This document shows, piece by piece, positions 1 through 64,000 of a stretch of 64,000 nucleotides of DNA. The DNA is from Spirochaetia bacterium. Lineage in GTDB: Bacteria > Spirochaetota > Spirochaetia > UBA9216. A model generated the notes under the pieces. The model was not told the origin of the DNA. It was given only the letters and a program-made list of their open reading frames with translations, and ran no database searches. The number at the start of each line of letters is the position of its first letter. Within the stretch, counting starts at the first letter, position 1. Position numbers and translations under genes: made by a program. The DNA lies in the NCBI GenBank assembly GCA_965140585.1, contig OZ223265.1, positions 32,001 through 96,000 of the forward strand, written 5' to 3'.

Positions 1-359
1 ATATCATAATTACCATTACCTTCAACTACAGCAAAACTCTTTAATGGTATCAATCGGTCTATAAAGTTTTTAAGACAAGCAGTCATATCCCATGTATAAA
101 CCGGTGTGGCATAACAAACAACATCTGACTGTTTATAAGCGTCAATCAGTTCCTTCATATCATCGTTATATACACACTGGCTATATTCTGTACGCCAACA
201 AGAAAAACATCCTTTGCAATGATTTATTTTTTTATCAATTAAAAAGTAGTTTGTTACTTCTGCACCTGAAGACTCAGCCCCCTCTTTAAATGCATTTACA
301 ATTATATTAGTATTGCTATTTTTTCCACGAGGACTTCCGTTAAAAATTGATATTTTCAT
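1..359 (-). CDS. Flavodoxin-family / NADPH-dependent FMN reductase (3' end outside window)
   Basis: Not in the ORF track. Manual minus-strand translation gives [17 protein letters not shown]...HCKGCFSCW...DDM...ATPVY...LKNFIDRL. The ATG overlaps the TetR stop (ATGA). Confidence 0.85.
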
Positions 360-940
360 ATTATTATTTCCTTAATCAAATCAATATGCTTCTCGATTTC
401 AGTTTCAGTCATTATTAAAATGGTTGATGAAGTTTTTAAGCTATCCCAAAAGTGAAGAATATGTTTTGCGACGACTTCAATATCAAAACTTTTGAACTCG
501 CCCCTACTCTGACCATAACTAAAAATCTTTGATAATATTTTGCATGAGTTTCTAACTCTTTCATTGAAATATTCTTGATAATCTGGTTCTATGAAAGCAA
601 ATTCATGAATTGCAAAATAAAAGCCTTTCGTTTTACTAAATACAGCCCTTTTTTCATGATTTAAATAATGTTGAAAAATATCGATTGCAGGAAAATTATT
701 TTGTATAGCCTCATTGACCGCAGTACTATTAATCTCAATATCTCTATTTAGAATTTGAATAAAGATATCTTTCGTCGAGGAGAAATATCTATAAAGTCCA
801 CCGCGACTTAGTTCTGTAGATTCACAAATATCTTGCATTGTTACTTTTGCATATCCTTTAATTGCGAAAAGTTCATATGCTTTCTCGAGAATATTTTCTT
901 TGGTATTTTTCCCCTTGTTCATAGCATTCCTTTCATACAC
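356..940 (-). CDS. TetR/AcrR family transcriptional regulator
   Basis: N-terminal [26 protein letters not shown]...[17 protein letters not shown]. Confidence 0.92.
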
Positions 941-945
941 AAAAA

Positions 946-1005
946 CGACACTCGTGTCTTTTTATGTATGAAACTCAATTTACGACACCAGTGTCGCTTT
1001 GTCAA
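946..1005 (-). promoter_or_regulatory. Sigma70 promoter with two palindromic putative TetR operators
   Basis: Minus strand TTGACA-17 nt-TAAATT. Palindrome CGACAC-CA-GTGTCG (983-996) lies in the spacer, and a second copy GACAC-TC-GTGTC lies at 947-958. Confidence 0.75.
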
Positions 1006-1100
1006 GCTTTTTCCGTTATTTATGTAAGATTTCCAATTATCTATGCGTTAAATTTAAAAGAGTATTAATTGTACCTGAATGTGATATATACCCGTCTGCC

Positions 1101-1240
1101 ATTTAACGACGTTTTGAGCTGCCTGACGGCGCGTGTCTTCACGCGCATTGGCGTGATTCTGGAGTGGAGCGCGATCAGCGCGAAACGTCTCTGCCAGAAT
1201 CATGACAATAGCCAGGACTGCTCCAAAACTTTTGTTATAA
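1101..1240 (-). repeat. attC-like integron cassette recombination site 1
   Basis: Minus strand begins TTATAAC (R'') and ends GTTAAAT (GTTRRRY, R'). Imperfect inverted repeat with an extra base in the R''-proximal arm. GC-rich island in AT-rich DNA, homologous to 2153-2280 and 3098-3245. Confidence 0.8.
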
Positions 1241-1375
1241 ATAGTTTTTCCTATATATCATACTACATTCACAATTTTACTTTAAATGAAACATACTATA
1301 TTCTTCATATAAACATACTTTTTTACTTCCACTGGGGTTATAAAAGTTATAGATTTACTGATAAGTTAAGAATTT

Positions 1376-2026
1376 CTATTTCCATCTATTTGTTAGGATA
1401 TGTTGATTAATATCTAATTCCTTCTGTGGAATTTCTTTGATCCTATCTTTTTTATATCCAATAGGAATAATCGATGCAATCTCGAATTCATTTGGAATTC
1501 CTAATATTTCTTTAACAGCTTCAGTATTTTTTGGAATAAATGTTACTCCAAATATATTTTTCTCAGCCAATGAAAGTAATAGGTTTTCTATTGCACACCA
1601 AATAGAAGCAAATCCATTAATATCATAAACTCGGATAGCATCTTTAATATCTGTTTTTGGCTTATATATTACTACAATTGATAAAGAGGCTTCCAAGATC
1701 ATTCGTTTCTGTTTTGGAATTGCATCAAAATACATCTTTTGGGCGATTGGATCATGGTCCTTAAACAATACTTTCATTTCTTCAGATATTGTTTCATACA
1801 TCTCTTCTGTTTGAGTAAGTTTAACCTTTTGCTCAAAATCATCAATTATTAAAAAATACCATTGTTTTAGATGATCGTAAGTTGGAGCAAGAAAGGCATC
1901 ATTGATTGCTTCTTTTATTACATTAATATCTAATTCTTGATCTGAAAAATCACGTATGGTTCGTCTTCTCATGATTACCTGTTTAAATTCCATAGTTGCG
2001 TCCTTATATACTATAAAGATTATCAA
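1376..2026 (-). CDS. Nitroreductase family protein (cassette gene)
   Basis: RRTIRDF...AFLAPT...Q.WYF and ENLLLSLAE...IIPIGY motifs. The likely start is the internal MEFKQV. Confidence 0.88.
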   Translation of the reverse strand: MIIFIVYKDATMEFKQVIMRRRTIRDFSDQELDINVIKEAINDAFLAPTYDHLKQWYFLIIDDFEQKVKLTQTEEMYETISEEMKVLFKDHDPIAQKMYFDAIPKQKRMILEASLSIVVIYKPKTDIKDAIRVYDINGFASIWCAIENLLLSLAEKNIFGVTFIPKNTEAVKEILGIPNEFEIASIIPIGYKKDRIKEIPQKELDINQHILTNRWK

Positions 2027-2152
2027 GATATTTTAGTGTTTTATTATATATTCTTTAAATCTTCGCTACCATTGGGATTCCTTATTGTAATCCCTATTTT
2101 AATGATTTCCTATTTTTTTATTGACACAATATTTTAATTTATCCGTTTCCTC

Positions 2153-2280
2153 ATTCAACTGTAAAAACCGACCGAGTCTTCGAGGCATGGCACAGTTCTG
2201 GAACGTAGTGCGAGCAGCGCGGAGTGTCTTTAGCCAGAACTGTGTCAAAGGTTTTGACTACTCCAAATCTCTTGTTATGT
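2153..2280 (-). repeat. attC-like site 2 (L'/R' arm degenerate)
   Basis: Minus-strand ACATAAC about 20 bp after the LysE stop. Shares the core CAGTTCTGG...CCAGAACTG. Candidate R' is GTTGAAT, but the adjacent arm pairs poorly. Confidence 0.65.
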
Positions 2281-2299
2281 GCTAATTTAATTATTTTTT

Positions 2300-2920
2300 T
2301 TAATCCTCAAAAGCTAATTTACCAGCAAATCCTATTAGCAATATTCCAAAACTTTGCTCGATTCTCTTTAAAATTATAGGAGATTTCATTAATACTTTTT
2401 TAAACAGATTAGCCAGTAATCCATAAATACAGAATATAATAAATGTTAATACCATAAATATTAAACCCAAACTGATCATTTTGATCTTGGAATTTTCATC
2501 ATTTATATCAATAAATTGTGGTAAAAATGAGAAGAAAAATAATGTTAATTTGGGATTTAGAAGATTAATAAGTACTGCTTTAATAATTATATTTATATAA
2601 TTTTCCTTATCTTTATCTTGAATTTCAATAAGTTTTTTATTTCTAAGTAATCCTAAACTTATGTATAAAAGATATATTATTCCTATAATTTTTATTATTT
2701 TAAATATAATAGCTCCAGTGTTCATAACTGCGGATATGCCAAGAATTGCAGCAGTAATATGTGGTATTATTCCTAAAGTACACCCAAAAGCAGCCAAGAT
2801 TGCACGTTGTTTATTACTAGATAAACTTGTTGTTATTGTATAAATAACACCGGTTCCAGGAATAATAATAACAACTAATGAAGTAACTAAAAAACTTATA
2901 TTGAACACTATTTCCTCCAA
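2300..2920 (-). CDS. LysE/RhtB family translocator (cassette gene)
   Basis: IIPGTGVIY and NLLNPK motifs, multiple hydrophobic segments. Confidence 0.9.
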   Translation of the reverse strand: MEEIVFNISFLVTSLVVIIIPGTGVIYTITTSLSSNKQRAILAAFGCTLGIIPHITAAILGISAVMNTGAIIFKIIKIIGIIYLLYISLGLLRNKKLIEIQDKDKENYINIIIKAVLINLLNPKLTLFFFSFLPQFIDINDENSKIKMISLGLIFMVLTFIIFCIYGLLANLFKKVLMKSPIILKRIEQSFGILLIGFAGKLAFED

Positions 2921-3097
2921 ATACTACGAAAGGTTATCTTAAAACTATATATCTTTCAGAAATCTCTATTAACCTTTTTATAGTTTATTTATACTATTCA
3001 AATTATTGATTCTATCCAATCCTTCTAATAATTTTTTATTTTTCGAATAATCTATTAGACATTTGTTAACCAAATTACTGAACGTTATCTTTTGTGC

Positions 3098-3245
3098 AAA
3101 TAACGACGAAATCAGTTGCGCCCTCGATCCTGAGCCGCAGGCGAAGGAATTGGCGCGGTTCTGGAGTGGAGGCATGATCAGTGCCGGAACGTCTCCGCCA
3201 GAACCGTGACAATAGATGGCGACAACTGCATTTCTCATGTTATCT
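3098..3245 (-). repeat. attC-like site 3
   Basis: Minus strand AGATAAC...GTTATTT with arms GAAATgCAGTTG / CAACTGATTTC. Core nearly identical to site 1. Confidence 0.8.
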
Positions 3246-3381
3246 TTCTGTATTTTATTTGATGAAGTACAGATATTTTCATTTCTCATAAGATTATCTC
3301 TACCTACTTATCTTTTACCTTTTGATATGGCAATTTCACTTATTACAGTCTGTGATCGTCATTATTTTTCCGATATATTTT

Positions 3382-3858
3382 TTACTTTTTTTGATCAATT
3401 TTCTGTGACATATATTTTTTCATGACATCTTTAGCCTTTTTCTCCGCCCATTCTTCCAGTCCTATTTTTTTTATTAAGCATAAATTATAGATCTTTGTAT
3501 TATGAGGTATAATATTTGCTTTATCAGCATAAGGCTGTAATTTATCGCATGGGAAATTATCACATTCACTACAGTTATGAATCTTTTTTTGCTCTACACA
3601 CAGATAAATAAAGCACTGTCCCTTTTTATTTAATAATAAGCATTTACCATTAGGAAAAACATTATTATGCTCGGAGAAATATCCGATTCCTTTTCGATCT
3701 CGACAACCATGGCAATCTGATTTTTCATAATCCAGACCTAATTTATTAGATATCTGCTTTTTTATCTGGTCATTAGATGTTGCCTTATATGCGCCACATT
3801 CAAAGCAGGGGATTCCACAAGGAGCTGTCATTTCTTTAAAATTCATTTGATCCTCCAT
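3382..3858 (-). CDS. DUF3795-like Cys-rich protein
   Basis: APCGIPCFECGAY...C.GCR...C.IY.C...CSECDNFPCDKL pattern. Confidence 0.75.
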   Translation of the reverse strand: MEDQMNFKEMTAPCGIPCFECGAYKATSNDQIKKQISNKLGLDYEKSDCHGCRDRKGIGYFSEHNNVFPNGKCLLLNKKGQCFIYLCVEQKKIHNCSECDNFPCDKLQPYADKANIIPHNTKIYNLCLIKKIGLEEWAEKKAKDVMKKYMSQKIDQKK

Positions 3859-3905
3859 AAACTATTCTTTCATTGATAGTTATTTGTTTTTCCCAATAGT
3901 ACATC

Positions 3906-4961
3906 TTGACAGGAGATTTAAAAATTGTCATATTTGACAAAATTATGGCTAATTACGTCACTTTAAACAAAAAAAGAAAACGTATTATAATCTTGGCACT
4001 ACCAGGAACTCCTCTCATGTCTATCTCTTCTGCTATTGATGTATTCCAAAATGCTCCTGAAATTTTTAACAAAATCATGAATAACGAAAATCCAACCCCT
4101 TTTGACGTAGACTTAGTTTCACCATCAGGAGAATATATTCAGTGTATGGGAGGTTTTAGGCTTGAAGTAAATACTTCGATGAATGAAATCAAAAAAGCTG
4201 ATTTAGTCATAGTTACTTCATTATATTCGGAAGATGAAACAAAATTGTTTTTGCCAGAAATCCGTAAATGGTTACTTAAAATGCACCTTAGTGGTTCAAT
4301 GCTAGCCAGTTTCTGTACAGGTACATTTGTTCTAGCATCAACAGGATTATTAAACGGAAAGACTGCAACAACTCATTGGGCATCAGCAAGAAAATTATCA
4401 CAAAGGTACCCCCAAATTCATGTAAAGCCTCATAAAATGATTTGTGATGAAGGAACTATTTTTACATCAGGAGGAAGTCATGGAGCTCTTGATTTATGCC
4501 TCTATTTAGTTGAGAAGCTTTATGGAAAAGCTCTTGCTTTGAATTATGCTAAAATTTTAGTTCACGATATCTCTTTTACAGAACAATCAGCTTATGCTAT
4601 TTTCAAAGGCTTACGAGATCATAGAGATACGAAAATCTGGGAAATACAGGACTATATAGAATCTCATTATTCAGAACATTTAGGAATTTCTTATCTGGCT
4701 AATAAGGCTGCTATGTCACGCAGAACATTCGAACGTCGTTTTAAAGCTGCCACAGGAGAATCTCCAGGGGACTACATACAACAGCTGAGGATTGAAGCTG
4801 CTAAACGTATATTAGAAATGGAGTTCGATACATTTGAACAAATTACATTACGTGTGGGGTATGAAGATGCAACAACATTTAGTAAATTATTCTCTAAACG
4901 TGTTGGAGTAACCCCAACTTCTTATCGTAATAAATTCCATTCTGGACAAACTATTCCTTGA
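3906..4961 (+). CDS. GlxA-type regulator (DJ-1/PfpI + AraC HTH)
   Basis: SFCTGTFVLASTGLLNGKTATTHW, and C-terminal MSRRTFERRFK...VGYED...F.KRVGVTP.SYR. Confidence 0.92.
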   Translation: MTGDLKIVIFDKIMANYVTLNKKRKRIIILALPGTPLMSISSAIDVFQNAPEIFNKIMNNENPTPFDVDLVSPSGEYIQCMGGFRLEVNTSMNEIKKADLVIVTSLYSEDETKLFLPEIRKWLLKMHLSGSMLASFCTGTFVLASTGLLNGKTATTHWASARKLSQRYPQIHVKPHKMICDEGTIFTSGGSHGALDLCLYLVEKLYGKALALNYAKILVHDISFTEQSAYAIFKGLRDHRDTKIWEIQDYIESHYSEHLGISYLANKAAMSRRTFERRFKAATGESPGDYIQQLRIEAAKRILEMEFDTFEQITLRVGYEDATTFSKLFSKRVGVTPTSYRNKFHSGQTIP

Positions 4962-5367
4962 TATATTTTTTGCAATGCAATTTCGTTTTACATTTTTGTA
5001 AAGATAACATATTATATTTAATACTTTTCCATATAACTTGAAGTACACACAAGTTTTGAATATTCCATCTAACATACATAATTCACAATGTGGCTCACTT
5101 CTTAATAGACAGAAAATCATTTTCAGAAATTATTTCAATAAATATGTCGTCTCAAGCCCTTCTTTTTCTCAGTTATTATCTGTTTATTACTTTCATCCTT
5201 GTCTATAAGCTTCGAAATATTCTGCCGACTAAATATTAAAATTGCGCCTCTCTTTGTTGCGTAATTGTTCACATTATAACTTACCTCAACTGCAATCTGC
5301 GACGTTTATTCTATGGTAATATTATAGCCAGACTTTCTCCATATAATTAACAATCTACATTACAATC

Positions 5368-5422
5368 TCTCTTAACTACTATTAAATACCAGAATATCGG
5401 GTATTTAATAGTAGTTAAGAGA
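5368..5422. repeat. Perfect 23-bp inverted repeat with 9-nt spacer
   Basis: TCTCTTAACTACTATTAAATACC (5368-5390) / GGTATTTAATAGTAGTTAAGAGA (5400-5422). Confidence 0.95.
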
Positions 5423-5722
5423 CTCTGGATTATTATAGTTATCAAACTAACTTTTTCTTTTCCATTGACGAATATAACTATTCTATCCTGGCATATTCTT
5501 GAATAATCAGAATTTGCAGTCTATACATCAAGCGCAAAGAATCTCGTTCTTAAATACATCTGTATAGAAATGATATTAATAATAACGCCTGATAGACGGA
5601 AATAAAAGTATTTTTAAATGGTATAAATAAAGTGTTTAAATAATGCAATTTCTATCTGGATAAATGACACAAATTGAAGAGAAAATGATAGGATTGGAAA
5701 CTGATAGAGTTTCTTCCAAGAG

Positions 5723-6082
5723 TTAAGCGAGGTTTTCTCTCTCTTGCTTCTCTTCAATCTCTTTTTGAAGTCTCCCCTTACATCCTGCAATTATATCTCG
5801 AATTGAAGTCAATCCTGTTTCATCTATTATTGCAAGATCTTCGATAATGTCAGCATATCTCGGTGGTGGTGTCCATTTTGATTGTTTTTCTCCAGTAAGA
5901 AGGTATTCGATAGTCACACCTAAAGCGGAAGCAATCTTTCCAGCCTGATCGACATTAGGCATAGTATTCCTCTGAATCCAACGGCTAAATGTATCTTGTC
6001 GAACCGGAATTTTCGATGCAACCCAATCTTGAGTTGTATTTTGTCTTTTAATCTCTTCTTTTACTCGTTTCCAGAAGTCCAT
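5723..6082 (-). CDS. XRE-family HTH phage repressor (CI-like)
   Basis: TQDWVASKIPVRQDTFSRW...P.VDQAGKIASALGVTIEYLLTG; divergent from the phage early operon. Confidence 0.85.
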   Translation of the reverse strand: MDFWKRVKEEIKRQNTTQDWVASKIPVRQDTFSRWIQRNTMPNVDQAGKIASALGVTIEYLLTGEKQSKWTPPPRYADIIEDLAIIDETGLTSIRDIIAGCKGRLQKEIEEKQERENLA

Positions 6083-6101
6083 ATTGGTAATATCGGTATA
6101 A

Positions 6102-6183
6102 AATTAGGCAAAAGTGCATAAAAAGTTATTGACTATTTTGCATTTTTGCCTAATTATTAGATTATAAATTCGGCAAAAATGCC
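6102..6183. promoter_or_regulatory. Putative lysis/lysogeny operator region with three related 17-mers
   Basis: AATTAGGCAAAAGTGCA (6102), inverted TGCATTTTTGCCTAATT (6139) and AATTCGGCAAAAATGCC (6167), with TTGACT at 6129. Confidence 0.7.
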
Positions 6184-6361
6184 TAACGGCAACATTAGAT
6201 ATCCATTAGCGGTATATGTATCACTCTCAGAAAAAGCCATCATAGACTCATTCTTTCATTCTCGTCCAAGGCTTAAGAAAGGAGAATCGGTTAAGAAATG
6301 GATTCTTGAAGCAATTGAGTGTGAAGATAACAATAATTCTCAAGAATCCGCTCATTCATAA
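6179..6361 (+). CDS. Small DNA-binding protein in the Cro position (RHH-like)
   Basis: 60 aa, divergent from the repressor, with a beta-alpha-alpha-like pattern (LAVYVSLSEKAIID...VKKWILEAI). Confidence 0.5.
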   Translation: MPNGNIRYPLAVYVSLSEKAIIDSFFHSRPRLKKGESVKKWILEAIECEDNNNSQESAHS

Positions 6362-6661
6362 ATCGGTTATAAAAGAAATTCAACCCCTCAATGGGTATCA
6401 GTTGCGTTGCTCTGATTGTTGGATTTCTTATCAAAACTTTGCCACAGGAGTAATGGTTTTCTAATCTTAATAACATGCAAACATTATTTACGGTCGAAAA
6501 GCGGCGACTACTCCGTTTTACAAATTATTTCGAATTAATTTTTTGTATGAGTTATTGCAGATGAACAGCTGAGATGCATGTTTTTACTACTTCATTGAGC
6601 ATCATCCAGCATCAAGGTTGTTCATCTGTTTCTTGATTGATTCAGGAGGTAATGGGTATCT

Positions 6662-6844
6662 ATGAGCGAAAAGATTAAACGAAAAAGAATAAATCTATTG
6701 CTTCCAGAAGATCTTCTAAAACGAGCTGAATCCGTAGGAGCTTTGAAACACAAAAGCCTCACAGCTTATATCACAGACTTGATCTATACAGATGTAACAA
6801 ACAAAGAGAAGGCAAATATAAACTCCTTCTTTGGGAATGATTAG
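6662..6844 (+). CDS. Ribbon-helix-helix (CopG/Arc-like) protein
   Basis: KRINLLLPEDLLKRAE...SLTAYITDLI; AGGAGG upstream. Confidence 0.75.
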   Translation: MSEKIKRKRINLLLPEDLLKRAESVGALKHKSLTAYITDLIYTDVTNKEKANINSFFGND

Positions 6845-6845
6845 C

Positions 6846-6904
6846 GGTATCAAGGTGGAATACATGAGTATTTCAAAGCTCAGGTTCGATTCCTGAAAAT
6901 ACCA
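6846..6904 (+). ncRNA. Degenerate tRNA-like element (T-arm and partial acceptor, no D-arm)
   Basis: TCAGG-TTCGATT-CCTGA T-arm, GGTAT/ATACC-A ends, internal hairpin GAATAC-ATGA-GTATTT. Confidence 0.45.
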
Positions 6905-7215
6905 TACGGCATACGGTGAGCCTTTGTTGATGAGTGAGAAACACCATACCAGTTGAGAAATAAATACCATCAACTTAGGCAAGACCAAGCCTGCAGACCT
7001 TGAGTAAGTCTGCAGCCCTCCGGGACCGGGTGAAAGCCCCGGATTTTTATAAGGCGGGTAAAATAATGAATAACAAAGAACTTGAATCAGCATAAGAAAT
7101 TGATAGTGCATGAGGCTAAAGGCTGTTTCAGGTCATTCTGAACATGTGCTTAAGGTGGGATGGTTTTTCGATGATAAATGAGCCGCACCTTTTTTAAAAA
7201 CACAGAATCATCGGT

Positions 7216-7311
7216 TGGAACGTGATGCAGTTGGAAAGCATGGGTCGGGACAGGAAAGTCCCGGAGAGTTTTACTCTCCCCTTATCGTCCGTTCAAATCG
7301 GACCGTTCCAG
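7216..7311 (+). ncRNA. tRNA-scaffold RNA with the anticodon arm replaced by a two-hairpin junction
   Basis: Acceptor TGGAACG/CGTTCCA, D-arm ATGC-AGTTGGAAA-GCAT, T-arm GTCCG-TTCAAAT-CGGAC. No canonical anticodon loop. Confidence 0.75.
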
Positions 7312-7350
7312 TACTTTTAGAATTTTGAAACATCTTTTTAGGAGGTATGT

Positions 7351-7539
7351 ATGCCGGAAGTAGAGATCACCTTAAGTGAAAAAGAAGCAGCTGAAATTCT
7401 TGATAGTTTAACTTTCATCGAATCAAAGAGTAGGCAAATGTCGCTTGCAACAAGTCAGATGGATTCAAGACTTCTGCAGATTTCCCATCATGCACAGAGG
7501 ATATCTGAGAAGCTGAAAGATAAAGGCGTTGTTGTATGA
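7351..7539 (+). CDS. Phage hypothetical protein
   Basis: AGGAGG RBS; ATGA overlap with the next gene. Confidence 0.7.
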   Translation: MPEVEITLSEKEAAEILDSLTFIESKSRQMSLATSQMDSRLLQISHHAQRISEKLKDKGVVV

Positions 7540-8528
7540 ACACTGAGCATGCCCTGGCTGTGATTAATGAGCAGAAGATCATCGAATACTTGGATATTAC
7601 CGGTACCGGATCAAACCTTACGGATAACGAAAAGCGGCAGTTTATCGAGGTAGCAAAGGGATGTAACCTAAACCCTTTCAAAAGAGAAATCTACTGCCTG
7701 GCATACGATACACAGGATGGCCGGAAGTTATCAATCATCACAGGGTATGAGGTGTATCTTAAACGGGCGGAGCGGACTGGGATGCTTGATGGATGGAAAG
7801 TTGAGGTTAAAGGTTCGAGGAAAGATAATACTTTCCGGGCTATTCTAACAATCTTTCGGAAGGACTGGGATAAACCATTCATCCATGAGGCATACTTTGT
7901 TGAGTATAACCAAAGAAAGGCGCTATGGAAAACCAAGCCCATCACCATGATTAAAAAGGTAGCCATAGCCCAGGGTTTTAGGATGTGCTTCCCCGACATC
8001 TTTTCAGGCATGCCCTACACCGCCGAGGAATCAGGAGAAGACTTCCGGAACATCACACCAGAGGATTCTTCAGATGATGTTATGCAGCCGAAACCTGAGT
8101 CCTTTGAACCTGTCACAGATCCAGATAGCCCAGATTACATACCAGAAGATGATTACATCTTAAAACCAGAAGATTTCCAAATCGAAGATGCAGACAATAC
8201 CCCGGATTACGAGACTCCTGAAGATAAACACCAAACAATCGGTATACCAGCTGATGAAGCCAAACAGAGTCATATTGATATGGATTTCATTCATGAGGTT
8301 GAAGCCAGGGCAGATGAGATTCGGCAGTTTGCAGAAGCTCACAGAGAGTATATCAGGCCTGATGCATATGCGGCTCTTAATGATCTTGATATAAGAGCTT
8401 TGAAACAAGATGAACCTCATTTATACCTGGACTCAGTTTCAGAGAGGTTGAGAAATACCGTGAAACTTCGAATTGAACAAAAGAAGAGTAAACAAACCGG
8501 AACCCTTGAGAATCCGGAAATCTTTTAA
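7536..8528 (+). CDS. bet: Phage recombination protein Bet (Red-beta/RecT-like SSAP)
   Basis: LNPFKREIY...IITGYEVYLKRAER...W.TKPITMIKKVAIAQGFRMCFP...GMPYTAEE. Confidence 0.85.
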   Translation: MNTEHALAVINEQKIIEYLDITGTGSNLTDNEKRQFIEVAKGCNLNPFKREIYCLAYDTQDGRKLSIITGYEVYLKRAERTGMLDGWKVEVKGSRKDNTFRAILTIFRKDWDKPFIHEAYFVEYNQRKALWKTKPITMIKKVAIAQGFRMCFPDIFSGMPYTAEESGEDFRNITPEDSSDDVMQPKPESFEPVTDPDSPDYIPEDDYILKPEDFQIEDADNTPDYETPEDKHQTIGIPADEAKQSHIDMDFIHEVEARADEIRQFAEAHREYIRPDAYAALNDLDIRALKQDEPHLYLDSVSERLRNTVKLRIEQKKSKQTGTLENPEIF

Positions 8529-8549
8529 ACACATAGGAGATAGAATATT

Positions 8550-8795
8550 TTGAAAATAGGAGCCTGTTGGATAAAGAAATCCAGTACCAATAATGAAACC
8601 TACCTATCCTGCGCACTTGAGATAGTCCCAGTTGAGCTAATGCTTGGAAGCAAAAACTTTGCACTTTTCAAGAACAAGGAAAAGAAAAAAGCTGAACAGC
8701 CGGATTATATAATCTCATTCAATCCACAAAAGCCTTCAAACACCCAGTCTAATAACAACAGCTATGGCGATTTTGAGGATGATATTCCCTTCTAA
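8550..8795 (+). CDS. Small DUF736-like putative ssDNA-binding protein with SSB-type acidic tail
   Basis: KIGACW.K...YLS...ALFKNKEKK...QPDY; ends DFEDDIPF. Confidence 0.65.
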   Translation: MKIGACWIKKSSTNNETYLSCALEIVPVELMLGSKNFALFKNKEKKKAEQPDYIISFNPQKPSNTQSNNNSYGDFEDDIPF

Positions 8796-8806
8796 GGTCG
8801 GAAACA

Positions 8807-10126
8807 ATGAAAAGTCATCTGATGCAGGTAACAGACAGCACAGCCTTTCTCAAAAACGTTCCGGATAACACTTTCACCGCCTGTGTCACTGATGGTCCTT
8901 ATGGAATATCGTTCATGAACTCAGCCTGGGATACTTTCAATCCGGAAGTCCTTAGAGAAAAGATTGAGACAAATAAAAGCACCTTCCAGGGGAAAGAAGT
9001 CAGAAGACCTGCATGTGAGGCTGGACGATACAACCGGGATTTGGAATCAAACAGGGCTTTCCAGGCATGGTGTGAATCATGGGCCTCTGAAGTTTTACGC
9101 ACAGTAAAACCCGGCGGGATTCTTCTTTCATTTTGCGGACCGCGGACATATCACCGGATGGTTGCAGGTATTGAGGATGCAGGATGGATTGTCAAAGATA
9201 CCATGATGTGGATTTATGGTTCTGGGTTTCCAAAGTCTCACAATATCGGAAACTCTGTTGATAAGCAGCTTGGATGTTCAAACCGCGGTCATGCAATAAG
9301 CAGTGGAAACAAGTACCACCCTTCAACTGGTATTGCCAGAGCCTCCGGGGATAAACTTTCAAAGTACCAGGGAAGAACACAAGAAGGTTCTATTTGGGAA
9401 GGCTACGGAACAGCGCTTAAACCTGCTTATGAACCCATAGTTCTTGCTATGAAACCTCTTGATGGAACCTATGCAAACAATGCACTTACCTGGGGAGTTT
9501 CTGGGATAAACATCGATGAAACCAGAATTGAGAATAACGACCGGGAACTCTACGGGATTTCCGGGGATGAAGGGAAAACAAAGGTTTCCTGTTACAAGGA
9601 CCGTGAGCGGGTCTCATATGTTCCTAATGAGCTTGGCCGCTGGCCATCAAACATCCTCCTTGAGCAATATTCCAGAGGTTACCTTGATGCTCAGGCTGAT
9701 GAGAATATAAGCCGGTTTTTCTATTGTTCAAAATCAAGCAAAGCAGAACGGGAAGCAGGCCTATCTGATTTCGAATCCTTCCAGGTAAATGACGGCCGGA
9801 AATCAGAGATTGATAATGCCTACCAGCGCGGAGAGACCAGAAGAAAGAATATCCACCCTACAGTGAAACCTCTATCAGTTATGAGGTACCTGGTGAAGCT
9901 TGTTAAGATGCCTAAAGACAACCACATCCTTGATTTATTCATGGGTTCAGGGACTACCGGCTGTGCATGCGCACTTGAAGGGATAGAAGAGTTTACCGGG
10001 CTTGATAAAACCCCTGATTACCTTCCAATTGCAGAGGCACGAATCAAACACTGGGAAAAGGTTTCAGTTCGGGGGAAAGATTTTGACGAGCTGCAGGGGG
10101 ATTTATTCAATGCTGTTTGCTCATAA
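8807..10126 (+). CDS. Orphan N6-A/N4-C DNA methyltransferase (beta class)
   Basis: Catalytic DGPY (DPPY-like) motif near the N-terminus; HPTVKP and LDLFMGSGTTG near the C-terminus. Confidence 0.88.
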   Translation: MKSHLMQVTDSTAFLKNVPDNTFTACVTDGPYGISFMNSAWDTFNPEVLREKIETNKSTFQGKEVRRPACEAGRYNRDLESNRAFQAWCESWASEVLRTVKPGGILLSFCGPRTYHRMVAGIEDAGWIVKDTMMWIYGSGFPKSHNIGNSVDKQLGCSNRGHAISSGNKYHPSTGIARASGDKLSKYQGRTQEGSIWEGYGTALKPAYEPIVLAMKPLDGTYANNALTWGVSGINIDETRIENNDRELYGISGDEGKTKVSCYKDRERVSYVPNELGRWPSNILLEQYSRGYLDAQADENISRFFYCSKSSKAEREAGLSDFESFQVNDGRKSEIDNAYQRGETRRKNIHPTVKPLSVMRYLVKLVKMPKDNHILDLFMGSGTTGCACALEGIEEFTGLDKTPDYLPIAEARIKHWEKVSVRGKDFDELQGDLFNAVCS

Positions 10127-10138
10127 GGTTGTAATCTG

Positions 10139-10606
10139 ATGGAAAAACTGAAACTAAAAGTCCTTCCTGCAAGCTCTAAAGACCCGCTTACAATCTCTTT
10201 CACCATCGAAAGAGAGGACCTGTATCTAACCAAGGCCTTTTATAAACAATACATCACTCCATGTCTTGATCATTATCTCACCATTGAAGTTAAGAAATGG
10301 TACCGGGAAAGAAGCCTCAATCAGAACAAGCTCTGGCACAAGATGCTCCGGGAACTTTCGGCCGGGCTTCAAACAGATATGGAGCTTATAAAGCAGGGAA
10401 TAAAGGAAGTGGCTGCAGATGAATACGGCTACCCTTCAGCGGTTAACCCGTTTAATAAAAACCGAACACCAAAGCCAAGCAGCCAGGCGACTGTTAAAGA
10501 AATGGGAATACTCATTGAAACAACCTTCATCGAGGGAGGCCAGTCTGGAGTTGATTTATCTGAATACGCGAATGATTACAGGAAGCTTAAGAATGACAGA
10601 GCGTGA
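10139..10606 (+). CDS. NinB/Orf-like phage recombination accessory protein
   Basis: RSLNQNKLWHKMLRELS and SSQATVKEM..LIE motifs. Confidence 0.55.
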   Translation: MEKLKLKVLPASSKDPLTISFTIEREDLYLTKAFYKQYITPCLDHYLTIEVKKWYRERSLNQNKLWHKMLRELSAGLQTDMELIKQGIKEVAADEYGYPSAVNPFNKNRTPKPSSQATVKEMGILIETTFIEGGQSGVDLSEYANDYRKLKNDRA

Positions 10607-10883
10607 ATCATTTAAGCTGCAGGAGCTTAAACAGAAGAAGTTTTTCATCCAGGGCGGTCAGTGCGCGGTCTGCGGGAAAATGCTTCTGGATGGTACTCCC
10701 CAGCTTGCTCACAGAATCCCTCAGTCAGAAATGTTTCTACAGAAATACGGGGAAGCGGTTATTCATCATGAGAAAAACCTGGTACTTGTGTGCAGTGGGA
10801 AGTGTAATGATTCAGTACTTATTCAGAATAACCCGGTGGAAATACAAAGGCTCATCGATGAGATAGAAGGAGAGATTTTATGA
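10593..10883 (+). CDS. Small HNH-fold zinc-binding protein
   Basis: CAVCG...QLAHRIP...NLVLVCSGKCN. Start reassigned to ATG 10593 within ORF 10419..10883. Confidence 0.6.
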   Translation: MTERESFKLQELKQKKFFIQGGQCAVCGKMLLDGTPQLAHRIPQSEMFLQKYGEAVIHHEKNLVLVCSGKCNDSVLIQNNPVEIQRLIDEIEGEIL

Positions 10884-11704
10884 ATGGACAGATGAAAAAT
10901 ATCCCAATGGAACAGGTCCGGTTTATTGGAAACATTCGTGATGCAGATATCGAGATTGATGAGCTGGCTTCATCGATTAAGTACCAGGGATTATTACAGC
11001 CGGTTGTTGTGAGTCAAACCGGAGAGGGATACAACCTCATTGCCGGACACAGACGATTTAGAGCCTGTACCCTTCTTGGATGGACTGAGATCCCCGCGGT
11101 AATCAGAGACTTTGAGAATAACCGGGCTGTACAGCTTACAGAGAACATCCAGCGCAAGGAAATGACCAAACTTGAGGAAAGTACTGCAGTCTATAACCTT
11201 ATGAAAGATATAAAAGTCAATAAATCAAGGCTTGGGAAAATCCTGGGACGAAATCCAAACTGGATTGATAAGCGCTTAAGCTTCTACGAGGTTCGGGAGT
11301 TTCTTCTGGGCGCTGGAATCCTTCCGCTGAAGCTCATTGATACTATGAGTTTTGATATCGCAAAAATCGTGAGCAAGTATAACAGAAAATACTGGTTGCA
11401 GTTATGCTCAAACCTTCTTGGTAAACGCTGGCTCCCTGAACAGATCCGTGCTTACTGTGAGAGTGTTACAAATCCTAATTACAAACCCGCTCAGAACAAG
11501 AAGCCTGGGAATAAATCTGAGAAACGTACTCCGGAGCCCGGTTCTGATAACAAGATAATCCTTGATCTTCTAAACAGTGAAGAGGATGAGTTTTCAATAG
11601 TCCTTGATAAGAAAGATCTTGTAATAAAGCTTATGTTCCCAACTGATAAAGGCTTCAAGACCGTTAGTAACATCCTTCAGAAAGTCGGTGGGGAAATACT
11701 TTGA
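10880..11704 (+). CDS. ParB/Spo0J N-terminal domain protein
   Basis: ELASSIKYQGLLQPVVV...LIAGHRRFRA...ENIQRKEM. Confidence 0.85.
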   Translation: MNGQMKNIPMEQVRFIGNIRDADIEIDELASSIKYQGLLQPVVVSQTGEGYNLIAGHRRFRACTLLGWTEIPAVIRDFENNRAVQLTENIQRKEMTKLEESTAVYNLMKDIKVNKSRLGKILGRNPNWIDKRLSFYEVREFLLGAGILPLKLIDTMSFDIAKIVSKYNRKYWLQLCSNLLGKRWLPEQIRAYCESVTNPNYKPAQNKKPGNKSEKRTPEPGSDNKIILDLLNSEEDEFSIVLDKKDLVIKLMFPTDKGFKTVSNILQKVGGEIL

Positions 11705-11734
11705 AAAGCATCTATTAAACAAAAGGTTAATACT

Positions 11735-12787
11735 ATGGCAGATAAGAAATACTACTGGTTGAAACTTCAAAAGAACTTTTTCAAGCGGCATGATGTAAAA
11801 ATAATCAAGGCAATGGATAACGGATTACAGCATGTTCATAACTACCTGCAGTTGATGCTTGAAAGCATTGATCATGAAGGCACCCTTCGATTCAGTGATG
11901 AAATACCCTATACCGTTTCAATGCTTGCCGCGGTCATCGATGAGGATAAGGACACCTTAGAAAAGACTTTTGAAATTCTCAAGTCTTTCAGGCTGCTTGA
12001 AATCTGGGATGACGGGACCATCTTTCTTACAAAGATTCCGGAAATGCTTGGTTGCGAAAGTGAAGCTGCAGAAAGAGTCCGGAAGTACCGGGAGAAGAAA
12101 CAATCTGAATCTGATGATTCCTCAGAGGATGACCAGGGAGAAAGTTCTATGGATGAACCTGATAACTACCCAGAAAATCCATGTAACGAGGATGTAACAG
12201 ACCCCGCGTTACATTGTAACAACGCTGTAACATCATGTAACGCGCATGAAACGCCGTGTAACGGAGGTGAAACAAGCTGTAACGCTGATGTAACACAGAG
12301 TAAGAGTAAGAGTAAGAGAGAGATAAAGAGTAAGAGTATTAATATGGCGCCAGAGGCTGAGCCTCCCGCGCTTTTTGGTCCGGATGAGATTGAATCTCAG
12401 GAGGAGGCTCCCCCTTCCGGGGAAGAACCTCTGGGGAATATGCTTAGCTTTCCTGACCCTGATACTCTGCTTTATAACCGCGTGAAAGATCTCTTTGAAC
12501 AAAAGCAGCCTCAAGGTAAGTTCACCAACTACGGCAAGGAAGGCGCTGCAATCAAGCAGCTCATCGCGAAATCAAGAGCCAGATCCCCAGATGATGATTT
12601 TCTAATCGGCATGATTCAGATGTTTGATAGACTTCGGGAACAGGAGGGCTTCTACAGGAAACAACCGTTTTTACCTTCGGCGCTCAATTCCTCCGGAATT
12701 TGGGATCGGGTACTCAATGCGGCACAGTTAATCTGGGTAGAGGGACAAACTCTCAAGGACATGGAGGAAGAGGAGATACTATTTTGA
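11735..12787 (+). CDS. Phage replication initiator (replisome organizer N-terminal domain)
   Basis: KKYYWLKLQKNFF...GTLRFSDEIPYT..MLA...SEAAERVRKYRE. Confidence 0.85.
   Translation: MADKKYYWLKLQKNFFKRHDVKIIKAMDNGLQHVHNYLQLMLESIDHEGTLRFSDEIPYTVSMLAAVIDEDKDTLEKTFEILKSFRLLEIWDDGTIFLTKIPEMLGCESEAAERVRKYREKKQSESDDSSEDDQGESSMDEPDNYPENPCNEDVTDPALHCNNAVTSCNAHETPCNGGETSCNADVTQSKSKSKREIKSKSINMAPEAEPPALFGPDEIESQEEAPPSGEEPLGNMLSFPDPDTLLYNRVKDLFEQKQPQGKFTNYGKEGAAIKQLIAKSRARSPDDDFLIGMIQMFDRLREQEGFYRKQPFLPSALNSSGIWDRVLNAAQLIWVEGQTLKDMEEEEILF
12182..12337 (+). repeat. Putative phage replication origin (phased TGTAAC iterons plus purine-rich tract)
   Basis: TGT/AAAC hexamers at 12182, 12193, 12215, 12226, 12236, 12247, 12257, 12268, 12278 and 12289, followed by (AGAGTA)n. 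Confidence 0.7.
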
Positions 12788-13209
12788 CTGTTGAAAAGTT
12801 TATATCAAAGATTCAGGGATCATACGGGACCTACTCTGCAGGTCAGCTGACTGTTGTAAAACAGTACCTTGAAAAACAGAAACCGGCACTTATTGAGTAT
12901 TTATATGCTGAAGTCTTAAAAACTGTCTCCTGGCAATACAAGACCCCACCAGGGCCCAAAGAGTTTGAACAGGCTATGAAGAATGTGAAAGTCCGGCCGG
13001 AACTCAGGATTGAGTTACAGCCTGCCCCTGTACTGAAACTTGATGAACCAGAAGTCCCTGCAGAGGAGGCAAAGAAGTTCTTTGATGAGCTTAAGAGAGT
13101 CACCAGTAAAAAGAAGCCTGAAGGGAGGGTCATTGACTATGCAGAGCGAAAAGCTCAGCTGCAAAGACAAGCTGTTACCCTGCAGGATAAAGCGGCATCG
13201 ATGCGATGA
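12784..13209 (+). CDS. Phage hypothetical protein following the initiator
   Basis: TTG overlapping the initiator stop, with GAGGAG upstream. Confidence 0.55.
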   Translation: MTVEKFISKIQGSYGTYSAGQLTVVKQYLEKQKPALIEYLYAEVLKTVSWQYKTPPGPKEFEQAMKNVKVRPELRIELQPAPVLKLDEPEVPAEEAKKFFDELKRVTSKKKPEGRVIDYAERKAQLQRQAVTLQDKAASMR

Positions 13210-13225
13210 GCTTGGAGATTGTATC

Positions 13226-13483
13226 ATGAAATTCTTAAAAGAGTTCTTAATCAATCTGGGTGCCCTACTGGCTGCACTGGTTCTGCTTTTCTTTCCGGAA
13301 ATCATTGCAGCAATTGCGTGTAGCTTTTTCGGTGTTTCGGAGAATGCTGGTTGGTGGATTGTTCTTATCGGGTTGATTCTTCAGATTGCGGGTGGCATCA
13401 CCCTTGTACATTTCCTGTTTCCTGAAGGAATGGTTATCTCTGAATCGAAAACTGTCATAACTGAAATCAAGGGAGGTAGATAA
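13226..13483 (+). CDS. Small phage membrane protein
   Basis: Two hydrophobic segments; start at internal ATG 13226. Confidence 0.55.
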   Translation: MKFLKEFLINLGALLAALVLLFFPEIIAAIACSFFGVSENAGWWIVLIGLILQIAGGITLVHFLFPEGMVISESKTVITEIKGGR

Positions 13484-13487
13484 CATC

Positions 13488-13628
13488 ATGATTCACTGGG
13501 CCTGGCTTTTACTGATATTCCCTGCATCTTTTTTGAGTTTCATTATGGGGGTGATTATCGCTCACGGTATGCAAATTGAAGTGATTCTCGCTCCTGCAGG
13601 AAAAGAAACCGTGGAGGATAGAACATGA
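13488..13628 (+). CDS. 46-aa hydrophobic phage protein
   Basis: GGAGG RBS, MIHWAWLLLIFPASFLSFIMGVIIAHG..., ATGA overlap with the next gene. Below the ORF-track cutoff. Confidence 0.5.
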   Translation: MIHWAWLLLIFPASFLSFIMGVIIAHGMQIEVILAPAGKETVEDRT

Positions 13629-14011
13629 AAAAGGTGAAACAGTCTGTATGGACATTTCGAAAATCCTATTGCCGGAAACTGCTTAACCAGATATTCCGGA
13701 AAGACAATATCTGTCCAGACTGTGCTGGGCACGGTATCTCACTTGCATTCTGTGATTACGTTGATGAATCGAAAAATGGGCTTGAGATCCTTAAGTGTAG
13801 AAGATGCGCGGGCAAAGGTCATATCTCTTTCGTCATGAAAGACTGGATTGAAAAAGGTCTGCAGCTTCGAACGCTCATGCTTGAGAACCACTGGTCATTT
13901 AAGGATGTGTCGAAGCTTACCGGTTTCGGGGTAGTTGCTGTATCTGATGCGAAACATGGATATTCAGACCCCACTCCTGTACTTGAAGCACTCCCCGGAG
14001 GTTTCAAATGA
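13625..14011 (+). CDS. Phage protein with CxxCxGxG zinc-finger motifs and a C-terminal HTH-like segment
   Basis: CPDCAGHG, CRRCAGKG, WSFKDVSKLTG. Confidence 0.55.
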   Translation: MKKVKQSVWTFRKSYCRKLLNQIFRKDNICPDCAGHGISLAFCDYVDESKNGLEILKCRRCAGKGHISFVMKDWIEKGLQLRTLMLENHWSFKDVSKLTGFGVVAVSDAKHGYSDPTPVLEALPGGFK

Positions 14012-14039
14012 AACCACTTTCACAAGGATTGTTACAGAT

Positions 14040-14435
14040 ATGAGTAAATCTATTACAAAAACACCGGAAAAAGTTACAGATTCCCCGGATCATATAACAA
14101 AAGTCCTGGCAATTCTCACAAAGGTTGATTCCCAGAGATTGAAACCTGAAGCAGCTGTAGAAGAGATTGAGGAGGTATTTGCAGAACTCTATGCACCGGT
14201 AGTCACCCCGGTTATAAACACCTTGATTGAAGGATTCAGGACGCTTGTTCAGATGTATCCGGAACTCATAGACGGTTCATCACCTGAAAGTCAGCTGAAG
14301 CACTGCGGCACATGTGATAATTGGGCGGGTGCTGTTTACCAATGTATGTCTGAGATTGATGAGGAGGTAGGATACTTCGATTGTGCATGTATGGGTAAGC
14401 ACTGGGTACCAGAGACATCCGGGGAAAGGATATAA
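14040..14435 (+). CDS. Phage hypothetical protein (Cys-rich C-terminus)
   Basis: Part of ORF 13935..14435; contains CGTCDNW...C. Confidence 0.5.
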   Translation: MSKSITKTPEKVTDSPDHITKVLAILTKVDSQRLKPEAAVEEIEEVFAELYAPVVTPVINTLIEGFRTLVQMYPELIDGSSPESQLKHCGTCDNWAGAVYQCMSEIDEEVGYFDCACMGKHWVPETSGERI

Positions 14436-14436
14436 G

Positions 14437-14895
14437 ATGCAAAACCGGCTTAAAATGTTGTTCTTCCGGATAATGCTCCTTGGTTGTGTGAACATGTACC
14501 AGAGTTTTGATTATCCGGAAAACCTTCTCCCCGGGATCACCTATTACCTACTTTCACTATTCTGTGCATATCATATTGTCAGAGTACATGGGGATAGAAA
14601 GGGTTGGAAAATAATCCTGGATGAAAGTATTTCAATATTCCTTGTTGCATTTGCCCTGTATCCGTTTTCTGAGTTTATACACTTTGGGAATGTCTATCTA
14701 TGGATGGGGATCATATTGTTACTCTATTTCATGAGTAAGAGGATTGGAAACCCGGGAATTGAAAACCGTATTTCCGGGGATTACAGCATCGGTAAAAATC
14801 GACAGTCTGTAGCGTTTTATTTGAAGGAAGTTAATCATTTTTCTACAGACAGGAAAATGAATAAACCTGTGGATTGCTCCACTGTCGATATTTAA
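14437..14895 (+). CDS. Phage membrane protein
   Basis: Several hydrophobic segments; AAGGA RBS. Confidence 0.5.
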   Translation: MQNRLKMLFFRIMLLGCVNMYQSFDYPENLLPGITYYLLSLFCAYHIVRVHGDRKGWKIILDESISIFLVAFALYPFSEFIHFGNVYLWMGIILLLYFMSKRIGNPGIENRISGDYSIGKNRQSVAFYLKEVNHFSTDRKMNKPVDCSTVDI

Positions 14896-15196
14896 TCAGC
14901 ATAGTTTGCACAGGAGAGCCTTTGGGTAAAAGAAACTCTCCTGCACAAGGGGTTATGTGTCTGCAATTAACACTTGTTTAGTACTTTATATCGGGGACAT
15001 GAATCAAACAACAGTAAAGGAGTCAATTTTACAATTTTAACATATTAAACGGCCCGGGAAGCTATGACGGCCAACATGCATTCCCGAACCGTATAAAGAA
15101 TAAGGAATTTCCCTAATGATAGTTTAGAGAATTCATTTAGAGATATCAAATTTATGATGAAATAAATCAAACTCCTGCGGTAGGCAGGGAAAAAAA

Positions 15197-15298
15197 GACG
15201 GCAGTCCGGGGATTGCACTCCCCGAACAGGTGCGGAAACACCTACAGAAACTCTGCTACCGTCAATCATCTGCTTTGATGATAATCGGCGGGTTTCTA
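15197..15298 (+). ncRNA. Structured leader upstream of the D12-class methyltransferase (D12-methyl-motif-like candidate)
   Basis: GACGGCAG...CTACCGTC stem enclosing the hairpins GGGGA-TTGCAC-TCCCC and AGGTG-CGGAAA-CACCT. Confidence 0.5.
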
Positions 15299-15347
15299 TT
15301 GTTCATTAAGAGGATGCTGAAATAAAACATAGGATTATTACAACAGT

Positions 15348-16139
15348 ATGAAAACACCACTTACTTACTACGGCGGAAAGCAGCAGCTGGCATCTCTTAT
15401 CATTTCACTTATTCCGGAACATAAGCTCTATTGTGAACCCTTTGTCGGAGGGGGCGCGGTATTCTTCCGGAAAGAGCCTTCTTCAGTAGAAGTTGTCAAC
15501 GATATCAACAGTGAACTGGTCAACTTCTATGAGGTCGTGAAAAACGATTTTCAGGCGCTTGAGAAGGAAATCAGGATAACCCTTCACAGCCGGGACCAGC
15601 ACAGGAAAGCAACTGTAATCTATAACAATCCGGATATGTTTGACCGGGTAAAACGAGCCTGGGCGCTGTGGGTAATGTCGAATGAATCCTACTGTGGAAA
15701 GCTTGACGGGTCATTCGGATATGACAGGAAAGGTCAAACAGTAAAGACTATCACCAACAAACGTGAAGGGTTCACAGAGGACTATGCTATCAGGCTTCAG
15801 AATGTACAAATTGAATGTGCCGGGGCACTCCGGATTATCAGAAGCTATGACACCGAGGGTTCATTTTTCTACTGTGACCCACCGTATTTCAATTCTGATA
15901 TGGGGCATTATGACGGGTACACCAAGGAAGATTTTATTGAGCTGCTTGAAACCCTATCAAACATCAAGGGGAAATTCCTTCTCAGCTCATACCCCTCAGA
16001 CATTATTGAGGATTACACCAGGAATAATAACTGGTGGAGGTATGAAAAAACCATGAGTCTTTGTATGACTCATCCTATAAATGGGGCTAAGAGGCAGAAA
16101 CGGGAAATCCTTACAGCCAATTACATTCCGGGGACATAG
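15348..16139 (+). CDS. Dam-like D12-class N6-adenine DNA methyltransferase (orphan)
   Basis: PLTYYGGKQQLA, EPFVGGGAVF, NDIN, YCDPPY. Confidence 0.92.
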   Translation: MKTPLTYYGGKQQLASLIISLIPEHKLYCEPFVGGGAVFFRKEPSSVEVVNDINSELVNFYEVVKNDFQALEKEIRITLHSRDQHRKATVIYNNPDMFDRVKRAWALWVMSNESYCGKLDGSFGYDRKGQTVKTITNKREGFTEDYAIRLQNVQIECAGALRIIRSYDTEGSFFYCDPPYFNSDMGHYDGYTKEDFIELLETLSNIKGKFLLSSYPSDIIEDYTRNNNWWRYEKTMSLCMTHPINGAKRQKREILTANYIPGT

Positions 16140-16210
16140 AAATCGGATTAATAAGTAAATGTAATCATAGGTCTGGTTCCATTAGATCACGTCTTATAAA
16201 AGGAGATTGA

Positions 16211-16477
16211 ATGAAGCTTGCAGAGCCTACAACGACAGTATCAGATTGGATGATTGAGAAGGCAGGGTATGAAAACTGGGTGGAGTTTTGTAAACGGTTC
16301 GGAGGTCAAAACTGGTGGATTCCAACTACTCCGGCAATCGTTCAAAGGGATGAGGAAATCCGAAGGCTTTATAATGATCTTATATTAACGCCTGGAACCA
16401 AGCAAACGATTATTTTAAAGAAATTATCTCAAAAGTATAAAATTTCAATTCGAACATTAAGAAGAGTCATATCATAA
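16211..16477 (+). CDS. Mor/C-family phage transcription activator
   Basis: FCKRFGGQNWWIP...RDEEIRRLYN...LSQKYKISIRTLRRVI. Confidence 0.75.
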   Translation: MKLAEPTTTVSDWMIEKAGYENWVEFCKRFGGQNWWIPTTPAIVQRDEEIRRLYNDLILTPGTKQTIILKKLSQKYKISIRTLRRVIS

Positions 16478-16583
16478 TATGTCAATTTGACTTTCATGTA
16501 ATGAATTATTAAAATTCAATTACTACATTTCTTCATAGCCTTCAACTTATTTCTTTAATATTTAATTTCAAAAGGAGAAACCC

Positions 16584-17021
16584 TTGAGAAGTATAGATAA
16601 GATAATGGTAATTGAAAGAGACTTTCCACTAGCCCTTTATATGAAAATCAGGATACATGCTCTGGGCTTAAAAGTTGATAAAATCTATTCAGATTATGAC
16701 CAGGCAAAAAGAGAATTTAAATTAAATAGACCTGATTTAATCATAGTTGATGTAGAAAAGAATGATGAAAACCTGGCAACTGAAACAGTGAAAAAGATGC
16801 AGGAGATTGATGACTCCATAAAGGTTATTTTTATCATCGATGCTCATCATAATGATAATCTTTCAGAAAATCTATCAGAGATACAACCATATATGGTTTT
16901 AACAAAACCGATTGGAAATAGGCAATTTGCCTACTCGATACTTTCCGCGTTAAGTGAGAAAAATAGTGGTTCTGTTGTTGAAACACAAAAAACAACTAAT
17001 AAACAGAAGAATATTAAATAA
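16584..17021 (+). CDS. Stand-alone receiver (REC) domain protein
   Basis: PDLIIVD...KVIFI...VLTKPIGNRQ; paralogue of 28827..29252. Confidence 0.75.
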   Translation: MRSIDKIMVIERDFPLALYMKIRIHALGLKVDKIYSDYDQAKREFKLNRPDLIIVDVEKNDENLATETVKKMQEIDDSIKVIFIIDAHHNDNLSENLSEIQPYMVLTKPIGNRQFAYSILSALSEKNSGSVVETQKTTNKQKNIK

Positions 17022-17585
17022 TCACTGAATTTGACGTCTAAAAGCTTCATCAACGCTTAGAAACTCCAACTTTCCTTTAAAATATTCACCAATAATATAC
17101 TTATCAGAATTAAATGCTAATCGAGGGATATTTTGGGAGTTAACCCATGCTAATTTAGTAATATCATCACCAGCCTCCATGTTCCCTGATACAACAGAGG
17201 CATAAAGAACGACAACCAGAGTTTCAAGATCAGCTCTTATAATATTTGTTGTAACATTTATAATTGATTTGATTTCTATCTTTAATCCTGTTTCTTCAAA
17301 GACTTCTCGATGCCCGGCTTGTAGAAAATTCTCATTAGTTTCAATAAATCCGCACGGCATACACCATAGATCATGATCACCTCTCCTTCTTCCCACCAAT
17401 ATTTCATTGTTGGAATTTTCTATTAAGACAGAGACTCCAGGAAGAGGATTCTTGTACTGAATAAACTTGCATGATGGACAGCTATTATTCGTATCCGATA
17501 TGAGCTCTTTACCACAACATGGACAATATTTATAGTCAGTAATGTTGGACTGAAATGAATTGATTTGAGAAAATGCCTGTTTCAA
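17022..17585 (-). CDS. NUDIX hydrolase with N-terminal zinc ribbon
   Basis: CPCCG...CPSC and Nudix box GFIETNENFLQAGHREVFEETGL; TTG start after AAGGA. Confidence 0.88.
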   Translation of the reverse strand: MKQAFSQINSFQSNITDYKYCPCCGKELISDTNNSCPSCKFIQYKNPLPGVSVLIENSNNEILVGRRRGDHDLWCMPCGFIETNENFLQAGHREVFEETGLKIEIKSIINVTTNIIRADLETLVVVLYASVVSGNMEAGDDITKLAWVNSQNIPRLAFNSDKYIIGEYFKGKLEFLSVDEAFRRQIQ

Positions 17586-17595
17586 TATAAAATCC

Positions 17596-17991
17596 TTATT
17601 GTTGGTTGAATATATCAGGAAGTTTAATGTCACAGCCTTTGTATAATATGGTTTCAACTTTCTCCATATGTAAAATCGTATTATTTCGGCTGTTTATCTG
17701 GGCATCAAGATAGGGACCGTTAAACCTCAATGTTGGGAAATTTAAATCTATTTTCGAAATGATGTTAAAATCTTTATCTATATATGAATGAGTTGATATG
17801 GTCCACCATTCATCTCCAGAGGTATTGATCTCAAGCAACCCAACAATATATTCACCCTCTATATTGTTTATTTTTTGAATGGCTGCAGCATATATTACTT
17901 CATTATTGTACTTGTACATGAAGAGATCTGCAGAAAAAAGGCTTTCTACACAAAAAATCATAAGAAATATCAATACAGCTCTTTTTATCAT
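17596..17991 (-). CDS. Secreted hypothetical protein
   Basis: Signal-peptide-like MIKRAVLIFLMIFCVESLFS. Confidence 0.6.
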   Translation of the reverse strand: MIKRAVLIFLMIFCVESLFSADLFMYKYNNEVIYAAAIQKINNIEGEYIVGLLEINTSGDEWWTISTHSYIDKDFNIISKIDLNFPTLRFNGPYLDAQINSRNNTILHMEKVETILYKGCDIKLPDIFNQQ

Positions 17992-18158
17992 GGGAATTCC
18001 TTAATATTCATCTTTTGGCTATATTTTATATGAATATGGAATAATATGTGAATACCAATTATAGATAAAATGTTCAAAAAGGAATCTTATTCAAATTCAT
18101 CTATCTTCGTTTTTAACTGCAAAAATAACTCATCAGACTCCGTCTGTACAATTTAACT

Positions 18159-20114
18159 TCAATTCAGCATTTTGCCTGCTTTCTCGAAATTAACCGGTTT
18201 ACTGAAGAAATAACCCTGCACATAGTCACATTTCATTCTTTGGATAATTTCATATTGTTCCAGAGTTTCAATACCTTCGATTACTACCTCAAGATTTAAT
18301 GTGTGAGCTAAATTAATTATCGCATTAACAATATTTGAATCATCATTTTCTAATTGTTCTATAAATGATTTATCAATTTTTAATATATCAATAGGGAATA
18401 AATGCAAATAACTTAAAGAAGAATATCCTGTACCAAAATCATCTATCATCATTTCTATACCCAATTGCTTTATCTGATAGAGTTGTTCATTCACTTCTAG
18501 TGAATCATCTATAATCAAACTCTCGGTTAATTCAAATTTCAACATAGAAGTCATTACTTCAGTATCATCAATTATTGATTTAATTTTATGAATGAAACCG
18601 GAATCTTGAAATTGTCGACTAGAGATATTGACACTGACATAAAAGTCCTTTTCGATATTATCATTATATGCCCAATATTTAATTTGTTCACACACTTTTC
18701 GTAGTATCTTATAACCAATAGGAATGATCAGCCCAGAACTTTCAGCAATTGGGATAAAATCTATAGGGGGTATAAGCCCAACATCATGTTTGTTCCACCT
18801 GATTAAGGCCTCAAATCCAGCAACTTTCTGTGTCTCAGTGACTAAAATTGGTTGATAATAAACAATAAACTCATCGTTCTCTATAGCCTCCCGCAATTCA
18901 GATTCAATTCGTAATGAAGCCTTAACAGACTCTAGCATTCCTTCATCAAAGAATTCAAAACTAGATCCTGACTTTTTTTTCTTAGCCTTATACATTGCAA
19001 TATCAGCATTGCGTAAAATATCATCAGAACTAACATATTCTTCCTTACCAATAAGAATTCCAAAGCTTGCTGAAGAATTTAGATTATGACCCTCTATAGA
19101 GACACGCTCTTTAATCGATCCAGTTAACCTATTTATCACACGCATAACTTCTGCTACATCTTCAATTTCTTCTAGTAAAATAACAAATTCATCACCGCTA
19201 AATCTACAAACTAAATCCTGTTCTCTCACTGAAGATAATAACCTTTTACTCATTTCAACTAAAAAAAGGTCTCCATATTGATGTCCCAAAGTATCATTTA
19301 TATTTTTAAATCTATCAAAATCAATGAAAATTACAGCGTAATTGCGATCAGGATAACGTTTATAAGAATGGATCGCATGCTCGATCCTATCGTTTAAGAC
19401 TATTCGATTGGGCAAATCTGTAAGAAGATCGTGAGTGGCATTATACGTTAATCTGTCTTGAATCGTATCTTTATATATTAATTCTCCTTCCAATCTATTA
19501 TTAATTTCAAGAATCTCACCGATTCTATCTTTTTCTATACGAGATCTATGCATAGATGCAATTAGAATCCCTGCAGGTATTATTATATTATAGATAAGGG
19601 GAAGGGTTATTGTGTTAAAAGTTATATCTCTATCTATTATAGGTAAGAGAGTGATGCTAATTATGTTCAGGCAGACAAAAAGCAATATTAGATGAAGAGG
19701 CAATAATGCACAACTTACAATGACAGTAAGCGCATTCCATATTAAGATTAATAAAATGGCATTGGCTGAATGGTCATGACTAAATATAATGTTAAAAACC
19801 GGAATAAAACTTAGTATCGAAATGCCCAATATTGCTGCGTAATAAAAATACTCGGTCCTGGAGATAATATATGATATTAAGAATAGGATCTCTGAGAAAA
19901 ATAAAACTAATCCAACTTGAGGATTGGAGCTGAAATAAGTCATATAGATTACACCAGAATTGATACCGATGGTCAGAAAGAGCAATAATTGTGTAGTCAA
20001 GTATGCTTGTTTATATTCATATACATCTTTTATCTTTTTAGATGGTTTTAGAAAGATAGTTTCGATTTTCTTGAGAACTTCGAGCAAAAATGATTTGATA
20101 CTCATATCTATCAA
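18159..20114 (-). CDS. Membrane-bound GGDEF-EAL protein
   Basis: N-terminal TM region; HDLLTDLPNR, SGDEF, FEALIRW, DDFGTGYSS. Confidence 0.93.
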   Translation of the reverse strand: MIDMSIKSFLLEVLKKIETIFLKPSKKIKDVYEYKQAYLTTQLLLFLTIGINSGVIYMTYFSSNPQVGLVLFFSEILFLISYIISRTEYFYYAAILGISILSFIPVFNIIFSHDHSANAILLILIWNALTVIVSCALLPLHLILLFVCLNIISITLLPIIDRDITFNTITLPLIYNIIIPAGILIASMHRSRIEKDRIGEILEINNRLEGELIYKDTIQDRLTYNATHDLLTDLPNRIVLNDRIEHAIHSYKRYPDRNYAVIFIDFDRFKNINDTLGHQYGDLFLVEMSKRLLSSVREQDLVCRFSGDEFVILLEEIEDVAEVMRVINRLTGSIKERVSIEGHNLNSSASFGILIGKEEYVSSDDILRNADIAMYKAKKKKSGSSFEFFDEGMLESVKASLRIESELREAIENDEFIVYYQPILVTETQKVAGFEALIRWNKHDVGLIPPIDFIPIAESSGLIIPIGYKILRKVCEQIKYWAYNDNIEKDFYVSVNISSRQFQDSGFIHKIKSIIDDTEVMTSMLKFELTESLIIDDSLEVNEQLYQIKQLGIEMMIDDFGTGYSSLSYLHLFPIDILKIDKSFIEQLENDDSNIVNAIINLAHTLNLEVVIEGIETLEQYEIIQRMKCDYVQGYFFSKPVNFEKAGKMLN

Positions 20115-20268
20115 ATTTAGTTATTATTATTAGATAGATCAAGAACATTAATTTTCTTTTACTCTTCACACTATACTTTTGTACATTTCATATCTAAATC
20201 AACGAAAAAAAATTGATACAATCATCCTTAACGTCTTCTATTTGGATTCAGCTCAATTGTTCAATCTA

Positions 20269-20679
20269 TCAGTAACTATTTAAATAATTATCAACAATTT
20301 GATAAAATTTATCTTTGTCCAAAGGTTTAATAATAAAATCTGAAACCTCATTCATAGTCTTTGCTCTCTGAATATCACTTGGACTAATAGATGAAGATAT
20401 AATATAGATAGTAATTTCTTTTTTTATCATTTCTTTCATTTTAGTATATTCTTCTAGGAATCCCCAACCATCCATTATTGGCATAAACAGATCTAAAAAA
20501 ATTATATCAGGCAGCTCAGATGGTTGATCTTTTTTTGCTTTTAAGAATTCTATCGCTTCATATCCATTAAAAAAATATTCTACATTTTCTACTATATGTG
20601 TGTTTTTTATCATATGTGAGGTAATTAAATGATAAATGCTATCATCATCAACGACAAAAAGCTTATTTAAGCCTTTCAT
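20269..20679 (-). CDS. Single-domain response regulator
   Basis: VVDDD, PDIIFLDLFMPIMDGW, IIKPL. Confidence 0.9.
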   Translation of the reverse strand: MKGLNKLFVVDDDSIYHLITSHMIKNTHIVENVEYFFNGYEAIEFLKAKKDQPSELPDIIFLDLFMPIMDGWGFLEEYTKMKEMIKKEITIYIISSSISPSDIQRAKTMNEVSDFIIKPLDKDKFYQIVDNYLNSY

Positions 20680-20685
20680 AATATT

Positions 20686-21906
20686 TCAATTCTTATCCTT
20701 TATTAACTGTATTTGAAAAGTTGTTCCCTGTTCTGGAATACTCTCTAAACTAATATTACCTCCCATCGCTTCTATCTGTGTTTTAATTATATATAATCCA
20801 AATCCGTGTGCATCTGGATGATTATGAAAAACTTTGTGTAATTTAAACATATCATCTTTATGCTTAGTAAGGTCGATTCCAATCCCATTATCTTGAAAAA
20901 TCAGAGAGGACCACCCATCCTTCTTAAATGATTTTATATGCAATTTAGGTTTACGATTAGGACTCGAGTACTTTAAAGCATTCTCAATAAGATTTTGAAA
21001 AATACTGTTAAGGTATTCTTTTGGATAATTTATAGTCTTTAACTCAGAAATATCAAATGTTATATCTGCTTCCTTTTTTTGTATATCTCCAGACAATAGC
21101 TCTATACTACTTTCAATAAAATCCTGAAGTTCAATATAATCAGATTTGATTGAAAAATCCATTTTCACTCGTGATGCTTCTGTTAGCTCCTCGAAAGTAT
21201 TAGAAAAATGTTTTATCACCAATTTTAATTTATCAATATACAGAAGCTTTTCTTCAATTTCTTCACTTTCCTCTACCATATCATTCAGAATAAGCATATT
21301 TGAAAGCGGGGCTCTCAAATTATGAGAGATTATTTGGTTAAATTCCTCAAGCTTTTCATTCTGATTTTTAAGTTGTTCAAGCATAGTATTTCTTTCTGTG
21401 ATTTTCTCTTCCAATTCATTTCGAAAATAGATATTTTCAATGGAGACAGCAGTTATATCAGCAAGCGCTTGAAGAATTGAAACTTCTTCATGAGTTGGAT
21501 CATGAATATCAGCCCAGTAATTTCCTATAGCGCCCAATGGATCAATAACTCGAATAGGAACAGTAATTAAGCTTTTTACAAACGTTGGTTTATATGCATC
21601 AATAGGGATTCTGTCATCTTGATAAATATCTTTAATTACAGCAGGTTTTTTATTAATCATAGCCCAGCCGCTAATACATATTTTCATTGGAAATCGTGAA
21701 CCTTTCCATAACGGGCTTATTGCATCTTCTTCAGCATAATAGCACATATCATGATCTTTCAAGACGAAAGTAGCCCCATCAGCGCCTGTAACGTTTCTGG
21801 CTACGGTACGTACGATTTCCATAACTGATTGTATATCTTTAGCCAATGAAAGTTTTTGTACCGTCTCAACAAGCATTTCCATTCGCCAAATGTCTAAAGA
21901 TTCCAT
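20686..21906 (-). CDS. GAF-domain sensor histidine kinase
   Basis: GAF-like N-terminus; SHNLRAPL H-box, NLIENALKY, DNGIGI, GFGLYI. Confidence 0.9.
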   Translation of the reverse strand: MESLDIWRMEMLVETVQKLSLAKDIQSVMEIVRTVARNVTGADGATFVLKDHDMCYYAEEDAISPLWKGSRFPMKICISGWAMINKKPAVIKDIYQDDRIPIDAYKPTFVKSLITVPIRVIDPLGAIGNYWADIHDPTHEEVSILQALADITAVSIENIYFRNELEEKITERNTMLEQLKNQNEKLEEFNQIISHNLRAPLSNMLILNDMVEESEEIEEKLLYIDKLKLVIKHFSNTFEELTEASRVKMDFSIKSDYIELQDFIESSIELLSGDIQKKEADITFDISELKTINYPKEYLNSIFQNLIENALKYSSPNRKPKLHIKSFKKDGWSSLIFQDNGIGIDLTKHKDDMFKLHKVFHNHPDAHGFGLYIIKTQIEAMGGNISLESIPEQGTTFQIQLIKDKN

Positions 21907-22070
21907 ACTTCTAATACTATGAGATCTAAATTGAAAATCAAATTTATTGTGATAATTTTACAATTCTAAATAGAGGTCTATTATGTACGATAGATTTTTG
22001 TCATTCTCTATAGTGAAATGTCACATCAATAAGTTTTATTATTTGTTCAGAACGATTGATAAGGCTTTAA

Positions 22071-22685
22071 GTGACTACAAGAGAGATTTTACAGCATCAA
22101 AACAATTACATTTCCAACCCTTCCGATTCCAACCTCATAATCCTTATTAGCTGCTTTAAACCCCTTTATGCTAAAATAATCTCTATCATCACAAATAAAA
22201 CCAACTTTTCATTGAGTTATGCCAGATATGGTGAAATATGGGATGAAGTGGAGTTCCTACTCTATGAATACTACCTCGGTCGACCGGACTTCTATATCGA
22301 GAATCCATATACCTACACTTACAAAATGACCTGGAATTTTTTATTCAACAGGAAAGCCCAGAAGAAAGATAAGATGGTGTATAACAGTGAAATACTTGAT
22401 TTCTTCGCCTATGATGATGAACAATTCGATATAATCAACAATTCCTTTCTATGTCAGAGTGTGATTACAGAACTTGAGCACCAAATCCAAACCAATCTTG
22501 AATTATCCTCAATCAATGATAAAACAGCTGCAGAAACGAACATAAGAGCTTTTATCCGCAAACTGCAGGCAGATGGTAAGGATTACCACAAAAGATTGTA
22601 CAAATTGAAGGTAAAAGAACGAACTATCCTCAATGAAGCGGTGAAAGCCACCAGTGAGAAGATGTATGAAAAAGCTGTGTCTTAG
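22071..22685 (+). CDS. Phage hypothetical protein
   Basis: 204-aa ORF overlapping the HNH gene start. Confidence 0.55.
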   Translation: MTTREILQHQNNYISNPSDSNLIILISCFKPLYAKIISIITNKTNFSLSYARYGEIWDEVEFLLYEYYLGRPDFYIENPYTYTYKMTWNFLFNRKAQKKDKMVYNSEILDFFAYDDEQFDIINNSFLCQSVITELEHQIQTNLELSSINDKTAAETNIRAFIRKLQADGKDYHKRLYKLKVKERTILNEAVKATSEKMYEKAVS

Positions 22686-23061
22686 ACCAGGCTGTGGCAG
22701 AATCGCTGATAAAGATACCGGATATTGTTCTCTTCACTACAATATGTATCTTGATAAGCTTGAGAAGCAGAAAGAATACCAGAAAGGTCCAGAAGCCTAC
22801 CAGAGAAAGCTTGAGAACCGGCCTTATATCAAGCTTTACAACTCTGTTCAATGGAAACGAATGAGCAAGCAGAAGCTTAATGATAATCCAATCAGCCAAG
22901 ATTGTGAGAAGAGATTATCAACTGAAGTAGATCACATTACTCCCCATCATGGAGATCTTAAGCTGTTCTTTGATTACCTCAACCTTCAGTCATTATGTAA
23001 GAGCTGTCACAGCAAGAAGACAGTTAAAGAACAGTTTCAGAAGTCCATGAAAATGGATTGA
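22666..23061 (+). CDS. Phage HNH endonuclease (terminase-associated type)
   Basis: CLRPGC...YCSLH, Y.S.QW, VDHITPHHGD...NLQSLCKSCHSKKT. Confidence 0.88.
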   Translation: MKKLCLRPGCGRIADKDTGYCSLHYNMYLDKLEKQKEYQKGPEAYQRKLENRPYIKLYNSVQWKRMSKQKLNDNPISQDCEKRLSTEVDHITPHHGDLKLFFDYLNLQSLCKSCHSKKTVKEQFQKSMKMD

Positions 23062-23149
23062 TTCACATATTTAAAGTTCATTTAAAAAAGTATCCTTCTT
23101 TATTAACTTGCCATTGGGACTGGTTGACCGCCAGTCCCATCCTCTTCTT

Positions 23150-23255
23150 CCCCCCGGGGGGATAGGCTTAAAAATCACGAAGATCTAAATCTACATAGTA
23201 CATATACCCGCTCTTTTAGTTTTATGCAATGTCATTTGAACATATAAGGGGTCCA
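23150..23255 (+). other. cos-like region downstream of HNH
   Basis: CCCCCCGGGGGG palindrome at 23150-23161 followed by ATAGGCTTAAAAATC, in the position where cos lies in HNH-terminase phages. Confidence 0.45.
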
Positions 23256-23351
23256 CCCAATTATCTCTATTAATTTTATACATTTTTTACATAAATTACG
23301 TTAATTAATACCCAATAAACCACGATAGATTTAGCAGAGGAGTACAAACCC

Positions 23352-23699
23352 ATGAATAACTCACGCTATTCCATCAGAATTGATTTTGAAACAATAAAAA
23401 TTCCACCAGTTACTGATATCCTTGTTCTAGGAAGTGCATACAGACATGGGAGATTAGGCATTTTGGAGTCATTCAAGTTTTTAGTACCAGACGAATTTGA
23501 ATACTTTGATTATACTAAAAAAATATACCCTAACATTGGAACACTCGTGATAAGCAAAAAATTGCTCAAAAAGATTCCATATGATAGAATCCTAAAAGTG
23601 TTGGAAACAAATGTATTCAAAAACGTTGAGGAATCAGAAGCGATCAATATAAATTTCAATGTCCGATATTATGTAGATAATATTGAAATTGAAGATTAA
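23352..23699 (+). CDS. Hypothetical protein
   Basis: GAGGAG RBS, 115-aa ORF. Confidence 0.65.
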   Translation: MNNSRYSIRIDFETIKIPPVTDILVLGSAYRHGRLGILESFKFLVPDEFEYFDYTKKIYPNIGTLVISKKLLKKIPYDRILKVLETNVFKNVEESEAININFNVRYYVDNIEIED

Positions 23700-24318
23700 T
23701 AATTGCATGATTGAAGATCTATTAGAGAAAAATTTTCCGAGACTATCCCCTCTCGATCCAACGCTGACAGCAGTTAGAACATTGAAAACTTATCCATTTG
23801 TGGTTATTCAGGAGGATGAATGCTTTATCGGTGTCTTTACAAAAGAAGATTTAGTTGAGAAACAAAAAGTATTGATAGGCGACACATTGAAAAGAAAGCC
23901 TGTCATTGATATTGATCTCACAATAAATCAAGCTATCAAATCAATACTAAATTCTGGATTCACAGCCTTGCCTTGTATTAAAGATGAAATATTTATTGGA
24001 GTCCTTACGTTAAAGAATATTTACGATTACATAGAGAGAATGAATGGGCTAAAAAGTCTGGATATGGGGATTTTGGGGCAGTTTGACAATAAAGATGATA
24101 AGCTTCATGTTTTACAAAAAATGACACATTTCACAGGGAATAATATTCAGGTTTTGTTGAGTGGATTAGAAATTCTTCGCGAGACGAAGCTAACCGAAGA
24201 ACAGTCTGAGATATTGGATTCAATGTATAACATCACCTCACAATTTGAAAATACAATGATGGAATTTTTTCGAACATATTTTCCAAATGAGATAATGATT
24301 GAATCACAAAGTTTTTAG
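23683..24318 (+). CDS. CBS-pair protein with HisKA-like C-terminal helix pair
   Basis: FIGVFTKEDL and LPCIKDEIFIGVLTLKNI; MTHFTGNNIQVLLSGLEIL. Confidence 0.65.
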   Translation: MKLKINNCMIEDLLEKNFPRLSPLDPTLTAVRTLKTYPFVVIQEDECFIGVFTKEDLVEKQKVLIGDTLKRKPVIDIDLTINQAIKSILNSGFTALPCIKDEIFIGVLTLKNIYDYIERMNGLKSLDMGILGQFDNKDDKLHVLQKMTHFTGNNIQVLLSGLEILRETKLTEEQSEILDSMYNITSQFENTMMEFFRTYFPNEIMIESQSF

Positions 24319-24490
24319 AAAATTATTATTGAGCATGCTCCCTTTTTAAACTCGATATCAGACTTATAATATAGATTATCTTAATAATTTATATTATTAA
24401 GTTGATTTAATAACACTAATTAACCATTTCTCACATATAGTCGATTAATTTAATTTTATACGATGTAGTTTGCATATAGAGATTTTGATG

Positions 24491-24889
24491 CTATTGATTT
24501 AAAAAAAATTGTGAATATTTCATATCTTCAATGAGAATATGCTCCTTAAACCATCTCTTAAGTTCCGTTGTTAGCGTCATAGAAATAATCAACTTTCCCT
24601 GCTCTGCTTTATCTCTATATCCTTTTATCATATCTATGATATCTGAATGCATCTGTTTCTGATCCTCAATATTTGGGTAATGAATAGATGTTAAGAATCT
24701 TTCTTCCTCCTTGAAATGGTAATTAGTATAATCTAACACCTCATCAATTAATATTTTAACATTTTCTGATATTTGATCATTATCCATTTTTTCGTAGAAA
24801 TTATTGAGAATTTCTAACCAACGTTGATGTTGTTTATCCATATCAGGTATACCAAGCTCGAATTTTGAACTCCATTCCATAAATTTCAT
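24491..24889 (-). CDS. Bacteriohemerythrin
   Basis: W...FELGIPDMDKQH, HFKEEE, H, WFKEHILIEDMKY; start at ATG 24889 after GGAGG. Confidence 0.88.
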   Translation of the reverse strand: MKFMEWSSKFELGIPDMDKQHQRWLEILNNFYEKMDNDQISENVKILIDEVLDYTNYHFKEEERFLTSIHYPNIEDQKQMHSDIIDMIKGYRDKAEQGKLIISMTLTTELKRWFKEHILIEDMKYSQFFLNQ

Positions 24890-25187
24890 TTTTGCCTCCA
24901 AACAATAGTTTTTATATATTGTGATAATCCTATTGTAATAAGCAAAGCTCACCACATGCAAATGATAATATGGAAATACATGCAAAAAAATGACAATTAA
25001 AAATTGTTAGTATTCTATTCAATTTAATTATTAAATCATTGTTGACATTAGAAACTTGATACATAGACTTTAATATATAGAAATTCTTTTAAATCTTAGT
25101 AATAATTTGTATATGCTTTCCCATATGTGTTATGAAAGAACTTCTTATTCTTAAGACAGTATCAGCGTTAAGTCAAAATTTATAATT

Positions 25188-26867
25188 ATGAAAAAGAAAA
25201 AGAATATACATATAAAATGGTTAATTTTCTGTCTATCCTTTATAGTCATGGGTATTTTCCCAATAAGCCTATTGATATATTCAAAATACAGAGACCAAAA
25301 ACAAATTATTGCAGTTTATAAGTCTAATCAGAATAAACTATTTGAAAAAATTCAGAAAACTATTGATTTAAACTATAATCGAATCTTTTCTGATTTAGAG
25401 TTTCTCGCACAATCTTGCTTTCTTAACAAATTCCTTTCGACCAATTCAGATTTAGAAACACTTAAAAGTAATTGGCAATTATTTTCTAAAACAAGCGGGT
25501 TATATGATCAAATCCGTTACATTGACAAGACAGGTCAGGAAGTGATTAGAGTAAACTATAATAAAGGTACCCCGGTTAGTGTACAGAATGAGTTTTTACA
25601 AAATAAAAGTGATCGGTACTACTTTTCTATGTTAAAAGATTTACCTGCTTATACAATTGTTATCTCTCCATGTGACTTAAATATTGAGAATAAAGAAATT
25701 GAAACCCCAATAAAACCAATGATAAGATTTTCGCTACCTCTTTATGATGATTCTAATAATTTTATTGGTGCAATAATCCTTAATTATTTTGGTCAAATAT
25801 TGATAAATGACATTAATTCTGAAATTTTAATTGATACAGAACTATACATTTTAAATCAAAATAAATATATTCTATCAGGTCCCAAAGAAAACCAACTTTG
25901 GGGTTTTATGTATACAGATAAAAAAGATTATACATTTGATAAGCTATTTGATGTTAATTCACAATTATTTTTAAATTCTAAAGGTGAGCTATTTAATTTC
26001 AGGAATAAACTTCTTAGAAGTGAAAAAATTGATTTTAAATCAAGTTACCCCAAATTACACATCATCGAAAATTCATATAGTTTACATTTCATGGAGCCTT
26101 GGTGGCAAATAATCACAATCGGATTTGAAAATACCAAAGAAAATGTTTATCTGTCAATAATTGGACAATTTTGGATTATTCTAATATTATATCTCTTAAT
26201 TTCATTATTCCTTTCGATTTTAGTTGCATGGCAATATTCGAGGCGTATTGAAGCTGAAAAAAAAACTACTGCTTATCAAAACACAATGTATAAAATTATT
26301 AATACACTTGAGATTACCTCTTCTTATAAAGATGATGATACTGGTAATCATATAAAAAGAGTATGTGAATATTCAAATATATTATCGAACAACCTAGGCT
26401 TATCATTCGATCAAGTTGATTTGATTACTGAATTCGCCTCATTACATGATATTGGTAAGATTGGTATACCGGATAATATTTTAAAAAAACCTGCAAAATT
26501 AACAGAACCCGAATGGGAAATAATGAAAAAGCATGTTTTAATCGGATATAATATGATAAAAAAAATGGATTTTCATAAAACTGCTGAGCATATCATTTTA
26601 TATCATCATGAAAATTGGGATGGGTCAGGTTATATAAATGGTTTAAAAGAGTTTCAAATTCCAATTGAAGCACGGATAGTTAGTTTAGCAGATGTCTATG
26701 ATGCACTTCGATCTCGACGAGTTTATAAAGAACCTTTCTCACATGAATCAGCAACTAAGATTATTAAATCAGAATCTGGAAAAAAATTTGATCCTCAAAT
26801 AGTTGCAATCTTCTTAGAAAAGAATATAGATTTTCTTAATATCTCAATTAAATATTCGGATCAATAA
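25188..26867 (+). CDS. Cache-domain HD-GYP phosphodiesterase
   Basis: TM-Cache (YDQIRYID, LQNKSDRYYF)-TM; LHDIGK, HHENWDGSGYI, ADVYDAL. Confidence 0.9.
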   Translation: MKKKKNIHIKWLIFCLSFIVMGIFPISLLIYSKYRDQKQIIAVYKSNQNKLFEKIQKTIDLNYNRIFSDLEFLAQSCFLNKFLSTNSDLETLKSNWQLFSKTSGLYDQIRYIDKTGQEVIRVNYNKGTPVSVQNEFLQNKSDRYYFSMLKDLPAYTIVISPCDLNIENKEIETPIKPMIRFSLPLYDDSNNFIGAIILNYFGQILINDINSEILIDTELYILNQNKYILSGPKENQLWGFMYTDKKDYTFDKLFDVNSQLFLNSKGELFNFRNKLLRSEKIDFKSSYPKLHIIENSYSLHFMEPWWQIITIGFENTKENVYLSIIGQFWIILILYLLISLFLSILVAWQYSRRIEAEKKTTAYQNTMYKIINTLEITSSYKDDDTGNHIKRVCEYSNILSNNLGLSFDQVDLITEFASLHDIGKIGIPDNILKKPAKLTEPEWEIMKKHVLIGYNMIKKMDFHKTAEHIILYHHENWDGSGYINGLKEFQIPIEARIVSLADVYDALRSRRVYKEPFSHESATKIIKSESGKKFDPQIVAIFLEKNIDFLNISIKYSDQ

Positions 26868-27351
26868 CAGTTTGTATTGGAGGCAAACGGAAGTCGTCTT
26901 TTCCCTACTCCAAAAGTCTCCTCTATGATAAAATCAGAGAAAATATTATACCACTCCAAGCTTTTCAACTCACGAGAGACGGGAGTGGTTTTACAAAGAC
27001 ATAAATGTTTGACCATATTACAACTGGGGAAAATAATACAGCCTAACATCCAGTAAAAGTAATGTACTTTTTATATCAAAAAAAAGTGTAAGAAAGAAAA
27101 TGACCGTCATATCGATAAATTTCAAGATAATTTTGATATAGCGTCTCGCCTTCCTTATAACATGGTGCTGGATAGTTATTTAAATTCAAAATTATGTCTA
27201 ATAGATAGATATCTCTGACACAATATTGTCACCAAAATGGGGATTAATCCTGATAAACAGAGAAACAAAAATACTTGATAATTCTTTATAATATGATAAG
27301 ATAGATAAAAATTGATTACGGCGCTTAAAGAGCGATAAATCGTAGGGGGCT

Positions 27352-27395
27352 GACTGAAAATCCTCGTGTCAAGGGTTCGATTCCCCTCGGCGGCA
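27352..27395 (+). other. 3' fragment of tRNA-Phe(GAA): att-site duplication
   Basis: GA-CTGAAAA-TCCTCGTGTC-AAGGG-TTCGATT-CCCCT-CGGCGGC-A. The 5' acceptor strand and D-arm are absent upstream. Confidence 0.85.
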
Positions 27396-27403
27396 TGTGA
27401 ATG

Positions 27404-27439
27404 GACTAACTAAGATAAATCTTAGTTAGTCTTTTTTTT
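27404..27439 (+). terminator. Rho-independent terminator of the original tRNA locus
   Basis: GACTAACTAAGAT-AA-ATCTTAGTTAGTC followed by a T run. Confidence 0.85.
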
Positions 27440-27995
27440 ATATTTTCCTGAAAGCTTCATCAATTCCAAGATATTTCAGGTTGCCTTTAAAATATTCGTT
27501 TATGATATATTTATCTGATTGAAAAGCCAGCCGGGGAATATTATTTGAATTCACCCGGCACAATTCAACGATATCATCACCCGGAACCATATCCCCTGAA
27601 AAAACTTCAGCCTTAAGTACGATCACTAATGTTTCCAGATCGGTTTTAATGATATTATTACAGACATTGATGATAGACTTTATTTCAATCTTCAATCCGG
27701 TTTCTTCAAATACTTCCCGATGTCCGACCTGAAGGAAATTCTCATTTGTTTCGATATACCCGCATGGCAGACACCATAACCCGGCTTCTCCTTTTCGTTT
27801 TCCAAGCAGAACTTCATCATCAGAATTTGCAATTAAAACAGAATCCCCGGGAAACGGATTCTTATTCTGGATATACCCGCATGACGGGCATCTATTGTTC
27901 CCGTCAAATATGAGTCTATTTCCGAAGTACGGAAAAAAGCAGTAATCCGACATACTGGATAGAAATGACTCAGTTTTGGTGAACGCTTGTTTCAT
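27438..27995 (-). CDS. NUDIX hydrolase (paralogue of 17022..17585)
   Basis: C-terminal part of ORF 27438..28520 from MKQAFTK; contains GYIETNENFLQVGHREVFEETGL. Confidence 0.85.
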   Translation of the reverse strand: MKQAFTKTESFLSSMSDYCFFPYFGNRLIFDGNNRCPSCGYIQNKNPFPGDSVLIANSDDEVLLGKRKGEAGLWCLPCGYIETNENFLQVGHREVFEETGLKIEIKSIINVCNNIIKTDLETLVIVLKAEVFSGDMVPGDDIVELCRVNSNNIPRLAFQSDKYIINEYFKGNLKYLGIDEAFRKI

Positions 27996-28047
27996 AATAT
28001 TCCATTTTATGTAGAAATAGTTTAAATTAAACAATATGGAGTAGAAA

Positions 28048-28656
28048 ATGGTTAGTTTAGGATTTCTGGCGACATCACTGATTGTTATCATCATACCAGG
28101 AACAGGAGTTATATATACAGTTACAACCAGTCTGTCCGGAAATAAACGCAGTGCTTTTCTGGCAGCCTTCGGATGTACTCTGGGGATCCTGCCCCACATA
28201 CTGGCTGCTATTCTCGGCATTTCTGTCATATTAAATACAGGAGCCCAAATATTTAAAATAATCAGAATTATCGGAGTCTTATACCTGATATACCTTGGAA
28301 TTGGTCTCCTGAAAGCTGAGAACGGTATTAAAATTGGTGAGAAGAAGAAGGAAAGGCCATTTCTTATAATAACCAAGGCTATCCTCATAAACCTGCTGAA
28401 TCCTAAATTAACATTATTCTTCCTTTCTTTCCTGCCGCAGTTCATTGAACCGGACAGCCTGAATACCAGAATAGAGATGATATCCCTGAGTCTGGTCTTC
28501 ATGGGATTAACCTTTATCATTTTCTGCTCTTATGGTTTACTGGCAAATTCATTCCGTTCTGTCTTAATAAAATCACCGAAGCTTTTTAATAGAATACAGC
28601 AGGGATTTGGGATCATACTTATAGGATTTGCTGGTAAAATCGCACTGGATAGATAG
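28048..28656 (+). CDS. LysE/RhtB family translocator (paralogue of 2300..2920)
   Basis: IIPGTGVIY, NLLNPK. Confidence 0.9.
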   Translation: MVSLGFLATSLIVIIIPGTGVIYTVTTSLSGNKRSAFLAAFGCTLGILPHILAAILGISVILNTGAQIFKIIRIIGVLYLIYLGIGLLKAENGIKIGEKKKERPFLIITKAILINLLNPKLTLFFLSFLPQFIEPDSLNTRIEMISLSLVFMGLTFIIFCSYGLLANSFRSVLIKSPKLFNRIQQGFGIILIGFAGKIALDR

Positions 28657-28826
28657 TAAACATGCTATATTTTTCAATATAAAATGAGAGCTGCTGCTTC
28701 GGCATCTATATACCTGAGGTAGTTTTAATCGATAAAGAACACACTGATATTTGACTTCCGCATCACCATCTCCTAACATTAATACTACAGATTATTATTC
28801 GGCATTCGTATAAAGGAGATCCGGAC

Positions 28827-29252
28827 ATGAAAATCACATCCATGATAATTATCACTGAGACTGATATTATGTTCGCTATAGAATTAAAAGTAAAACTCTA
28901 TAATTACGGGTACAGGGTAAACCAAATCTTTTCAGACAGTGACGCTGCAGTTGAATATTCCTCTATACATGATCCAGATCTGGTTTTAATTGAGGCTGAA
29001 AATCCGACTGAAACTGCAATTATAGACACAGGAATGAGGCTTAAAGAGCTTAATCCTGCTGTTCAGATTATATTTATAACCGGCAGTTCCGATCCTGAGT
29101 TCCTGAACAAAGTACAGCAGACGGCTCCCTTTGCGGTTTTAAGCAAACCTGTCGGCAACAAGCAGCTGCTTTATGCCATAAACTCTGCGTTATGCAGTAA
29201 GACCTTCAGCAGTAATAATGTACGAGTTGTAAATGAGAGTGCAGCCGGCTGA
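28827..29252 (+). CDS. Atypical receiver-domain protein
   Basis: PDLVLIE (Glu at the phospho-Asp position), IIFITG, LSKPVGNKQL. Confidence 0.75.
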   Translation: MKITSMIIITETDIMFAIELKVKLYNYGYRVNQIFSDSDAAVEYSSIHDPDLVLIEAENPTETAIIDTGMRLKELNPAVQIIFITGSSDPEFLNKVQQTAPFAVLSKPVGNKQLLYAINSALCSKTFSSNNVRVVNESAAG

Positions 29253-29271
29253 TTATCGGTTTCTATAGGTT

Positions 29272-32200
29272 TTACATATATTTCCCGATATCAACAAAAT
29301 CCATTTGCTCAGACGGAAGATATTTTTCTGCATAATCCATATAAATACCTGATTCAAGGAAAAAAATAAAAATCTCCCGGTCTATATGCCCATCCATTGA
29401 CATTGTATTAAGAATCTCAATTGCTTCAGATAACTTTTTAGCCTTTTTATAAGGCCGGTCGGAGGCTGTTAATGCCTCAAAAATATCAGCAATTGTCATG
29501 ATTCTCGCAGGTACAGAGAGTTCTGAAGAATCAAGCCCCTTAGGATAGCCTCTCCCGTTCAGAGCTTCATGGTGAGTGCCTCCGAATTCCGGAATTCTGG
29601 ACATCCCTCTTGGAAGCGGCAAACTCTTCAGCATCACAATAGTCTGCATTATATGTTCATTTATCTTGTATCGTTCCTCTGCTGTCAGTGTTCCGTATGG
29701 AATCTGAAGGTTGTACAATTCCCCCCGGTTATACAGCACATCGGGATGCGGTATTATAAAACCGTACTCATTATAGAGATCTTTTGACCTGTGATCTTTT
29801 TCCTGTATTAAGTGGGAGGCTTTATCTGAAATCAGAAACTCAGTAATCGGTTCGCCTTTTATATAACCGGTGCTTAATCTTTTGGATTCTTCCCGGGAAA
29901 GTCCGGCAGTATGATCAAAATGACTCAGCCAGGTTATCCTGCTGATCTCTATCAAGCGATGCAGATTCTCTTCAGTCATACTGATATCTCCGGTATTGCA
30001 CCGTGCTACAAAGATAAAATCATCATAAAGCTTTTCTTCCTTCTGTTTTCGTTCAGAAAGGGCATTTTCCGGAGTGTCTCCCTTCGAAATGTTTTCAAAT
30101 TCTTCAATTCTGATATCACGAAGGAGAATTTCAAACCTCGTTCTTATCTCATGGATTCTGTTATAAATAGTTTCAAGTTTGACTGCTTTATCGACTACAA
30201 ATTCAGGAGTAGTCATCTTTCCGGCATCATGAAGCCATGCGCCTATAATAAAAGCCCTTTTTTCCTCTTTCGAAACAAATCTGAAGTCAGCCAGTTTACC
30301 TGTATCAGTTTTCTCTGCAGCGTCAGCGATCATTTCAGCAAGCACCGGCACTCTTGCACAGTGCCCTCCTGTGTAAGGGCTTTTGGTATCAATTGCATTG
30401 GCTATCAGCTTTATCAATGCCTCAAACAGTTCATCCTGTGAATCCATCAAATTCCTGTTATATAAAATAGCGGCGGCCTGCGCACTGAGAGCTTCAACAA
30501 AGCTGCGGATATTTCTGCTGAAAGATATTATTTCTCCTGTCTGCTTTGACTGACAGTTTATCAGCTGGAGGGCACCAATTATTTCACTGCCCTGAAGTTT
30601 TAGAGGAACCGTCATAAATGATTTTGAGTAATAGTTATTAAGTTCATCAAATTTTTTGGTACCTGAAAAATCAAACTCAGGGTCGGAATAAGCATCATCA
30701 ATGATTATAGTTTCACCTTTATGGAAGGCACTGGAAACCACATTATGGAAATTCGGCTTCCCATTTTCTTCATAGAGCTTTACAGCAGGAAGTGTGACAG
30801 GAGTCGAACTCGTCCCTCCCTGAGCTATTCCCAGACTGTCATTTAATACTATTTTAAACTCCAGCTCATCACTTTTACCCTTCAGATAAAGACTTCCTCC
30901 GTCTGCTCCCGAAAGTTCTTTGGCTCCCATCAGTATCATTTCAACAAGAGCCTCAGGGCTCTCCTCTATAGACATGGCAATACCCAGTTCAATAATCCTT
31001 TCAAGTTTGCCCATACTTATTTTAAGTTCTTCGGTTTTTACAGCAATTGCAGATTTCATAACCTTAAAAGCAACCGCAAGCTCTTCAAATTCAACAATTG
31101 GAGAATGTTCATTAATCTCGCCGTTAAAGATAAAATCCTGAATCCTGCCGGCATCAAGAGCCAGATGCTCAAGAAATCTGCTCATGTAGCGGCTGAGAAT
31201 CACAACCATCGGAATAATCAGAATGAAAATCACCAGAGAGACAATGATTATTCTCCGCTGAATAAGAAGCTGATGCCCCATAAAGTCTTTTTTGGGAGCC
31301 GTAATAAGAATTCGGTAATCAGCACCACCGGGAATTTTCCATGGATGATCCCATATAAAATAATCCTCCGACTGAAAATCGGAATATCCAAGTGCATTCA
31401 AACTGTTCAATGTTACGAGGTTATCCCCGGAAAAGCTGAAACTATCTGTTATGGCGCTGTTTGCTGCTATAATTCGATCATTATCATCAAGAATGAGAAC
31501 TCCTGCGTTTTCAGATATATGAATATTATCTACAAACTGTTTTAAATTTGACAATGTTATATCAACCCCGGTTACAATATCTTCAGATACTGCTGCGGCT
31601 GCCGTAATACCCGGGTGTTTAAGTGAATTAAACATGTAAGGATCCGTGAGAATTACATTTGGCGCTTCCCGTAAGGCATCCTGAAACCAGGGTCTGTCCG
31701 ACGGTATATATTGAGGATCCGTCTTCACATACTGATCAAGAATCTTTAGTCCCGAATTAAAAAATACCCACTGTTCCTGCCTGTTTTCATCTGATTGCGA
31801 GATAAGTCTTAGAATATATTCTGTATTTTCCGGTGCCGAATGTGCAGAAAGAACAACTGGATTTGCAGATGTTTTTATTATCTGAAGGAATTCACCGCTT
31901 TTATATCCGATGTAAACAGAATATAAAGAACTATTTTGTTCAAGAGCCCTAATGATAAATCTTAAATAACTGTAATCTGTTTTTTCCGGTTCAATTCCAT
32001 CAGTAAAAAACGGGAGAGTCGACATTAAACCGGCAAGATGTTTAGCCTGATCGATTTGAGAGTCAAGTTTCAGCTTGATTGCTGTACCCGTTTCATCAAA
32101 TAGATTTTCCGCCTTATCTTCGCTTACCTGCCTGCTGATTGAGAGGACGGCAAATATTGTCGAGAATGATGTGACAGCCAGTACCAGGAATATTATAAAA

Positions 32201-32298
32201 ATAAGACTGACCTGAAACCTGATATGTATTTTCCCTGTAGATAATCTAATACTCTTTTTCATACCCAGATCAGAATTATAATTCATACATTCAAACAC
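29272..32298 (-). CDS. Cache/HAMP/GAF HD-GYP phosphodiesterase
   Basis: RPWF Cache motif, ADGGSLYL GAF, SPYTGGHC, WLHDAGK, HHEALNGRGYP. Confidence 0.9.
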   Translation of the reverse strand: MFECMNYNSDLGMKKSIRLSTGKIHIRFQVSLIFIIFLVLAVTSFSTIFAVLSISRQVSEDKAENLFDETGTAIKLKLDSQIDQAKHLAGLMSTLPFFTDGIEPEKTDYSYLRFIIRALEQNSSLYSVYIGYKSGEFLQIIKTSANPVVLSAHSAPENTEYILRLISQSDENRQEQWVFFNSGLKILDQYVKTDPQYIPSDRPWFQDALREAPNVILTDPYMFNSLKHPGITAAAAVSEDIVTGVDITLSNLKQFVDNIHISENAGVLILDDNDRIIAANSAITDSFSFSGDNLVTLNSLNALGYSDFQSEDYFIWDHPWKIPGGADYRILITAPKKDFMGHQLLIQRRIIIVSLVIFILIIPMVVILSRYMSRFLEHLALDAGRIQDFIFNGEINEHSPIVEFEELAVAFKVMKSAIAVKTEELKISMGKLERIIELGIAMSIEESPEALVEMILMGAKELSGADGGSLYLKGKSDELEFKIVLNDSLGIAQGGTSSTPVTLPAVKLYEENGKPNFHNVVSSAFHKGETIIIDDAYSDPEFDFSGTKKFDELNNYYSKSFMTVPLKLQGSEIIGALQLINCQSKQTGEIISFSRNIRSFVEALSAQAAAILYNRNLMDSQDELFEALIKLIANAIDTKSPYTGGHCARVPVLAEMIADAAEKTDTGKLADFRFVSKEEKRAFIIGAWLHDAGKMTTPEFVVDKAVKLETIYNRIHEIRTRFEILLRDIRIEEFENISKGDTPENALSERKQKEEKLYDDFIFVARCNTGDISMTEENLHRLIEISRITWLSHFDHTAGLSREESKRLSTGYIKGEPITEFLISDKASHLIQEKDHRSKDLYNEYGFIIPHPDVLYNRGELYNLQIPYGTLTAEERYKINEHIMQTIVMLKSLPLPRGMSRIPEFGGTHHEALNGRGYPKGLDSSELSVPARIMTIADIFEALTASDRPYKKAKKLSEAIEILNTMSMDGHIDREIFIFFLESGIYMDYAEKYLPSEQMDFVDIGKYM

Positions 32299-32363
32299 CG
32301 CAAATCACAAATTTTTAAATAACAGAAAAGAGGAGTCTAATAAAAACCCCTCTCTTCCTGTTT

Positions 32364-33446
32364 TTACTTCTTGAATTGCCTGGCAAGTTTCGCAATGTTT
32401 TTCCACTTTTCCTTCTCTTCCCTGGCAAGTTTTTCATCTGTTCTTCTGTTCAGATACCGTATTTCCTTCTGAAGACTCAGAAAACTGTCATACCTGCGGG
32501 CATCAAGCTCGCCGGCAGCAAGTGCAAGCTGAACGGCACAGCCCGGTTCAGCCTGATGTGAACAGTCGCTGAAACGGCATTCAGAGGCAAGTTCAAGGAT
32601 GTCCTGAAAGGTCTCATTAAGCGAATCCTCGCCAGCCCATAACTGAATCTCTTTCAGCCCCGGAGTATCGATAAGTATAAGCCCCGATGGCAGCAGAAAC
32701 ATCTCACGGTGTGTTGTAGTATGTCTGCCGCGCAGATCCCCCGCTCTGGGAGCGGAAGTCCTCTGAAGATCATTCTCAAGCAGGTAGTTAATTATTGTGG
32801 ACTTTCCTACCCCCGACGGCCCGGTTAGCGCTACAGTAGCCCCCGGCTTTACAGAGCGGGCAAGACTGTCCAGTCCCTCACCGGTCACTGCACTTATCGG
32901 ATAAATATCAACTCCGGGCGCCGCATTAAGCGCCTCGGCAATCACCTGCTCGCGGTATTCATCGCTGCACAGGTCTGCTTTGTTCAGGATAATAACAGGG
33001 ACCGCACCGCTGTTCCAGGCAAGCGTCACGTAACGCTCCAGACCTCCGGATGTATAGTTACGCCCTCCGTCCAGTCCGAAAACAAGAAATATTACATCTA
33101 TATTTGATGCAACAATCTGCTCGTCTGTACGGGCGCCTGCGGTCTTTCGTGAAAATTTTGTCCTCCGCGGAAGTACATGCTCTATGACAGCAGTTGATTC
33201 TGACGCAGGTCTGAAAGCCACCCAGTCTCCTGTAACCGGAAAATCAGAGGGCACCGCGGTTCTGTATTTAAAAGAACCGGAGACCTCTCCGATAAGAAAA
33301 TTATCAGCTGCCTCCTGCTCAATATCGGCAATCGTATAGATATGGCGGCTTTCCTTTACAACACGGCCCGCATGCAGGCCCTGCTCCCTGAAAGGAGCAT
33401 ATTCTTCTTCAAGGAGGCTGTTCCAGCCCCATTTGAAATTATTCAT
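32364..33446 (-). CDS. rsgA: Ribosome small-subunit-dependent GTPase A
   Basis: Circularly permuted GTPase motifs NKADL, GPSGVGKST, GRHTTT, DTPG; zinc finger CRFSDCSH.EPGC. Confidence 0.93.
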   Translation of the reverse strand: MNNFKWGWNSLLEEEYAPFREQGLHAGRVVKESRHIYTIADIEQEAADNFLIGEVSGSFKYRTAVPSDFPVTGDWVAFRPASESTAVIEHVLPRRTKFSRKTAGARTDEQIVASNIDVIFLVFGLDGGRNYTSGGLERYVTLAWNSGAVPVIILNKADLCSDEYREQVIAEALNAAPGVDIYPISAVTGEGLDSLARSVKPGATVALTGPSGVGKSTIINYLLENDLQRTSAPRAGDLRGRHTTTHREMFLLPSGLILIDTPGLKEIQLWAGEDSLNETFQDILELASECRFSDCSHQAEPGCAVQLALAAGELDARRYDSFLSLQKEIRYLNRRTDEKLAREEKEKWKNIAKLARQFKK

Positions 33447-33813
33447 ATTTACTTCTCCATAACTGCTCAACTGGAAACGGAAGCATTGAAATCGGCTTTA
33501 CAGCCAGTTTCAGAAGCATAGCATCATTATCATCTCCCGCAATCCTGTTAAGGCGGATAAATCCGCACATAATACATCTGTGAATGACAGACCATTCTCC
33601 TGAAGGTCTGCACCAGATTGAAATCGGCTCCATTAATCCCCTGCAACCGCAGCGTCTGTCTCCCTTTTTTAAATCAACATGGAGACTGTACAGGCAGTGC
33701 GGGCAGTGATTACGATGTTCTCCCCCGTATTCGGGAGGACTTACTGCGTTTCCGCAGTTGCTGCATATAAAAGTTTCATGATACTCAATATTATTCTGGA
33801 TAGATCTCGACAT
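33439..33813 (-). CDS. RNHCP domain protein
   Basis: F.CSNCG...HRNHCPHCLYSLHVD...CRGLMEP...HRC..CG...NRIAGDDN. Confidence 0.92.
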   Translation of the reverse strand: MSRSIQNNIEYHETFICSNCGNAVSPPEYGGEHRNHCPHCLYSLHVDLKKGDRRCGCRGLMEPISIWCRPSGEWSVIHRCIMCGFIRLNRIAGDDNDAMLLKLAVKPISMLPFPVEQLWRSKYE

Positions 33814-33923
33814 ACATTCCCTTTTAAAGATTGAGATAAATGTACGTGATGTCCTGTTCGATTAGAAATTTAGTTTTAAAAAGATTTTTCCGGAGGGATG
33901 CTTAGACTGGTGTTTTAAAATTT

Positions 33924-33977
33924 TCAGCAGTCAAAATTTCCCTGAACAGGAACATCTTTAACAACAATATCCAACAT
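33924..33977 (-). CDS. Putative leader peptide MLDIVVKDVPVQGNFDC
   Basis: GAGGAGG RBS; the ORF body can pair with 33848-33859. Confidence 0.5.
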   Translation of the reverse strand: MLDIVVKDVPVQGNFDC

Positions 33978-34039
33978 TAACGCCTCCTCAGGTAATTTAA
34001 GATAATTAAATATATGTGCATATTTAAAAGCTGTCAAGT

Positions 34040-34768
34040 TCAATCTGTGAGAAGCCGGTACAGTTCAGCTTCGATAGCCATGAGTTTCGGATGATCCGGA
34101 TTTCGTTCAGATATTTTCAACGGGTTTTCAATGATCTTTCTGATGACGGCCGGGCGTCTTCCCGACAGAACTATAATTTCATCGCCAAGAATCAGCGCCT
34201 CATTGATGTCATGGGTAACAAAAACTGCAGTCCGGTTATCAGCCGTCCAGAGCTTCAAAAACAGACTGGTCAGTTCCAGCTTAAGACGAAGATCCAGAGC
34301 CTGAAAGGGTTCATCCATAAGTATCATGCCGGCGGGGTAAGCAAAGGCTCTCGCAATAGCAACACGCTGACGCATACCGCCGGAAAGTCTTGTAGGATAG
34401 TATTTTTCAAATCCCGACAATCCAACTGCGTGAAGAAAATAGGCAGCTATTTCCCTGCAATCTTTCGGGGAGTGATCGACTTTTAACACAAGTTCAATAT
34501 TCTGCATTGCAGTCCGCCAGGGAAGCAGCCTCGGCTCCTGAAACAGATAGCTTTTACGCTTCGATTCAGCACCGACTTCAATATTTCCTTCCTGCGGCAG
34601 AAGAAGTCCGTGAACAAGATTCAGAAGGCTGGTCTTACCGCATCCGGAAGGACCGAGTATCGCGGTAACTGATGATGCTTTCAGATTCATGCTGAACCCA
34701 CTGAATATAGGCTCTGTGCTGCCCGGATACCTAAAACTGACATTTGAAATCCTTACTGCAGCATCCAT
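34040..34768 (-). CDS. ABC transporter ATPase (SsuB/TauB-like)
   Basis: GPSGCGKT, LSGGMRQR, DEPF. Confidence 0.93.
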   Translation of the reverse strand: MDAAVRISNVSFRYPGSTEPIFSGFSMNLKASSVTAILGPSGCGKTSLLNLVHGLLLPQEGNIEVGAESKRKSYLFQEPRLLPWRTAMQNIELVLKVDHSPKDCREIAAYFLHAVGLSGFEKYYPTRLSGGMRQRVAIARAFAYPAGMILMDEPFQALDLRLKLELTSLFLKLWTADNRTAVFVTHDINEALILGDEIIVLSGRRPAVIRKIIENPLKISERNPDHPKLMAIEAELYRLLTD

Positions 34769-35529
34769 CAGGCACCTCCCCTGATAAATCCTGCCGAAAT
34801 GAAATCAAGTATTTTTTCACTCAGCCAGCTTAGAATAATTGCTGTCAATGTCCAGGCAATAACCTCGGCAGTTTCAAGGTTCATCTGGGCAAACTGCATC
34901 CCGGAACCTATAGCCCTTACCGGCTGGCTTAAGACCTCAGCTGCAATTACCGATTTCCAGGCGACACCCACACTGGCCCGTACACCCGAAAGAATAAAAG
35001 GAACCACCGATGGAACAGTTATATGCAAAAGAATGTCCCGGGAGGAGAGCCTGAAGACCTGGCCCATCTCAATCAGTGCCGGGTCAATGCTCCTTATTCC
35101 TTCGGTTACATTAGCAGTTATTATTGGAAATACCATCAGAAAACAGACAAAAACCGGCACCATATCCGTTTTAAACCATATCATAGCCAGTATTATAACC
35201 GACATCACAGGAACAGTTCTGATTATGGTTATTAAAGGCGAAAGAGCAGAATTAATAGTCCGGTTTGAGCCGCAGGCTATTCCGGTTACGAAGCCGGCAG
35301 CAAATGAAATGAGAAATCCCAGCAGTGTTCTCAGCGCTGTATTGCCTACGGCTTCATGGAATTCAGCCGTAACTGCAATTTCCGAAAGCCTTTTTATAAC
35401 AGCTTCCGGTGCAGGAACAATGATGGGAATATTTATTCTGACCGCAGCAAGCTTCCATATTACAAGCAGAACCGCAGCGGTCAGAATTCCTGGTATAAGT
35501 GTCTTTTTACTTGAAGTAAAAGCCTTCAT
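34768..35529 (-). CDS. ABC transporter permease (SsuC/TauC-like)
   Basis: GIRSIDPALIEMG...SVVPFILSG...WKSVIAAE. Confidence 0.9.
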   Translation of the reverse strand: MKAFTSSKKTLIPGILTAAVLLVIWKLAAVRINIPIIVPAPEAVIKRLSEIAVTAEFHEAVGNTALRTLLGFLISFAAGFVTGIACGSNRTINSALSPLITIIRTVPVMSVIILAMIWFKTDMVPVFVCFLMVFPIITANVTEGIRSIDPALIEMGQVFRLSSRDILLHITVPSVVPFILSGVRASVGVAWKSVIAAEVLSQPVRAIGSGMQFAQMNLETAEVIAWTLTAIILSWLSEKILDFISAGFIRGGA

Positions 35530-36490
35530 CAGGCAGGGAGCCTCCAAGGGATACTGGATCAAGTTCCATGAACATTCCAAGAAAATCAACTACATCAGCC
35601 ATTGCATCCTGTGCAGATATATACTTTATACCCGTAAGAGGAATTGCGCTCGCAGCAGTTGACGCAGCCATTATACCGTATTTCTCTATAACCTGCCCGG
35701 CGGCCTTTGGATCTTCAAGAACCCAGTTAATTGAACGCTCAAGCGCTGCAGAAAGGGCTCTCGCCGCTTCGGGGTTTTCAACAGCAAGACGGGGGCTTAT
35801 TACAAAGGCTGTAAAAGGAAAGGCTTGCTCCCCTCCCCTTAAATCTTTGAGTTCTTCCTGTGGGTCCAGGACATTTTTTACTGCGGGATTTTTCATTCCC
35901 GTCTGCATAACAAAGGGCTGCGGAATAAAAGCAGTATCAGCTTTACCGGCAATCAGCAGCTGGGCGACCTGCGGAGCCTGTGCTGTGAAATCAAGAGTAA
36001 CATCACGATCGGGATTAAGCCCGTTCTTTTCAAGAATATACCTTAGCAGGTAGTCGGGGGTTGCACCCTTTCCTGTTATATAAATCTTTTTTCCTTTTAG
36101 ATCTGCCCAGTCTTTTACGTCCGGATCCGATGAAACCATGTACAGTGAGCCGAGTCCGCTTACAGCGGCAAGTTTAAAACCGGGCCCCTTTGAATAAAGC
36201 TTTGCTGCAGTATTTACCGGCAGAAATACACCATCGGCCTGTCCGCTTGTCATTTTGGCTATCGCTTCAACAGGCGATGATACAATTATGTATTCGGCCC
36301 GTACTCCGTAGCCTGGCTGAAAATTCTCATTAAGCAGCCCTGCGGCAGCAAAACCTGAAGGCCCCTTTAAAGCAGCCACTGTCACTGTAATATCCTCGGC
36401 AGCAGCAGGCAGAACAGCTGCCGCAGAAAGAACTGCAGTCAGCAGAACAGTGAGTATTACTTTCTTAATACCTGTTTCTCCTCGTGTCAT
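35507..36490 (-). CDS. ABC substrate-binding protein (SsuA/MqnA-like fold)
   Basis: Signal peptide; DLKGKKIY..GKGATPD. Confidence 0.85.
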   Translation of the reverse strand: MTRGETGIKKVILTVLLTAVLSAAAVLPAAAEDITVTVAALKGPSGFAAAGLLNENFQPGYGVRAEYIIVSSPVEAIAKMTSGQADGVFLPVNTAAKLYSKGPGFKLAAVSGLGSLYMVSSDPDVKDWADLKGKKIYITGKGATPDYLLRYILEKNGLNPDRDVTLDFTAQAPQVAQLLIAGKADTAFIPQPFVMQTGMKNPAVKNVLDPQEELKDLRGGEQAFPFTAFVISPRLAVENPEAARALSAALERSINWVLEDPKAAGQVIEKYGIMAASTAASAIPLTGIKYISAQDAMADVVDFLGMFMELDPVSLGGSLPDEGFYFK

Positions 36491-36511
36491 TCGATCATCC
36501 TTTAAAATTTT

Positions 36512-36784
36512 TTATTCCGGTTCAATCGTTTTGCTGATACCGGTTTTAACAGTTACCCCGTCAATTCTACCGAGTTTACCTGTAAATGCACCTATTTCGT
36601 CTGTATTGGCATGGAGGATAAGAGTAATTATTGAAAGTTTCCCGGTATCTATATTAGGAAGGCCCATTCGGCCCATTATAATAGTAGAAAATTCAGAAAT
36701 TATCTGCTGCACGGCAGATGCACTTTTTTCCCGTTCCTGAATTATAATTCCGGTAAATGCGTATCGTTTTTCCGACAGGCTCAT
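36512..36784 (-). CDS. TM1266-family ('iron-only hydrogenase system regulator') ACT-like protein
   Basis: GIII..R...VQQIISEF..IIMGRMGLP...IITL...DEIGAFTGKLGRIDGVTVK. Confidence 0.85.
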   Translation of the reverse strand: MSLSEKRYAFTGIIIQEREKSASAVQQIISEFSTIIMGRMGLPNIDTGKLSIITLILHANTDEIGAFTGKLGRIDGVTVKTGISKTIEPE

Positions 36785-36892
36785 CTTTCCTCCTTCTGGA
36801 GGAAGGTTATTGAAGTGATGTTCATTTTACACCTCAGGTCAGTAAAACCTTCCATCAGAGCCTCTACAGGATATTATCAAAAACTGCATCTG

Positions 36893-37639
36893 TCAATCAG
36901 ATAGATTTTTTATAAATTCATTCATCCCAGCATCGAGAGAACTGTGAATAAAATTGTACAGAGCTCGCTGATTTTCAGCATCCATATTGCGATCGAAGAT
37001 CATGACATGTATTTTTCTGCCGGTAATCTTGCGTTCAAGATTCTTCATTGCTTTAAGATAGAGGTGATCCTCTCCAAGATCCAATCTTATTTCCAAAAGT
37101 TCATCTGAGACAGGGATCTCGCTTTGATCCGGAAGGCTGCAGGATAATCCGAGTGAACTTATATCATGAACATGACCTTCAGCAACCATCGTCGGCAGAA
37201 TAACCTTGATACCGGCTACAGTTTCACCGTACCCCCCGTATCTTACAAAATTTCTCCGGCCTTTGCCTCCGAAACTCGTAAACGTATTGCGCAGATCCTC
37301 TATAACCGTTTCAGGATCCCCGTGGCAACAGACTGAAGCATCCCAGAAATCAGTTTCAGGCGGTAGATCTTCATAGAGGGAAATCATGGTTATCTTGTGT
37401 TCATATTCTAAATCAGATAGCTGATCGTAAACATCCTTCGCAAGCCAGTTGAAATCGTTTTTAATCAGATTTATACATAGGATACTGCCCGGATAGAATT
37501 CCATCAACACACGTATTTTTTCATGATCTGATAAATAGTATATTTCAAACTGGTCTCTCAAGTAGCCGTGAAATATTTTATCCCTCAACTGTTTATCTGG
37601 GTAAAGAATAAATATTTTTTTTCCGGAAAAATCATCCAT
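36893..37639 (-). CDS. Hypothetical protein with PilZ-like C-terminal domain
   Basis: RRNFVR...HDISSLGLS motifs. Confidence 0.6.
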   Translation of the reverse strand: MDDFSGKKIFILYPDKQLRDKIFHGYLRDQFEIYYLSDHEKIRVLMEFYPGSILCINLIKNDFNWLAKDVYDQLSDLEYEHKITMISLYEDLPPETDFWDASVCCHGDPETVIEDLRNTFTSFGGKGRRNFVRYGGYGETVAGIKVILPTMVAEGHVHDISSLGLSCSLPDQSEIPVSDELLEIRLDLGEDHLYLKAMKNLERKITGRKIHVMIFDRNMDAENQRALYNFIHSSLDAGMNEFIKNLSD

Positions 37640-37722
37640 ATATATAGATTATGAAAAACAAATGAGCTTAGCAAATTAATATTGGACTAATATTAATTTT
37701 TCTGCTAAATTATCACTTGAAG

Positions 37723-37822
37723 TAAAGGGGAGTAGCTGACAGGAGACTGTTTTAACTGTTCGTCAATACGGCAATAAAAGCCCGGGCAGTTAATTCCTTA
37801 TTCAGGAAATGCAAGACCTTTA
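37723..37822 (+). ncRNA. yybP-ykoY (Mn2+) riboswitch
   Basis: TAAAGGGGAGTAGC...CGTCAATAC...GCAAGACCTTTA hallmark. Confidence 0.9.
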
Positions 37823-37864
37823 TCCATGCATAAGTTTTGTGCAGGGATAAAGGTCTTTTTTTTT
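37813..37864 (+). terminator. Riboswitch expression-platform terminator
   Basis: AAGACCTTTATCC...GGATAAAGGTCTT plus a T run, overlapping the 3' strand of P1. Confidence 0.85.
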
Positions 37865-37906
37865 AGGTATTAAAAAGCTAATATTAGAGAGAGGGAGTAA
37901 TTTTTT

Positions 37907-38896
37907 ATGGAAGAATTTCTGGCGTCTTTTATCCACGGACAGGCTGTTGTAGTCCTGTTTATCATCATAGCTGCAACACTGTATGTGCTGGGAAAGGGTG
38001 CTGATATTCTGGTTGATGAGGCTGTCAGCCTTTCAGTCAGATGGGGCATTCCCAAACTGCTGATAGGGGCTACTATAGTAAGCCTGGGCACTACCCTGCC
38101 GGAAGCATCCGTATCGGTATTAGCAGCACTGCAGGGAAACCCTGATCTAGCACTTGGAAACGCAGTAGGGTCCATCATATGTGATACCGGGCTGATAATC
38201 GGCATTGCAGCGCTTATCTCACCACTTGTTCTTGATAGACGGATTGTAAACCGACAGGGCTGGATTCAGTTCGGAGCCGGACTGCTGCTTGCCGCAGCAG
38301 GACTTATAGCCGGAAATATATCCCGGATATTCGGGTTTATACTTATCGCATTGCTTGTTATTTACATGGTTATTTCCATTAAATGGTCAAAGAACGGCAC
38401 TGTTGATGAAGTGAGTACCGAAACAGCCGATGCATCACCTGTACTGATAGTACTTCTGAAACTAGCCCTTGGTGCGGCACTCATAATAATTTCATCAAAG
38501 GTTCTGATTCCTACAGTTGAAGAAACCGCAAAAAGAATAGGAATTCCCGACAGCATAATAGCTGCAACCCTAGTTGCCTTCGGGACTTCACTTCCTGAAC
38601 TTGTCACCGCGATATCGGCAGCAAGAAGAGGCCATGGAGACCTGGCTATAGGCAATGTCATAGGAGCGGATATACTTAACGTCCTCTTTGTTGTAGGCGC
38701 TGCTGCGTCGGTAACACCGGAAGGTCTTCATGTTCCGGTATACTTTTTCAAATTGCAGTTTCCCGTAATGATTGGAATCCTGCTGGTATTCAGACTCATC
38801 ACATTATTCTCAAAGACCCATGTGAAGAGGTGGCACGGTTTACTGCTTTTAGCGCTTTATGTTGCATACACTGTCATCAGTTACGGAATAGTCTGA
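37907..38896 (+). CDS. Calcium/sodium antiporter (YrbG/CaCA family)
   Basis: Two alpha-repeats, GTTLPE and GTSLPE. Confidence 0.92.
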   Translation: MEEFLASFIHGQAVVVLFIIIAATLYVLGKGADILVDEAVSLSVRWGIPKLLIGATIVSLGTTLPEASVSVLAALQGNPDLALGNAVGSIICDTGLIIGIAALISPLVLDRRIVNRQGWIQFGAGLLLAAAGLIAGNISRIFGFILIALLVIYMVISIKWSKNGTVDEVSTETADASPVLIVLLKLALGAALIIISSKVLIPTVEETAKRIGIPDSIIAATLVAFGTSLPELVTAISAARRGHGDLAIGNVIGADILNVLFVVGAAASVTPEGLHVPVYFFKLQFPVMIGILLVFRLITLFSKTHVKRWHGLLLLALYVAYTVISYGIV

Positions 38897-38969
38897 ATGG
38901 AAGGGCGGAAACTTGATAACAGCTTCCGTATCATTTAATCTTTATATATAAAGTATTAAGGAGCATAAC

Positions 38970-40253
38970 ATGGATTTCAGCCTTCACCATCCCGCAGAAC
39001 AGCTCATAATGATAATGGACAGAATTTACGGATACGGTATGACCACAACATCCGGAGGCAACCTCTCCATTATGGATGAAAACGGCGATGTCTGGATAAC
39101 TCCTGCCGGGAAGGACAAGGGTTCTCTGGTAACCGAAGATATAGTCTGTATAAAACCCGACGGAAAATTTATCGGAGCTTTAAGACCGTCTTCCGAGTAT
39201 CCGTTTCACCTGGCGGCCTATAAAAGCAGACCCGAAATAAAAGCAGTGCTTCATGCCCACCCGCCGGCACTTGTCGCCTACAGTATAACCAGGACAATTC
39301 CCAATACCCGCATAAACCCGACAGCCTACAGGGTCTGCGGAGACATACGAATGGCACCGTATGCTACTCCCGGAACCGAAGAACTTGGAGTAAATATAGC
39401 AGCAGAACTTGAAACCGGAGCAAATATTATAATGCTGGAGAACCATGGAGTTCTGATTGCCGGCGAAACACTCTTTGAAGCTTTTGAAAGGTTTGAAACT
39501 CTGGACTTCTGTGCGCGTCTTCAGATAAAAGCCGCCCGAATGGGAAAGGCAGTTGATCTAACTGATGAACAGTTATCAATGAATAAGGCGGAATTAGCTG
39601 TTCTTCCTGAATTCACACCGGCATATCACAGTTCGGAAGAAAAGCGGCAGCGTCGTGAGATGATAACCCTTATACACAGGGCCTATGATCAGAAACTTTT
39701 TACCAGCACCGAGGGAACATTCTCCTCAAGGACAGGTGATGATTCATTTATCATTACTCCCTACAACAGAGACAGAAAATATATCGACATTGATGACCTG
39801 GTTCTAGTGAATGAAGGAAAAAGAGAATCCGGAAAGAATCCAAGCCGTTCTGCGGTGCTTCACAGACTGATTTATCAGAGGAATCCTGAGATAAACTCTA
39901 TAATAATAGCGCATCCGCCCAATATAATGGCCTTTGGAATTACCAACACCGAATTCGATACAAGAACTATTCCGGAGTGCTATGTAATGCTCAGGGATAT
40001 CCCGCTGATGCCATACGGCTCATCTTTTACCGATCGCGAGGGGGTTGCCGATAAAATATCCACCAAATCTCCTCTTATTATTTTTAGAAATAATTCACTG
40101 CTTGTCACCGGAAGCAACCTGTTGAATGCCTTTGATCGTCTAGAGGTTGCAGAATTCAGTGCAAAAGCAGTTCTGGCCGCAAAAAAACTTGGAGAAATAG
40201 TTTTCATCAGCGATGAGCAGGTTGAGAATCTAAAGACAGCATTCGGATTATAA
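38970..40253 (+). CDS. Class II aldolase/adducin protein with tandem duplicated domain
   Basis: GGNLS, PSSE...H, HAHPP, NHG; second degenerate copy EGTFS...PSRS...IAHPP. Confidence 0.85.
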   Translation: MDFSLHHPAEQLIMIMDRIYGYGMTTTSGGNLSIMDENGDVWITPAGKDKGSLVTEDIVCIKPDGKFIGALRPSSEYPFHLAAYKSRPEIKAVLHAHPPALVAYSITRTIPNTRINPTAYRVCGDIRMAPYATPGTEELGVNIAAELETGANIIMLENHGVLIAGETLFEAFERFETLDFCARLQIKAARMGKAVDLTDEQLSMNKAELAVLPEFTPAYHSSEEKRQRREMITLIHRAYDQKLFTSTEGTFSSRTGDDSFIITPYNRDRKYIDIDDLVLVNEGKRESGKNPSRSAVLHRLIYQRNPEINSIIIAHPPNIMAFGITNTEFDTRTIPECYVMLRDIPLMPYGSSFTDREGVADKISTKSPLIIFRNNSLLVTGSNLLNAFDRLEVAEFSAKAVLAAKKLGEIVFISDEQVENLKTAFGL

Positions 40254-40472
40254 TCAGACTCTATAAATAAGCCAGGCGGCCATCAACGAAGGCCGCCTGT
40301 CAGGAGAAAAACTATTTCTTTCACGGCGCCAAGCCCGATTGAAAGAAAAATCGTATACGCATTACCACTTAGCAATGCTGAGAATAATATATACTCAATT
40401 CACAATTCATGTGTAAACAGAATGTAAATTAAGCGTAAATTTATATAAACTTGCTTAAATTGTGCTACATTT

Positions 40473-40967
40473 TTGGTGGAGACAATAATGGCGGAAAGCA
40501 AAAATTCAAAAAACAGCCTGGCTGGTAAACTTCGTAAAGAACTTATTGAACTTGTACCTCAGATTGAAGAAGAAGGTCTGGTATTTCTGCTACAACAGGC
40601 AAATACGATTATTCACAACCAGAGAGTGGTTGAACTAAACCGTGATCTGCAGGAAATCAGCAGTTCTTCTCCAAAAAAAAATACCGGCGAGAGCGTCGGC
40701 TTTGAAATTGAGATAGACCGATCAAGTAACGGCAAAACATATTATTTTACAGTTAACGGCAGAAAACATTTCATGGATGTTGCTGAGACAAGGAAAATTG
40801 TGGAACTATGCTACCGACCACCAACAAAGAGCAAGGCTTTGAGGTTTTTATATCAGTACTTTCTGAATGAAAGAGATGAAATTCTGTCTGAACATAAAAT
40901 CAAATCAGAAAATAGTCCTTTTTTTGTAGCATTATTCAAATCTGTCAGAGAAAATTTTTCTCTTTAA
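40473..40967 (+). CDS. Hypothetical protein
   Basis: 164-aa ORF; likely start MAESK. Confidence 0.65.
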   Translation: MVETIMAESKNSKNSLAGKLRKELIELVPQIEEEGLVFLLQQANTIIHNQRVVELNRDLQEISSSSPKKNTGESVGFEIEIDRSSNGKTYYFTVNGRKHFMDVAETRKIVELCYRPPTKSKALRFLYQYFLNERDEILSEHKIKSENSPFFVALFKSVRENFSL

Positions 40968-41031
40968 CTCCTGCACTTTTTACTTAGCTTTTCTCTTCTA
41001 ATATATTATATTTATTATATAGGAGTTCAAT

Positions 41032-41229
41032 ATGAAAAACGTTGGTAAAACAGACAGGATAATTCGAGTTGTTCTTGGTTTCATTCTGGTTGCAGCTGCT
41101 GTAATTCTTCAGATCAGTATAGGCAGACTCTGGTGGATCGGTATACTTGGACTTATTATGCTAGGTACTTCAGCTCTGTCATTCTGTCCATTGTATATTC
41201 CTTTTAAAATCAATACACGGTCCAATTAG
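41032..41229 (+). CDS. DUF2892/YgaP-like membrane protein
   Basis: KNVGKTDRIIR...FCPLY.PF.INT. Confidence 0.88.
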   Translation: MKNVGKTDRIIRVVLGFILVAAAVILQISIGRLWWIGILGLIMLGTSALSFCPLYIPFKINTRSN

Positions 41230-41237
41230 AAGTGATA

Positions 41238-41270
41238 TTACCGGAACCTGATAGATTCAGGTTCCGGTAA
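41238..41270. terminator. Hairpin between convergent genes
   Basis: TTACCGGAACCTGA-TAGAT-TCAGGTTCCGGTAA. Confidence 0.7.
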
Positions 41271-41328
41271 ATATTTTGATGGATTATAAATAAATTAAAA
41301 GTTAAACACGTTCAGGAAGACTTAATCT

Positions 41329-43257
41329 TTAATCCTCTCTATTCAGAGTTCTGTCTCCTGTATTGAAAAAATCCATCTGATCTCTCAGTTCCTGTGCCTG
41401 AGCATTCATTTCTTCCGCAGTTGCTGCAAGTTCTTCTGATGAAGCGGCGTTAGCCTGAACAGCTGTATCCAGCTGAACGATGCTCTCACTTATCTGGTTA
41501 GTCCCAATTTCTAGTTCTTTCATTGCCGAACTCATCTCATTAATCAGTTCTGATGTCTTTTTAATATCAGGGACAAGAATATCCAGATTCTCACCTGCTT
41601 CTTTAGAAACGGTAACAGCATCTGCAGAAAGCTGACTGATTTCTATTGCGGCAGTTTTGCTGTTAACCGCCAGTTTTCTTACTTCACTTGCAACTACAGC
41701 AAACCCTTTTCCGGTATCGCCGGCTCTTGCAGCTTCGATAGCAGCATTTAACGCAAGAAGATTTGTCTGATTAGCAATACTTTCAATCAGCTCAGTTTTT
41801 TCTAAAATCCTATCCATCATCTCTATAGTATTGTCCACTGACTGCTTTGTGCTTCCGTCGTTCTCAACTACTTTATTTGATAATTTTTCTGTAACAAAGG
41901 CATTTTCTACAGTCTGTTTAATATTTGAGCTCATCTGCTCAATTGATGCAGAGACTTCCTCAATTCCTGAAGCCTGTTCCTCTGAACCGGAAGATACAAT
42001 TTGAGAACTCGAGCTTATCTGCTGACTTGCTGACGCCACATTCCCGGCTGTAACAATTATATTGGATATGATTTCTCTGAATTTTCTCGCCATAGAGATT
42101 TCCGACAAGACAAGCTGTCCAATTTCATCACTGGAAACCCGATCTATATCCTCATATGTTGTCAGCTCTCCTGCTGCAAGTTCCTGCGAAAGTTTCAATC
42201 CCTTCAGAATATTACGATTAATACCAAGCGCAATGAGGACAACCGAAACGGTTGTAAGAATTACAGCTGATGTAATAAAAATTATATATAGCATGATTGA
42301 AGTGCCTATGCCTTTAAACAGATCGTTTATTATTGATTCAATCTTTTTCTGTTCAGACTCCCCAAGCTGATTAATCTTCTCCCTCATAGCCTCAAAGGAT
42401 TCCAGCATGGTTCCGGCCTGTGTACTGATGAAAAAATTATCATCAAAGTTTATATCCGCAATAGAGGCTATCTCATCAGTCAGCATCTTCCATTGGGCTT
42501 TCTCAGTATCAAAATTGTTTGACAGATCCTGAACAGCTGCTCCGAAAATATCCGCTGAGACAGAAACTCTTTCAAGAACCTGTTCAACATTTTCAGAATA
42601 GTCTTCAAGATAACGGGTTAGTTCAGCATCATTTTCAGCACGCCCCATCAGCAGTGCAGCTGTATATGCCTGATAAAGGTCACGGTCTCCGTTTAATACA
42701 AGCGATAAAGCCTGTTCAAGAGCTCTGCGCCTTGACGCAGAGAGATTTCCGGAGAGCTGCTGATCTATCAGTTCCCCCAGCCGGTTTATGATATCATGTA
42801 CATTATCAAACGATTTGATAGCCTCATACTCCAGCTCATCCCGCCTCTGATTAGCTTCAGAGACATTCAAAGCCTTGTTTATAATCTTAAAACTGATATC
42901 CTTCCATTTATCAAAGTCAGTTTTAAATGCGCTAAAGATTACGGCCATTTCAGGACTGAACCTCGATTCTCCTGTACCAACTCTGTTTAATGTCTGTTCA
43001 GCGTTTTCCTCATAATCTGAAAGCGCCTTTCTGACATCCGCAACACTGAGAGCCCCCGTACTGTTCATTTCAGAGACCAGGGCCCGATATGCATCACGAT
43101 CTGCTTCGCTGATCATAATTCGGTCATTCTGAAGTTCCAGAACCTCCTGAATATCTGTTTTGATATTCAGAAAGTTAATGATACCAACCATAAAAATTTC
43201 GAATATTGAAATAATCGGTATCGCAACAATAATCGAAAATTTTGTTTTTATTAGTAA
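41329..43257 (-). CDS. Methyl-accepting chemotaxis protein (start codon apparently lost)
   Basis: [28 protein letters not shown]; duplicated periplasmic DRDxY motif. The frame stays open upstream of ATG 43191 to a TTA placed after the AAGGAG RBS. Confidence 0.85.
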
Positions 43258-43535
43258 TTCTTCTCTCCTTATCTATTTTAAACTATGATTTCAGCGAACA
43301 TAAAAATCAAGTAAAATGGTCAAATATAGATAATTATGAAGAAAATTCAGCCAAAATATTAGAAATCCAATTATCCTTTCTTAAAGAGTTTCAAACTTCC
43401 TCCCTGGAAAACATTTATTAGATAAAAAATAATGGATTTAACATTGTTAAAATATCCTATTGTGAGATCCGTCAGGTAGGAAATATAAATTTCGGCCTGA
43501 TTTTATTCCAAAATCGAATAATGACGCAAGCGGTA

Positions 43536-44428
43536 TTATAAAAGTACTGTTTTTATCTTTTCAATAAGAGATTTAATCTGAGGATTCTTAGTCCCCGAAT
43601 GCCAGGATAGGCACTGCATTGAGTGTTTTGTATGAGCATTGTAAGGCTTCAAAAGCACGTCCGGATAGGCTAAGGTTAATACACTTGAAGGTACAGTACC
43701 TACCCCCGAGCCAGCCTGAACATTAAGCAGGACATCAAGAGAAGTTCTGACATGTTCAATATTTAAACCGTGAAACATTTCAGAAAAGCTCTTCCAGTCT
43801 ACGTTATAAAGTTTTGTTTTATCTTCATCAGGTCGAATCATATAAAAAATGTCATCTTTAAAATCGGCCGGGATCAGATCCGGTTTATCCACTAAATAAT
43901 GATTTTTGTTAATAGCCAGTACATGTTTTACGGGAGTTAACTCGATAAAGCTGATGTTTTTATCCATTCTGATATTATGATCAGTAGTGATAGCCAGATC
44001 ATATTCTCCGGATTTCAGCTTATTTATCAAAGGAACAAAATTGTCATACGAAAATTTATACCTCTGTCTTCCTTCCGGCATACTGTTGTACTAATTGAAA
44101 ATTTCATACAGATCATCAGACAGGCATTCGCCGAAAGACAGCCCTACATTGACCATTTCATATTTGAGCTGTGAGTTTTTTTAACCTTGTCAATTGCGCT
44201 TGTAAATATGTAATACAGATCATAGGTAGAGTTAAAAAACTTTTTGCCGTCATCAGTAAGTTTTACATGGTGAGTACTTCAATCGAACAGTTTGAAATCA
44301 AGTTCATTCTCAAGAGCTTTGATGTATTAACTAAGATTAGGCTGTGAAATGAATAAATTCTGCGCAGCCTTCGAGAAACTTTTGCACGAGGCAACTTCAA
44401 GAAAACATCTTATATGTTCATATGTCAT
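43536..44428 (-). pseudogene. LysR-family regulator pseudogene
   Basis: MTYEHIRCFLEVASCKSFSKAAQNLFISQPNLS*YIKALENELDFKLFD*ST..., plus the substrate-binding fragment 43536..44081. Confidence 0.85.
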
Positions 44429-44576
44429 CACTTATCCGTGACTGTGATTTTATCAGAGCAGGTTTATTATTTCAATATTTATTCGTTTTATGCATAACAA
44501 ACGGCACAAATTTATATTTCAAATATTCCGGGATTGCCTATAGAATGATGTCTGAATTTTTTCAGGAGGTAATCCC

Positions 44577-46482
44577 TTGAGCGTACACTATTCAAATATC
44601 TTTTCACCTATTAAGGTTAAAAATATAATTCTTAAAAACAGAATTGTTGCATCGAACTCACTCCCGCATTTTCTGATAGGTCCGGAAAAGCATCCAACAA
44701 CAGATCTTATAGAGCTCCTGGCGAACAGAGCAAAAAACGGCGCAGCCGTAGTAACCCTTGCGCACACCTACGCTCCGATCGGAATGAAAGGAATGAAAAT
44801 TGGTTTTGATACTGACCACTTTCCTGTTTTTGATATGTATGAACCGACACACCAGAACTATCTTATTATGCTCTGTGACGCTATTCACTATTACGGCGGC
44901 AAAGCATCATTGAATATTACACGCCCCATAATGCCGGAGTGGGATGTTATTGACCGGCCCGAGAAGAAGGCTAAGGCTTATACAAAAGAAATTATTGATT
45001 AGTTCATAGATGCATATGTGGAGCAGGCTGTGATTGCCAGGAAACTTGGCTTTGATATGGGGTCAATCCATTTTGCATACCGCAGTTCATTTGCCGGAGC
45101 ATTCTTCTCTGCAATCACAAACACAAGAACCGATGAATACGGCGGAAGCCTTGAAAACCGTTCAAAAGTTATTCTTGAAATTTTTAGAAGAATTAAGGCC
45201 GAAGTCGGAGAGGATTTTGTACTCGAAGGCCTTTTAAGCGTTAAGGATCTTCCCGGCGGATACACTTTTGAGGATACAAAGAAATTCGCAAAGATGTCAG
45301 AGGGGCTGATTGATATTCTTCAGCTGAGAATGGAAGACGGTGATATCTCACACCCTATGGGATTCCACATGCCTAATCCCACACTGGAATACGCTGAAGA
45401 GCTTAAAGCCCTTAACCTTAAAACCTTTATCGAGCCGATAGGTGGGTTTCAGGATCCTGATGTAATGGAAGAGGCACTCGCCACAGGAAAAGCAGACCTC
45501 ATCGGTATGGCAAGACCTTTTATCTGCAATGACGAGTACGGAACTAAGATGCGTGAAGGACGGAAAGAAGACATTGTTCCGTGTGTTCGCTGCAATAAGT
45601 GTCACGTTATAGGGCACCATGTCCCCTACCGCAGCGCTTGTACAGTAAATCCTGATTTCGGAATAAATGCATATCTGCACAGAAAAGAAGAGCCGGTAGC
45701 CGCAGCTAAAAAAATAGCTGTCATAGGAGGCGGCTCTTGTTGCTGCAAAACGGGGACACAATGTAACAATTTTTTAAAAAACCGGAAGCCTCGGAGGACA
45801 GATGATTCCGGGTTCAGTACCTTCCTTCAAATGGCCTGTAAAGAATTTTCTCGACTACATGGTAAAACAGACTGAAAAGAAAGTAATGGATGTCAGACTT
45901 AACACTGAGGCGACTCCAGAACTGCTTGAAAAAGAAGGATTTGATACCGTATTTATTGCACTCGGAACCATTCCGGTATTGCCTCCTGTGAAGGGAATAG
46001 ATTCAGGCTGTGTTACTACAGCACATTCAGCCCTTGTTTTTCCTGAAAAAGTAAGGGGTGATGTTGTAATCATAGGAGCTGGTGAAGTAGGCATGGAAAC
46101 CGGAATATTTCTAACCGATGCGGGTCATAAGGTTACAATACTTTAAATGAGGAAAGAAATTGCACCAGAGGTTAACCCTATTCACTACCATGAAACCTTT
46201 GACGAAGTATGGAAGAGCAAGGGAACTCTCAGCGTAATTACTGAAGCTGCCGTAACCGAAATTGCGGACGGTACAGTGGTTTATAAGAAGGACAGCAAGG
46301 AGATTACTGTAAAAGCTGACACGGTAATATCTGCCTCCGGAACAAAACCATTAACAGACAAGGCGCTGGCCTTCTATAATAATAATAATAAAGCTAATTA
46401 CTACATTATAGGTGACTGTGATCAGGGAGGAACAATTATAACTTCAATGCGTTCAGCCTATGCGGCAGCAAGCCAGATTTAA
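44577..46482 (+). pseudogene. NADH:flavin oxidoreductase (OYE/2,4-dienoyl-CoA reductase-like) pseudogene
   Basis: Four fragments. In-frame TAG at 45000, broken GGG motif with frameshifts at ~45730-45780, TAA at 46144. Retains RTDEYGGSLENR and CVRCNKC. Confidence 0.88.
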
Positions 46483-46564
46483 AATATATTAATTCAGCCT
46501 TATGAAAACAGCAATGGGAAACTACGTTATAAATATGTTTATACAGGTGTACAATGCTGCCTTC

Positions 46565-47980
46565 TTAACGCAGTAGGTGAAGAATATCTTCATTATATAC
46601 GTCTCCCGATTTCATCACAGAAACAGGCTCTCTGAGAACGCTCAGATCATCAAGCGGGTTTTCAACTGTAAAAACAAGATCTGCTGTGTATCCTGCTTTA
46701 ATAAAGCCCCTCTTCTGTCCAATCCCCATCTTTATATATCTCTCAGAAGGATTAAGCGTTGCAGTCTGCAAAGCCTGAAGATTGCTGTATCCGTTTTCAG
46801 TCATTATGCGCATCTCATCGTGAAGAGAGATCCCGGGAGCCAGGCCGTACCATGACTGCTGGGAGAGTTCAGTCCCTGCAAGCAGAGTAATTTCATATTC
46901 ATGAAATAGTTTCAGCAGGAGTCTGTCGAGTCTGTAACGGAATATTACATGCTCAGGGACAGCCTCAAGTCTGAAATGATCACCATAGACCTGTCTGTTA
47001 AAAATAAAAATTCGGTCACGATACTTGGGAAGTTTATATTTCTCCGCATATTCAAGATATTTATCCGGTGATGTAATTTTCATTGCTGATATTTCATCTG
47101 CTGCAAGACAGGTAGATAAGGCAATATCATTTGACGCCATGGTTCTAAGCACTTCATCAAGCTTATCCTTAAGAATTTCTATCAGTTCCGTATCTGTAAG
47201 CTGATAATACTTTGAGTAGTATTCATCCATCGTTATCCAGGCTTCTTCTTCATCTATCCAGTTCACACGGTCTGAAGTTTCCTGCTCCATTAAAAGTAAA
47301 CCGATAATTGCAGTCTTATTAATCTCATCAAGTCCGAGTGATACGGCAGTGTAAAACTCTCCAATCGAATACAAGGTAGCTGAGGAATAAATATTCTGCT
47401 CTTCTGCATACTTCAGAATATTCTCAAATTCTGGCGAACCTATCTTTCTCTGAAGTTTCATATAACCTGCATTCAGAGCTTCGATATCATTACTGACTGA
47501 TTCATAATATTTGGCTGTACTGTAGTTCACATACAGGCATGGTACAATATCAGGACCGGAGGTTTTATCGCCCCTGTACTCATCAATATTCTCTATAAAA
47601 TCGGCTGTTATCCCCTTAAGACCGCCCTCCCTGATGCCTGTAACCCCTGCGGCGATCAGCCGATCGCCTGTATGGATTTTCCAGAACTCAAGGTCTGCAG
47701 ATTTACTGTTGAAATATACATACATGTCGGTGAGTCCGGGGGAAACATACATTGATTTACCATCAGTTACTTCGGTAAGCGCGCCGGGTAGTTCAGCCAT
47801 ACTGCCGATCCTGCTGATAATTCCGTGATTTATTTCAATAAACTGGTTTGTTATAATATTTCCGGTCTGAACGTCAACGATATTCACATTGCTTACATAC
47901 TGAAGCTCATCTTTCTCACAGCTGAACAACAGCAATGCTGCTGCAATCAGCAGAATAACTTTTTTAAAAACCATAAACAT
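46565..47980 (-). CDS. Amidohydrolase-fold lipoprotein lacking canonical metal ligands
   Basis: LLLFSC lipobox, PGLTDMYVY, ATLNP, G.IKAGYTADLV...NPLDD. Confidence 0.78.
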   Translation of the reverse strand: MFMVFKKVILLIAAALLLFSCEKDELQYVSNVNIVDVQTGNIITNQFIEINHGIISRIGSMAELPGALTEVTDGKSMYVSPGLTDMYVYFNSKSADLEFWKIHTGDRLIAAGVTGIREGGLKGITADFIENIDEYRGDKTSGPDIVPCLYVNYSTAKYYESVSNDIEALNAGYMKLQRKIGSPEFENILKYAEEQNIYSSATLYSIGEFYTAVSLGLDEINKTAIIGLLLMEQETSDRVNWIDEEEAWITMDEYYSKYYQLTDTELIEILKDKLDEVLRTMASNDIALSTCLAADEISAMKITSPDKYLEYAEKYKLPKYRDRIFIFNRQVYGDHFRLEAVPEHVIFRYRLDRLLLKLFHEYEITLLAGTELSQQSWYGLAPGISLHDEMRIMTENGYSNLQALQTATLNPSERYIKMGIGQKRGFIKAGYTADLVFTVENPLDDLSVLREPVSVMKSGDVYNEDILHLLR

Positions 47981-47991
47981 TATCCTTACTT

Positions 47992-48735
47992 TTATTTTTT
48001 ATACTTCAATTCATTTGTCTTTCTCATTCCATGTTCAAGCAGCATCAGCAGGCTTTCCGCAAAAACCGGATTCTGCTTCCTGATATCGCTTTTATATTTT
48101 CCAACATCATATGCTGCTTCCCTGAATATAAATTCAATCTCCCGGCCGGTTTCAATTATTCCATACCTTGTCATATCCGATATATCATAGTGATAGCCTA
48201 CCGCTCCGAAGTTTGTGAACCGCTTTCCGGCGTATTCAAACTGCTCACTTATATGAGTATGGCCGCAGATGATATCGTGCTCAGGTTCATTCTCAAGCTG
48301 ATTTAAGAGCATACTGAGATCATTATCTTCGAGGGTAAGTTTATCCTTGAATGACCAGGGACTGCCGTGGCAGAAAAGAAAATCAGTACCGTCAAATGCC
48401 TGTTTTTCAGAAATTTTCCAGCTTTTAAGTTCATCTTTGAACTCACTGCTTATCCGTGCATCGGTAAATTCTATCATAGAATACAGGCTGCGTTCAAAAT
48501 CGTTTTGAGGCTTGAAGTCAGAAAATTCTTCAATATTTGAATCGGTATTTCCCTTAATGCATATATAAGGGTTAAGAGTTTTCAGAAGGTCATAGCATTC
48601 CATGGGATATAAACCGTTAAAGACAAGATCTCCCAGAAAGACTATAAAATCGGGTTTATCAGCTTTTAATTCCGCTGCAGCCTTCTCAAATGCATAAATA
48701 TTACCGTGAACATCACTTATTATTCCAATCCGCAT
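47992..48735 (-). CDS. Metallophosphoesterase
   Basis: ISDVHGN, GDLV, GNTD, HGSP, GHTH. Confidence 0.9.
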   Translation of the reverse strand: MRIGIISDVHGNIYAFEKAAAELKADKPDFIVFLGDLVFNGLYPMECYDLLKTLNPYICIKGNTDSNIEEFSDFKPQNDFERSLYSMIEFTDARISSEFKDELKSWKISEKQAFDGTDFLFCHGSPWSFKDKLTLEDNDLSMLLNQLENEPEHDIICGHTHISEQFEYAGKRFTNFGAVGYHYDISDMTRYGIIETGREIEFIFREAAYDVGKYKSDIRKQNPVFAESLLMLLEHGMRKTNELKYKK

Positions 48736-48760
48736 AGGAATTATTATATCCCTATTACTG

Positions 48761-49492
48761 TTATTCCGGCTGAGCTCTTTTTAAATTTTTCATATAACTT
48801 GATTCTGCCGACAGAGCACCATATTCTTTTCTAAGATAACTGATTCCATAGCCGACAGTATGGTTTTCATCATTCTTAATCCATCGCTTCACTACAAGTA
48901 CAGGCTCCCCGGCACTGCAGTCAATAAGCTTTTCGCTCTCGCTATCAAATACCCCCGGAGAGATTTCAAGTTCGCAGTGAAGTTCAAAATGAGTTGCTTT
49001 TCTGTCAACTAATTCAGGAAAATCTGCATAGTGAATAAGACTTTCTATGGTCGGAAAACCCTTCCGGTACGGAAGATATTTGTTTTCATATCCTACTGGA
49101 AAATTATTATGCAGCAGTATGATTTGTATCATTACAGCTACATTATCTTCAAGAGAAAGAAGTTCCTTGATTTCCTCCGACACCTTAATTATCTTCAATT
49201 TGTTAATTTTAACCTCATGCTCAGGCTTAATCAGATCAAACTGCAGCAGAAAGCGGTTATATTCGGGCTGGCGTACAAAATAGCCCTTTCCCTGGTGGGA
49301 ATAAATCAAATCCTCATTACAGAGAACATTTAAAGCCTTACGTACTGTTACCCTGCTTGTTTTATACTGTCGGGCAAGTTCATTTTCTGTTGGCAGATTG
49401 TCACCCGGGAGAAATTTTCTGGATATTACAGCCTCGCGTATAGCGTCGGCGATTTCTTCATTTAAAGGCCGCTTTTGAGAACTCATTTTCAC
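48761..49492 (-). CDS. GntR-family regulator with UTRA-like domain
   Basis: LPTENELARQYKTSRVTVRKAL...QGKGYFV. Confidence 0.9.
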   Translation of the reverse strand: MKMSSQKRPLNEEIADAIREAVISRKFLPGDNLPTENELARQYKTSRVTVRKALNVLCNEDLIYSHQGKGYFVRQPEYNRFLLQFDLIKPEHEVKINKLKIIKVSEEIKELLSLEDNVAVMIQIILLHNNFPVGYENKYLPYRKGFPTIESLIHYADFPELVDRKATHFELHCELEISPGVFDSESEKLIDCSAGEPVLVVKRWIKNDENHTVGYGISYLRKEYGALSAESSYMKNLKRAQPE

Positions 49493-50133
49493 TCACCCTG
49501 AATAAAATATCTGCATAAATCAAGGCATTCAAGTTCATCCTTCCCATATGCATCAGTACCGGAAATCCTGTAATTCTTAATAAAAACACTCTTTCCGGCT
49601 ACAATTATCTTTACATTATACTGAAGTCCGCGATTATTCTTAATTCTCTGAATAGCCCTGGAAAGGTCTTCATTTTTACTGAAAATGGCGCAGTACAGGA
49701 TAATGATCTCCGGTTTATGTTCAGTTATTTCGTAACTGTCCCAGTTCAATCCGGTATTAAGTTCAATTACTTCAAATCCGTTATTTCTAAGTGTATATGA
49801 AATTATGTTCTTGCCGTTTTCATCCTGATCTCCGCTCATTGAGCCGATAACCACCCTGCCTGCAGCCTCTGCAGCTGAATTTTCAAGCTTCATTTCTTCA
49901 AAAAGAAGTACGTTATAATAGATGTGTTCGGCATATAGTAAATCGGCCATGAAATATTCCCCGGAGCGGTAAAAACCATCAACAAGATTCATTCCTACAC
50001 TTATGCATCTTTGTATTTCGACCTGCGAAAGCCCCTGCTTCAGAAAATCAAGAACCATGGAATATACTTTTTCTTCATCGAGAGTACTTACTGCATTTGC
50101 TAATTCGAGTATTTTATCATTCGGAATGCTCAT
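49489..50133 (-). CDS. Corrinoid/B12-binding-domain protein (degenerate DxHxxG)
   Basis: Cap motif GEYFMADLL; VVIGSMSGDQDENGKNII. Confidence 0.75.
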   Translation of the reverse strand: MSIPNDKILELANAVSTLDEEKVYSMVLDFLKQGLSQVEIQRCISVGMNLVDGFYRSGEYFMADLLYAEHIYYNVLLFEEMKLENSAAEAAGRVVIGSMSGDQDENGKNIISYTLRNNGFEVIELNTGLNWDSYEITEHKPEIIILYCAIFSKNEDLSRAIQRIKNNRGLQYNVKIIVAGKSVFIKNYRISGTDAYGKDELECLDLCRYFIQGE

Positions 50134-50145
50134 CTGCCGGGACCT

Positions 50146-51486
50146 CTATTTGATATCATCATGCATTTCTGCAATCATTTTATCATCAAGTTTGTAAAAT
50201 AGGAATATTATTACCCCGAACAAAACAAGCACCGCAGGAATAAATGACATAAGAAACTGGATTCCATCAGCAGTTGAGCTGCTCACCGCCATATTGTTTT
50301 TATACCCTATAAGCACCAGTCCGAAAGATGCTATTCCTGAACCAATTATTTGCGATGCATGTATGGCAAGCTGGCCGAATGAAAAGGTTATAGCCCGGAT
50401 ATCCTTCTCATACCTGAATTTTATAAATATACTTACATCATTAAAAAATGAAGGAACCAGCACTGTCCCGACAAACATAAAAAAACCGTTTACAGCCATA
50501 ATTATCAGAAAACCGTTTTTAAGATTACCCCAGAAAGCAAGAGAGGCCAGCATCAGACAATTAAGAATTCCGGTTGATATATATAAAACCCGTTTATCTA
50601 TGTATTTTACTGCTATTTTTGAAGCAAAAGCTCCAGCGAATGCAGTTACAGACATGATTAGAATATATGATGACATTAGTGAGACATCTTTTATAACGAT
50701 CTTCAGGTAATAGATCATCAATGCTGAAACTGCAACAGGAACTGCAGAACGAAGCGCAATCGAAACAAAAAGAGGAATTGTAGGCCCCTTAAACACAAAG
50801 AATAAATTTTTTATATCCTCTTTTATCCCGATTCCAGCTGTTCCGGAACGCTCTTTATCATAGGGTTTTGAGGTTATGAATACTATAAGGATACATACAA
50901 CCATGATTATTCCGTATCCCACAGCGTTCAGGCTGTATACTATCGGCCGCTCCGCGTATTTTAGCAATATCCTGATACCTAAATTTGCAAACAGCAGACT
51001 TGCCACGGTTCCTAGTTGAAACCCCGTAGTACTCAGACTTACTGCATCATATGGAATCTTGCCTATACATCCCAGCAGACTGCGGTAGGAAATCCACATC
51101 ATGGTATAGCCCCAGTATACAAGCAGATAGATAACAGAAAATATAACAGAATACAATGATGCCGGAAGCGACAGCTTTGTAAAGAGCAGACTCATCGAAA
51201 CCGCACATATAAGAGCACCGGAAATCATCCATTGACGATACGGTCTGGTAGATCGGTTGATCAAAATTCCTGAAACAAGTACAGCGAAAACTTCAAACCA
51301 TTGGCATAGGGTAAATATGACGGCGGCTCTTGCGGGGGCAAACATCAGAACATCAGTAAGGTAATACATGAGGTAGTAGGCAAGATATATTAGGAAGAAA
51401 GTAAAACCGAACTCCCCTACGGCATACCCTAATATCTTTTTAAATGAAAGAGTTGTCTTTCTCACCGGTATGCTTCCAATAGACAT
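50146..51486 (-). CDS. MFS transporter, GPH/MelB family
   Basis: LGYAVGEFG...LMYYLTDVL; ~12 hydrophobic segments. Confidence 0.85.
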   Translation of the reverse strand: MSIGSIPVRKTTLSFKKILGYAVGEFGFTFFLIYLAYYLMYYLTDVLMFAPARAAVIFTLCQWFEVFAVLVSGILINRSTRPYRQWMISGALICAVSMSLLFTKLSLPASLYSVIFSVIYLLVYWGYTMMWISYRSLLGCIGKIPYDAVSLSTTGFQLGTVASLLFANLGIRILLKYAERPIVYSLNAVGYGIIMVVCILIVFITSKPYDKERSGTAGIGIKEDIKNLFFVFKGPTIPLFVSIALRSAVPVAVSALMIYYLKIVIKDVSLMSSYILIMSVTAFAGAFASKIAVKYIDKRVLYISTGILNCLMLASLAFWGNLKNGFLIIMAVNGFFMFVGTVLVPSFFNDVSIFIKFRYEKDIRAITFSFGQLAIHASQIIGSGIASFGLVLIGYKNNMAVSSSTADGIQFLMSFIPAVLVLFGVIIFLFYKLDDKMIAEMHDDIK

Positions 51487-51561
51487 ATAATCCCCATATT
51501 CGAAAATTTATAATGCATATCTATAAAGTGCAAGCAATAATAGATATGCATTTTTATGAAA

Positions 51562-52938
51562 CTAGCTCACGGCAGCCTCTTTTTGACTTCTGTATTCATC
51601 CAGCTTCTTCTCATCTACTTTATAGAAAATAAAGATAGCTGCAGAAAGGAAACTAACAAGAGCAGGACCGAAAGCCATCATGTAGGTGATTCCGTTTATC
51701 AGTTCAGGCGTCATTTCAGCGCCCTTTTCATATCCTACAAAAGCAAGACCGAAGCTGGCTGCCATACCTGAAATAACAGCACCTAGTTTTATAGCAGTAC
51801 CGCCCATGGACTGCGTAAAAGCCCTTGCAGATTCTCCGCCGTTCATTTCACTGTGATCTGAAACGTCATTTGCGATAGCGGGAAGAAGAACTCCTATAAA
51901 AGATCCCATAAAACTAACTGCAACACGAAGAATCAGAAACGGCAGTGAGGTTCTACCGATAAAAGAAATAAGCGCATACAGAATACCTGTGATTATCATC
52001 ACAAATATCCAGACGAGTTTCTTACTGTATTTCTTGCATAAGGGTTTGGCGGCATAGGCACCGACTACAGCACCCACAGAACCCAGAGTGATAGCTAAAC
52101 CGAAGGCCTTCGGATCATTGAGAACATACTTGGTAAAATAACGAAGAAGTGCCATAAAAAATCCGAGCTGAGCATTACCGATTATCATTGCAAGAAAAAA
52201 CGGTATCATCGGCCCTTTCAGATTTTTTATCAGTTTTATTATGCCTATCCGTTCTTTTTTCTGTGTAGCATTGGTAACGGCAGCCTCCCCTTTAGCCCTG
52301 GATGGTTCGTATTTCTTTGTAATTGCACCGAATATTATACAGCCTACAACTATGAACAGACCATACAGAATTGCAGTAAAAGTATATCCCCTCTGTTCTG
52401 AACCGCCCCACATCCCAAGGAAGGTTGCACCGACAAGACCGTAAACAATACCGCCCAGTGAAGACATCATCTGTGCAGATGAGGTCAGTGCAATAGCGTC
52501 ATTATTAGTTTTTGCCATCTTACCAAGCATTGCCCGCTGAGAAACCCAAAGAGCACTGTATCCGAACTGTGCTATAGCATATAGAATAAGAAATACGGCT
52601 ATCGCAACAGCCTGACTGGCAATATTGAGGTCAGTGAAAAGCAGTGTTGTCCCAACCAGAAGTATCAACGCACCAAGATATACCCAGGAGCGGTATTTAC
52701 CCCAGCGAAGATTTGTATTGTCTATAACGATGCCGGATGTAACAATGGTACCTGTTCTTATCCACATGGCAGCACTGTAAACAACAGCAGCTACGATAGG
52801 CGGAATTCCCCAGACATTTGTAAGGTAATACAGTAGATAGTATGCCAGGAACATTAAAAAGAATGTATTTACAAACATTCCTGAAAAACCATATCCGTAT
52901 ATTTCCCAGAATTTTAAGGCGCTTTTTTTCTCTTTCAT
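51562..52938 (-). CDS. MFS transporter, GPH/MelB family
   Basis: YYLTNVWG, DNTNLRWGKYRSW. Confidence 0.88.
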   Translation of the reverse strand: MKEKKSALKFWEIYGYGFSGMFVNTFFLMFLAYYLLYYLTNVWGIPPIVAAVVYSAAMWIRTGTIVTSGIVIDNTNLRWGKYRSWVYLGALILLVGTTLLFTDLNIASQAVAIAVFLILYAIAQFGYSALWVSQRAMLGKMAKTNNDAIALTSSAQMMSSLGGIVYGLVGATFLGMWGGSEQRGYTFTAILYGLFIVVGCIIFGAITKKYEPSRAKGEAAVTNATQKKERIGIIKLIKNLKGPMIPFFLAMIIGNAQLGFFMALLRYFTKYVLNDPKAFGLAITLGSVGAVVGAYAAKPLCKKYSKKLVWIFVMIITGILYALISFIGRTSLPFLILRVAVSFMGSFIGVLLPAIANDVSDHSEMNGGESARAFTQSMGGTAIKLGAVISGMAASFGLAFVGYEKGAEMTPELINGITYMMAFGPALVSFLSAAIFIFYKVDEKKLDEYRSQKEAAVS

Positions 52939-53208
52939 TCAAACTCCTTTTTAACCTGAAATTGATGTTTACAACACTAACACACAATTTTTAAGTTGTA
53001 AATACAAATTATCACTACCTCAATACTCTAAATGCAAAATATGGCTGCTCAACTCTGTCTTTATCTATATATTACTAACTTTTTTCACCCTTTAGACCAT
53101 ATTATAACAACTTTATAGTTTATTTGTGTTTACATATGGGGTATTCCATTTTATATTTATAACCATCTTTCTAATTTTATCTTTCTACTTGTATATACAG
53201 GAGGGTTT

Positions 53209-55098
53209 ATGTTTAGCTATGCAGGGAAACTTCTTTTTATAGATCTAACAACATCAACAATAAAAACTGAGGATCTGTCTGAGGAAATGGCAGATCTGTA
53301 TCTGGGAGGATACGGGATAGGAGCAAAGATACTGCTTGAGAGAATGCCGGCTCATGCTGATGCCTTCTCAGAAGAAAGCATGCTGGGAATCATATGCGGA
53401 GGACAGAATGCCACCAATGCCGGTATAATGGGCAGGTACACAGTTGTACACAAATCTCCTGTAACACAGGGATTCAACGACGCAAACTCCGGCGGATTCT
53501 TTGGAAATGAGCTCAAGAAAGCAGGCTTTGACGGCATCTTTGTATCAGGAATCGCCCCAAAACCGGTATATATCTGGATAAATGACGGAAAAGTGGAACT
53601 CAGGAATGCAGAGGCTTTCTGGGGACTTGACTGCAAAGATATCTGGGACGCCCTTAGAAAAGACACAGGAGAGCCGAAACTCAGGTATGCGGCAATAGGT
53701 CCGGCCGGAGAAAACCTGAATCTCTATTCATGTATAATCAACGATGGTCACCGCGCCGCAGGAAGAGGCGGATGCGGTGCGGTAATGGGTTCAAAAAATC
53801 TCAAGGCAATCGCAGTCAGGGGGACCCAGAAAATTGAAGTAGCTGATAAGTCAAAAATCACAGAATTAAATCGTGCTGTAACTAAAATTATCAGGGAATC
53901 TAAACCTCATGAATATCCAAACTTTTTTTCAAGACTCGGAAGTACATCAGAAACAGCTAACAGTGCTCTGTCGGGGGATTCCCCTGTAAAGAATTGGGGC
54001 GGTGTGGGAATAAGGGATTTTGGAGAGGAAAATGCCGAAAAGGTAAATCCCCGCCGCTTTGATGATATCTATAAAGTAAGAAAATATTCCTGCGGAAGCT
54101 GTTTAATAGGCTGCGGTGCAGAATACGAGGTTACTGACGGCAGATGGCCTATCGGAATCACCGATCGTCCCGAGTATGAAACCCTTGCTGTTTTCGGCTG
54201 CAACTGCATGAACGCAGAGCTTGATGCAATCTTTAAATGCAATGAGATATGCAACCGGGCCGGAATGGACGTTATAAGCTGCGGCTCAACAATAGCCTGG
54301 GCTATGGAATGCTATGAGAATGGAATACTGACAGCAGATGAGCTTGACGGCCTGGAAGCCAACTGGGGAAATGCGGAAACCATGGTTGCTCTGACCCAGA
54401 AGATTGCTGATAACGAAGGTGTTGGCAAAATCCTGGCCCTGGGACAGCAGGGAGCAGCTGAAGCAATGGGAAAAGGGCATGAATACGTCATGACATGCAT
54501 GGGCATTGAGCCTCCAATGCACGACGGCAGAAGGGCTCAGGGATATGCAAGGATGTATCAGTTTGACCCCACCCCCGGACGTCATGTAAAAGGTGGACAG
54601 AGGGCAGTTGCCGTAGATAATCCTGAGAAAACAAACTTTGATTTCACTCAGAAGATGCCCTACTTCAAGATGTCCAACGTCAATAAACTAGCCTATCAGG
54701 AAGTAATGAATGCAGCAGGAATGTGCATGTTTTCAAATTTCATTATTCCAGACAACTGGCTGAATGATCAAATAGAAGCGGTAACCGGAAAAGAGTTTTC
54801 ACCTGAGAAGCTATATTACACAGGCCTTCGTCTATTTATGCTCAGACATGCATTTAATATCAGAGAAGGTCTGATTAGAAAGCATTTCACAATGTCTCCG
54901 CGCCTTCTGGGCAATCCTCCGATGGATACAGGGCCTTTCGAGGGAGTTACTGTACCAAACGAGAAATACGGCGATATTTTCTTTGAGCAGATGGGCTGTG
55001 ATGTTGAAACCGGCATCCCCAAAAAGGAAACTCTTGAAAGAATTGGCGGCCTGCAGGATGTAATAGATATTATAGACGGAATTGAACTCGCAGTATGA
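53209..55098 (+). CDS. Aldehyde:ferredoxin oxidoreductase family (W/Mo-pterin)
   Basis: YLGGYG, KSPVT, IGPAGEN, GRGG.GAVMGSKNLKAI, C..C.IGC, PEYET. Confidence 0.93.
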   Translation: MFSYAGKLLFIDLTTSTIKTEDLSEEMADLYLGGYGIGAKILLERMPAHADAFSEESMLGIICGGQNATNAGIMGRYTVVHKSPVTQGFNDANSGGFFGNELKKAGFDGIFVSGIAPKPVYIWINDGKVELRNAEAFWGLDCKDIWDALRKDTGEPKLRYAAIGPAGENLNLYSCIINDGHRAAGRGGCGAVMGSKNLKAIAVRGTQKIEVADKSKITELNRAVTKIIRESKPHEYPNFFSRLGSTSETANSALSGDSPVKNWGGVGIRDFGEENAEKVNPRRFDDIYKVRKYSCGSCLIGCGAEYEVTDGRWPIGITDRPEYETLAVFGCNCMNAELDAIFKCNEICNRAGMDVISCGSTIAWAMECYENGILTADELDGLEANWGNAETMVALTQKIADNEGVGKILALGQQGAAEAMGKGHEYVMTCMGIEPPMHDGRRAQGYARMYQFDPTPGRHVKGGQRAVAVDNPEKTNFDFTQKMPYFKMSNVNKLAYQEVMNAAGMCMFSNFIIPDNWLNDQIEAVTGKEFSPEKLYYTGLRLFMLRHAFNIREGLIRKHFTMSPRLLGNPPMDTGPFEGVTVPNEKYGDIFFEQMGCDVETGIPKKETLERIGGLQDVIDIIDGIELAV

Positions 55099-55331
55099 TT
55101 AAGCTTAAATATATGCTTCCGCAAAAAGAGGCTCTTCCCGATAATGCAGAATACCGGGAAGGCATCACAGTCAATGATTTGATTGAAGATTTGAGAGATG
55201 AACTAAAACCGCTGATTGAAATATCATTCTCTGAACTGACTTTTATATCAAACCACAGAACTATCAGCAAAGAAACAAAATTATACGACGGGCAGGAACT
55301 GCTGATTCTCAAACCGACCTCGGGAGGATGA
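55095..55331 (+). CDS. MoaD/ThiS-family sulfur carrier
   Basis: 78 aa ending in SGG, translationally coupled to AOR. Confidence 0.8.
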   Translation: MIKLKYMLPQKEALPDNAEYREGITVNDLIEDLRDELKPLIEISFSELTFISNHRTISKETKLYDGQELLILKPTSGG

Positions 55332-55335
55332 AAAT

Positions 55336-56169
55336 ATGACAATAAAAAACAGCATAATTCATAAGAATGTAGAGCTTGCAGGAGTTAAAACCTCAATCAG
55401 AATCAGAACCGGCATGGCTCCGGCCCTTATATGCATCCACGGGAGCGGTCTTGGACAGGATACTTTCACAGAGCTGTTTTCGGAAGAATTACTTCAGGAG
55501 AACACTCTCATTTCATATGATTTGCCAGGTCATGGTTTATCGGGAATGCCTGATGAACCTGACAGAATTTTTTCATATCAGGGATATTCAGCTCACCTGC
55601 GCGAACTAATTGAATATCTAAAGCTGGATAGTTTCATCCTGATAGGACACAGCCTCGGCGCACATATCGCCCTGCAGTACTCAGCTCTTAGAGACTCTCC
55701 AAAATCCGAAGGACTGTTCCTTGTCAGTGCGGTTCCGATTTCTGATCTTGGGTCAGCAGCCATGTCCCATAAAACACCTCCGCCGCCTCCGTACAGTGAG
55801 GATGAAGCCACACCTGAGAGGATAACAGACTATCTTGCATCTTTATTTACTGATGACAGCACATTCCGGAAACGCTTAAAGCCGATACTTTTGCAGACAA
55901 GGACAGAAGCAAAAACAGTTTTTTTTAAAAATCTTAATCAATTCGGAATGCAGAATGAACTGCAGCTTCTGAAAAGTATTCCCTGCAAAGTCAGCTTTGT
56001 TCTGGGTGAAAACGACAGGATTATTGATACCGGCTATATTAAAACTACAACCGGGCCTGAATTGGGCAGCACAGATATCAGTTTCAATATTATCAATAAT
56101 TCAGGACACATCCCGATGTGGGAAAACCGGAAAGAGTTCAATAAATTACTGAAATCATTTCTGCTTTAA
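55336..56169 (+). CDS. Alpha/beta hydrolase
   Basis: IHG, DLPGHG, GHSLG, GEND, GH. Confidence 0.9.
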   Translation: MTIKNSIIHKNVELAGVKTSIRIRTGMAPALICIHGSGLGQDTFTELFSEELLQENTLISYDLPGHGLSGMPDEPDRIFSYQGYSAHLRELIEYLKLDSFILIGHSLGAHIALQYSALRDSPKSEGLFLVSAVPISDLGSAAMSHKTPPPPPYSEDEATPERITDYLASLFTDDSTFRKRLKPILLQTRTEAKTVFFKNLNQFGMQNELQLLKSIPCKVSFVLGENDRIIDTGYIKTTTGPELGSTDISFNIINNSGHIPMWENRKEFNKLLKSFLL

Positions 56170-56209
56170 CTACAATTACAGATTCCATAAAACATCCGGC
56201 GAAATGGTA

Positions 56210-57568
56210 TCATAATTTACCGCTTTCGAGCCGTTTCAGCTGCCTCAACTCAAAAGACATTACAACAAGTGAAATTGTGATCGATAAGAAATCAGATGAA
56301 GGAAAGGCCGCCCAGATCCCGTCAACACCTATAAACCTCGGCAGGATGAGGACAATTGGGATAAGCAGAAGAAACTGCCTTGAAAGACCCAGAAGCAACG
56401 ATGCAATTCCCTTCCCGATTGCCTGAAAATATACGCTTGCAATGATCTGTATACTCATCAACGGCATAGCAAGCGACATGATTTTAAGAGCCCTGGAACT
56501 GCTTGCTATAAGATCAGCATCCACGGTAAATAATCCTATAAAAAAATCCGGAAACGTTCTTATTAAGAAAAAGAAAAAGGATGACACTGATATGGAAGTT
56601 CCGGCAGCCAGAAAAAGAATCCGTTTTACCCTTCCGTACTCACGGGCACCGAAGTTATATCCCGCTATTGGCTGGAATCCCTGGGCCAGACCAATCATCG
56701 GCATAAAAACAAATGAGAGCAGCCGGTGAAGCATTCCATATGTAGATATCGCCAGGTCTCCTCCAAGCAGCCCCAGTGTATTGTTTACTATCACCGCAAG
56801 TATACTTATCCCTGCAGACTGAACCGCATTAGGTAGCCCCAACACCAGCATTTCACGCAGAAAAGCTCCTTTAATATGCATATGGCCGCGATCAAGTCGA
56901 ATAGAGCTTTTCTTTGTGAGATAAAAAAGAGCAACCCAGACAAACGAACAAAACTGGCTAATCACAGTTGCAAGGGCGGCACCCTGAATTCCCATATCAA
57001 GTACAAAAATAAAAATCGGGTCGAGGATTATATTCAGCCCCATACCTATGAGCATGGTACCCATGGCAGTCCTGGCCTTCCCTTCGGATCTGATCATATT
57101 ATTACCAGCCATAGAAATAGCAATAAAGGGAAATCCGAAAATAACATTACGCAGATATTCAACAGAATAAGGCATAATAGTTTCGGTAGCGCCGAAAAGC
57201 GATAGTATCGGTCTGAAAAAGGCAGCAATACCAATAACAATCACAATAGAAAATATGGCGATAGAAAGAATAGCTGTCCCAAGAGCAAGGGAAGCTTCAT
57301 CGTAATTCTTTTCACCGAGCTTTCGGGAGATAATTGAAGCAGCGCCTATACCGATCATCTGACCTACAGCCTGAACAATCATCTGAATAGGAAAAGCTAT
57401 TGACAGCCCGGCAATGCCAAGCGGTCCTACACCTCGACCTACGAAAATAGTATCAACTACATTGTAAAGTGCCGCGGCCATCATACCTATTATTGCAGGT
57501 ACAGACATTTTCATTAGTAAAGGAAATAGTTTTTCTGTCCCGAGAAAGGACGATCTATTCTGCTGCAT
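56210..57568 (-). CDS. MATE efflux transporter
   Basis: YNVVDTIFVG, NIILDPIFI...GAALAT, QPIAGYNFGA. Confidence 0.93.
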   Translation of the reverse strand: MQQNRSSFLGTEKLFPLLMKMSVPAIIGMMAAALYNVVDTIFVGRGVGPLGIAGLSIAFPIQMIVQAVGQMIGIGAASIISRKLGEKNYDEASLALGTAILSIAIFSIVIVIGIAAFFRPILSLFGATETIMPYSVEYLRNVIFGFPFIAISMAGNNMIRSEGKARTAMGTMLIGMGLNIILDPIFIFVLDMGIQGAALATVISQFCSFVWVALFYLTKKSSIRLDRGHMHIKGAFLREMLVLGLPNAVQSAGISILAVIVNNTLGLLGGDLAISTYGMLHRLLSFVFMPMIGLAQGFQPIAGYNFGAREYGRVKRILFLAAGTSISVSSFFFFLIRTFPDFFIGLFTVDADLIASSSRALKIMSLAMPLMSIQIIASVYFQAIGKGIASLLLGLSRQFLLLIPIVLILPRFIGVDGIWAAFPSSDFLSITISLVVMSFELRQLKRLESGKL

Positions 57569-58019
57569 TATCTTCTCTCTTTTCCATCAGGTTAAGACTA
57601 TCGTGAATAACTTTAAGCGCGCTGATAATTTTACGCCTCTGTTCTTTAGAAAAAACACTCAATATAGATTCAGTATGCTCGATAAGATTCTCATCAAGCC
57701 TGTCTGTCATACTCAGCCCTTCAGCTGTAATTGAAACAAGGACTGTACGCCTGTCATCAGCGGCTCTTTTACGCTCAACCAGTCTGGCTTCAACCAGTGC
57801 ATCAACAACCTGGGTCAGAGAACCTTTTACAATCCCTGTGAGCCGGCCGAGAACATGCATTGAAACAGCACCCTGCTCCCGAAGTATCAGGAGTGTATGA
57901 GCCTGCGTCTGGTTCACAGATATATCATCCGAGAGAGTCAGATTCTTTTTCATGGCATTATAAAATCTGTACGGGGTCCGGATAAGCAAAAGAGCCTCAT
58001 CCATCGTTATATATTTCAT
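57555..58019 (-). CDS. MarR-family regulator
   Basis: LTQVVDALVEARLVER...DDRR...IT.EG. Confidence 0.9.
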   Translation of the reverse strand: MKYITMDEALLLIRTPYRFYNAMKKNLTLSDDISVNQTQAHTLLILREQGAVSMHVLGRLTGIVKGSLTQVVDALVEARLVERKRAADDRRTVLVSITAEGLSMTDRLDENLIEHTESILSVFSKEQRRKIISALKVIHDSLNLMEKREDNAAE

Positions 58020-58159
58020 TTATAAATCGCTTAAAGTATTTTGTCGTAAACCAGATAGTCTTTTATCAGACTAATTATGCATAAAACAAAACATATAATC
58101 AAGATATAAATCTTCAATGAGCTATTACTTAAATCCATATTTTACTGCTAAACTAAATT

Positions 58160-58387
58160 ATGGAATATGAGGAAGCTGAAACACTGCTTGAACTTGCAAA
58201 TACTAAAATGCCCTTCGGAAAATATTCAGGACGGTACCTGATTGATTTACCTGAAACATATGTGCTTTGGTTCAGAGATAAGGGACTGCCGGGCGGACGT
58301 CTTGGAGAACTGATGGCAATACTGGTTGAAATCAAGATAAACGGCCTGGAAAAACTGATACGGCCTCTAATTAAGAAAAGCTACTGA
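58160..58387 (+). CDS. DUF3820-like protein
   Basis: MPFGKYSGRYLIDLPE.Y..WF...EIKINGLE. Confidence 0.88.
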   Translation: MEYEEAETLLELANTKMPFGKYSGRYLIDLPETYVLWFRDKGLPGGRLGELMAILVEIKINGLEKLIRPLIKKSY

Positions 58388-58399
58388 CTTATCCGATTA

Positions 58400-59500
58400 T
58401 CAGATACTTTCAACCCAGTTCTCAAAATCGGTTATATATAAATCAAGATTACTTCCGTATATTTCTACAGCATTTTCATAGCTCTGGTCACTCAGCAGAA
58501 GTATAAGCTTATCAACCCCTGCCTTTTTAACGAGATATTCAATAAAAGCTCCACCAACAGGATATCCAACATTCTCGGTATAGCTTCCCCAGTTTGCCCA
58601 CATATCCTTTATATCAAGATTCTTTCGCGCTTTTTTACTGACTTGCTTTACTCTTTCTTCGAAAGTAAATCCTGTATTCTGATCAAAATATACTGCTCCG
58701 CCTTCGTTTATCAGACCGGTCACTTCTCCTCTATCTTTATAAAGGTGATATATGATTGAATGAGCGATTTCATGACCTACAGACTGATCATCAGCCGAAT
58801 GAATTATCCCCTCGCTTGACATACTGAAGCCAAGCGTCTTACCGTATTCTTCATAAAATTTATCCCTATCATGCCAGACATAAAAATCAATACTAAAATC
58901 AGGCTCCACTTTCAAAGTTGAGCATATTTTAACAAAGGCAGTCTCTCTAACTTCCGTATATACTGCAGGATTGCTGATGCTCTGAACGTCATTAAAATAA
59001 AAGTTGATATGCTCTGTTCCAATGAATGTAAAATCCGCTTTATTCTGAGCAAGCTGCAATTTTTCCATCTTAGCCCAGCTTGCGGAATTAGAGGTTTTAT
59101 TCAGTTCAATGACCTTGTCGAACATCTGCAAAGCCAGGCTTCTGTCTGTCTCAGAATAATAGCTGCCCAGATACAGATAGCTCCAGCTTGAAATGTAGCT
59201 TTTTTCATTATCAAGCTTAATTGCTTTCTCCAGGTAAGCAAGGGCTTCTTTTCCTCTTTTCGAATCGGATAAAGCTCTTCCAATACAATGATTTACAAAA
59301 GCGTCATCAGGATTTTCTTTCAGATATTCAATAGAGAGCAGGATAACTTCCTGGTAGTTTTTATGAACGTAGTAATCTCTGATTTTTTCCTGCTCAGCAT
59401 CAAGCGGATTGGAAGTCATGCAGGATACTAAAAAAAAAGTTAACAAGATCAGAATTGAGAATTTCATTCTGGAGATTTGATTTATTCTTTCCATTTTCAT
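58400..59500 (-). CDS. TPR lipoprotein with zincin (HExxH) domain
   Basis: FLVSC lipobox, TPR-like helices, HEIAH...NEG. Confidence 0.7.
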   Translation of the reverse strand: MKMERINQISRMKFSILILLTFFLVSCMTSNPLDAEQEKIRDYYVHKNYQEVILLSIEYLKENPDDAFVNHCIGRALSDSKRGKEALAYLEKAIKLDNEKSYISSWSYLYLGSYYSETDRSLALQMFDKVIELNKTSNSASWAKMEKLQLAQNKADFTFIGTEHINFYFNDVQSISNPAVYTEVRETAFVKICSTLKVEPDFSIDFYVWHDRDKFYEEYGKTLGFSMSSEGIIHSADDQSVGHEIAHSIIYHLYKDRGEVTGLINEGGAVYFDQNTGFTFEERVKQVSKKARKNLDIKDMWANWGSYTENVGYPVGGAFIEYLVKKAGVDKLILLLSDQSYENAVEIYGSNLDLYITDFENWVESI

Positions 59501-59535
59501 TTTCCTTTTTAAAATATATTTATATAAATTTTTTA

Positions 59536-60312
59536 TTAATAATCGTAATTATAAACATTATCTGAAAAATCATACAACAGGAGTCCATCCCTGGTTTCGT
59601 TTTCAAAAACACGGCTCAGATAATAGACGGACATATTATTATATTCTGTCAGCCTGTCAATAAATCCAGGCTCATCTGTAATATTCTCTGAAGGAAGGCC
59701 TGAACGGGTAAGTTTTTCTATGAGCTTGTCGGCTCTTTTTCGAACATCAAAAAAATAATCCGCAACGCTGCTGTAAGGAGGATGTCCATAAAACCTGTTT
59801 TCATTAACAAGGAGATGCACAAGCATTCTTGGATCAGTCTTTTCAAGTTTACGGGCTTCCATAAAGTAGTCAGGAAAACCATATGGCTCCAGAATCCACT
59901 TATCAAGGAAGGTAAGAATAATCAGAATTATACGCTGGACTTCCGGAGCTTCATGCTTTCCTTCCACCAGTCCATGGACTTCCCAGAGAATGATATTAAT
60001 CCGCTCAAGTATTTCCTCACTGCTGAACTCAGTCTTTCCTGAAAGCACGGACCTTCCCCGGCCGGCCGGCATCCTGACGCGTTTGAGATAGGTACTTTTA
60101 CTCAGAAATACATCATATTCCTTTCTTCTATCATCATCAGAAAGAACCTGGTAGGCGTCAAGAATGATTCTGAATATCTGATTTGATTTCAATGAACCGT
60201 CATTTTTATCAGGATGATATTTCATTGAGAGCCTGCGGAATGCCTGCTTTATCATTGATAAATCTGAATTTTCAGAGACGCCGAGTATCTGATAGTGATT
60301 TCTATAGCTCAT
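59536..60312 (-). CDS. J-domain protein
   Basis: HYQILGV...YHPDKN...AYQVLSD..RRKEYD. Confidence 0.88.
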   Translation of the reverse strand: MSYRNHYQILGVSENSDLSMIKQAFRRLSMKYHPDKNDGSLKSNQIFRIILDAYQVLSDDDRRKEYDVFLSKSTYLKRVRMPAGRGRSVLSGKTEFSSEEILERINIILWEVHGLVEGKHEAPEVQRIILIILTFLDKWILEPYGFPDYFMEARKLEKTDPRMLVHLLVNENRFYGHPPYSSVADYFFDVRKRADKLIEKLTRSGLPSENITDEPGFIDRLTEYNNMSVYYLSRVFENETRDGLLLYDFSDNVYNYDY

Positions 60313-60393
60313 CCAATATTATACAACCTTTTATACTGAATATATTTATAATTCTTTATATAATACTATACAATTTATTTTCAGGAGAAACTA

Positions 60394-61506
60394 ATGCCGC
60401 AGGAAATAATGACATCAAAAGAAGGCTCCTTTGCAAGGTTTACAGTTCTCAACAGATTCCCCGATATTCTTAATGATCTGATAGCAGGAAATAAATTTCC
60501 AACCGGAATAGAAAAAGGACTTAGAGCGCTGTTAAACTCAATTCCTGAAAATAATTTAACCCCGCTTAGTGATGAATATCCCTTTGCTTCTGATATAAAC
60601 CGGGTTATCGAGAATAATCCCCAGTACACCTGGCTTAATGCTCCTTTCCTGTTCATTGAAAACTATCTGTATCACAGAATTTGTGATGTCTGTGACTACT
60701 ATTCAAACGGTTTTGATTTTTTCAAATACAAAAAAGAAGCTGAAATAATAAAAGGCATGAATAAATTCTCCGGCAGTCTCAAAAAGCTGAACTCCATTAC
60801 CTCCTTTTCTGAAATATCCCTGCTCAATCTGATGGGAAATAAATCAGATCTAAGCCAAAGCTCCTCATACTACTCCGAAGGATCTGCGTTTGAACTGCTC
60901 ATAGATCACCGTGAGAAAGCAGATGTAAAAGTCCGCAATTGCAGCAGAATAGATTTCATACTGGATAATTCAGGTGATGAGCTGTTCTTTGACTTACTAA
61001 TGGCTTACTGGCTGCTAAAAAATACCGGTGTTCAGAAGATTAAGCTTCATTTCAAACAAATCCCCTATTTCGTCTCTGACGCATTAATCACAGATTATCG
61101 TTTTTTACTTGGCAGTCTGTCCCATAACAGAGAGTTACAATGGTTCACTGATGATATGAATAATTTTGAATCTGATGGAAAGATGGAACTCCTTGCCGAA
61201 CCTTTTTTTTCAAGCGGAAAACTTTTTTCTTATATGCCCGAAGAGCTGAAGACGGAATTGTGCTCATCAGATCTGCTGATTTTCAAAGGCGATTTAAACT
61301 ACAGAAGACTAATAGATGACTGCTATCGGCCATATGAAACTGAAACTTCTTCACTGCTTAAATACTTTACAACAGATATTTTAATAAACCGGATACTTAA
61401 ATCTGAAATAATTGCAGGACTGACATCTGCAAAAATCCCCGCCAGAGACAGAACCGACTGGATGTTCAGCGGAGAATATGGACAGATTGAGTTGATTGAA
61501 GCTTAA
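60394..61506 (+). CDS. ARMT1/DUF89-like damage-control phosphatase
   Basis: ENYLY, GNKSDLS, ILDNSG.EL..D, PYFVSD, KGDLNYRRL. Confidence 0.85.
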   Translation: MPQEIMTSKEGSFARFTVLNRFPDILNDLIAGNKFPTGIEKGLRALLNSIPENNLTPLSDEYPFASDINRVIENNPQYTWLNAPFLFIENYLYHRICDVCDYYSNGFDFFKYKKEAEIIKGMNKFSGSLKKLNSITSFSEISLLNLMGNKSDLSQSSSYYSEGSAFELLIDHREKADVKVRNCSRIDFILDNSGDELFFDLLMAYWLLKNTGVQKIKLHFKQIPYFVSDALITDYRFLLGSLSHNRELQWFTDDMNNFESDGKMELLAEPFFSSGKLFSYMPEELKTELCSSDLLIFKGDLNYRRLIDDCYRPYETETSSLLKYFTTDILINRILKSEIIAGLTSAKIPARDRTDWMFSGEYGQIELIEA

Positions 61507-61597
61507 TCTGCTGAGTTTTCATCACTGCTCGAAAAAAGGGTAAGTTCAGATGATGCATTATTTCACGCAGCAACAGCACTCGGGCATATTTCTCATT

Positions 61598-61637
61598 GCT
61601 CATCAGCTCATCAGCTCATCAGCTCATCAGCTCATCA
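61598..61637. repeat. Tandem octamer (GCTCATCA)x5
   Basis: Five perfect copies read directly from the sequence. Confidence 0.95.
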
Positions 61638-62077
61638 CCGTAAACCGGCAGCCGGCTAATTGTAATAAAAGCGTATTTCGTAAATATTTCCTCGATTTCT
61701 TCTCTTGAAACTCTATTATTCTCTAGCTGAAAAGGATTCAACAGATCTGCAGCATATTTTTTATCCATATACAAGGCATCATCTGTGTTTACCAATTCAT
61801 TATTACTCATAAGTTCATCTTCAATAAAATTTATTGCATATTCGATCACTGATTCGCTTGGCACATTCTTCTGAAAAAAATTATCTGTTATATTCTGATA
61901 ACCAAAACCAAGTTCAATTATTCTATACATGCCATTGCTGCTTACACAATTAAATACAGTTTTCTGAGTAGCCATTTCCAGAATTCGAAATGACTCAGGT
62001 ATACCGATTCGACATATGATTTCATCTAAATCCATAATGATATCCTCTGTATAAGAGTATAATACATTCTTTTTCAA
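61619..62077 (-). pseudogene. Hypothetical protein truncated by repeat-encoded TGA stops
   Basis: The same frame resumes after the repeat as NEKYARVLLLREIMHHL. Confidence 0.65.
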
Positions 62078-62167
62078 TTCTATATGCCTTTAGTTTATTG
62101 TAATTATTATTAAAAGCATATAAAATGTGTTTTGCGCTGTTTTAAGCAGCTTTTTTTGGAGTAAAAG

Positions 62168-62719
62168 ATGAATAGAGGCAAGAAAATAGTTGTTATCGCA
62201 CATTGTTATTTAAATCAAAATGCCAGGGTCAAGCCGTATGCAGGTCATAAGGGTGCATTTAAGGCTCTGCTTGAACCATTAATCAGCAATGACTTTGGTA
62301 TCATTCAGCTCCCCTGCCCTGAAACAACAGGATGCGGCTTAAACCGCTGGGAAGCCGTAACAGAGCAGTATGATAATCCCAGTTTCAGACGGCACTGCAG
62401 AAGCATCCTGCAGCCCTATGTTGATCAGCTGCTCGAACACCAGAAAGTCGGCGATAAGATTTATGCAGTAATAGGAGTACCTTTCAGCCCCTGCTGCGGT
62501 ACGCAGTTCAATCCTTCAAATCCGTACTGGGGCGGTCCCGTCCTTGAAGAAAAAGCTCCACCGCTTGAGATTGTTCCCGGTCCTGCAGTTTTTATGCAGG
62601 AATTGATGAAAATGGCAGAAGAGGCAGGTGTAAAACTTGATTATATGGATATTTCAGAATCTGCGGACATGTTTCCGGAACTTCAGCCGGAGATTGTTTT
62701 AGGTAAAATCCTGAATTAA
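62168..62719 (+). CDS. TudS/DUF523-related putative Fe-S desulfidase
   Basis: HCYLNQN, IIQLPCPE, SPCCG. Confidence 0.75.
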   Translation: MNRGKKIVVIAHCYLNQNARVKPYAGHKGAFKALLEPLISNDFGIIQLPCPETTGCGLNRWEAVTEQYDNPSFRRHCRSILQPYVDQLLEHQKVGDKIYAVIGVPFSPCCGTQFNPSNPYWGGPVLEEKAPPLEIVPGPAVFMQELMKMAEEAGVKLDYMDISESADMFPELQPEIVLGKILN

Positions 62720-62723
62720 TAAT

Positions 62724-64000
62724 TTATTCAAAATACTGTCCAGATTTGTACAGCCACTCCTCAGAAATATTATCTCCTTCAAGGTCAATAATATACTTCC
62801 TTTCTGAGTCAGTTAATTCATCCAACCGCTCACTGCAGATCTTTCCGTTATTTACCTTGATATACCTCTCTTCATACAAGTAGTCACATCCGAATTTGCA
62901 TAATGGCCAAACTATTCTCGGATCGATTCTTTCATTTTCATTACACACTGATCTTTTTTTCTTGTGAGCAGTTACAAGAGATTTAGTTTTAAATTTTTTC
63001 CCGCAGATGGCACACTCCAATTCATTCGCGTCCTTAAAAAGATAGTCCTGCAGTATTCTCTGCTCAGCGCGCCTGAAAGAATTTATTTCTTTGTCGGTAT
63101 TATTGAAGTGCTTAATCAATTTATTGCGATAAAGTATATACTTATCTTCAACCAGCGTGTCTTCTGTCTCAAATTCTGAAACAAATATTAACCGATAATT
63201 CTTCCGTCCGGCTGATTTATCGACAAAAATAAACGGAGAATGATAGCAGTTTTTAACTGCATTTGCATCAGAGTAGTTATTGAGTAGAAACATTTGCTTC
63301 AAATCATTATAGACTGCTTCAGAAATATTTCTGTCTTTAAAGTAGCTGATTATTATATTGTCGGATTCAGACAAAGTCGGTATTTCAAGGTTCTCTTTAA
63401 AATAAAGAATCTCTCCCTTAACATCAGTATAAACCGAGCTTTCCAGATACTTCCTGATTACTCTTACGGACGGGTATTCGTATTTTGAAGTTCTGGCAGT
63501 AACAATCTCATGCAGTATGTCAGCAAGCTTATCAATATTACAGTTGGAAATTTGTGATTTGATTTTTCCTATGCTATTAATAAAAACATTGTCCCTGTTC
63601 TCAAAGGTGTACCACAAACTCAGTCCGTCAGAATATGTATACGAACCTCTGTACTGCATTATAATATATTTAATCATTTCATAAGGCATGCCGTTTTTCG
63701 GATCAAATATTTCTGAAAGAGTTATCAAGCCTGAATGTCCGGGTAGTGTGAAAACCTGCTTCAGGATTTTTTTAAAATGGTTTATTTTATCCTTTTTAAT
63801 AAGAAGAAAATCATCAAGACTGTAAAAATCTTTTCTATCAGCCTTCTTCATTTCAAAATTAAAAATTTCATATGGATAGTTAATATCAAAATATGTTACA
63901 AAATTATTAAATCCGTAGGCATTCATATCGCTGATATCAAAACCTTCATTTAATAAAATATCCTTGATATCTTTAAAAGTATAAATATCACGCTCTGTGA
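62724..64000 (-). CDS. Large protein with C-terminal HNH nuclease (5' end outside window)
   Basis: RRAEQ..L...CAICG...LVTAHKKKRS...PLCKFGCD. The frame stays open from ATG 63926 to the window edge. Confidence 0.75.
   Translation of the reverse strand, partial: TERDIYTFKDIKDILLNEGFDISDMNAYGFNNFVTYFDINYPYEIFNFEMKKADRKDFYSLDDFLLIKKDKINHFKKILKQVFTLPGHSGLITLSEIFDPKNGMPYEMIKYIIMQYRGSYTYSDGLSLWYTFENRDNVFINSIGKIKSQISNCNIDKLADILHEIVTARTSKYEYPSVRVIRKYLESSVYTDVKGEILYFKENLEIPTLSESDNIIISYFKDRNISEAVYNDLKQMFLLNNYSDANAVKNCYHSPFIFVDKSAGRKNYRLIFVSEFETEDTLVEDKYILYRNKLIKHFNNTDKEINSFRRAEQRILQDYLFKDANELECAICGKKFKTKSLVTAHKKKRSVCNENERIDPRIVWPLCKFGCDYLYEERYIKVNNGKICSERLDELTDSERKYIIDLEGDNISEEWLYKSGQYFE

Follow-up and report, generated by a model that had tools for sequence, protein, structure and literature searches.

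The left end of the 64-kb window (the whole stretch of DNA analysed here) very probably holds a segment of a chromosomal integron array of Spirochaetia type, extending over positions 1-3858 and possibly to about 5000, with no integron integrase within reach. CALINs are described as clusters of two or more attC sites without a nearby intI, the distance being 4 kb in IntegronFinder and 10 kb in a control run (PMC4889954), and the segment is either such a CALIN or a truncated chromosomal integron lying beside a prophage remnant. The features discussed below are the following:

3-359, minus strand: FMN-reductase/flavodoxin-like gene (Pfam FMN_red, 1.1e-18), cut by the window edge
356-940, minus strand: TetR-family regulator (Pfam TetR_N, 1.7e-13, and TetR_C_17)
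1101-1240, plus strand: predicted attC site E1, intact, with ends ATTTAAC...GTTATAA
1376-2026, minus strand: nitroreductase-family cassette gene (Pfam Nitroreductase, 2.9e-13)
2153-2280, plus strand: predicted attC site E2, degenerate, with ends ATTCAAC...GTTATGT
2300-2920, minus strand: LysE-type exporter cassette gene (Pfam LysE, 3e-36)
3098-3245, plus strand: predicted attC site E3, intact, with ends AAATAAC...GTTATCT
3382-3858, minus strand: gene for a Cys-rich DUF3795 protein (Pfam DUF3795, 3.6e-14)
3906-4961, plus strand: AraC/DJ-1 (FtrA/GlxA-like) regulator (Pfam HTH_18, HTH_AraC and DJ-1_PfpI), divergent from the DUF3795 gene
5723-16477, unstranded: prophage remnant, early/replication module only (Pfam and PHROGs), which adjoins the array and is not part of it

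Three related palindromes and the genes between them

The first-pass annotation of this DNA had described three GC-rich imperfect palindromes separating AT-rich, co-oriented genes, and E1, E2 and E3 lie where it placed them, with every feature that it listed. Their G+C content is 0.47-0.53 versus 0.24-0.31 between the elements, where all genes are on the minus strand, and the shared cores with compensatory changes were found as GATTCTGG/CCAGAATC, CAGTTCTGG/CCAGAACTG and CGGTTCTGG/CCAGAACCG. The three elements belong to a single repeat family and have the same orientation. The core pattern TTCTGGA-N25-40-GCCAGAA occurs three times in 64 kb against 0.02 expected, a number reached in none of 100 shuffles. 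When the plus strand was folded as single-stranded DNA, E1 and E3 gave z scores of -5.1 and -5.5, equalled in each case by 0 of 200 shuffles; the fold of E2 was no better than that of shuffled DNA (z = -1.4, equalled by 19 of 200). A covariance model of the family aligned over its full length with E1 (156.6 bits, E 1.7e-38) and E3 (137.9 bits, E 1.5e-33), and gave 102.5 bits for E2, where numerous non-canonical pairs fell within the helices of the R and L boxes. Elsewhere in the window, over the other 60 kb, no family copy was detected, the next best covariance score being 13.5 bits (E ~1).

Read along the minus strand, the order is the DUF3795 gene, E3, the LysE gene, the decayed E2, the nitroreductase gene, E1, the TetR gene and the FMN-reductase gene, which runs off the left edge. 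The last two ORFs overlap by 4 nt with no attC between them, and form a two-gene cassette, TetR first and FMN-reductase distal, from the predicted E1 crossover at 1106. The nitroreductase gene probably starts at 1993, and the LysE gene matched the NCBIfam homoserine/threonine/leucine efflux families below their cut-offs. E3 is the attC of the DUF3795 gene, and this gene makes up the last cassette that can be recognised on the right. Neither an attC nor an attI was identified upstream of it, and no family copy occurs farther right in the window. The adjoining AraC/DJ-1 regulator, which scored 211.8 bits against NCBIfam FtrA, under the cut-off of 425, may be a member of the last cassette or flanking DNA; the G+C content of 3246-5722 (0.315) is similar to that of the cassettes. 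A promoter and terminator scan of 900-6300 returned 31 promoter-like sites where 28.5 were expected.

Architecture of the attC family

Integron attC sites are described as imperfect palindromes of the form RYYYAAC...GTTRRRY with R and L boxes, in which structure is conserved over sequence and extrahelical bases on the bottom strand stand opposite the AAC, 6 bp apart (PMC5027507); attC types of spirochaetes have also been described (PMC8352920). A profile from the E1-E3 family recovered 93 copies in the DNA covered by the analysis, in which the loci fetched by a core pattern do not include the genome of the window itself, and the alignment of all 93 was used for structure. In this alignment, pairing held in 91.6% of cells compared with 34.5-45.0% when partners were slid, changes on both sides were seen in 26 of the 42 pairs, and 13 of 17 pairs in the L-box/inner helix were compensatory. 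The covariation score, calculated on the same 93 sequences from which the structure was derived and inflated by related subfamilies in the alignment, was 0.345 versus 0.148 for shuffled data and was reached in 0 of 500 shuffles. RNAalifold alone gave compensatory changes in 18 of 26 pairs.

The GTT end is present in 93/93 copies and the AAC end in 87-90 of them. On the right arm of the plus strand, an unpaired C (92/93) and an unpaired A (87/93) are separated by exactly 6 base pairs, and the AAC is carried by the opposite, left arm. The attC architecture proposed in the first-pass annotation is thus borne out by AAC/GTT-bounded palindromes, compensatory pairing in both boxes (R and L), two extrahelical bases spaced by 6 bp, and co-oriented arrays with ORFs on the top strand; both spacers of the window likewise have their longest ORF on the predicted top strand (2/2). 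Judged by this architecture, E1 and E3 are genuine integron attC sites. In E1, R' is ATTTAAC and R'' is GTTATAA, with the GTT at 1234-1236; by analogy with studied sites, the plus strand would be the bottom (recombining) strand and cleavage would fall between A1106 and C1107. In E3, R' is AAATAAC and R'' is GTTATCT (GTT at 3239-3241), which would place cleavage between A3103 and C3104. The family departs in some details from the general description: the R'' sequences of E1 and E3 match GTTRRRY only in part, agreement with R/Y at the outer four positions being partial, and the spacers between R and L boxes consist of a 3-nt GAC and a 4-nt stretch, in most copies TCTT, against 5-6 nt in studied sites (PMC5027507); no rule makes such shorter spacers incompatible with function.

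Rfam searches of the whole window at gathering thresholds, and of 1-7000 at E <= 1, gave no relevant match and are uninformative on attC. The sole Rfam match was a spurious miRNA-precursor call on a hairpin at 5362-5433. The hairpin at 5368-5422 was considered as a short attC and rejected, being a single copy that scored 13.5 bits (E ~1) in one orientation and 10.7 bits in the opposite one, and having neither the unpaired spacer nor the extrahelical base of an attC.

Related arrays in other spirochaete genomes

The 143 core-pattern loci fetched among the matches listed comprised 53 with true copies and 90 chance matches. All but one of the true-copy loci (52 of 53) were labelled as spirochaete, the other being a 4.4-kb contig labelled Mycoplasmatota, and the nearest copies among the matches listed came from MAGs labelled Spirochaetia and Candidatus Thalassospirochaeta. 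Copies on any single contig were all co-oriented, and the 69 spacers between copies ranged from 426 to 3963 bp, with the median at 1230 bp. The longest ORF reached at least 60 aa in 58 spacers, and in 49 of these it ran antisense to the plus orientation of the repeat.

In a related genome, OY776510.1, at least 45 copies are spread across 4,417,881-4,524,342 in an array of about 106 kb, and at least 24 loci were recorded, all those listed falling inside 4.408-4.534 Mb. E1 is 97.8% identical to a copy of this array (L110:245-383) and E3 is 90.8% identical to copies in it. The array ends 958 bp from the gene for a bona fide integron integrase, which is divergent from the cassette genes. The 339-aa protein scored 392.5 bits against the TIGR02249 'integron integrase' model, above the cut-off of 265, and the match covers positions 4-315 of the 315 in the model. 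The association with IntI comes from this one related genome, the only one whose array was fetched with its head end in full; at a 4-copy cluster (L060), no IntI was found within the 3.3 kb examined on the head side. A recombinase gene by the solo attC of L036 was examined as a candidate IntI and set aside, being frameshifted and Xer-like, with 128.9 bits against TIGR02249 versus the cut-off of 265.

Comparison of the window proteins with the fetched loci gave a close match for the nitroreductase cassette only, which shares 82% amino acid (83% DNA) identity with a gene at the end of the array of CAXXYH010000003.1. This cassette is common to arrays of two genomes. The CAXXYH010000003.1 array is itself interrupted by at least 23 kb carrying a phage-type integrase, TOTE and type I R-M genes.

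Decay of E2

In E2, the right arm (L''/R'', with the GTT at 2274-2276), the inner stem and the central hairpin are preserved. Its left arm (R'/L') has been replaced, or else lost in part, and is non-homologous to that of the family, the nhmmer match beginning at model position 32, so that the R and L boxes are unable to pair and the apparent AAC end may be fortuitous. E2 is therefore probably inactive as an attC. Since the R'/L' arm is missing, the LysE and nitroreductase genes, should they move at all, most likely do so together in a single fused cassette, and the decay of E2 has most likely fused two cassettes into one.

Array polarity and the missing integrase

As the first-pass annotation had stated, the window contains no intI: none of 67 ORF translations had a Phage_integrase domain, and tblastn with the related IntI was blank at E <= 10. 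Within the window no TIGR02249-type integrase stands beside the array, and neither intI nor attC was found in the 60.7 kb to the right of E3. The earlier advice to look for intI on the left finds no support, since the integrase-proximal end is put to the right of E3 by the polarity of the ORFs (49 of 58 spacers), the placement of the extrahelical bases on one arm, the junctions of the cassettes, and the site at which IntI lies in the related complete integron. With this polarity, intI is expected to the right of E3, where phage genes stand, and the array to the left is the distal continuation. A remnant of attI or intI right of E3 was sought by comparing 3200-6200 with the region between attC and intI in OY776510.1, which gave only chance matches of at most 31 nt, and no reading frame resembling IntI was found.

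Because the window has no intI, 'CALIN or array segment', the wording of the first-pass annotation, is the right operational label. The label applies on the right, where intI is absent over 60.7 kb; leftward from E1 only 1.1 kb is visible, and an intI at another place in the genome, or an unusual layout, is possible. About half of CALINs have been reported in replicons that encode an IntI, and rearrangements are described as splitting integrons (Cury et al. 2016, PMC4889954).

The phage-like block next to the array

The block at 5723-16477 encodes a CI-type repressor, RecT, a DNA methylase, NinB, a ParB-like protein, a replisome organiser, a Dam methylase and a Mor-like late activator. From E3 to the repressor gene (5723-6082) the distance is 2478 bp, in agreement with the 2.5 kb given earlier. 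The G+C content of the block is 0.424, compared with 0.31-0.32 on either side, and the late activator (16211-16477) is followed by host-type signalling genes. No gene for a phage integrase, terminase, portal, capsid, tail or lysis protein was detected in the 64-kb window, nor was any tRNA found by the tRNA scan of the window. No direct repeat longer than 13 nt marks phage ends between 3246-6100 and 16100-30000. In a phage collection no relative of the block was found: matches covered only 1-2% of 5700-13600 and lay in the recT/bet genes of Nitratiruptor and Helicobacter phages.

The first-pass annotation had placed the array in the int-cI slot of a prophage, a placement at odds with a block of early genes only that lacks integrase and structural genes and has no flanking att repeat. 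Given this gene content, the array is an integrase-less segment abutting a prophage remnant. CALINs and pieces of chromosomal integrons have already been described in phage genomes (Qi et al. 2023, PMC9892861); in the window, where the left end of any such element would lie outside, we found none of the att-like repeats, integrase, structural or lysis genes of a phage-borne integron fragment.

Alternative explanations

Many temperate phages carry accessory genes between int and cI, and the array could on this model be prophage cargo, placed between the repressor and a phage integrase lying left of the window, and loaded with cassettes by a host IntI. A CI-type repressor gene is indeed oriented towards the array at 2.5 kb from its end, the region left of the window is unseen, and phages with CALINs or integron fragments are on record (PMC9892861). 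Against this stand the absence of any phage integrase, virion or lysis gene in 64 kb, the host-type genes after the late activator, and the lack of a direct repeat of 14 nt or more joining the two sides of the block. Moreover, the same attC family forms chromosomal arrays of 60-106 kb with their own IntI in related genomes, the G+C content of the array (0.24-0.31) differs from that of the phage block (0.42), and the phage faces the integrase-proximal end of the array, not a random point. We consider prophage cargo very unlikely, and loading of a phage through a host IntI finds no support in a remnant that has neither integrase nor structural genes. It is hardly credible that E1-E3 are dispersed palindromes of the REP/MITE kind or intergenic terminator hairpins with no integron role. 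They are GC-rich intergenic hairpins, E2 is a copy decayed in place, and OY759746.1 has three single copies (L036, L050 and L125) 60-150 kb apart, as such elements might; but strict co-orientation with about one gene per spacer, the confinement of copies, in the two many-copy genomes among the matches listed, to one or two loci each, and an array ending beside a TIGR02249 IntI all argue otherwise. The scattering that the first-pass annotation named as evidence against attC sites is not seen, the three window copies being clustered, with zero copies in the other 60 kb, and the OY776510.1 loci (at least 24) sharing one interval of the chromosome. Neither terminators nor REPs need AAC/GTT ends and asymmetric extrahelical bases.

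A variant of the preferred reading, the chromosomal integron segment, is a complete and active integron whose intI and attI have been relocated on the chromosome, by a rearrangement or through insertion of the phage, so that the cassettes are shuffled in trans. Both E1 and E3 are intact, with identity of up to 97.8% to copies in IntI-bearing arrays, a stretch of at least 23 kb with a phage-type integrase divides the array of CAXXYH010000003.1, and both the sharing of replicons by IntI and about half of CALINs and the splitting of integrons by rearrangement are documented (PMC4889954). The 60.7 kb to the right, without intI or further attC, weigh on the other side, and we see this variant as possible at somewhat less than an even chance.

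Proposed mechanism

If the segment follows the integron paradigm, the plus strand of each attC would fold into an imperfect hairpin, and the two extrahelical bases would guide an IntI, supplied from elsewhere in the genome or from outside, in its binding to the R and L boxes. By the same analogy, this IntI would cut at the A-C junction of the 5'-AAC-3' on the left arm, at 1106|1107 in E1 and 3103|3104 in E3. Recombination of E3 with E1 would then free a circle of 1997 nt with the LysE and nitroreductase genes, which could re-insert at an attI. With no adjacent intI or attI/Pc, the segment would otherwise be a static store of genes for redox/detoxification, efflux and regulation.

The phage-like block stands where the integron platform is expected and may have displaced or deleted it. 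In the related complete integron, IntI is found at exactly this position, and an island with an integrase likewise breaks up a second related array. That a temperate phage integrated at or beside attI/intI and its decay took the integrase, or that the cassette segment travels with a phage-derived element, nevertheless seems unlikely to us. If true, the phage-at-platform reading would provide a natural case of a prophage disabling a chromosomal integron.

Relation to known integrons

Sedentary chromosomal integrons have been described in Treponema, including T. denticola and T. succinifaciens (Wu et al. 2013, PMC3607928), and share with the window array a spirochaete lineage, co-oriented cassettes and AAC/GTT attCs with R and L boxes (PMC3607928). 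The long attCs reported there, 132 bp in T. succinifaciens and 115 bp in T. brennaborense, are comparable with the 128-148 bp of E1-E3, a likeness drawn from their description, and degenerate attCs in which no AAC was identifiable are also mentioned for Treponema (PMC3607928). Unlike these integrons, the window has no intI, and its nearest copies listed are in Spirochaetia MAGs and Ca. Thalassospirochaeta. A further parallel is the intI-less remnant of T. phagedenis, where attCs and cassettes have outlasted the integrase in a static array; the loss of that integrase was deduced from the synteny of relatives (PMC3607928), whereas no relative in synteny was available for comparison with the window array. 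The origins proposed for CALINs (Cury et al. 2016, PMC4889954), loss of intI and rearrangement, are consistent with an array headed by a phage remnant. Phage-genome CALINs resemble the present case in that clusters of attCs are physically linked to phage genes, but those of Qi et al. (2023, PMC9892861) lie inside defined phage genomes, while the remnant in the window lacks ends, integrase and virion genes and the array, unlike theirs, looks chromosomal.

The VCR sites of Vibrio cholerae (VCR2, 133 bp) are likewise long and homogeneous and have a variable region that branches (Nivina et al. 2016, PMC5027507), and very large chromosomal arrays are found both in the V. cholerae superintegron and in the related OY776510.1 (about 106 kb). 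The VCRs belong to another sequence family and another phylum, and have the extrahelical bases G, T and T in VCR2 (PMC5027507) as against two, A and C, here. Although A and C differ from the usual G and T, such sites are known: engineered A-N6-C sites with 6-nt spacing were reported to be excised by IntI1, IntI2*179E and SonIntIA (Larouche & Roy 2011, PMC3053210). The natural spacing in attC-dfrA1 is given as 7-8 nt (PMC3053210), in contrast to the canonical 6 bp kept across the 93 sites of the present family.

The window array leaves existing knowledge of integrons unchanged and adds one case to the integron cassette arrays known from spirochaetes; the related loci show that a single attC family, with identities of up to 98% across genomes, underlies very large arrays of uncultured Spirochaetia. 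For annotation, the intergenic palindromes are best treated as predicted recombination sites instead of terminators or regulatory RNAs, and the small AT-rich genes as predicted mobile cassettes of an array with no integrase at hand.

Three palindromes of an attC family

As the first-pass annotation had recognised, three GC-rich imperfect palindromes (E1, E2 and E3) separate co-oriented AT-rich genes. The palindromes have a G+C of 0.47-0.53, against 0.24-0.31 in the intervening DNA, and all genes between and flanking them are on the minus strand.

Features of the array and its right flank
3-359, minus strand: FMN-reductase-like gene, truncated at the window boundary
356-940, minus strand: TetR regulator
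1101-1240: E1, G+C 0.51
1376-2026, minus strand: nitroreductase-family gene
2153-2280: E2, G+C 0.47
2300-2920, minus strand: LysE-type exporter gene
3098-3245: E3, G+C 0.53
3382-3858, minus strand: DUF3795 protein gene (gene of E3)
3906-4961: AraC/DJ-1 regulator, divergent
5723-16477: phage block, with genes for a CI-type repressor, RecT, N6/N4 methylase, NinB, ParB-like protein, replisome organiser, Dam methylase and Mor-like late activator

The elements share the core TTCTGGA...GCCAGAA, found three times in 64 kb against 0.02 expected occurrences, and the bases adjoining it show compensatory changes, in agreement with the initial description. Folding as single-stranded DNA is far better than in shuffled controls for E1 (z = -5.1) and E3 (z = -5.5), but not for E2 (z = -1.4).

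A single scan of a species-representative genome collection with a 19-base core pattern returned at least 143 loci, and a profile built from the repeats separated true copies from chance pattern matches among the 143 listed: 53 contained true family copies and the remaining 90 were chance matches. Among the matches listed, 52 of the 53 true loci carry a spirochaete label (Spirochaetia, Spirochaetales or Candidatus Thalassospirochaeta), one lies on a contig labelled Mycoplasmatota, and the best full-length identities to the window elements are 97.8% (E1), 94.7% (E2) and 90.8% (E3). Outside 1080-3300, the window had no match to any of the 143 listed loci, none of which belongs to the genome of the window itself. 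The Mycoplasmatota-labelled locus (L072, 1349-3808; JAEIOE010000093.1) has three co-oriented copies on a 4.4-kb contig of a metagenome-assembled genome; either the contig was mis-binned or the cassette DNA is that of a non-spirochaete.

The spirochaete-labelled listed loci and the window together provided at least 93 copies, the three of L072 not being counted. All copies on each contig have a single orientation, with spacers of 426-3963 bp (n = 69, median 1230 bp). The left-end AAC is found in 87-90 of the 93 copies and the right-end GTT is invariant (93/93). In the alignment a 12-bp L-box helix runs on into an inner stem; there are also a small side hairpin and a long central one. This structure was written by hand from the alignment and then counted on the same 93 sequences; in a structure so drawn, standard pairs occupy 91.6% of cells, a share that drops to 34.5-45.0% once the partners are shifted by 1-3 columns. 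Both-sided changes affect 26 of the 42 pairs, and the covariation score, for copies that form related subfamilies, is 0.345 against 0.148 in shuffles, a value reached by none of 500. RNAalifold, run without the hand-written structure, found 18 of 26 pairs to be compensatory. Two bases of the right arm have no partner, a C (92/93) and an A (87/93), with exactly six base pairs between them.

According to Nivina et al. (2016, PMC5027507), the R' box of an attC site is 5'-RYYYAAC-3' on the bottom strand and is cut between A and C. Near L'', the arm facing AAC bears two or three extrahelical bases, with a 6-bp stem from the first to the last of them; the central spacer is unpaired and the terminal structure varies. 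[quoted passage not shown] In Larouche & Roy (2011, PMC3053210), attC-dfrA1 has A/C extrahelical bases, and engineered A-N6-C sites underwent excision by three integrases.

Association with an integron integrase

In OY776510.1, at least 45 copies occur between 4,417,881 and 4,524,342 (about 106 kb), and 958 bp beyond the last repeat lies a 339-aa ORF (11044-12063 of locus L068), on the strand opposite to the cassette genes. Its product has Phage_integrase and Phage_int_SAM_4 domains and matches NCBIfam TIGR02249 'integron integrase' with 392.5 bits (cut-off 265), in one stretch covering positions 4-315 of 315. The layout is canonical, with intI at the array head and divergent from the cassettes, and 4,417,881-4,525,300 (loci L017 to L068) is a complete integron. 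Its first spacer has a PIN-domain gene. With the attC features of the family, this association bears out the proposal that E1-E3 belong to an attC cassette array. The label 'CALIN (attC cluster without integron integrase) or array segment' is also right: attC sites are present and, as first stated, no intI was found in the window, where no tyrosine-recombinase domain turned up in 67 ORF translations and tblastn with the related IntI gave no match at E <= 10. Spirochaete integrons, CALINs and intI-less remnants are already described (PMC3607928, PMC4889954 and PMC8352920), as are phage-linked attC clusters (PMC9892861).

A second large array, on CAXXYH010000003.1, comprises at least 32 copies (about 51.6-126.8 kb) and is broken by at least 23 kb at 60.5-83.5 kb (L026, L042). 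Within this interruption are a tyrosine integrase of phage type, scoring only 44 bits against TIGR02249, together with Fic, type I R-M genes and the primase-helicase of a TOTE conflict system. A lone copy in OY759746.1 (L036, 9961-12217) has as neighbours a gene for a MazF-like toxin and an Xer-like recombinase with a frameshift; at 128.9 bits against TIGR02249 (cut-off 265), this recombinase was rejected as an integron integrase. Three isolated copies of this kind are 60-150 kb apart in that genome.

Degeneration of E2

A covariance model built from the 93-copy alignment was run across the whole window with filters off. E1 (156.6 bits) and E3 (137.9 bits) were recovered at full length, and E2 scored 102.5 bits, its R and L helices having numerous non-canonical pairs. 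E2 retains the right arm along with the inner stem and the central hairpin; its left arm is unrelated to AACGAC-GATTTGAGTAGC, the left arm of the family. Lacking R'/L', E2 cannot form integrase-binding boxes, from which we infer that it is inactive and that the LysE and nitroreductase genes now make up a single fused cassette bounded by E3 and E1. A homologue of the nitroreductase cassette ends the CAXXYH010000003.1 array (83% DNA and 82% protein identity), where the attC upstream is likewise degenerate, by changes other than those of E2.

The next-best match was a hairpin at 5358-5433 (13.5 bits, E about 1). The 55-nt hairpin at 5368-5422, present as a single copy, is rejected as an attC by the family model. 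It is near-perfect (26-nt arms, 96% complementary, 3-nt loop), has TTAAC/GTTAA close to its ends and lies between the AraC and phage repressor genes, in 760 bp of AT-rich non-coding DNA that separates the AraC/DJ-1 regulator from the phage block.

Polarity of the array and the missing platform

Four independent lines agree that the plus strand of the window is the predicted bottom (recombining) strand and that the array head is on the right. The extrahelical bases lie opposite AAC on the plus strand; in 49 of the 58 spacers with an ORF of 60 aa or more, the minus strand holds the longest one; one recurrent cassette end (...TACACAAAAC) joins differing attC subtypes exactly at the left-side AAC; and the IntI of OY776510.1 is on the high-coordinate side, the right, once its repeats are drawn in the window's orientation. 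Four of the nine ORF exceptions are a recurring 385-aa ORF, found in four spacers of OY776510.1 and equal in length to a DDE transposase (Pfam) just past the distal end, left of the array. A weak additional point is that the plus-strand GC skew is negative over nearly the whole window, which would place the bottom strands on the leading-strand template, the arrangement of 25 of 30 sedentary integrons in Loot et al. (2017, PMC5371416).

The integrase gene had been expected on the left; this polarity would place it on the right, the phage side. There, beyond E3, nothing resembling attI was recognised by similarity to the head of the OY776510.1 array. In the phage block (G+C 0.42, against 0.31-0.32 on either side) no gene for an integrase, terminase, portal, capsid, tail or lysis protein was detected; its flanks share no direct repeat longer than 13 nt, and it has no relative in the phage collection. 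It is a dead prophage remnant without ends, and in relatives the attC family is chromosomal and integron-associated; the idea of an array inside the prophage, loaded by a host IntI, is not supported. The position of the integron platform (intI and attI) is nevertheless taken by this remnant. Given that position, and the integrase-bearing island that splits the second related array, it is a reasonable but unproven explanation that a phage inserted, decayed and so removed the platform.

Other features of the window

Downstream of the phage block are response regulator, NUDIX, GGDEF-EAL and histidine-kinase genes, followed by ordinary metabolic genes up to the window end. At 22071-23061, 6 kb past the end of the phage early block, an HNH endonuclease of a phage-typical family (PHROG 144, 3.2e-26) adjoins an unknown ORF and may be a further scrap of the same prophage. 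Two response-regulator and NUDIX gene pairs (16584-17657 and 27438-29252), with common short repeats 10,410 nt apart, enclose a low-GC block of signalling genes and look like the product of an old duplication. A second full-length LysE-type gene (28054-28650, plus strand), 25 kb from the LysE cassette gene and on the opposite strand, has 67% protein identity to it and overlaps the spurious 5' part of a long ORF (27438-28520). Probable pseudogenes occupy 43536-45875: a LysR gene reduced to its substrate-binding domain and an Oxidored_FMN (old yellow enzyme) gene split in two ORFs (44577-45002 and 45018-45875). An inverted repeat of 42 nt is found at 43480/44479.

What the first reader, a model, noticed from the sequence alone, without database searches (positions are those of the whole stretch)
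7216..7311. tRNA-scaffold RNA whose anticodon arm is replaced by two hairpins
Seen: a perfect 7-bp acceptor stem, U8, a 4-bp D stem with GG in its loop, a 5-nt variable loop and a perfect T-arm (GTCCG-TTCAAAT-CGGAC). In place of the anticodon arm is GGG-T-[CGGGAC-AGGAAA-GTCCCG]-[GAGAGT-TTT-ACTCTC]-CCC. All stems pair fully, which argues against a decayed tRNA. Established: the P1 C4 and P4 CI immunity RNAs are RNase P-processed structured RNAs from early operons, and many anti-phage nucleases target tRNAs. Inference: a natural tRNA-scaffold carrier acting as an antisense/immunity RNA or as a decoy for tRNA-binding proteins. This is my best candidate for an undescribed system here.
Basis: partly seen in the sequence, partly recalled or inferred. 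Interest (0 to 1): 0.85.

Follow-up and report, generated by a model that had tools for sequence, protein, structure and literature searches.

The report
Prophage tRNA-shaped RNA without anticodon arm
A defective prophage carries a gene for an RNA that keeps the acceptor, D and T arms of a transfer RNA but has two small hairpins where the anticodon arm should be, so it is probably made and trimmed like a tRNA yet cannot read codons; what it does is still unknown.

Summary
Window 7216-7311 (+) has a perfect 7-bp acceptor stem, U8, a 4-bp D stem with A14/G18G19/A21, C48, a perfect T arm (UUCAAAU loop) and discriminator G. Between them lies GGG-U-[6 bp/AGGAAA][6 bp/UUU]-CCC. A strict scaffold rule finds 21 places in the 4.85-Mb genome: 20 ARAGORN tRNAs plus this one, and 0 in the reversed genome. 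Default ARAGORN and Rfam call nothing. It lies in a 505-nt non-coding stretch of the early operon of a roughly 11-kb prophage remnant, 40 nt upstream of a small ORF and RecT. The acceptor stem matches host tRNA-Gln(UUG) apart from one compensated pair.

It is a singleton by sequence. However, three related RecT loci (L023, L034, L067) carry tRNA-like genes in the same slot, also with non-canonical centres. In two loci the flanks are 95-98% identical but the centre is replaced. In another pair the RNA differs at 4 of 138 bases, all stem changes pair-preserving, while flanks are 82% identical.

Best reading (0.5): a non-decoding, tRNA-scaffolded stable RNA processed by tRNA enzymes, with a structured cargo. 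Expression, partner and function are untested. No antisense target was found.

The parts
7216..7311 (+). tRNA-shaped RNA gene 'W' (96 nt to the discriminator G; no CCA encoded)
   Evidence: Sequence; fold z -3.9; only non-tRNA hit of the scaffold rule in the genome; single copy in the genome
7216..7222 (+). acceptor stem, 5' strand UGGAACG (U1-A72, G2-C71, G3-C70)
   Evidence: Pairs 7/7 with 7304-7310. Differs from host tRNA-Gln(UUG) UGGGACG/CGUCCCA by one compensated pair, G4-C69 to A4-U69
7225..7241 (+). D arm AUGC-AGUUGGAAA-GCAU (A14, G15, G18, G19, A21)
   Evidence: Sequence. Not drawn in the MFE but included in the -38.0 kcal/mol cloverleaf
7242..7281 (+). central Y module replacing the anticodon arm: GGG/CCC 3-bp stem enclosing hairpin 1 (7246-7263, loop AGGAAA) and hairpin 2 (7264-7278, loop UUU). 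Alternative register is 5 bp + 7 bp without the 3-bp stem
   Evidence: (40-nt module alone: -18.5 kcal/mol, z -2.1)
7282..7286 (+). 5-nt variable loop UUAUC (C48 available to pair with G15)
   Evidence: Sequence
7287..7303 (+). T arm GUCCG-UUCAAAU-CGGAC
7304..7311 (+). acceptor 3' strand CGUUCCA plus discriminator G73, followed by the U-rich trailer UACUUUUAG
6845..7215 (+). non-coding leader between the 60-aa ORF (6662-6844) and W. Contains a terminator-like hairpin at 7026-7042 followed by a T run. No sigma-70-like promoter was predicted on the + strand between 7050 and 7215
   Evidence: ORF list; scan; the whole 6845-7350 stretch folds with z -2.4
6846..6902 (+). possible second, reduced tRNA-like element 'M': 5-bp closing stem GGUAU/AUACC, one hairpin, and a T-arm-like hairpin UCAGG-UUCGAUU-CCUGA (weak)
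   Evidence: Rfam tRNA 18.3 bits, E 1.3, below threshold; fold z -2.55, 4 of 200 shuffles as good
7351..7539 (+). 62-aa ORF with AGGAGG ribosome-binding site, starting 40 nt after W and overlapping the RecT start (context)
   Evidence: no Pfam or PHROG family
7536..8528 (+). RecT-family single-strand annealing protein (context)
   Evidence: Pfam PF03837, E 2.8e-26
5723..6082 (-). CI-like repressor, divergent from the early operon that contains W (context)
   Evidence: Pfam Phage_CI_repr, E 3.1e-7, and HTH_3

Best explanation
W is a tRNA-derived, non-decoding structured RNA gene of a (now defective) temperate phage, most likely descended from a tRNA-Gln(UUG)-type gene. It is in effect a natural 'tRNA scaffold'. 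The acceptor stem, D arm, T arm and the bases that build the tRNA elbow are intact. The anticodon arm is replaced by a compact module of two hairpins.

Proposed mechanism (all steps inferred, none shown):
1. W is transcribed with the early operon that runs from the promoter next to the CI-like repressor into the small ORF, RecT and the replication genes.
2. The 12-bp acceptor/T helix and elbow make it a substrate for RNase P at the 5' end and for RNase Z plus the CCA-adding enzyme at the 3' end. The missing CCA and the U-rich trailer fit the route most host tRNAs must use.
3. The excised, tRNA-folded RNA is stable.
4. It has no 7-nt anticodon loop in its dominant fold, so it does not decode.
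5. It acts through the displayed two-hairpin cargo, by binding a protein or RNA partner as a regulator, specificity determinant or decoy in phage-host or phage-phage conflict. As a side effect, its excision cuts the early transcript just upstream of the RecT operon.
For: Scaffold:
- All tRNA core features are present and every proposed stem is perfect.
- It is unique among non-tRNAs in the genome, with 0 hits in the reversed-genome null.
- Fold z is -3.9.
- The acceptor stem equals host tRNA-Gln(UUG) except for one doubly compensated pair, and G73 is kept.
- The best non-self hits of a model built from W are tRNA-Gln(UUG) genes.

Not a decoder:
- Default ARAGORN gives 0 and Rfam gives no tRNA hit even at E <= 10.
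- Relaxed ARAGORN gives three mutually inconsistent parses.
- The 'inner' Lys(UUU) parse costs 23 kcal/mol more than the MFE.

Context: same strand as the early operon, 40 nt upstream of the small ORF and RecT.

Positional counterparts:
- In 3 of 28 other RecT loci examined, a tRNA-like gene that default ARAGORN does not call sits upstream of a small ORF and a RecT that is 54-58% identical.
- L023 and L034 have flanks 290/306 and 295/301 identical, but the segment from the D arm to the variable region is unrelated (54/111 aligned columns; 70 vs 104 nt).
- L034 and L067 differ at 4 of 138 positions: G1-C72 to A1-U72, G7.U66 to G7-C66, and one loop base. Their downstream 300 nt are only 253/309 identical. 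This indicates purifying selection on that RNA's structure.

Precedent: the engineered tRNA scaffold, in which an insert replaces the anticodon stem-loop, gives RNAs that cells process and stabilise (PMC3753655, passages read).
Against: - W is a singleton. No relative by sequence was found in 61 and 150 related genomes, GenBank phages, IMG/VR or JGI metagenomes. There is therefore no covariation evidence for W itself.
- Kinship with the L023/L034/L067 elements rests on position and shape only. The W model scores L023 at 31 bits, no better than ordinary tRNA-Gln genes at 28-33 bits. BLAST sees no similarity between the non-coding regions.
- Those relatives do not fold significantly better than shuffles (z -1.7, -1.3, -0.6).
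- 25 of 28 RecT loci lack any such element.
- The host element is an ~11-kb remnant without structural genes, so the RNA may no longer matter.
- No promoter was predicted nearby, and a terminator-like hairpin lies upstream.
- No partner or target was identified.
Confidence: 0.5

Rival explanations
1. Cis-acting processing or punctuation element only. The tRNA shape serves to have RNase P and RNase Z cut the early transcript, separating the immunity-proximal part from the small-ORF/RecT operon or setting its 5' end. The excised RNA has no function of its own.
For: W sits 40 nt upstream of the next ribosome-binding site, on the same strand, with no promoter of its own predicted. The shared feature of all positional counterparts is the acceptor/T minihelix; element C of L067 lacks a D arm. 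The centres are not conserved between lineages.
Against: A mere cleavage signal would not need a perfect D arm, the elbow bases, or 15 perfect pairs in the central module. The centres of L023 and L034 are swapped as whole folded units rather than eroded. The L034/L067 centre is far better conserved than the adjacent sequence (1 change in the centre, against 18% divergence in the flank).
Confidence: 0.17
2. Non-functional relic: a phage tRNA(-like) gene that suffered a rearrangement, now drifting inside a dead prophage.
For: The phage-like region has only early genes and is followed by host signalling genes. W is a singleton. A clearly decayed copy of a related type exists elsewhere: L059 has a broken T stem, 19 differences from L034, and lies beside a decayed tRNA-Met. 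W contains a second, imperfect 5'-strand-like heptamer (UGGGUCG), as would arise from a fusion of tRNA pieces.
Against: None of the 31 pairs is broken and all tertiary-contact bases are kept. The neighbouring ORFs are intact. The one difference from the tRNA-Gln acceptor stem is doubly compensated. Random decay of a 17-nt anticodon arm into a 40-nt perfectly paired module is unlikely.
Confidence: 0.15
3. An unusual but aminoacylatable or decoding tRNA. Two readings are possible. One is a class-II-like tRNA, with hairpin 2 as a long variable arm and G73, as in serine tRNAs. The other uses hairpin 2 as the anticodon arm (GGAGA-GUUUUAC-UCUCC: U33, anticodon UUU, A37), with hairpin 1 as an extra arm.
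For: At an 80% threshold it calls a 71-nt tRNA-Lys(UUU) at 7241-7311. A deletion enumeration finds that hairpin 2 alone can give a 5-bp stem, 7-nt loop, U33 and R37. L023 is called tRNA-Leu(UAA) with a 10-nt 'intron' and has A73. From general knowledge (recalled), Ser and Leu synthetases do not need the anticodon.
Against: - The parses disagree with each other (Ser, Lys, 'Stop').
- Protein-spliced 4-22-nt introns are not known in bacteria (recalled).
- The Lys loop would have G32, with G32-C38 and U33-A37 closing it to a 3-nt loop, as in the MFE.
- The inner parse is 23 kcal/mol worse than the MFE.
- The class-II parse needs a mismatched stem and an 11-nt loop.
- Default ARAGORN and Rfam reject it.
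Confidence: 0.07
4. Chance resemblance in a non-coding spacer.
For: Intergenic AT-rich DNA can contain hairpins. With relaxed rules (acceptor + T arm only), the reversed-sequence null gives 5 hits in 290 kb.
Against: The strict rule gives 0 null hits in 9.7 Mb of reversed sequence (both strands), against 20 tRNAs plus W. Fold z is -3.9 with 0 of 200 shuffles as good.
Confidence: 0.01

Closest known systems
Canonical bacterial/phage tRNA (Rfam RF00005), especially tRNA-Gln(UUG)
   Same: 7-bp acceptor stem, U8, D arm with G18G19, C48, T arm with a UUCAAAU loop. The acceptor stem and G73 are almost those of host tRNA-Gln(UUG). No CCA is encoded, as for most host tRNAs.
   Different: No 5-bp/7-nt anticodon arm in the dominant fold; a 40-nt two-hairpin module takes its place. 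Not detected by default ARAGORN or by the Rfam tRNA model.
Engineered 'tRNA scaffold' for recombinant RNA (Ponchon and Dardel design; PMC3753655, passages read)
   Same: Same architecture: acceptor, D and T arms kept, with the anticodon stem-loop turned into an insertion site that keeps a closing stem. It is reported to be processed and protected by the cell's tRNA machinery.
   Different: That scaffold is man-made; W is natural, in a prophage, and its cargo is only 34 nt. Whether W is processed or stable has not been tested.
YrlA / bacterial Y RNA tRNA mimics (PMC4201824, passages read)
   Same: [quoted passage not shown]
   Different: In YrlA the acceptor-like stem is a closed stem-loop and the RNA ends lie in the Ro60-binding helix; the gene lies next to Ro60. 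W has open tRNA-type ends, and the genome has no TROVE/Ro60 gene. No Rfam match at gathering score.
P1/P7 C4 and P4 CI immunity RNAs (recalled, not read here; Rfam holds a C4 family)
   Same: Small structured RNAs cut out of phage early/immunity operon transcripts by RNase P.
   Different: Those act by short antisense pairing to sites in the same operon and are not full cloverleaves. W shows no significant complementarity to its operon and no Rfam C4 match.
tmRNA tRNA-like domain
   Same: Acceptor stem plus T arm without an anticodon.
   Different: tmRNA has no true D stem and carries a tag reading frame and pseudoknots. ARAGORN finds no tmRNA in the window; the host's own is on another contig.
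Eukaryotic and viral tRNA-like RNAs cut by RNase P/Z: mascRNA of MALAT1, and the gammaherpesvirus 68 tRNA-like/pre-miRNA units (recalled, not read here)
   Same: A tRNA-like fold is used as a processing and stability module for a non-decoding RNA; in the herpesvirus it is linked to hairpin cargo.
   Different: Different domain of life. The cargo lies after the tRNA-like part, not inside it.
GOLLD and ROOL large RNAs of prophages (PMC5737381, passage read)
   Same: Structured non-coding RNAs of prophages that often lie next to tRNAs. W also sits at the end of a 505-nt non-coding stretch.
   Different: No Rfam GOLLD or ROOL match, even at E <= 10 over 5900-7400. That stretch is much shorter and only weakly structured (z -2.4).

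Membership tests
tRNA (RF00005) | 7-bp acceptor stem with single-stranded discriminator | tested here: met
   UGGAACG/CGUUCCA, 7/7 Watson-Crick, G73
tRNA (RF00005) | D arm and T arm with the conserved elbow bases (U8, A14, G18G19, A21, C48, G53, U54U55C56, A58, C61) | tested here: met
   All present on direct reading; passes the strict scaffold rule
tRNA (RF00005) | Anticodon arm: 5-bp stem, 7-nt loop with U33 and purine 37 | tested here: not met
   The dominant folds have a 6-nt and a 3-nt loop. Only hairpin 2, opened by two pairs, gives GUUUUAC, which has an atypical G32
tRNA (RF00005) | Recognised by standard detectors | tested here: not met
   Default ARAGORN: 0 genes in the window. Rfam: nothing at gathering score and no tRNA hit at E <= 10 over 6900-7600
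Class II tRNA / allo-tRNA-like (long variable arm) | Long variable arm directly after a canonical anticodon arm, 1-2 linker bases on each side | tested here: not met
   ARAGORN -i forces Ser(GGA) only with a 4-nt 'intron', a U.U mismatch in the stem, and 8 bases between the arm and the T stem
YrlA (Y RNA-like) | Encoded next to a Ro60/TROVE gene | tested here: not met
   PF05731 is not found in the whole genome (98.5% complete), while the same search found it in 2 control genomes
YrlA (Y RNA-like) | Closed acceptor-like stem-loop; RNA ends in the Ro-binding helix; match to the Rfam model | tested here: not met
   W's ends are in the acceptor stem; no Rfam match; family features taken from PMC4201824
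tmRNA | tRNA-like ends enclosing a tag reading frame and pseudoknots | tested here: not met
   ARAGORN finds no tmRNA in the window; W is only 96 nt
C4 antisense RNA (P1/P7 type) | Match to the Rfam C4 model; loops complementary to sites in the same operon | tested here: not met
   No Rfam match. The best duplex with 5.6-17 kb is not beyond shuffles
RNase P / RNase Z substrate (works-like claim) | Cleavage at the 5' end of the acceptor stem and after the discriminator | not testable with these tools
   Only the determinants are seen: a 12-bp acceptor/T helix, the T-loop/D-loop elbow, no CCA, and a U-rich trailer
GOLLD / ROOL | Match to the Rfam models | tested here: not met

The most novel reading that the evidence does not exclude
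Some temperate phages of this bacterial class may carry a dedicated slot, just upstream of the small-ORF/RecT operon, for 'natural tRNA scaffolds'. These would be RNAs whose acceptor/T/D frame guarantees processing and stability, and whose central module is an exchangeable cassette. The L023/L034 pair shows wholesale replacement between 95-98% identical flanks, and W has the two-hairpin module. The cassette would set a specificity, for example heteroimmunity between related phages, or titration of a host or rival protein that grips tRNA by its elbow and acceptor end.
Probability: 0.22. Interest if true: 0.8.

Novelty: new variant of a known kind. Interest (0 to 1): 0.55.

Why it matters
tRNA mimicry is a known theme (tmRNA, Y RNAs, viral tRNA-like structures). 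What I did not find described is a bacterial-virus RNA with open tRNA ends, a complete D/T elbow, and a structured cargo in place of the anticodon arm, which is the design engineers use to stabilise recombinant RNA. This rests on six text searches of the held library and passages from five papers.

If W is expressed, it would show that phages use the host tRNA maturation pathway as a delivery and stabilisation device for small effector RNAs. It would also give a handle on what such cargo targets. Standard tRNA finders and Rfam miss all the examples seen here or mislabel them, so similar genes may be systematically overlooked in phage annotation.

Tried and rejected
Searches for sequence relatives of W all came back empty.
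- BLAST of the 96 nt in 61 related genomes gave only 15-31-nt chance-level pieces.
- The covariance model R1, built from W alone, was run on 150 genomes. It returned only ordinary tRNAs and weak noise; G078's elements were missed by the strict filters.
- GenBank phages gave no match to the RNA region; the only hits were to the RecT gene.
- IMG/VR exact patterns gave nothing.
- A structure-aware degenerate pattern found 1 hit in the window with 0 expected, and 0 in the JGI metagenomes.

Protein route:
- RecT alone found no relatives in genome contigs or viral contigs.
- The RecT alignment A3 found 2 short metagenome contigs with only 192 nt upstream and 3 viral loci, two of which carry the same sequences as L023 and L034.
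- RecT loci examined for tRNA-like elements: 14, 3 and 11. L075 was left out because it is the same place as L029.

A shared-motif pattern between the window and L023 returned only the L023/L034 sequences again (L037, L040) plus 18 chance hits in coding DNA. I therefore dropped the idea that the window's upstream leader is homologous to the L023 upstream region; BLAST sees nothing either. The pattern added one chance hit, L069.

RNA expression: no RNA holder was listed.

Antisense idea: the best duplex includes an 8-nt complement of the loop CAGGAAAG inside the replisome-organiser gene. This is not beyond shuffles.

Intron idea: single deletions leaving a 17-nt arm were enumerated. The only U33/R37 solutions use hairpin 2 as the arm. 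ARAGORN's relaxed parses conflict with each other.

att-site idea: no flanking direct repeats were found in 4400-18400. The sister genome G001 is not syntenic, so the element's borders could not be set.

The small ORFs downstream of W and of L023 show no detectable similarity to each other and have no PHROG family.

Supplementary files were not requested; the supplementary lists of PMC10690425 (phage candidate RNAs) and PMC4201824 (YrlA) might hold relatives and were not seen.
Full report
1. WHAT IS THERE

In tRNA numbering it has U8, A14, G15, G18, G19, A21, C48, G53, U54, U55, C56, A58 and C61. It also has Y11-R24, a 7-bp acceptor stem and a 5-bp T stem. The element folds far better than shuffles: -41.4 against -26.9 +/- 3.7 kcal/mol, z -3.9, with 0 of 200 shuffles as good.

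I wrote a strict rule for a tRNA frame: perfect 7-bp acceptor, U8, 4-bp D stem with an A...GG loop, perfect 5-bp T stem, TTCRANN loop, and any centre giving a total of 70-160 nt. I ran it over both strands of the 4.85-Mb genome. It returns 21 places. Twenty coincide with ARAGORN tRNA genes and the twenty-first is this element. The reversed genome gives none. The resemblance is not chance.

Two caveats apply. The minimum-energy fold keeps the acceptor stem, T arm and both central hairpins, but in a 5-bp + 7-bp register. It draws neither the D arm nor the GGG/CCC helix. The junction register is therefore open.

2. IT IS NOT A STANDARD tRNA

Default ARAGORN finds no tRNA or tmRNA in the 64-kb window. 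Rfam finds nothing at gathering score in the window and no tRNA match even at E <= 10 in 6900-7600.

If ARAGORN is allowed introns or lower thresholds, it produces three incompatible readings:
- tRNA-Ser(GGA) with a 4-nt 'intron' and hairpin 2 as a long variable arm.
- A 71-nt tRNA-Lys(UUU) at 7241-7311 that uses an internal heptamer UGGGUCG as the 5' acceptor strand, hairpin 1 as the D arm and hairpin 2 as the anticodon arm.
- A 'stop(UUA)' tRNA with a 22-nt intron.

Enumerating all single deletions that would leave a 17-nt arm shows one kind of solution with U33 and a purine at 37. These use hairpin 2, opened by two pairs, to give GGAGA-GUUUUAC-UCUCC. That loop would have G32, and G32-C38 and U33-A37 close it to a triloop in the predicted fold. 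The inner Lys parse is 23 kcal/mol worse than the optimum. I therefore treat decoding as unlikely but not excluded.

3. ORIGIN OF THE FRAME

None of the 46 host tRNAs is a close copy. A covariance model built from the element alone (R1) finds tRNA-Gln(UUG) genes of other genomes of the class as its best non-self matches.

Set beside the host's own tRNA-Gln(UUG), the acceptor stem differs by one pair, changed on both sides: UGGGACG/CGUCCCA becomes UGGAACG/CGUUCCA. The discriminator G is kept, while the D and T arms differ.

CCA is not encoded, and only 10 of 46 host tRNAs have CCA at or just after their end. From general knowledge, most tRNAs of such a host need RNase Z and the CCA-adding enzyme.

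4. CONTEXT

The window is G000:C2:32001-96000, and the element is single-copy in the genome. The gene order, is:
- A CI-like repressor (5723-6082, minus strand).
- A divergent promoter-like site (6129-6157) within an inverted repeat.
- A 60-aa ORF (6179-6361), then a second 60-aa ORF with a strong ribosome-binding site (6662-6844).
- 505 nt without a credible ORF (6845-7350), with the element at its 3' end.
- A 62-aa ORF (7351-7539), then RecT (7536-8528).
- A DNA methylase, a weak NinB-like ORF, a ParB-N protein and a replisome organiser.
- A Dam-type methylase (15348-16139) and an 88-aa ORF that looks Mor-like by eye (16211-16477; no family search was run on it).
- Host-type signalling genes from about 18.1 kb (GGDEF/EAL, histidine kinase, HD-GYP-like).

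There are no structural or lysis genes, so this is an ~11-kb early-region remnant or a satellite-like element, not a complete prophage.

No sigma-70-type promoter was predicted on the + strand between 7050 and 7215. A terminator-like hairpin with a T run lies at 7026-7042. The 76 nt just upstream of the element are not significantly structured (z -0.3). The minus-strand ORF 6716-7111 overlaps the 60-aa gene and has no family; I regard it as spurious.

At 6846-6902 there is a small three-way structure. It has a 5-bp closing stem, one hairpin, and a T-arm-like hairpin UCAGG-UUCGAUU-CCUGA. Rfam's tRNA model scores it 18.3 bits (E 1.3), and its fold has z -2.55. It may be a second, reduced tRNA-like element, but the evidence is weak.

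5. RELATIVES

By sequence the element is a singleton. I therefore looked at the same genomic slot in phages with a related RecT.

In 401 genomes of the class, 12 including G000 have a RecT relative at E <= 1e-20. I scanned the 14 foreign loci with R1 with filters off, with ARAGORN and with Rfam. Two loci of one genome, L023 and L034, carry a tRNA-like gene upstream of a 115-aa ORF and a RecT 57-60% identical to the window's. Rfam's tRNA model scores them 41.9 and 38.2 bits, but only by skipping 44 and 66 nt in the centre. Default ARAGORN calls neither.

A viral contig (L067, RecT 54% identical) has two such elements in tandem in the same slot. One is of the L034 type (Rfam 39.9 bits). The other has a good acceptor stem (UGGGGCA/UGCCUCA) and T arm but no D arm. 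A fourth, decayed copy (L059) lies elsewhere in the first genome.

Eleven further RecT loci from 401 genomes of the phylum have nothing of the kind. In total, 3 of 28 foreign RecT loci have an element. Two of the 28 are contigs with only 192 nt upstream.

Honest limits on kinship:
- R1 scores L023 at 31 bits, the same as ordinary tRNA-Gln genes, so the score shows tRNA-likeness and not specific kinship with W.
- The non-coding regions are not alignable by BLAST.
- The small ORFs are not detectably related.
- These relatives do not fold significantly better than shuffles (z -1.7, -1.3, -0.6).

6. WHAT THE RELATIVES TEACH

L023 and L034 are 290/306 identical in the 300 nt upstream and 295/301 identical in the 300 nt downstream. 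They share the 5' acceptor strand and the T arm/3' strand. The segment from the D arm to the variable region is unrelated: 54 of 111 aligned columns, 70 against 104 nt. This is a cassette-like replacement between conserved ends.

L034 and L067 differ at 4 of 138 positions. G1-C72 becomes A1-U72 (both sides changed), G7.U66 becomes G7-C66, and one base of the anticodon-like loop changes. Their downstream 300 nt are only 253/309 identical. That RNA is therefore under purifying selection for its pairing.

None of the centres is a normal anticodon arm:
- L023 has a 6- or 8-nt loop followed by a long hairpin.
- L034 and L067 have a 7-nt loop with C at position 33 (ACCCUAU and ACCCCAU), followed by 66 extra nucleotides.

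What recurs is the frame, not the centre.

7. MECHANISM I COMMIT TO (inferred)

The element is co-transcribed with the early operon. It is recognised through its acceptor/T helix and elbow by RNase P and RNase Z, receives CCA, and accumulates as a stable tRNA-shaped RNA that cannot decode. Its two-hairpin module is the working part.

The reasons for preferring a working cargo over a bare cleavage signal are:
- the perfection of the 15 central pairs in W;
- the wholesale rather than erosive replacement in L023/L034;
- the strong conservation of the L034/L067 centre.

What the cargo binds is unknown. The antisense test against the element's own 11-kb region was negative. A decoy for proteins that hold tRNA by the elbow and acceptor end, or a binding site for a phage protein, remain guesses. 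The engineered tRNA scaffold shows that this architecture is processed and protected in bacteria (PMC3753655).

8. COMPARISON WITH KNOWN FAMILIES
- It is not a tRNA by the anticodon-arm and detector criteria.
- It is not YrlA. There is no Ro60/TROVE gene in the genome, the ends are open rather than closed (PMC4201824), and there is no Rfam match.
- It is not tmRNA.
- It does not match the Rfam C4, GOLLD or ROOL models.
- A large survey of phage candidate RNAs reports 'tRNAs or tRNA-like structures' in general terms (PMC10690425, passages read). Its supplementary lists, which I could not see, might contain relatives.
- My six text searches found no description of this architecture in phages. 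That is a limited search of open-access text, not proof of absence.

9. VERDICT

I rate it a new variant of a known kind (tRNA mimics). Interest is moderate (0.55). It is a clean and unusual object with suggestive positional counterparts. Against that, it is a singleton in a dead prophage, without expression data or a partner.

Noticed in passing
window 6846-6902 (+): Small three-way structure with a canonical-looking T arm (UCAGG-UUCGAUU-CCUGA) closed by GGUAU/AUACC. It may be a second, reduced tRNA-like element about 310 nt upstream of the main one. Rfam tRNA scores it 18.3 bits, E 1.3; fold z -2.55.
   Followed up: partly
L060 (G078:C1, about 1131451-1131484): A CRISPR array (repeat GTCGCTCCCTTCGCGGGAGCGTGGATTGAAAC) has a spacer 100% identical to L023 703-736. 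That target is the non-coding region upstream of the tRNA-like gene of a prophage in the same genome, so this is a self-targeting spacer. The sister prophage L034 differs at that site.
   Followed up: no
L023 about 700-985; L034; L067 about 1675-1875; L061 and L062 about 1300-1530: A conserved non-coding region of about 200-300 nt, bounded by a long-range helix AACCAGUG...CACUGGUU. It contains the hairpin CCGGG-N-CCGGA and the motif ACCGAGCGCCGGGGAAUCGUGG. It occurs at least 4 times in one genome and in a viral contig, twice directly upstream of the tRNA-like genes. No Rfam match. Possibly an undescribed structured RNA.
   Followed up: partly
L059 about 1300-1540: A decayed copy of the L034-type element (broken T stem, 19 differences) lies directly after a decayed 3' part of a tRNA-Met gene. 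Intact tRNA-Met(CAT) genes lie about 1.7 kb upstream of the tRNA-like genes in L066 and L067.
   Followed up: partly
window 6092-6167: A 17-nt inverted repeat (AATTAGGCAAAAGTGCA ... TGCATTTTTGCCTAATT, one mismatch) brackets the -35 of the promoter-like site between the repressor gene and the early operon. A further similar half-site lies at about 6170-6185. These are probably operator sites. They were picked up as spurious microRNA hits by Rfam.
   Followed up: no
window about 2165-2281 and about 3100-3243: Two intergenic stretches of about 115-145 nt are repeated at 76-95% identity more than 25 times within about 75 kb of contig C3, and twice on C4, of the sister genome G001. This is a clustered repeat family of unknown nature.
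   Followed up: no
window 5700-16500: The phage-like region has only immunity, recombination, methylation and replication genes and ends before host GGDEF/EAL and sensor genes. No integrase, capsid, tail or lysis genes were seen among the ORFs tested, and no flanking direct repeats were found.
   Followed up: partly
window 7161-7167 and 7241-7247: Two further heptamers (UGGGAUG and UGGGUCG) could pair, with G.U pairs or one mismatch, with the same 3' acceptor strand CGUUCCA. L034 likewise has an internal second '5' half' (UGGGGC + AUGG-AGUUGCAA-CCAU). This could be chance, a trace of fusion of tRNA pieces, or alternative pairing.
   Followed up: partly
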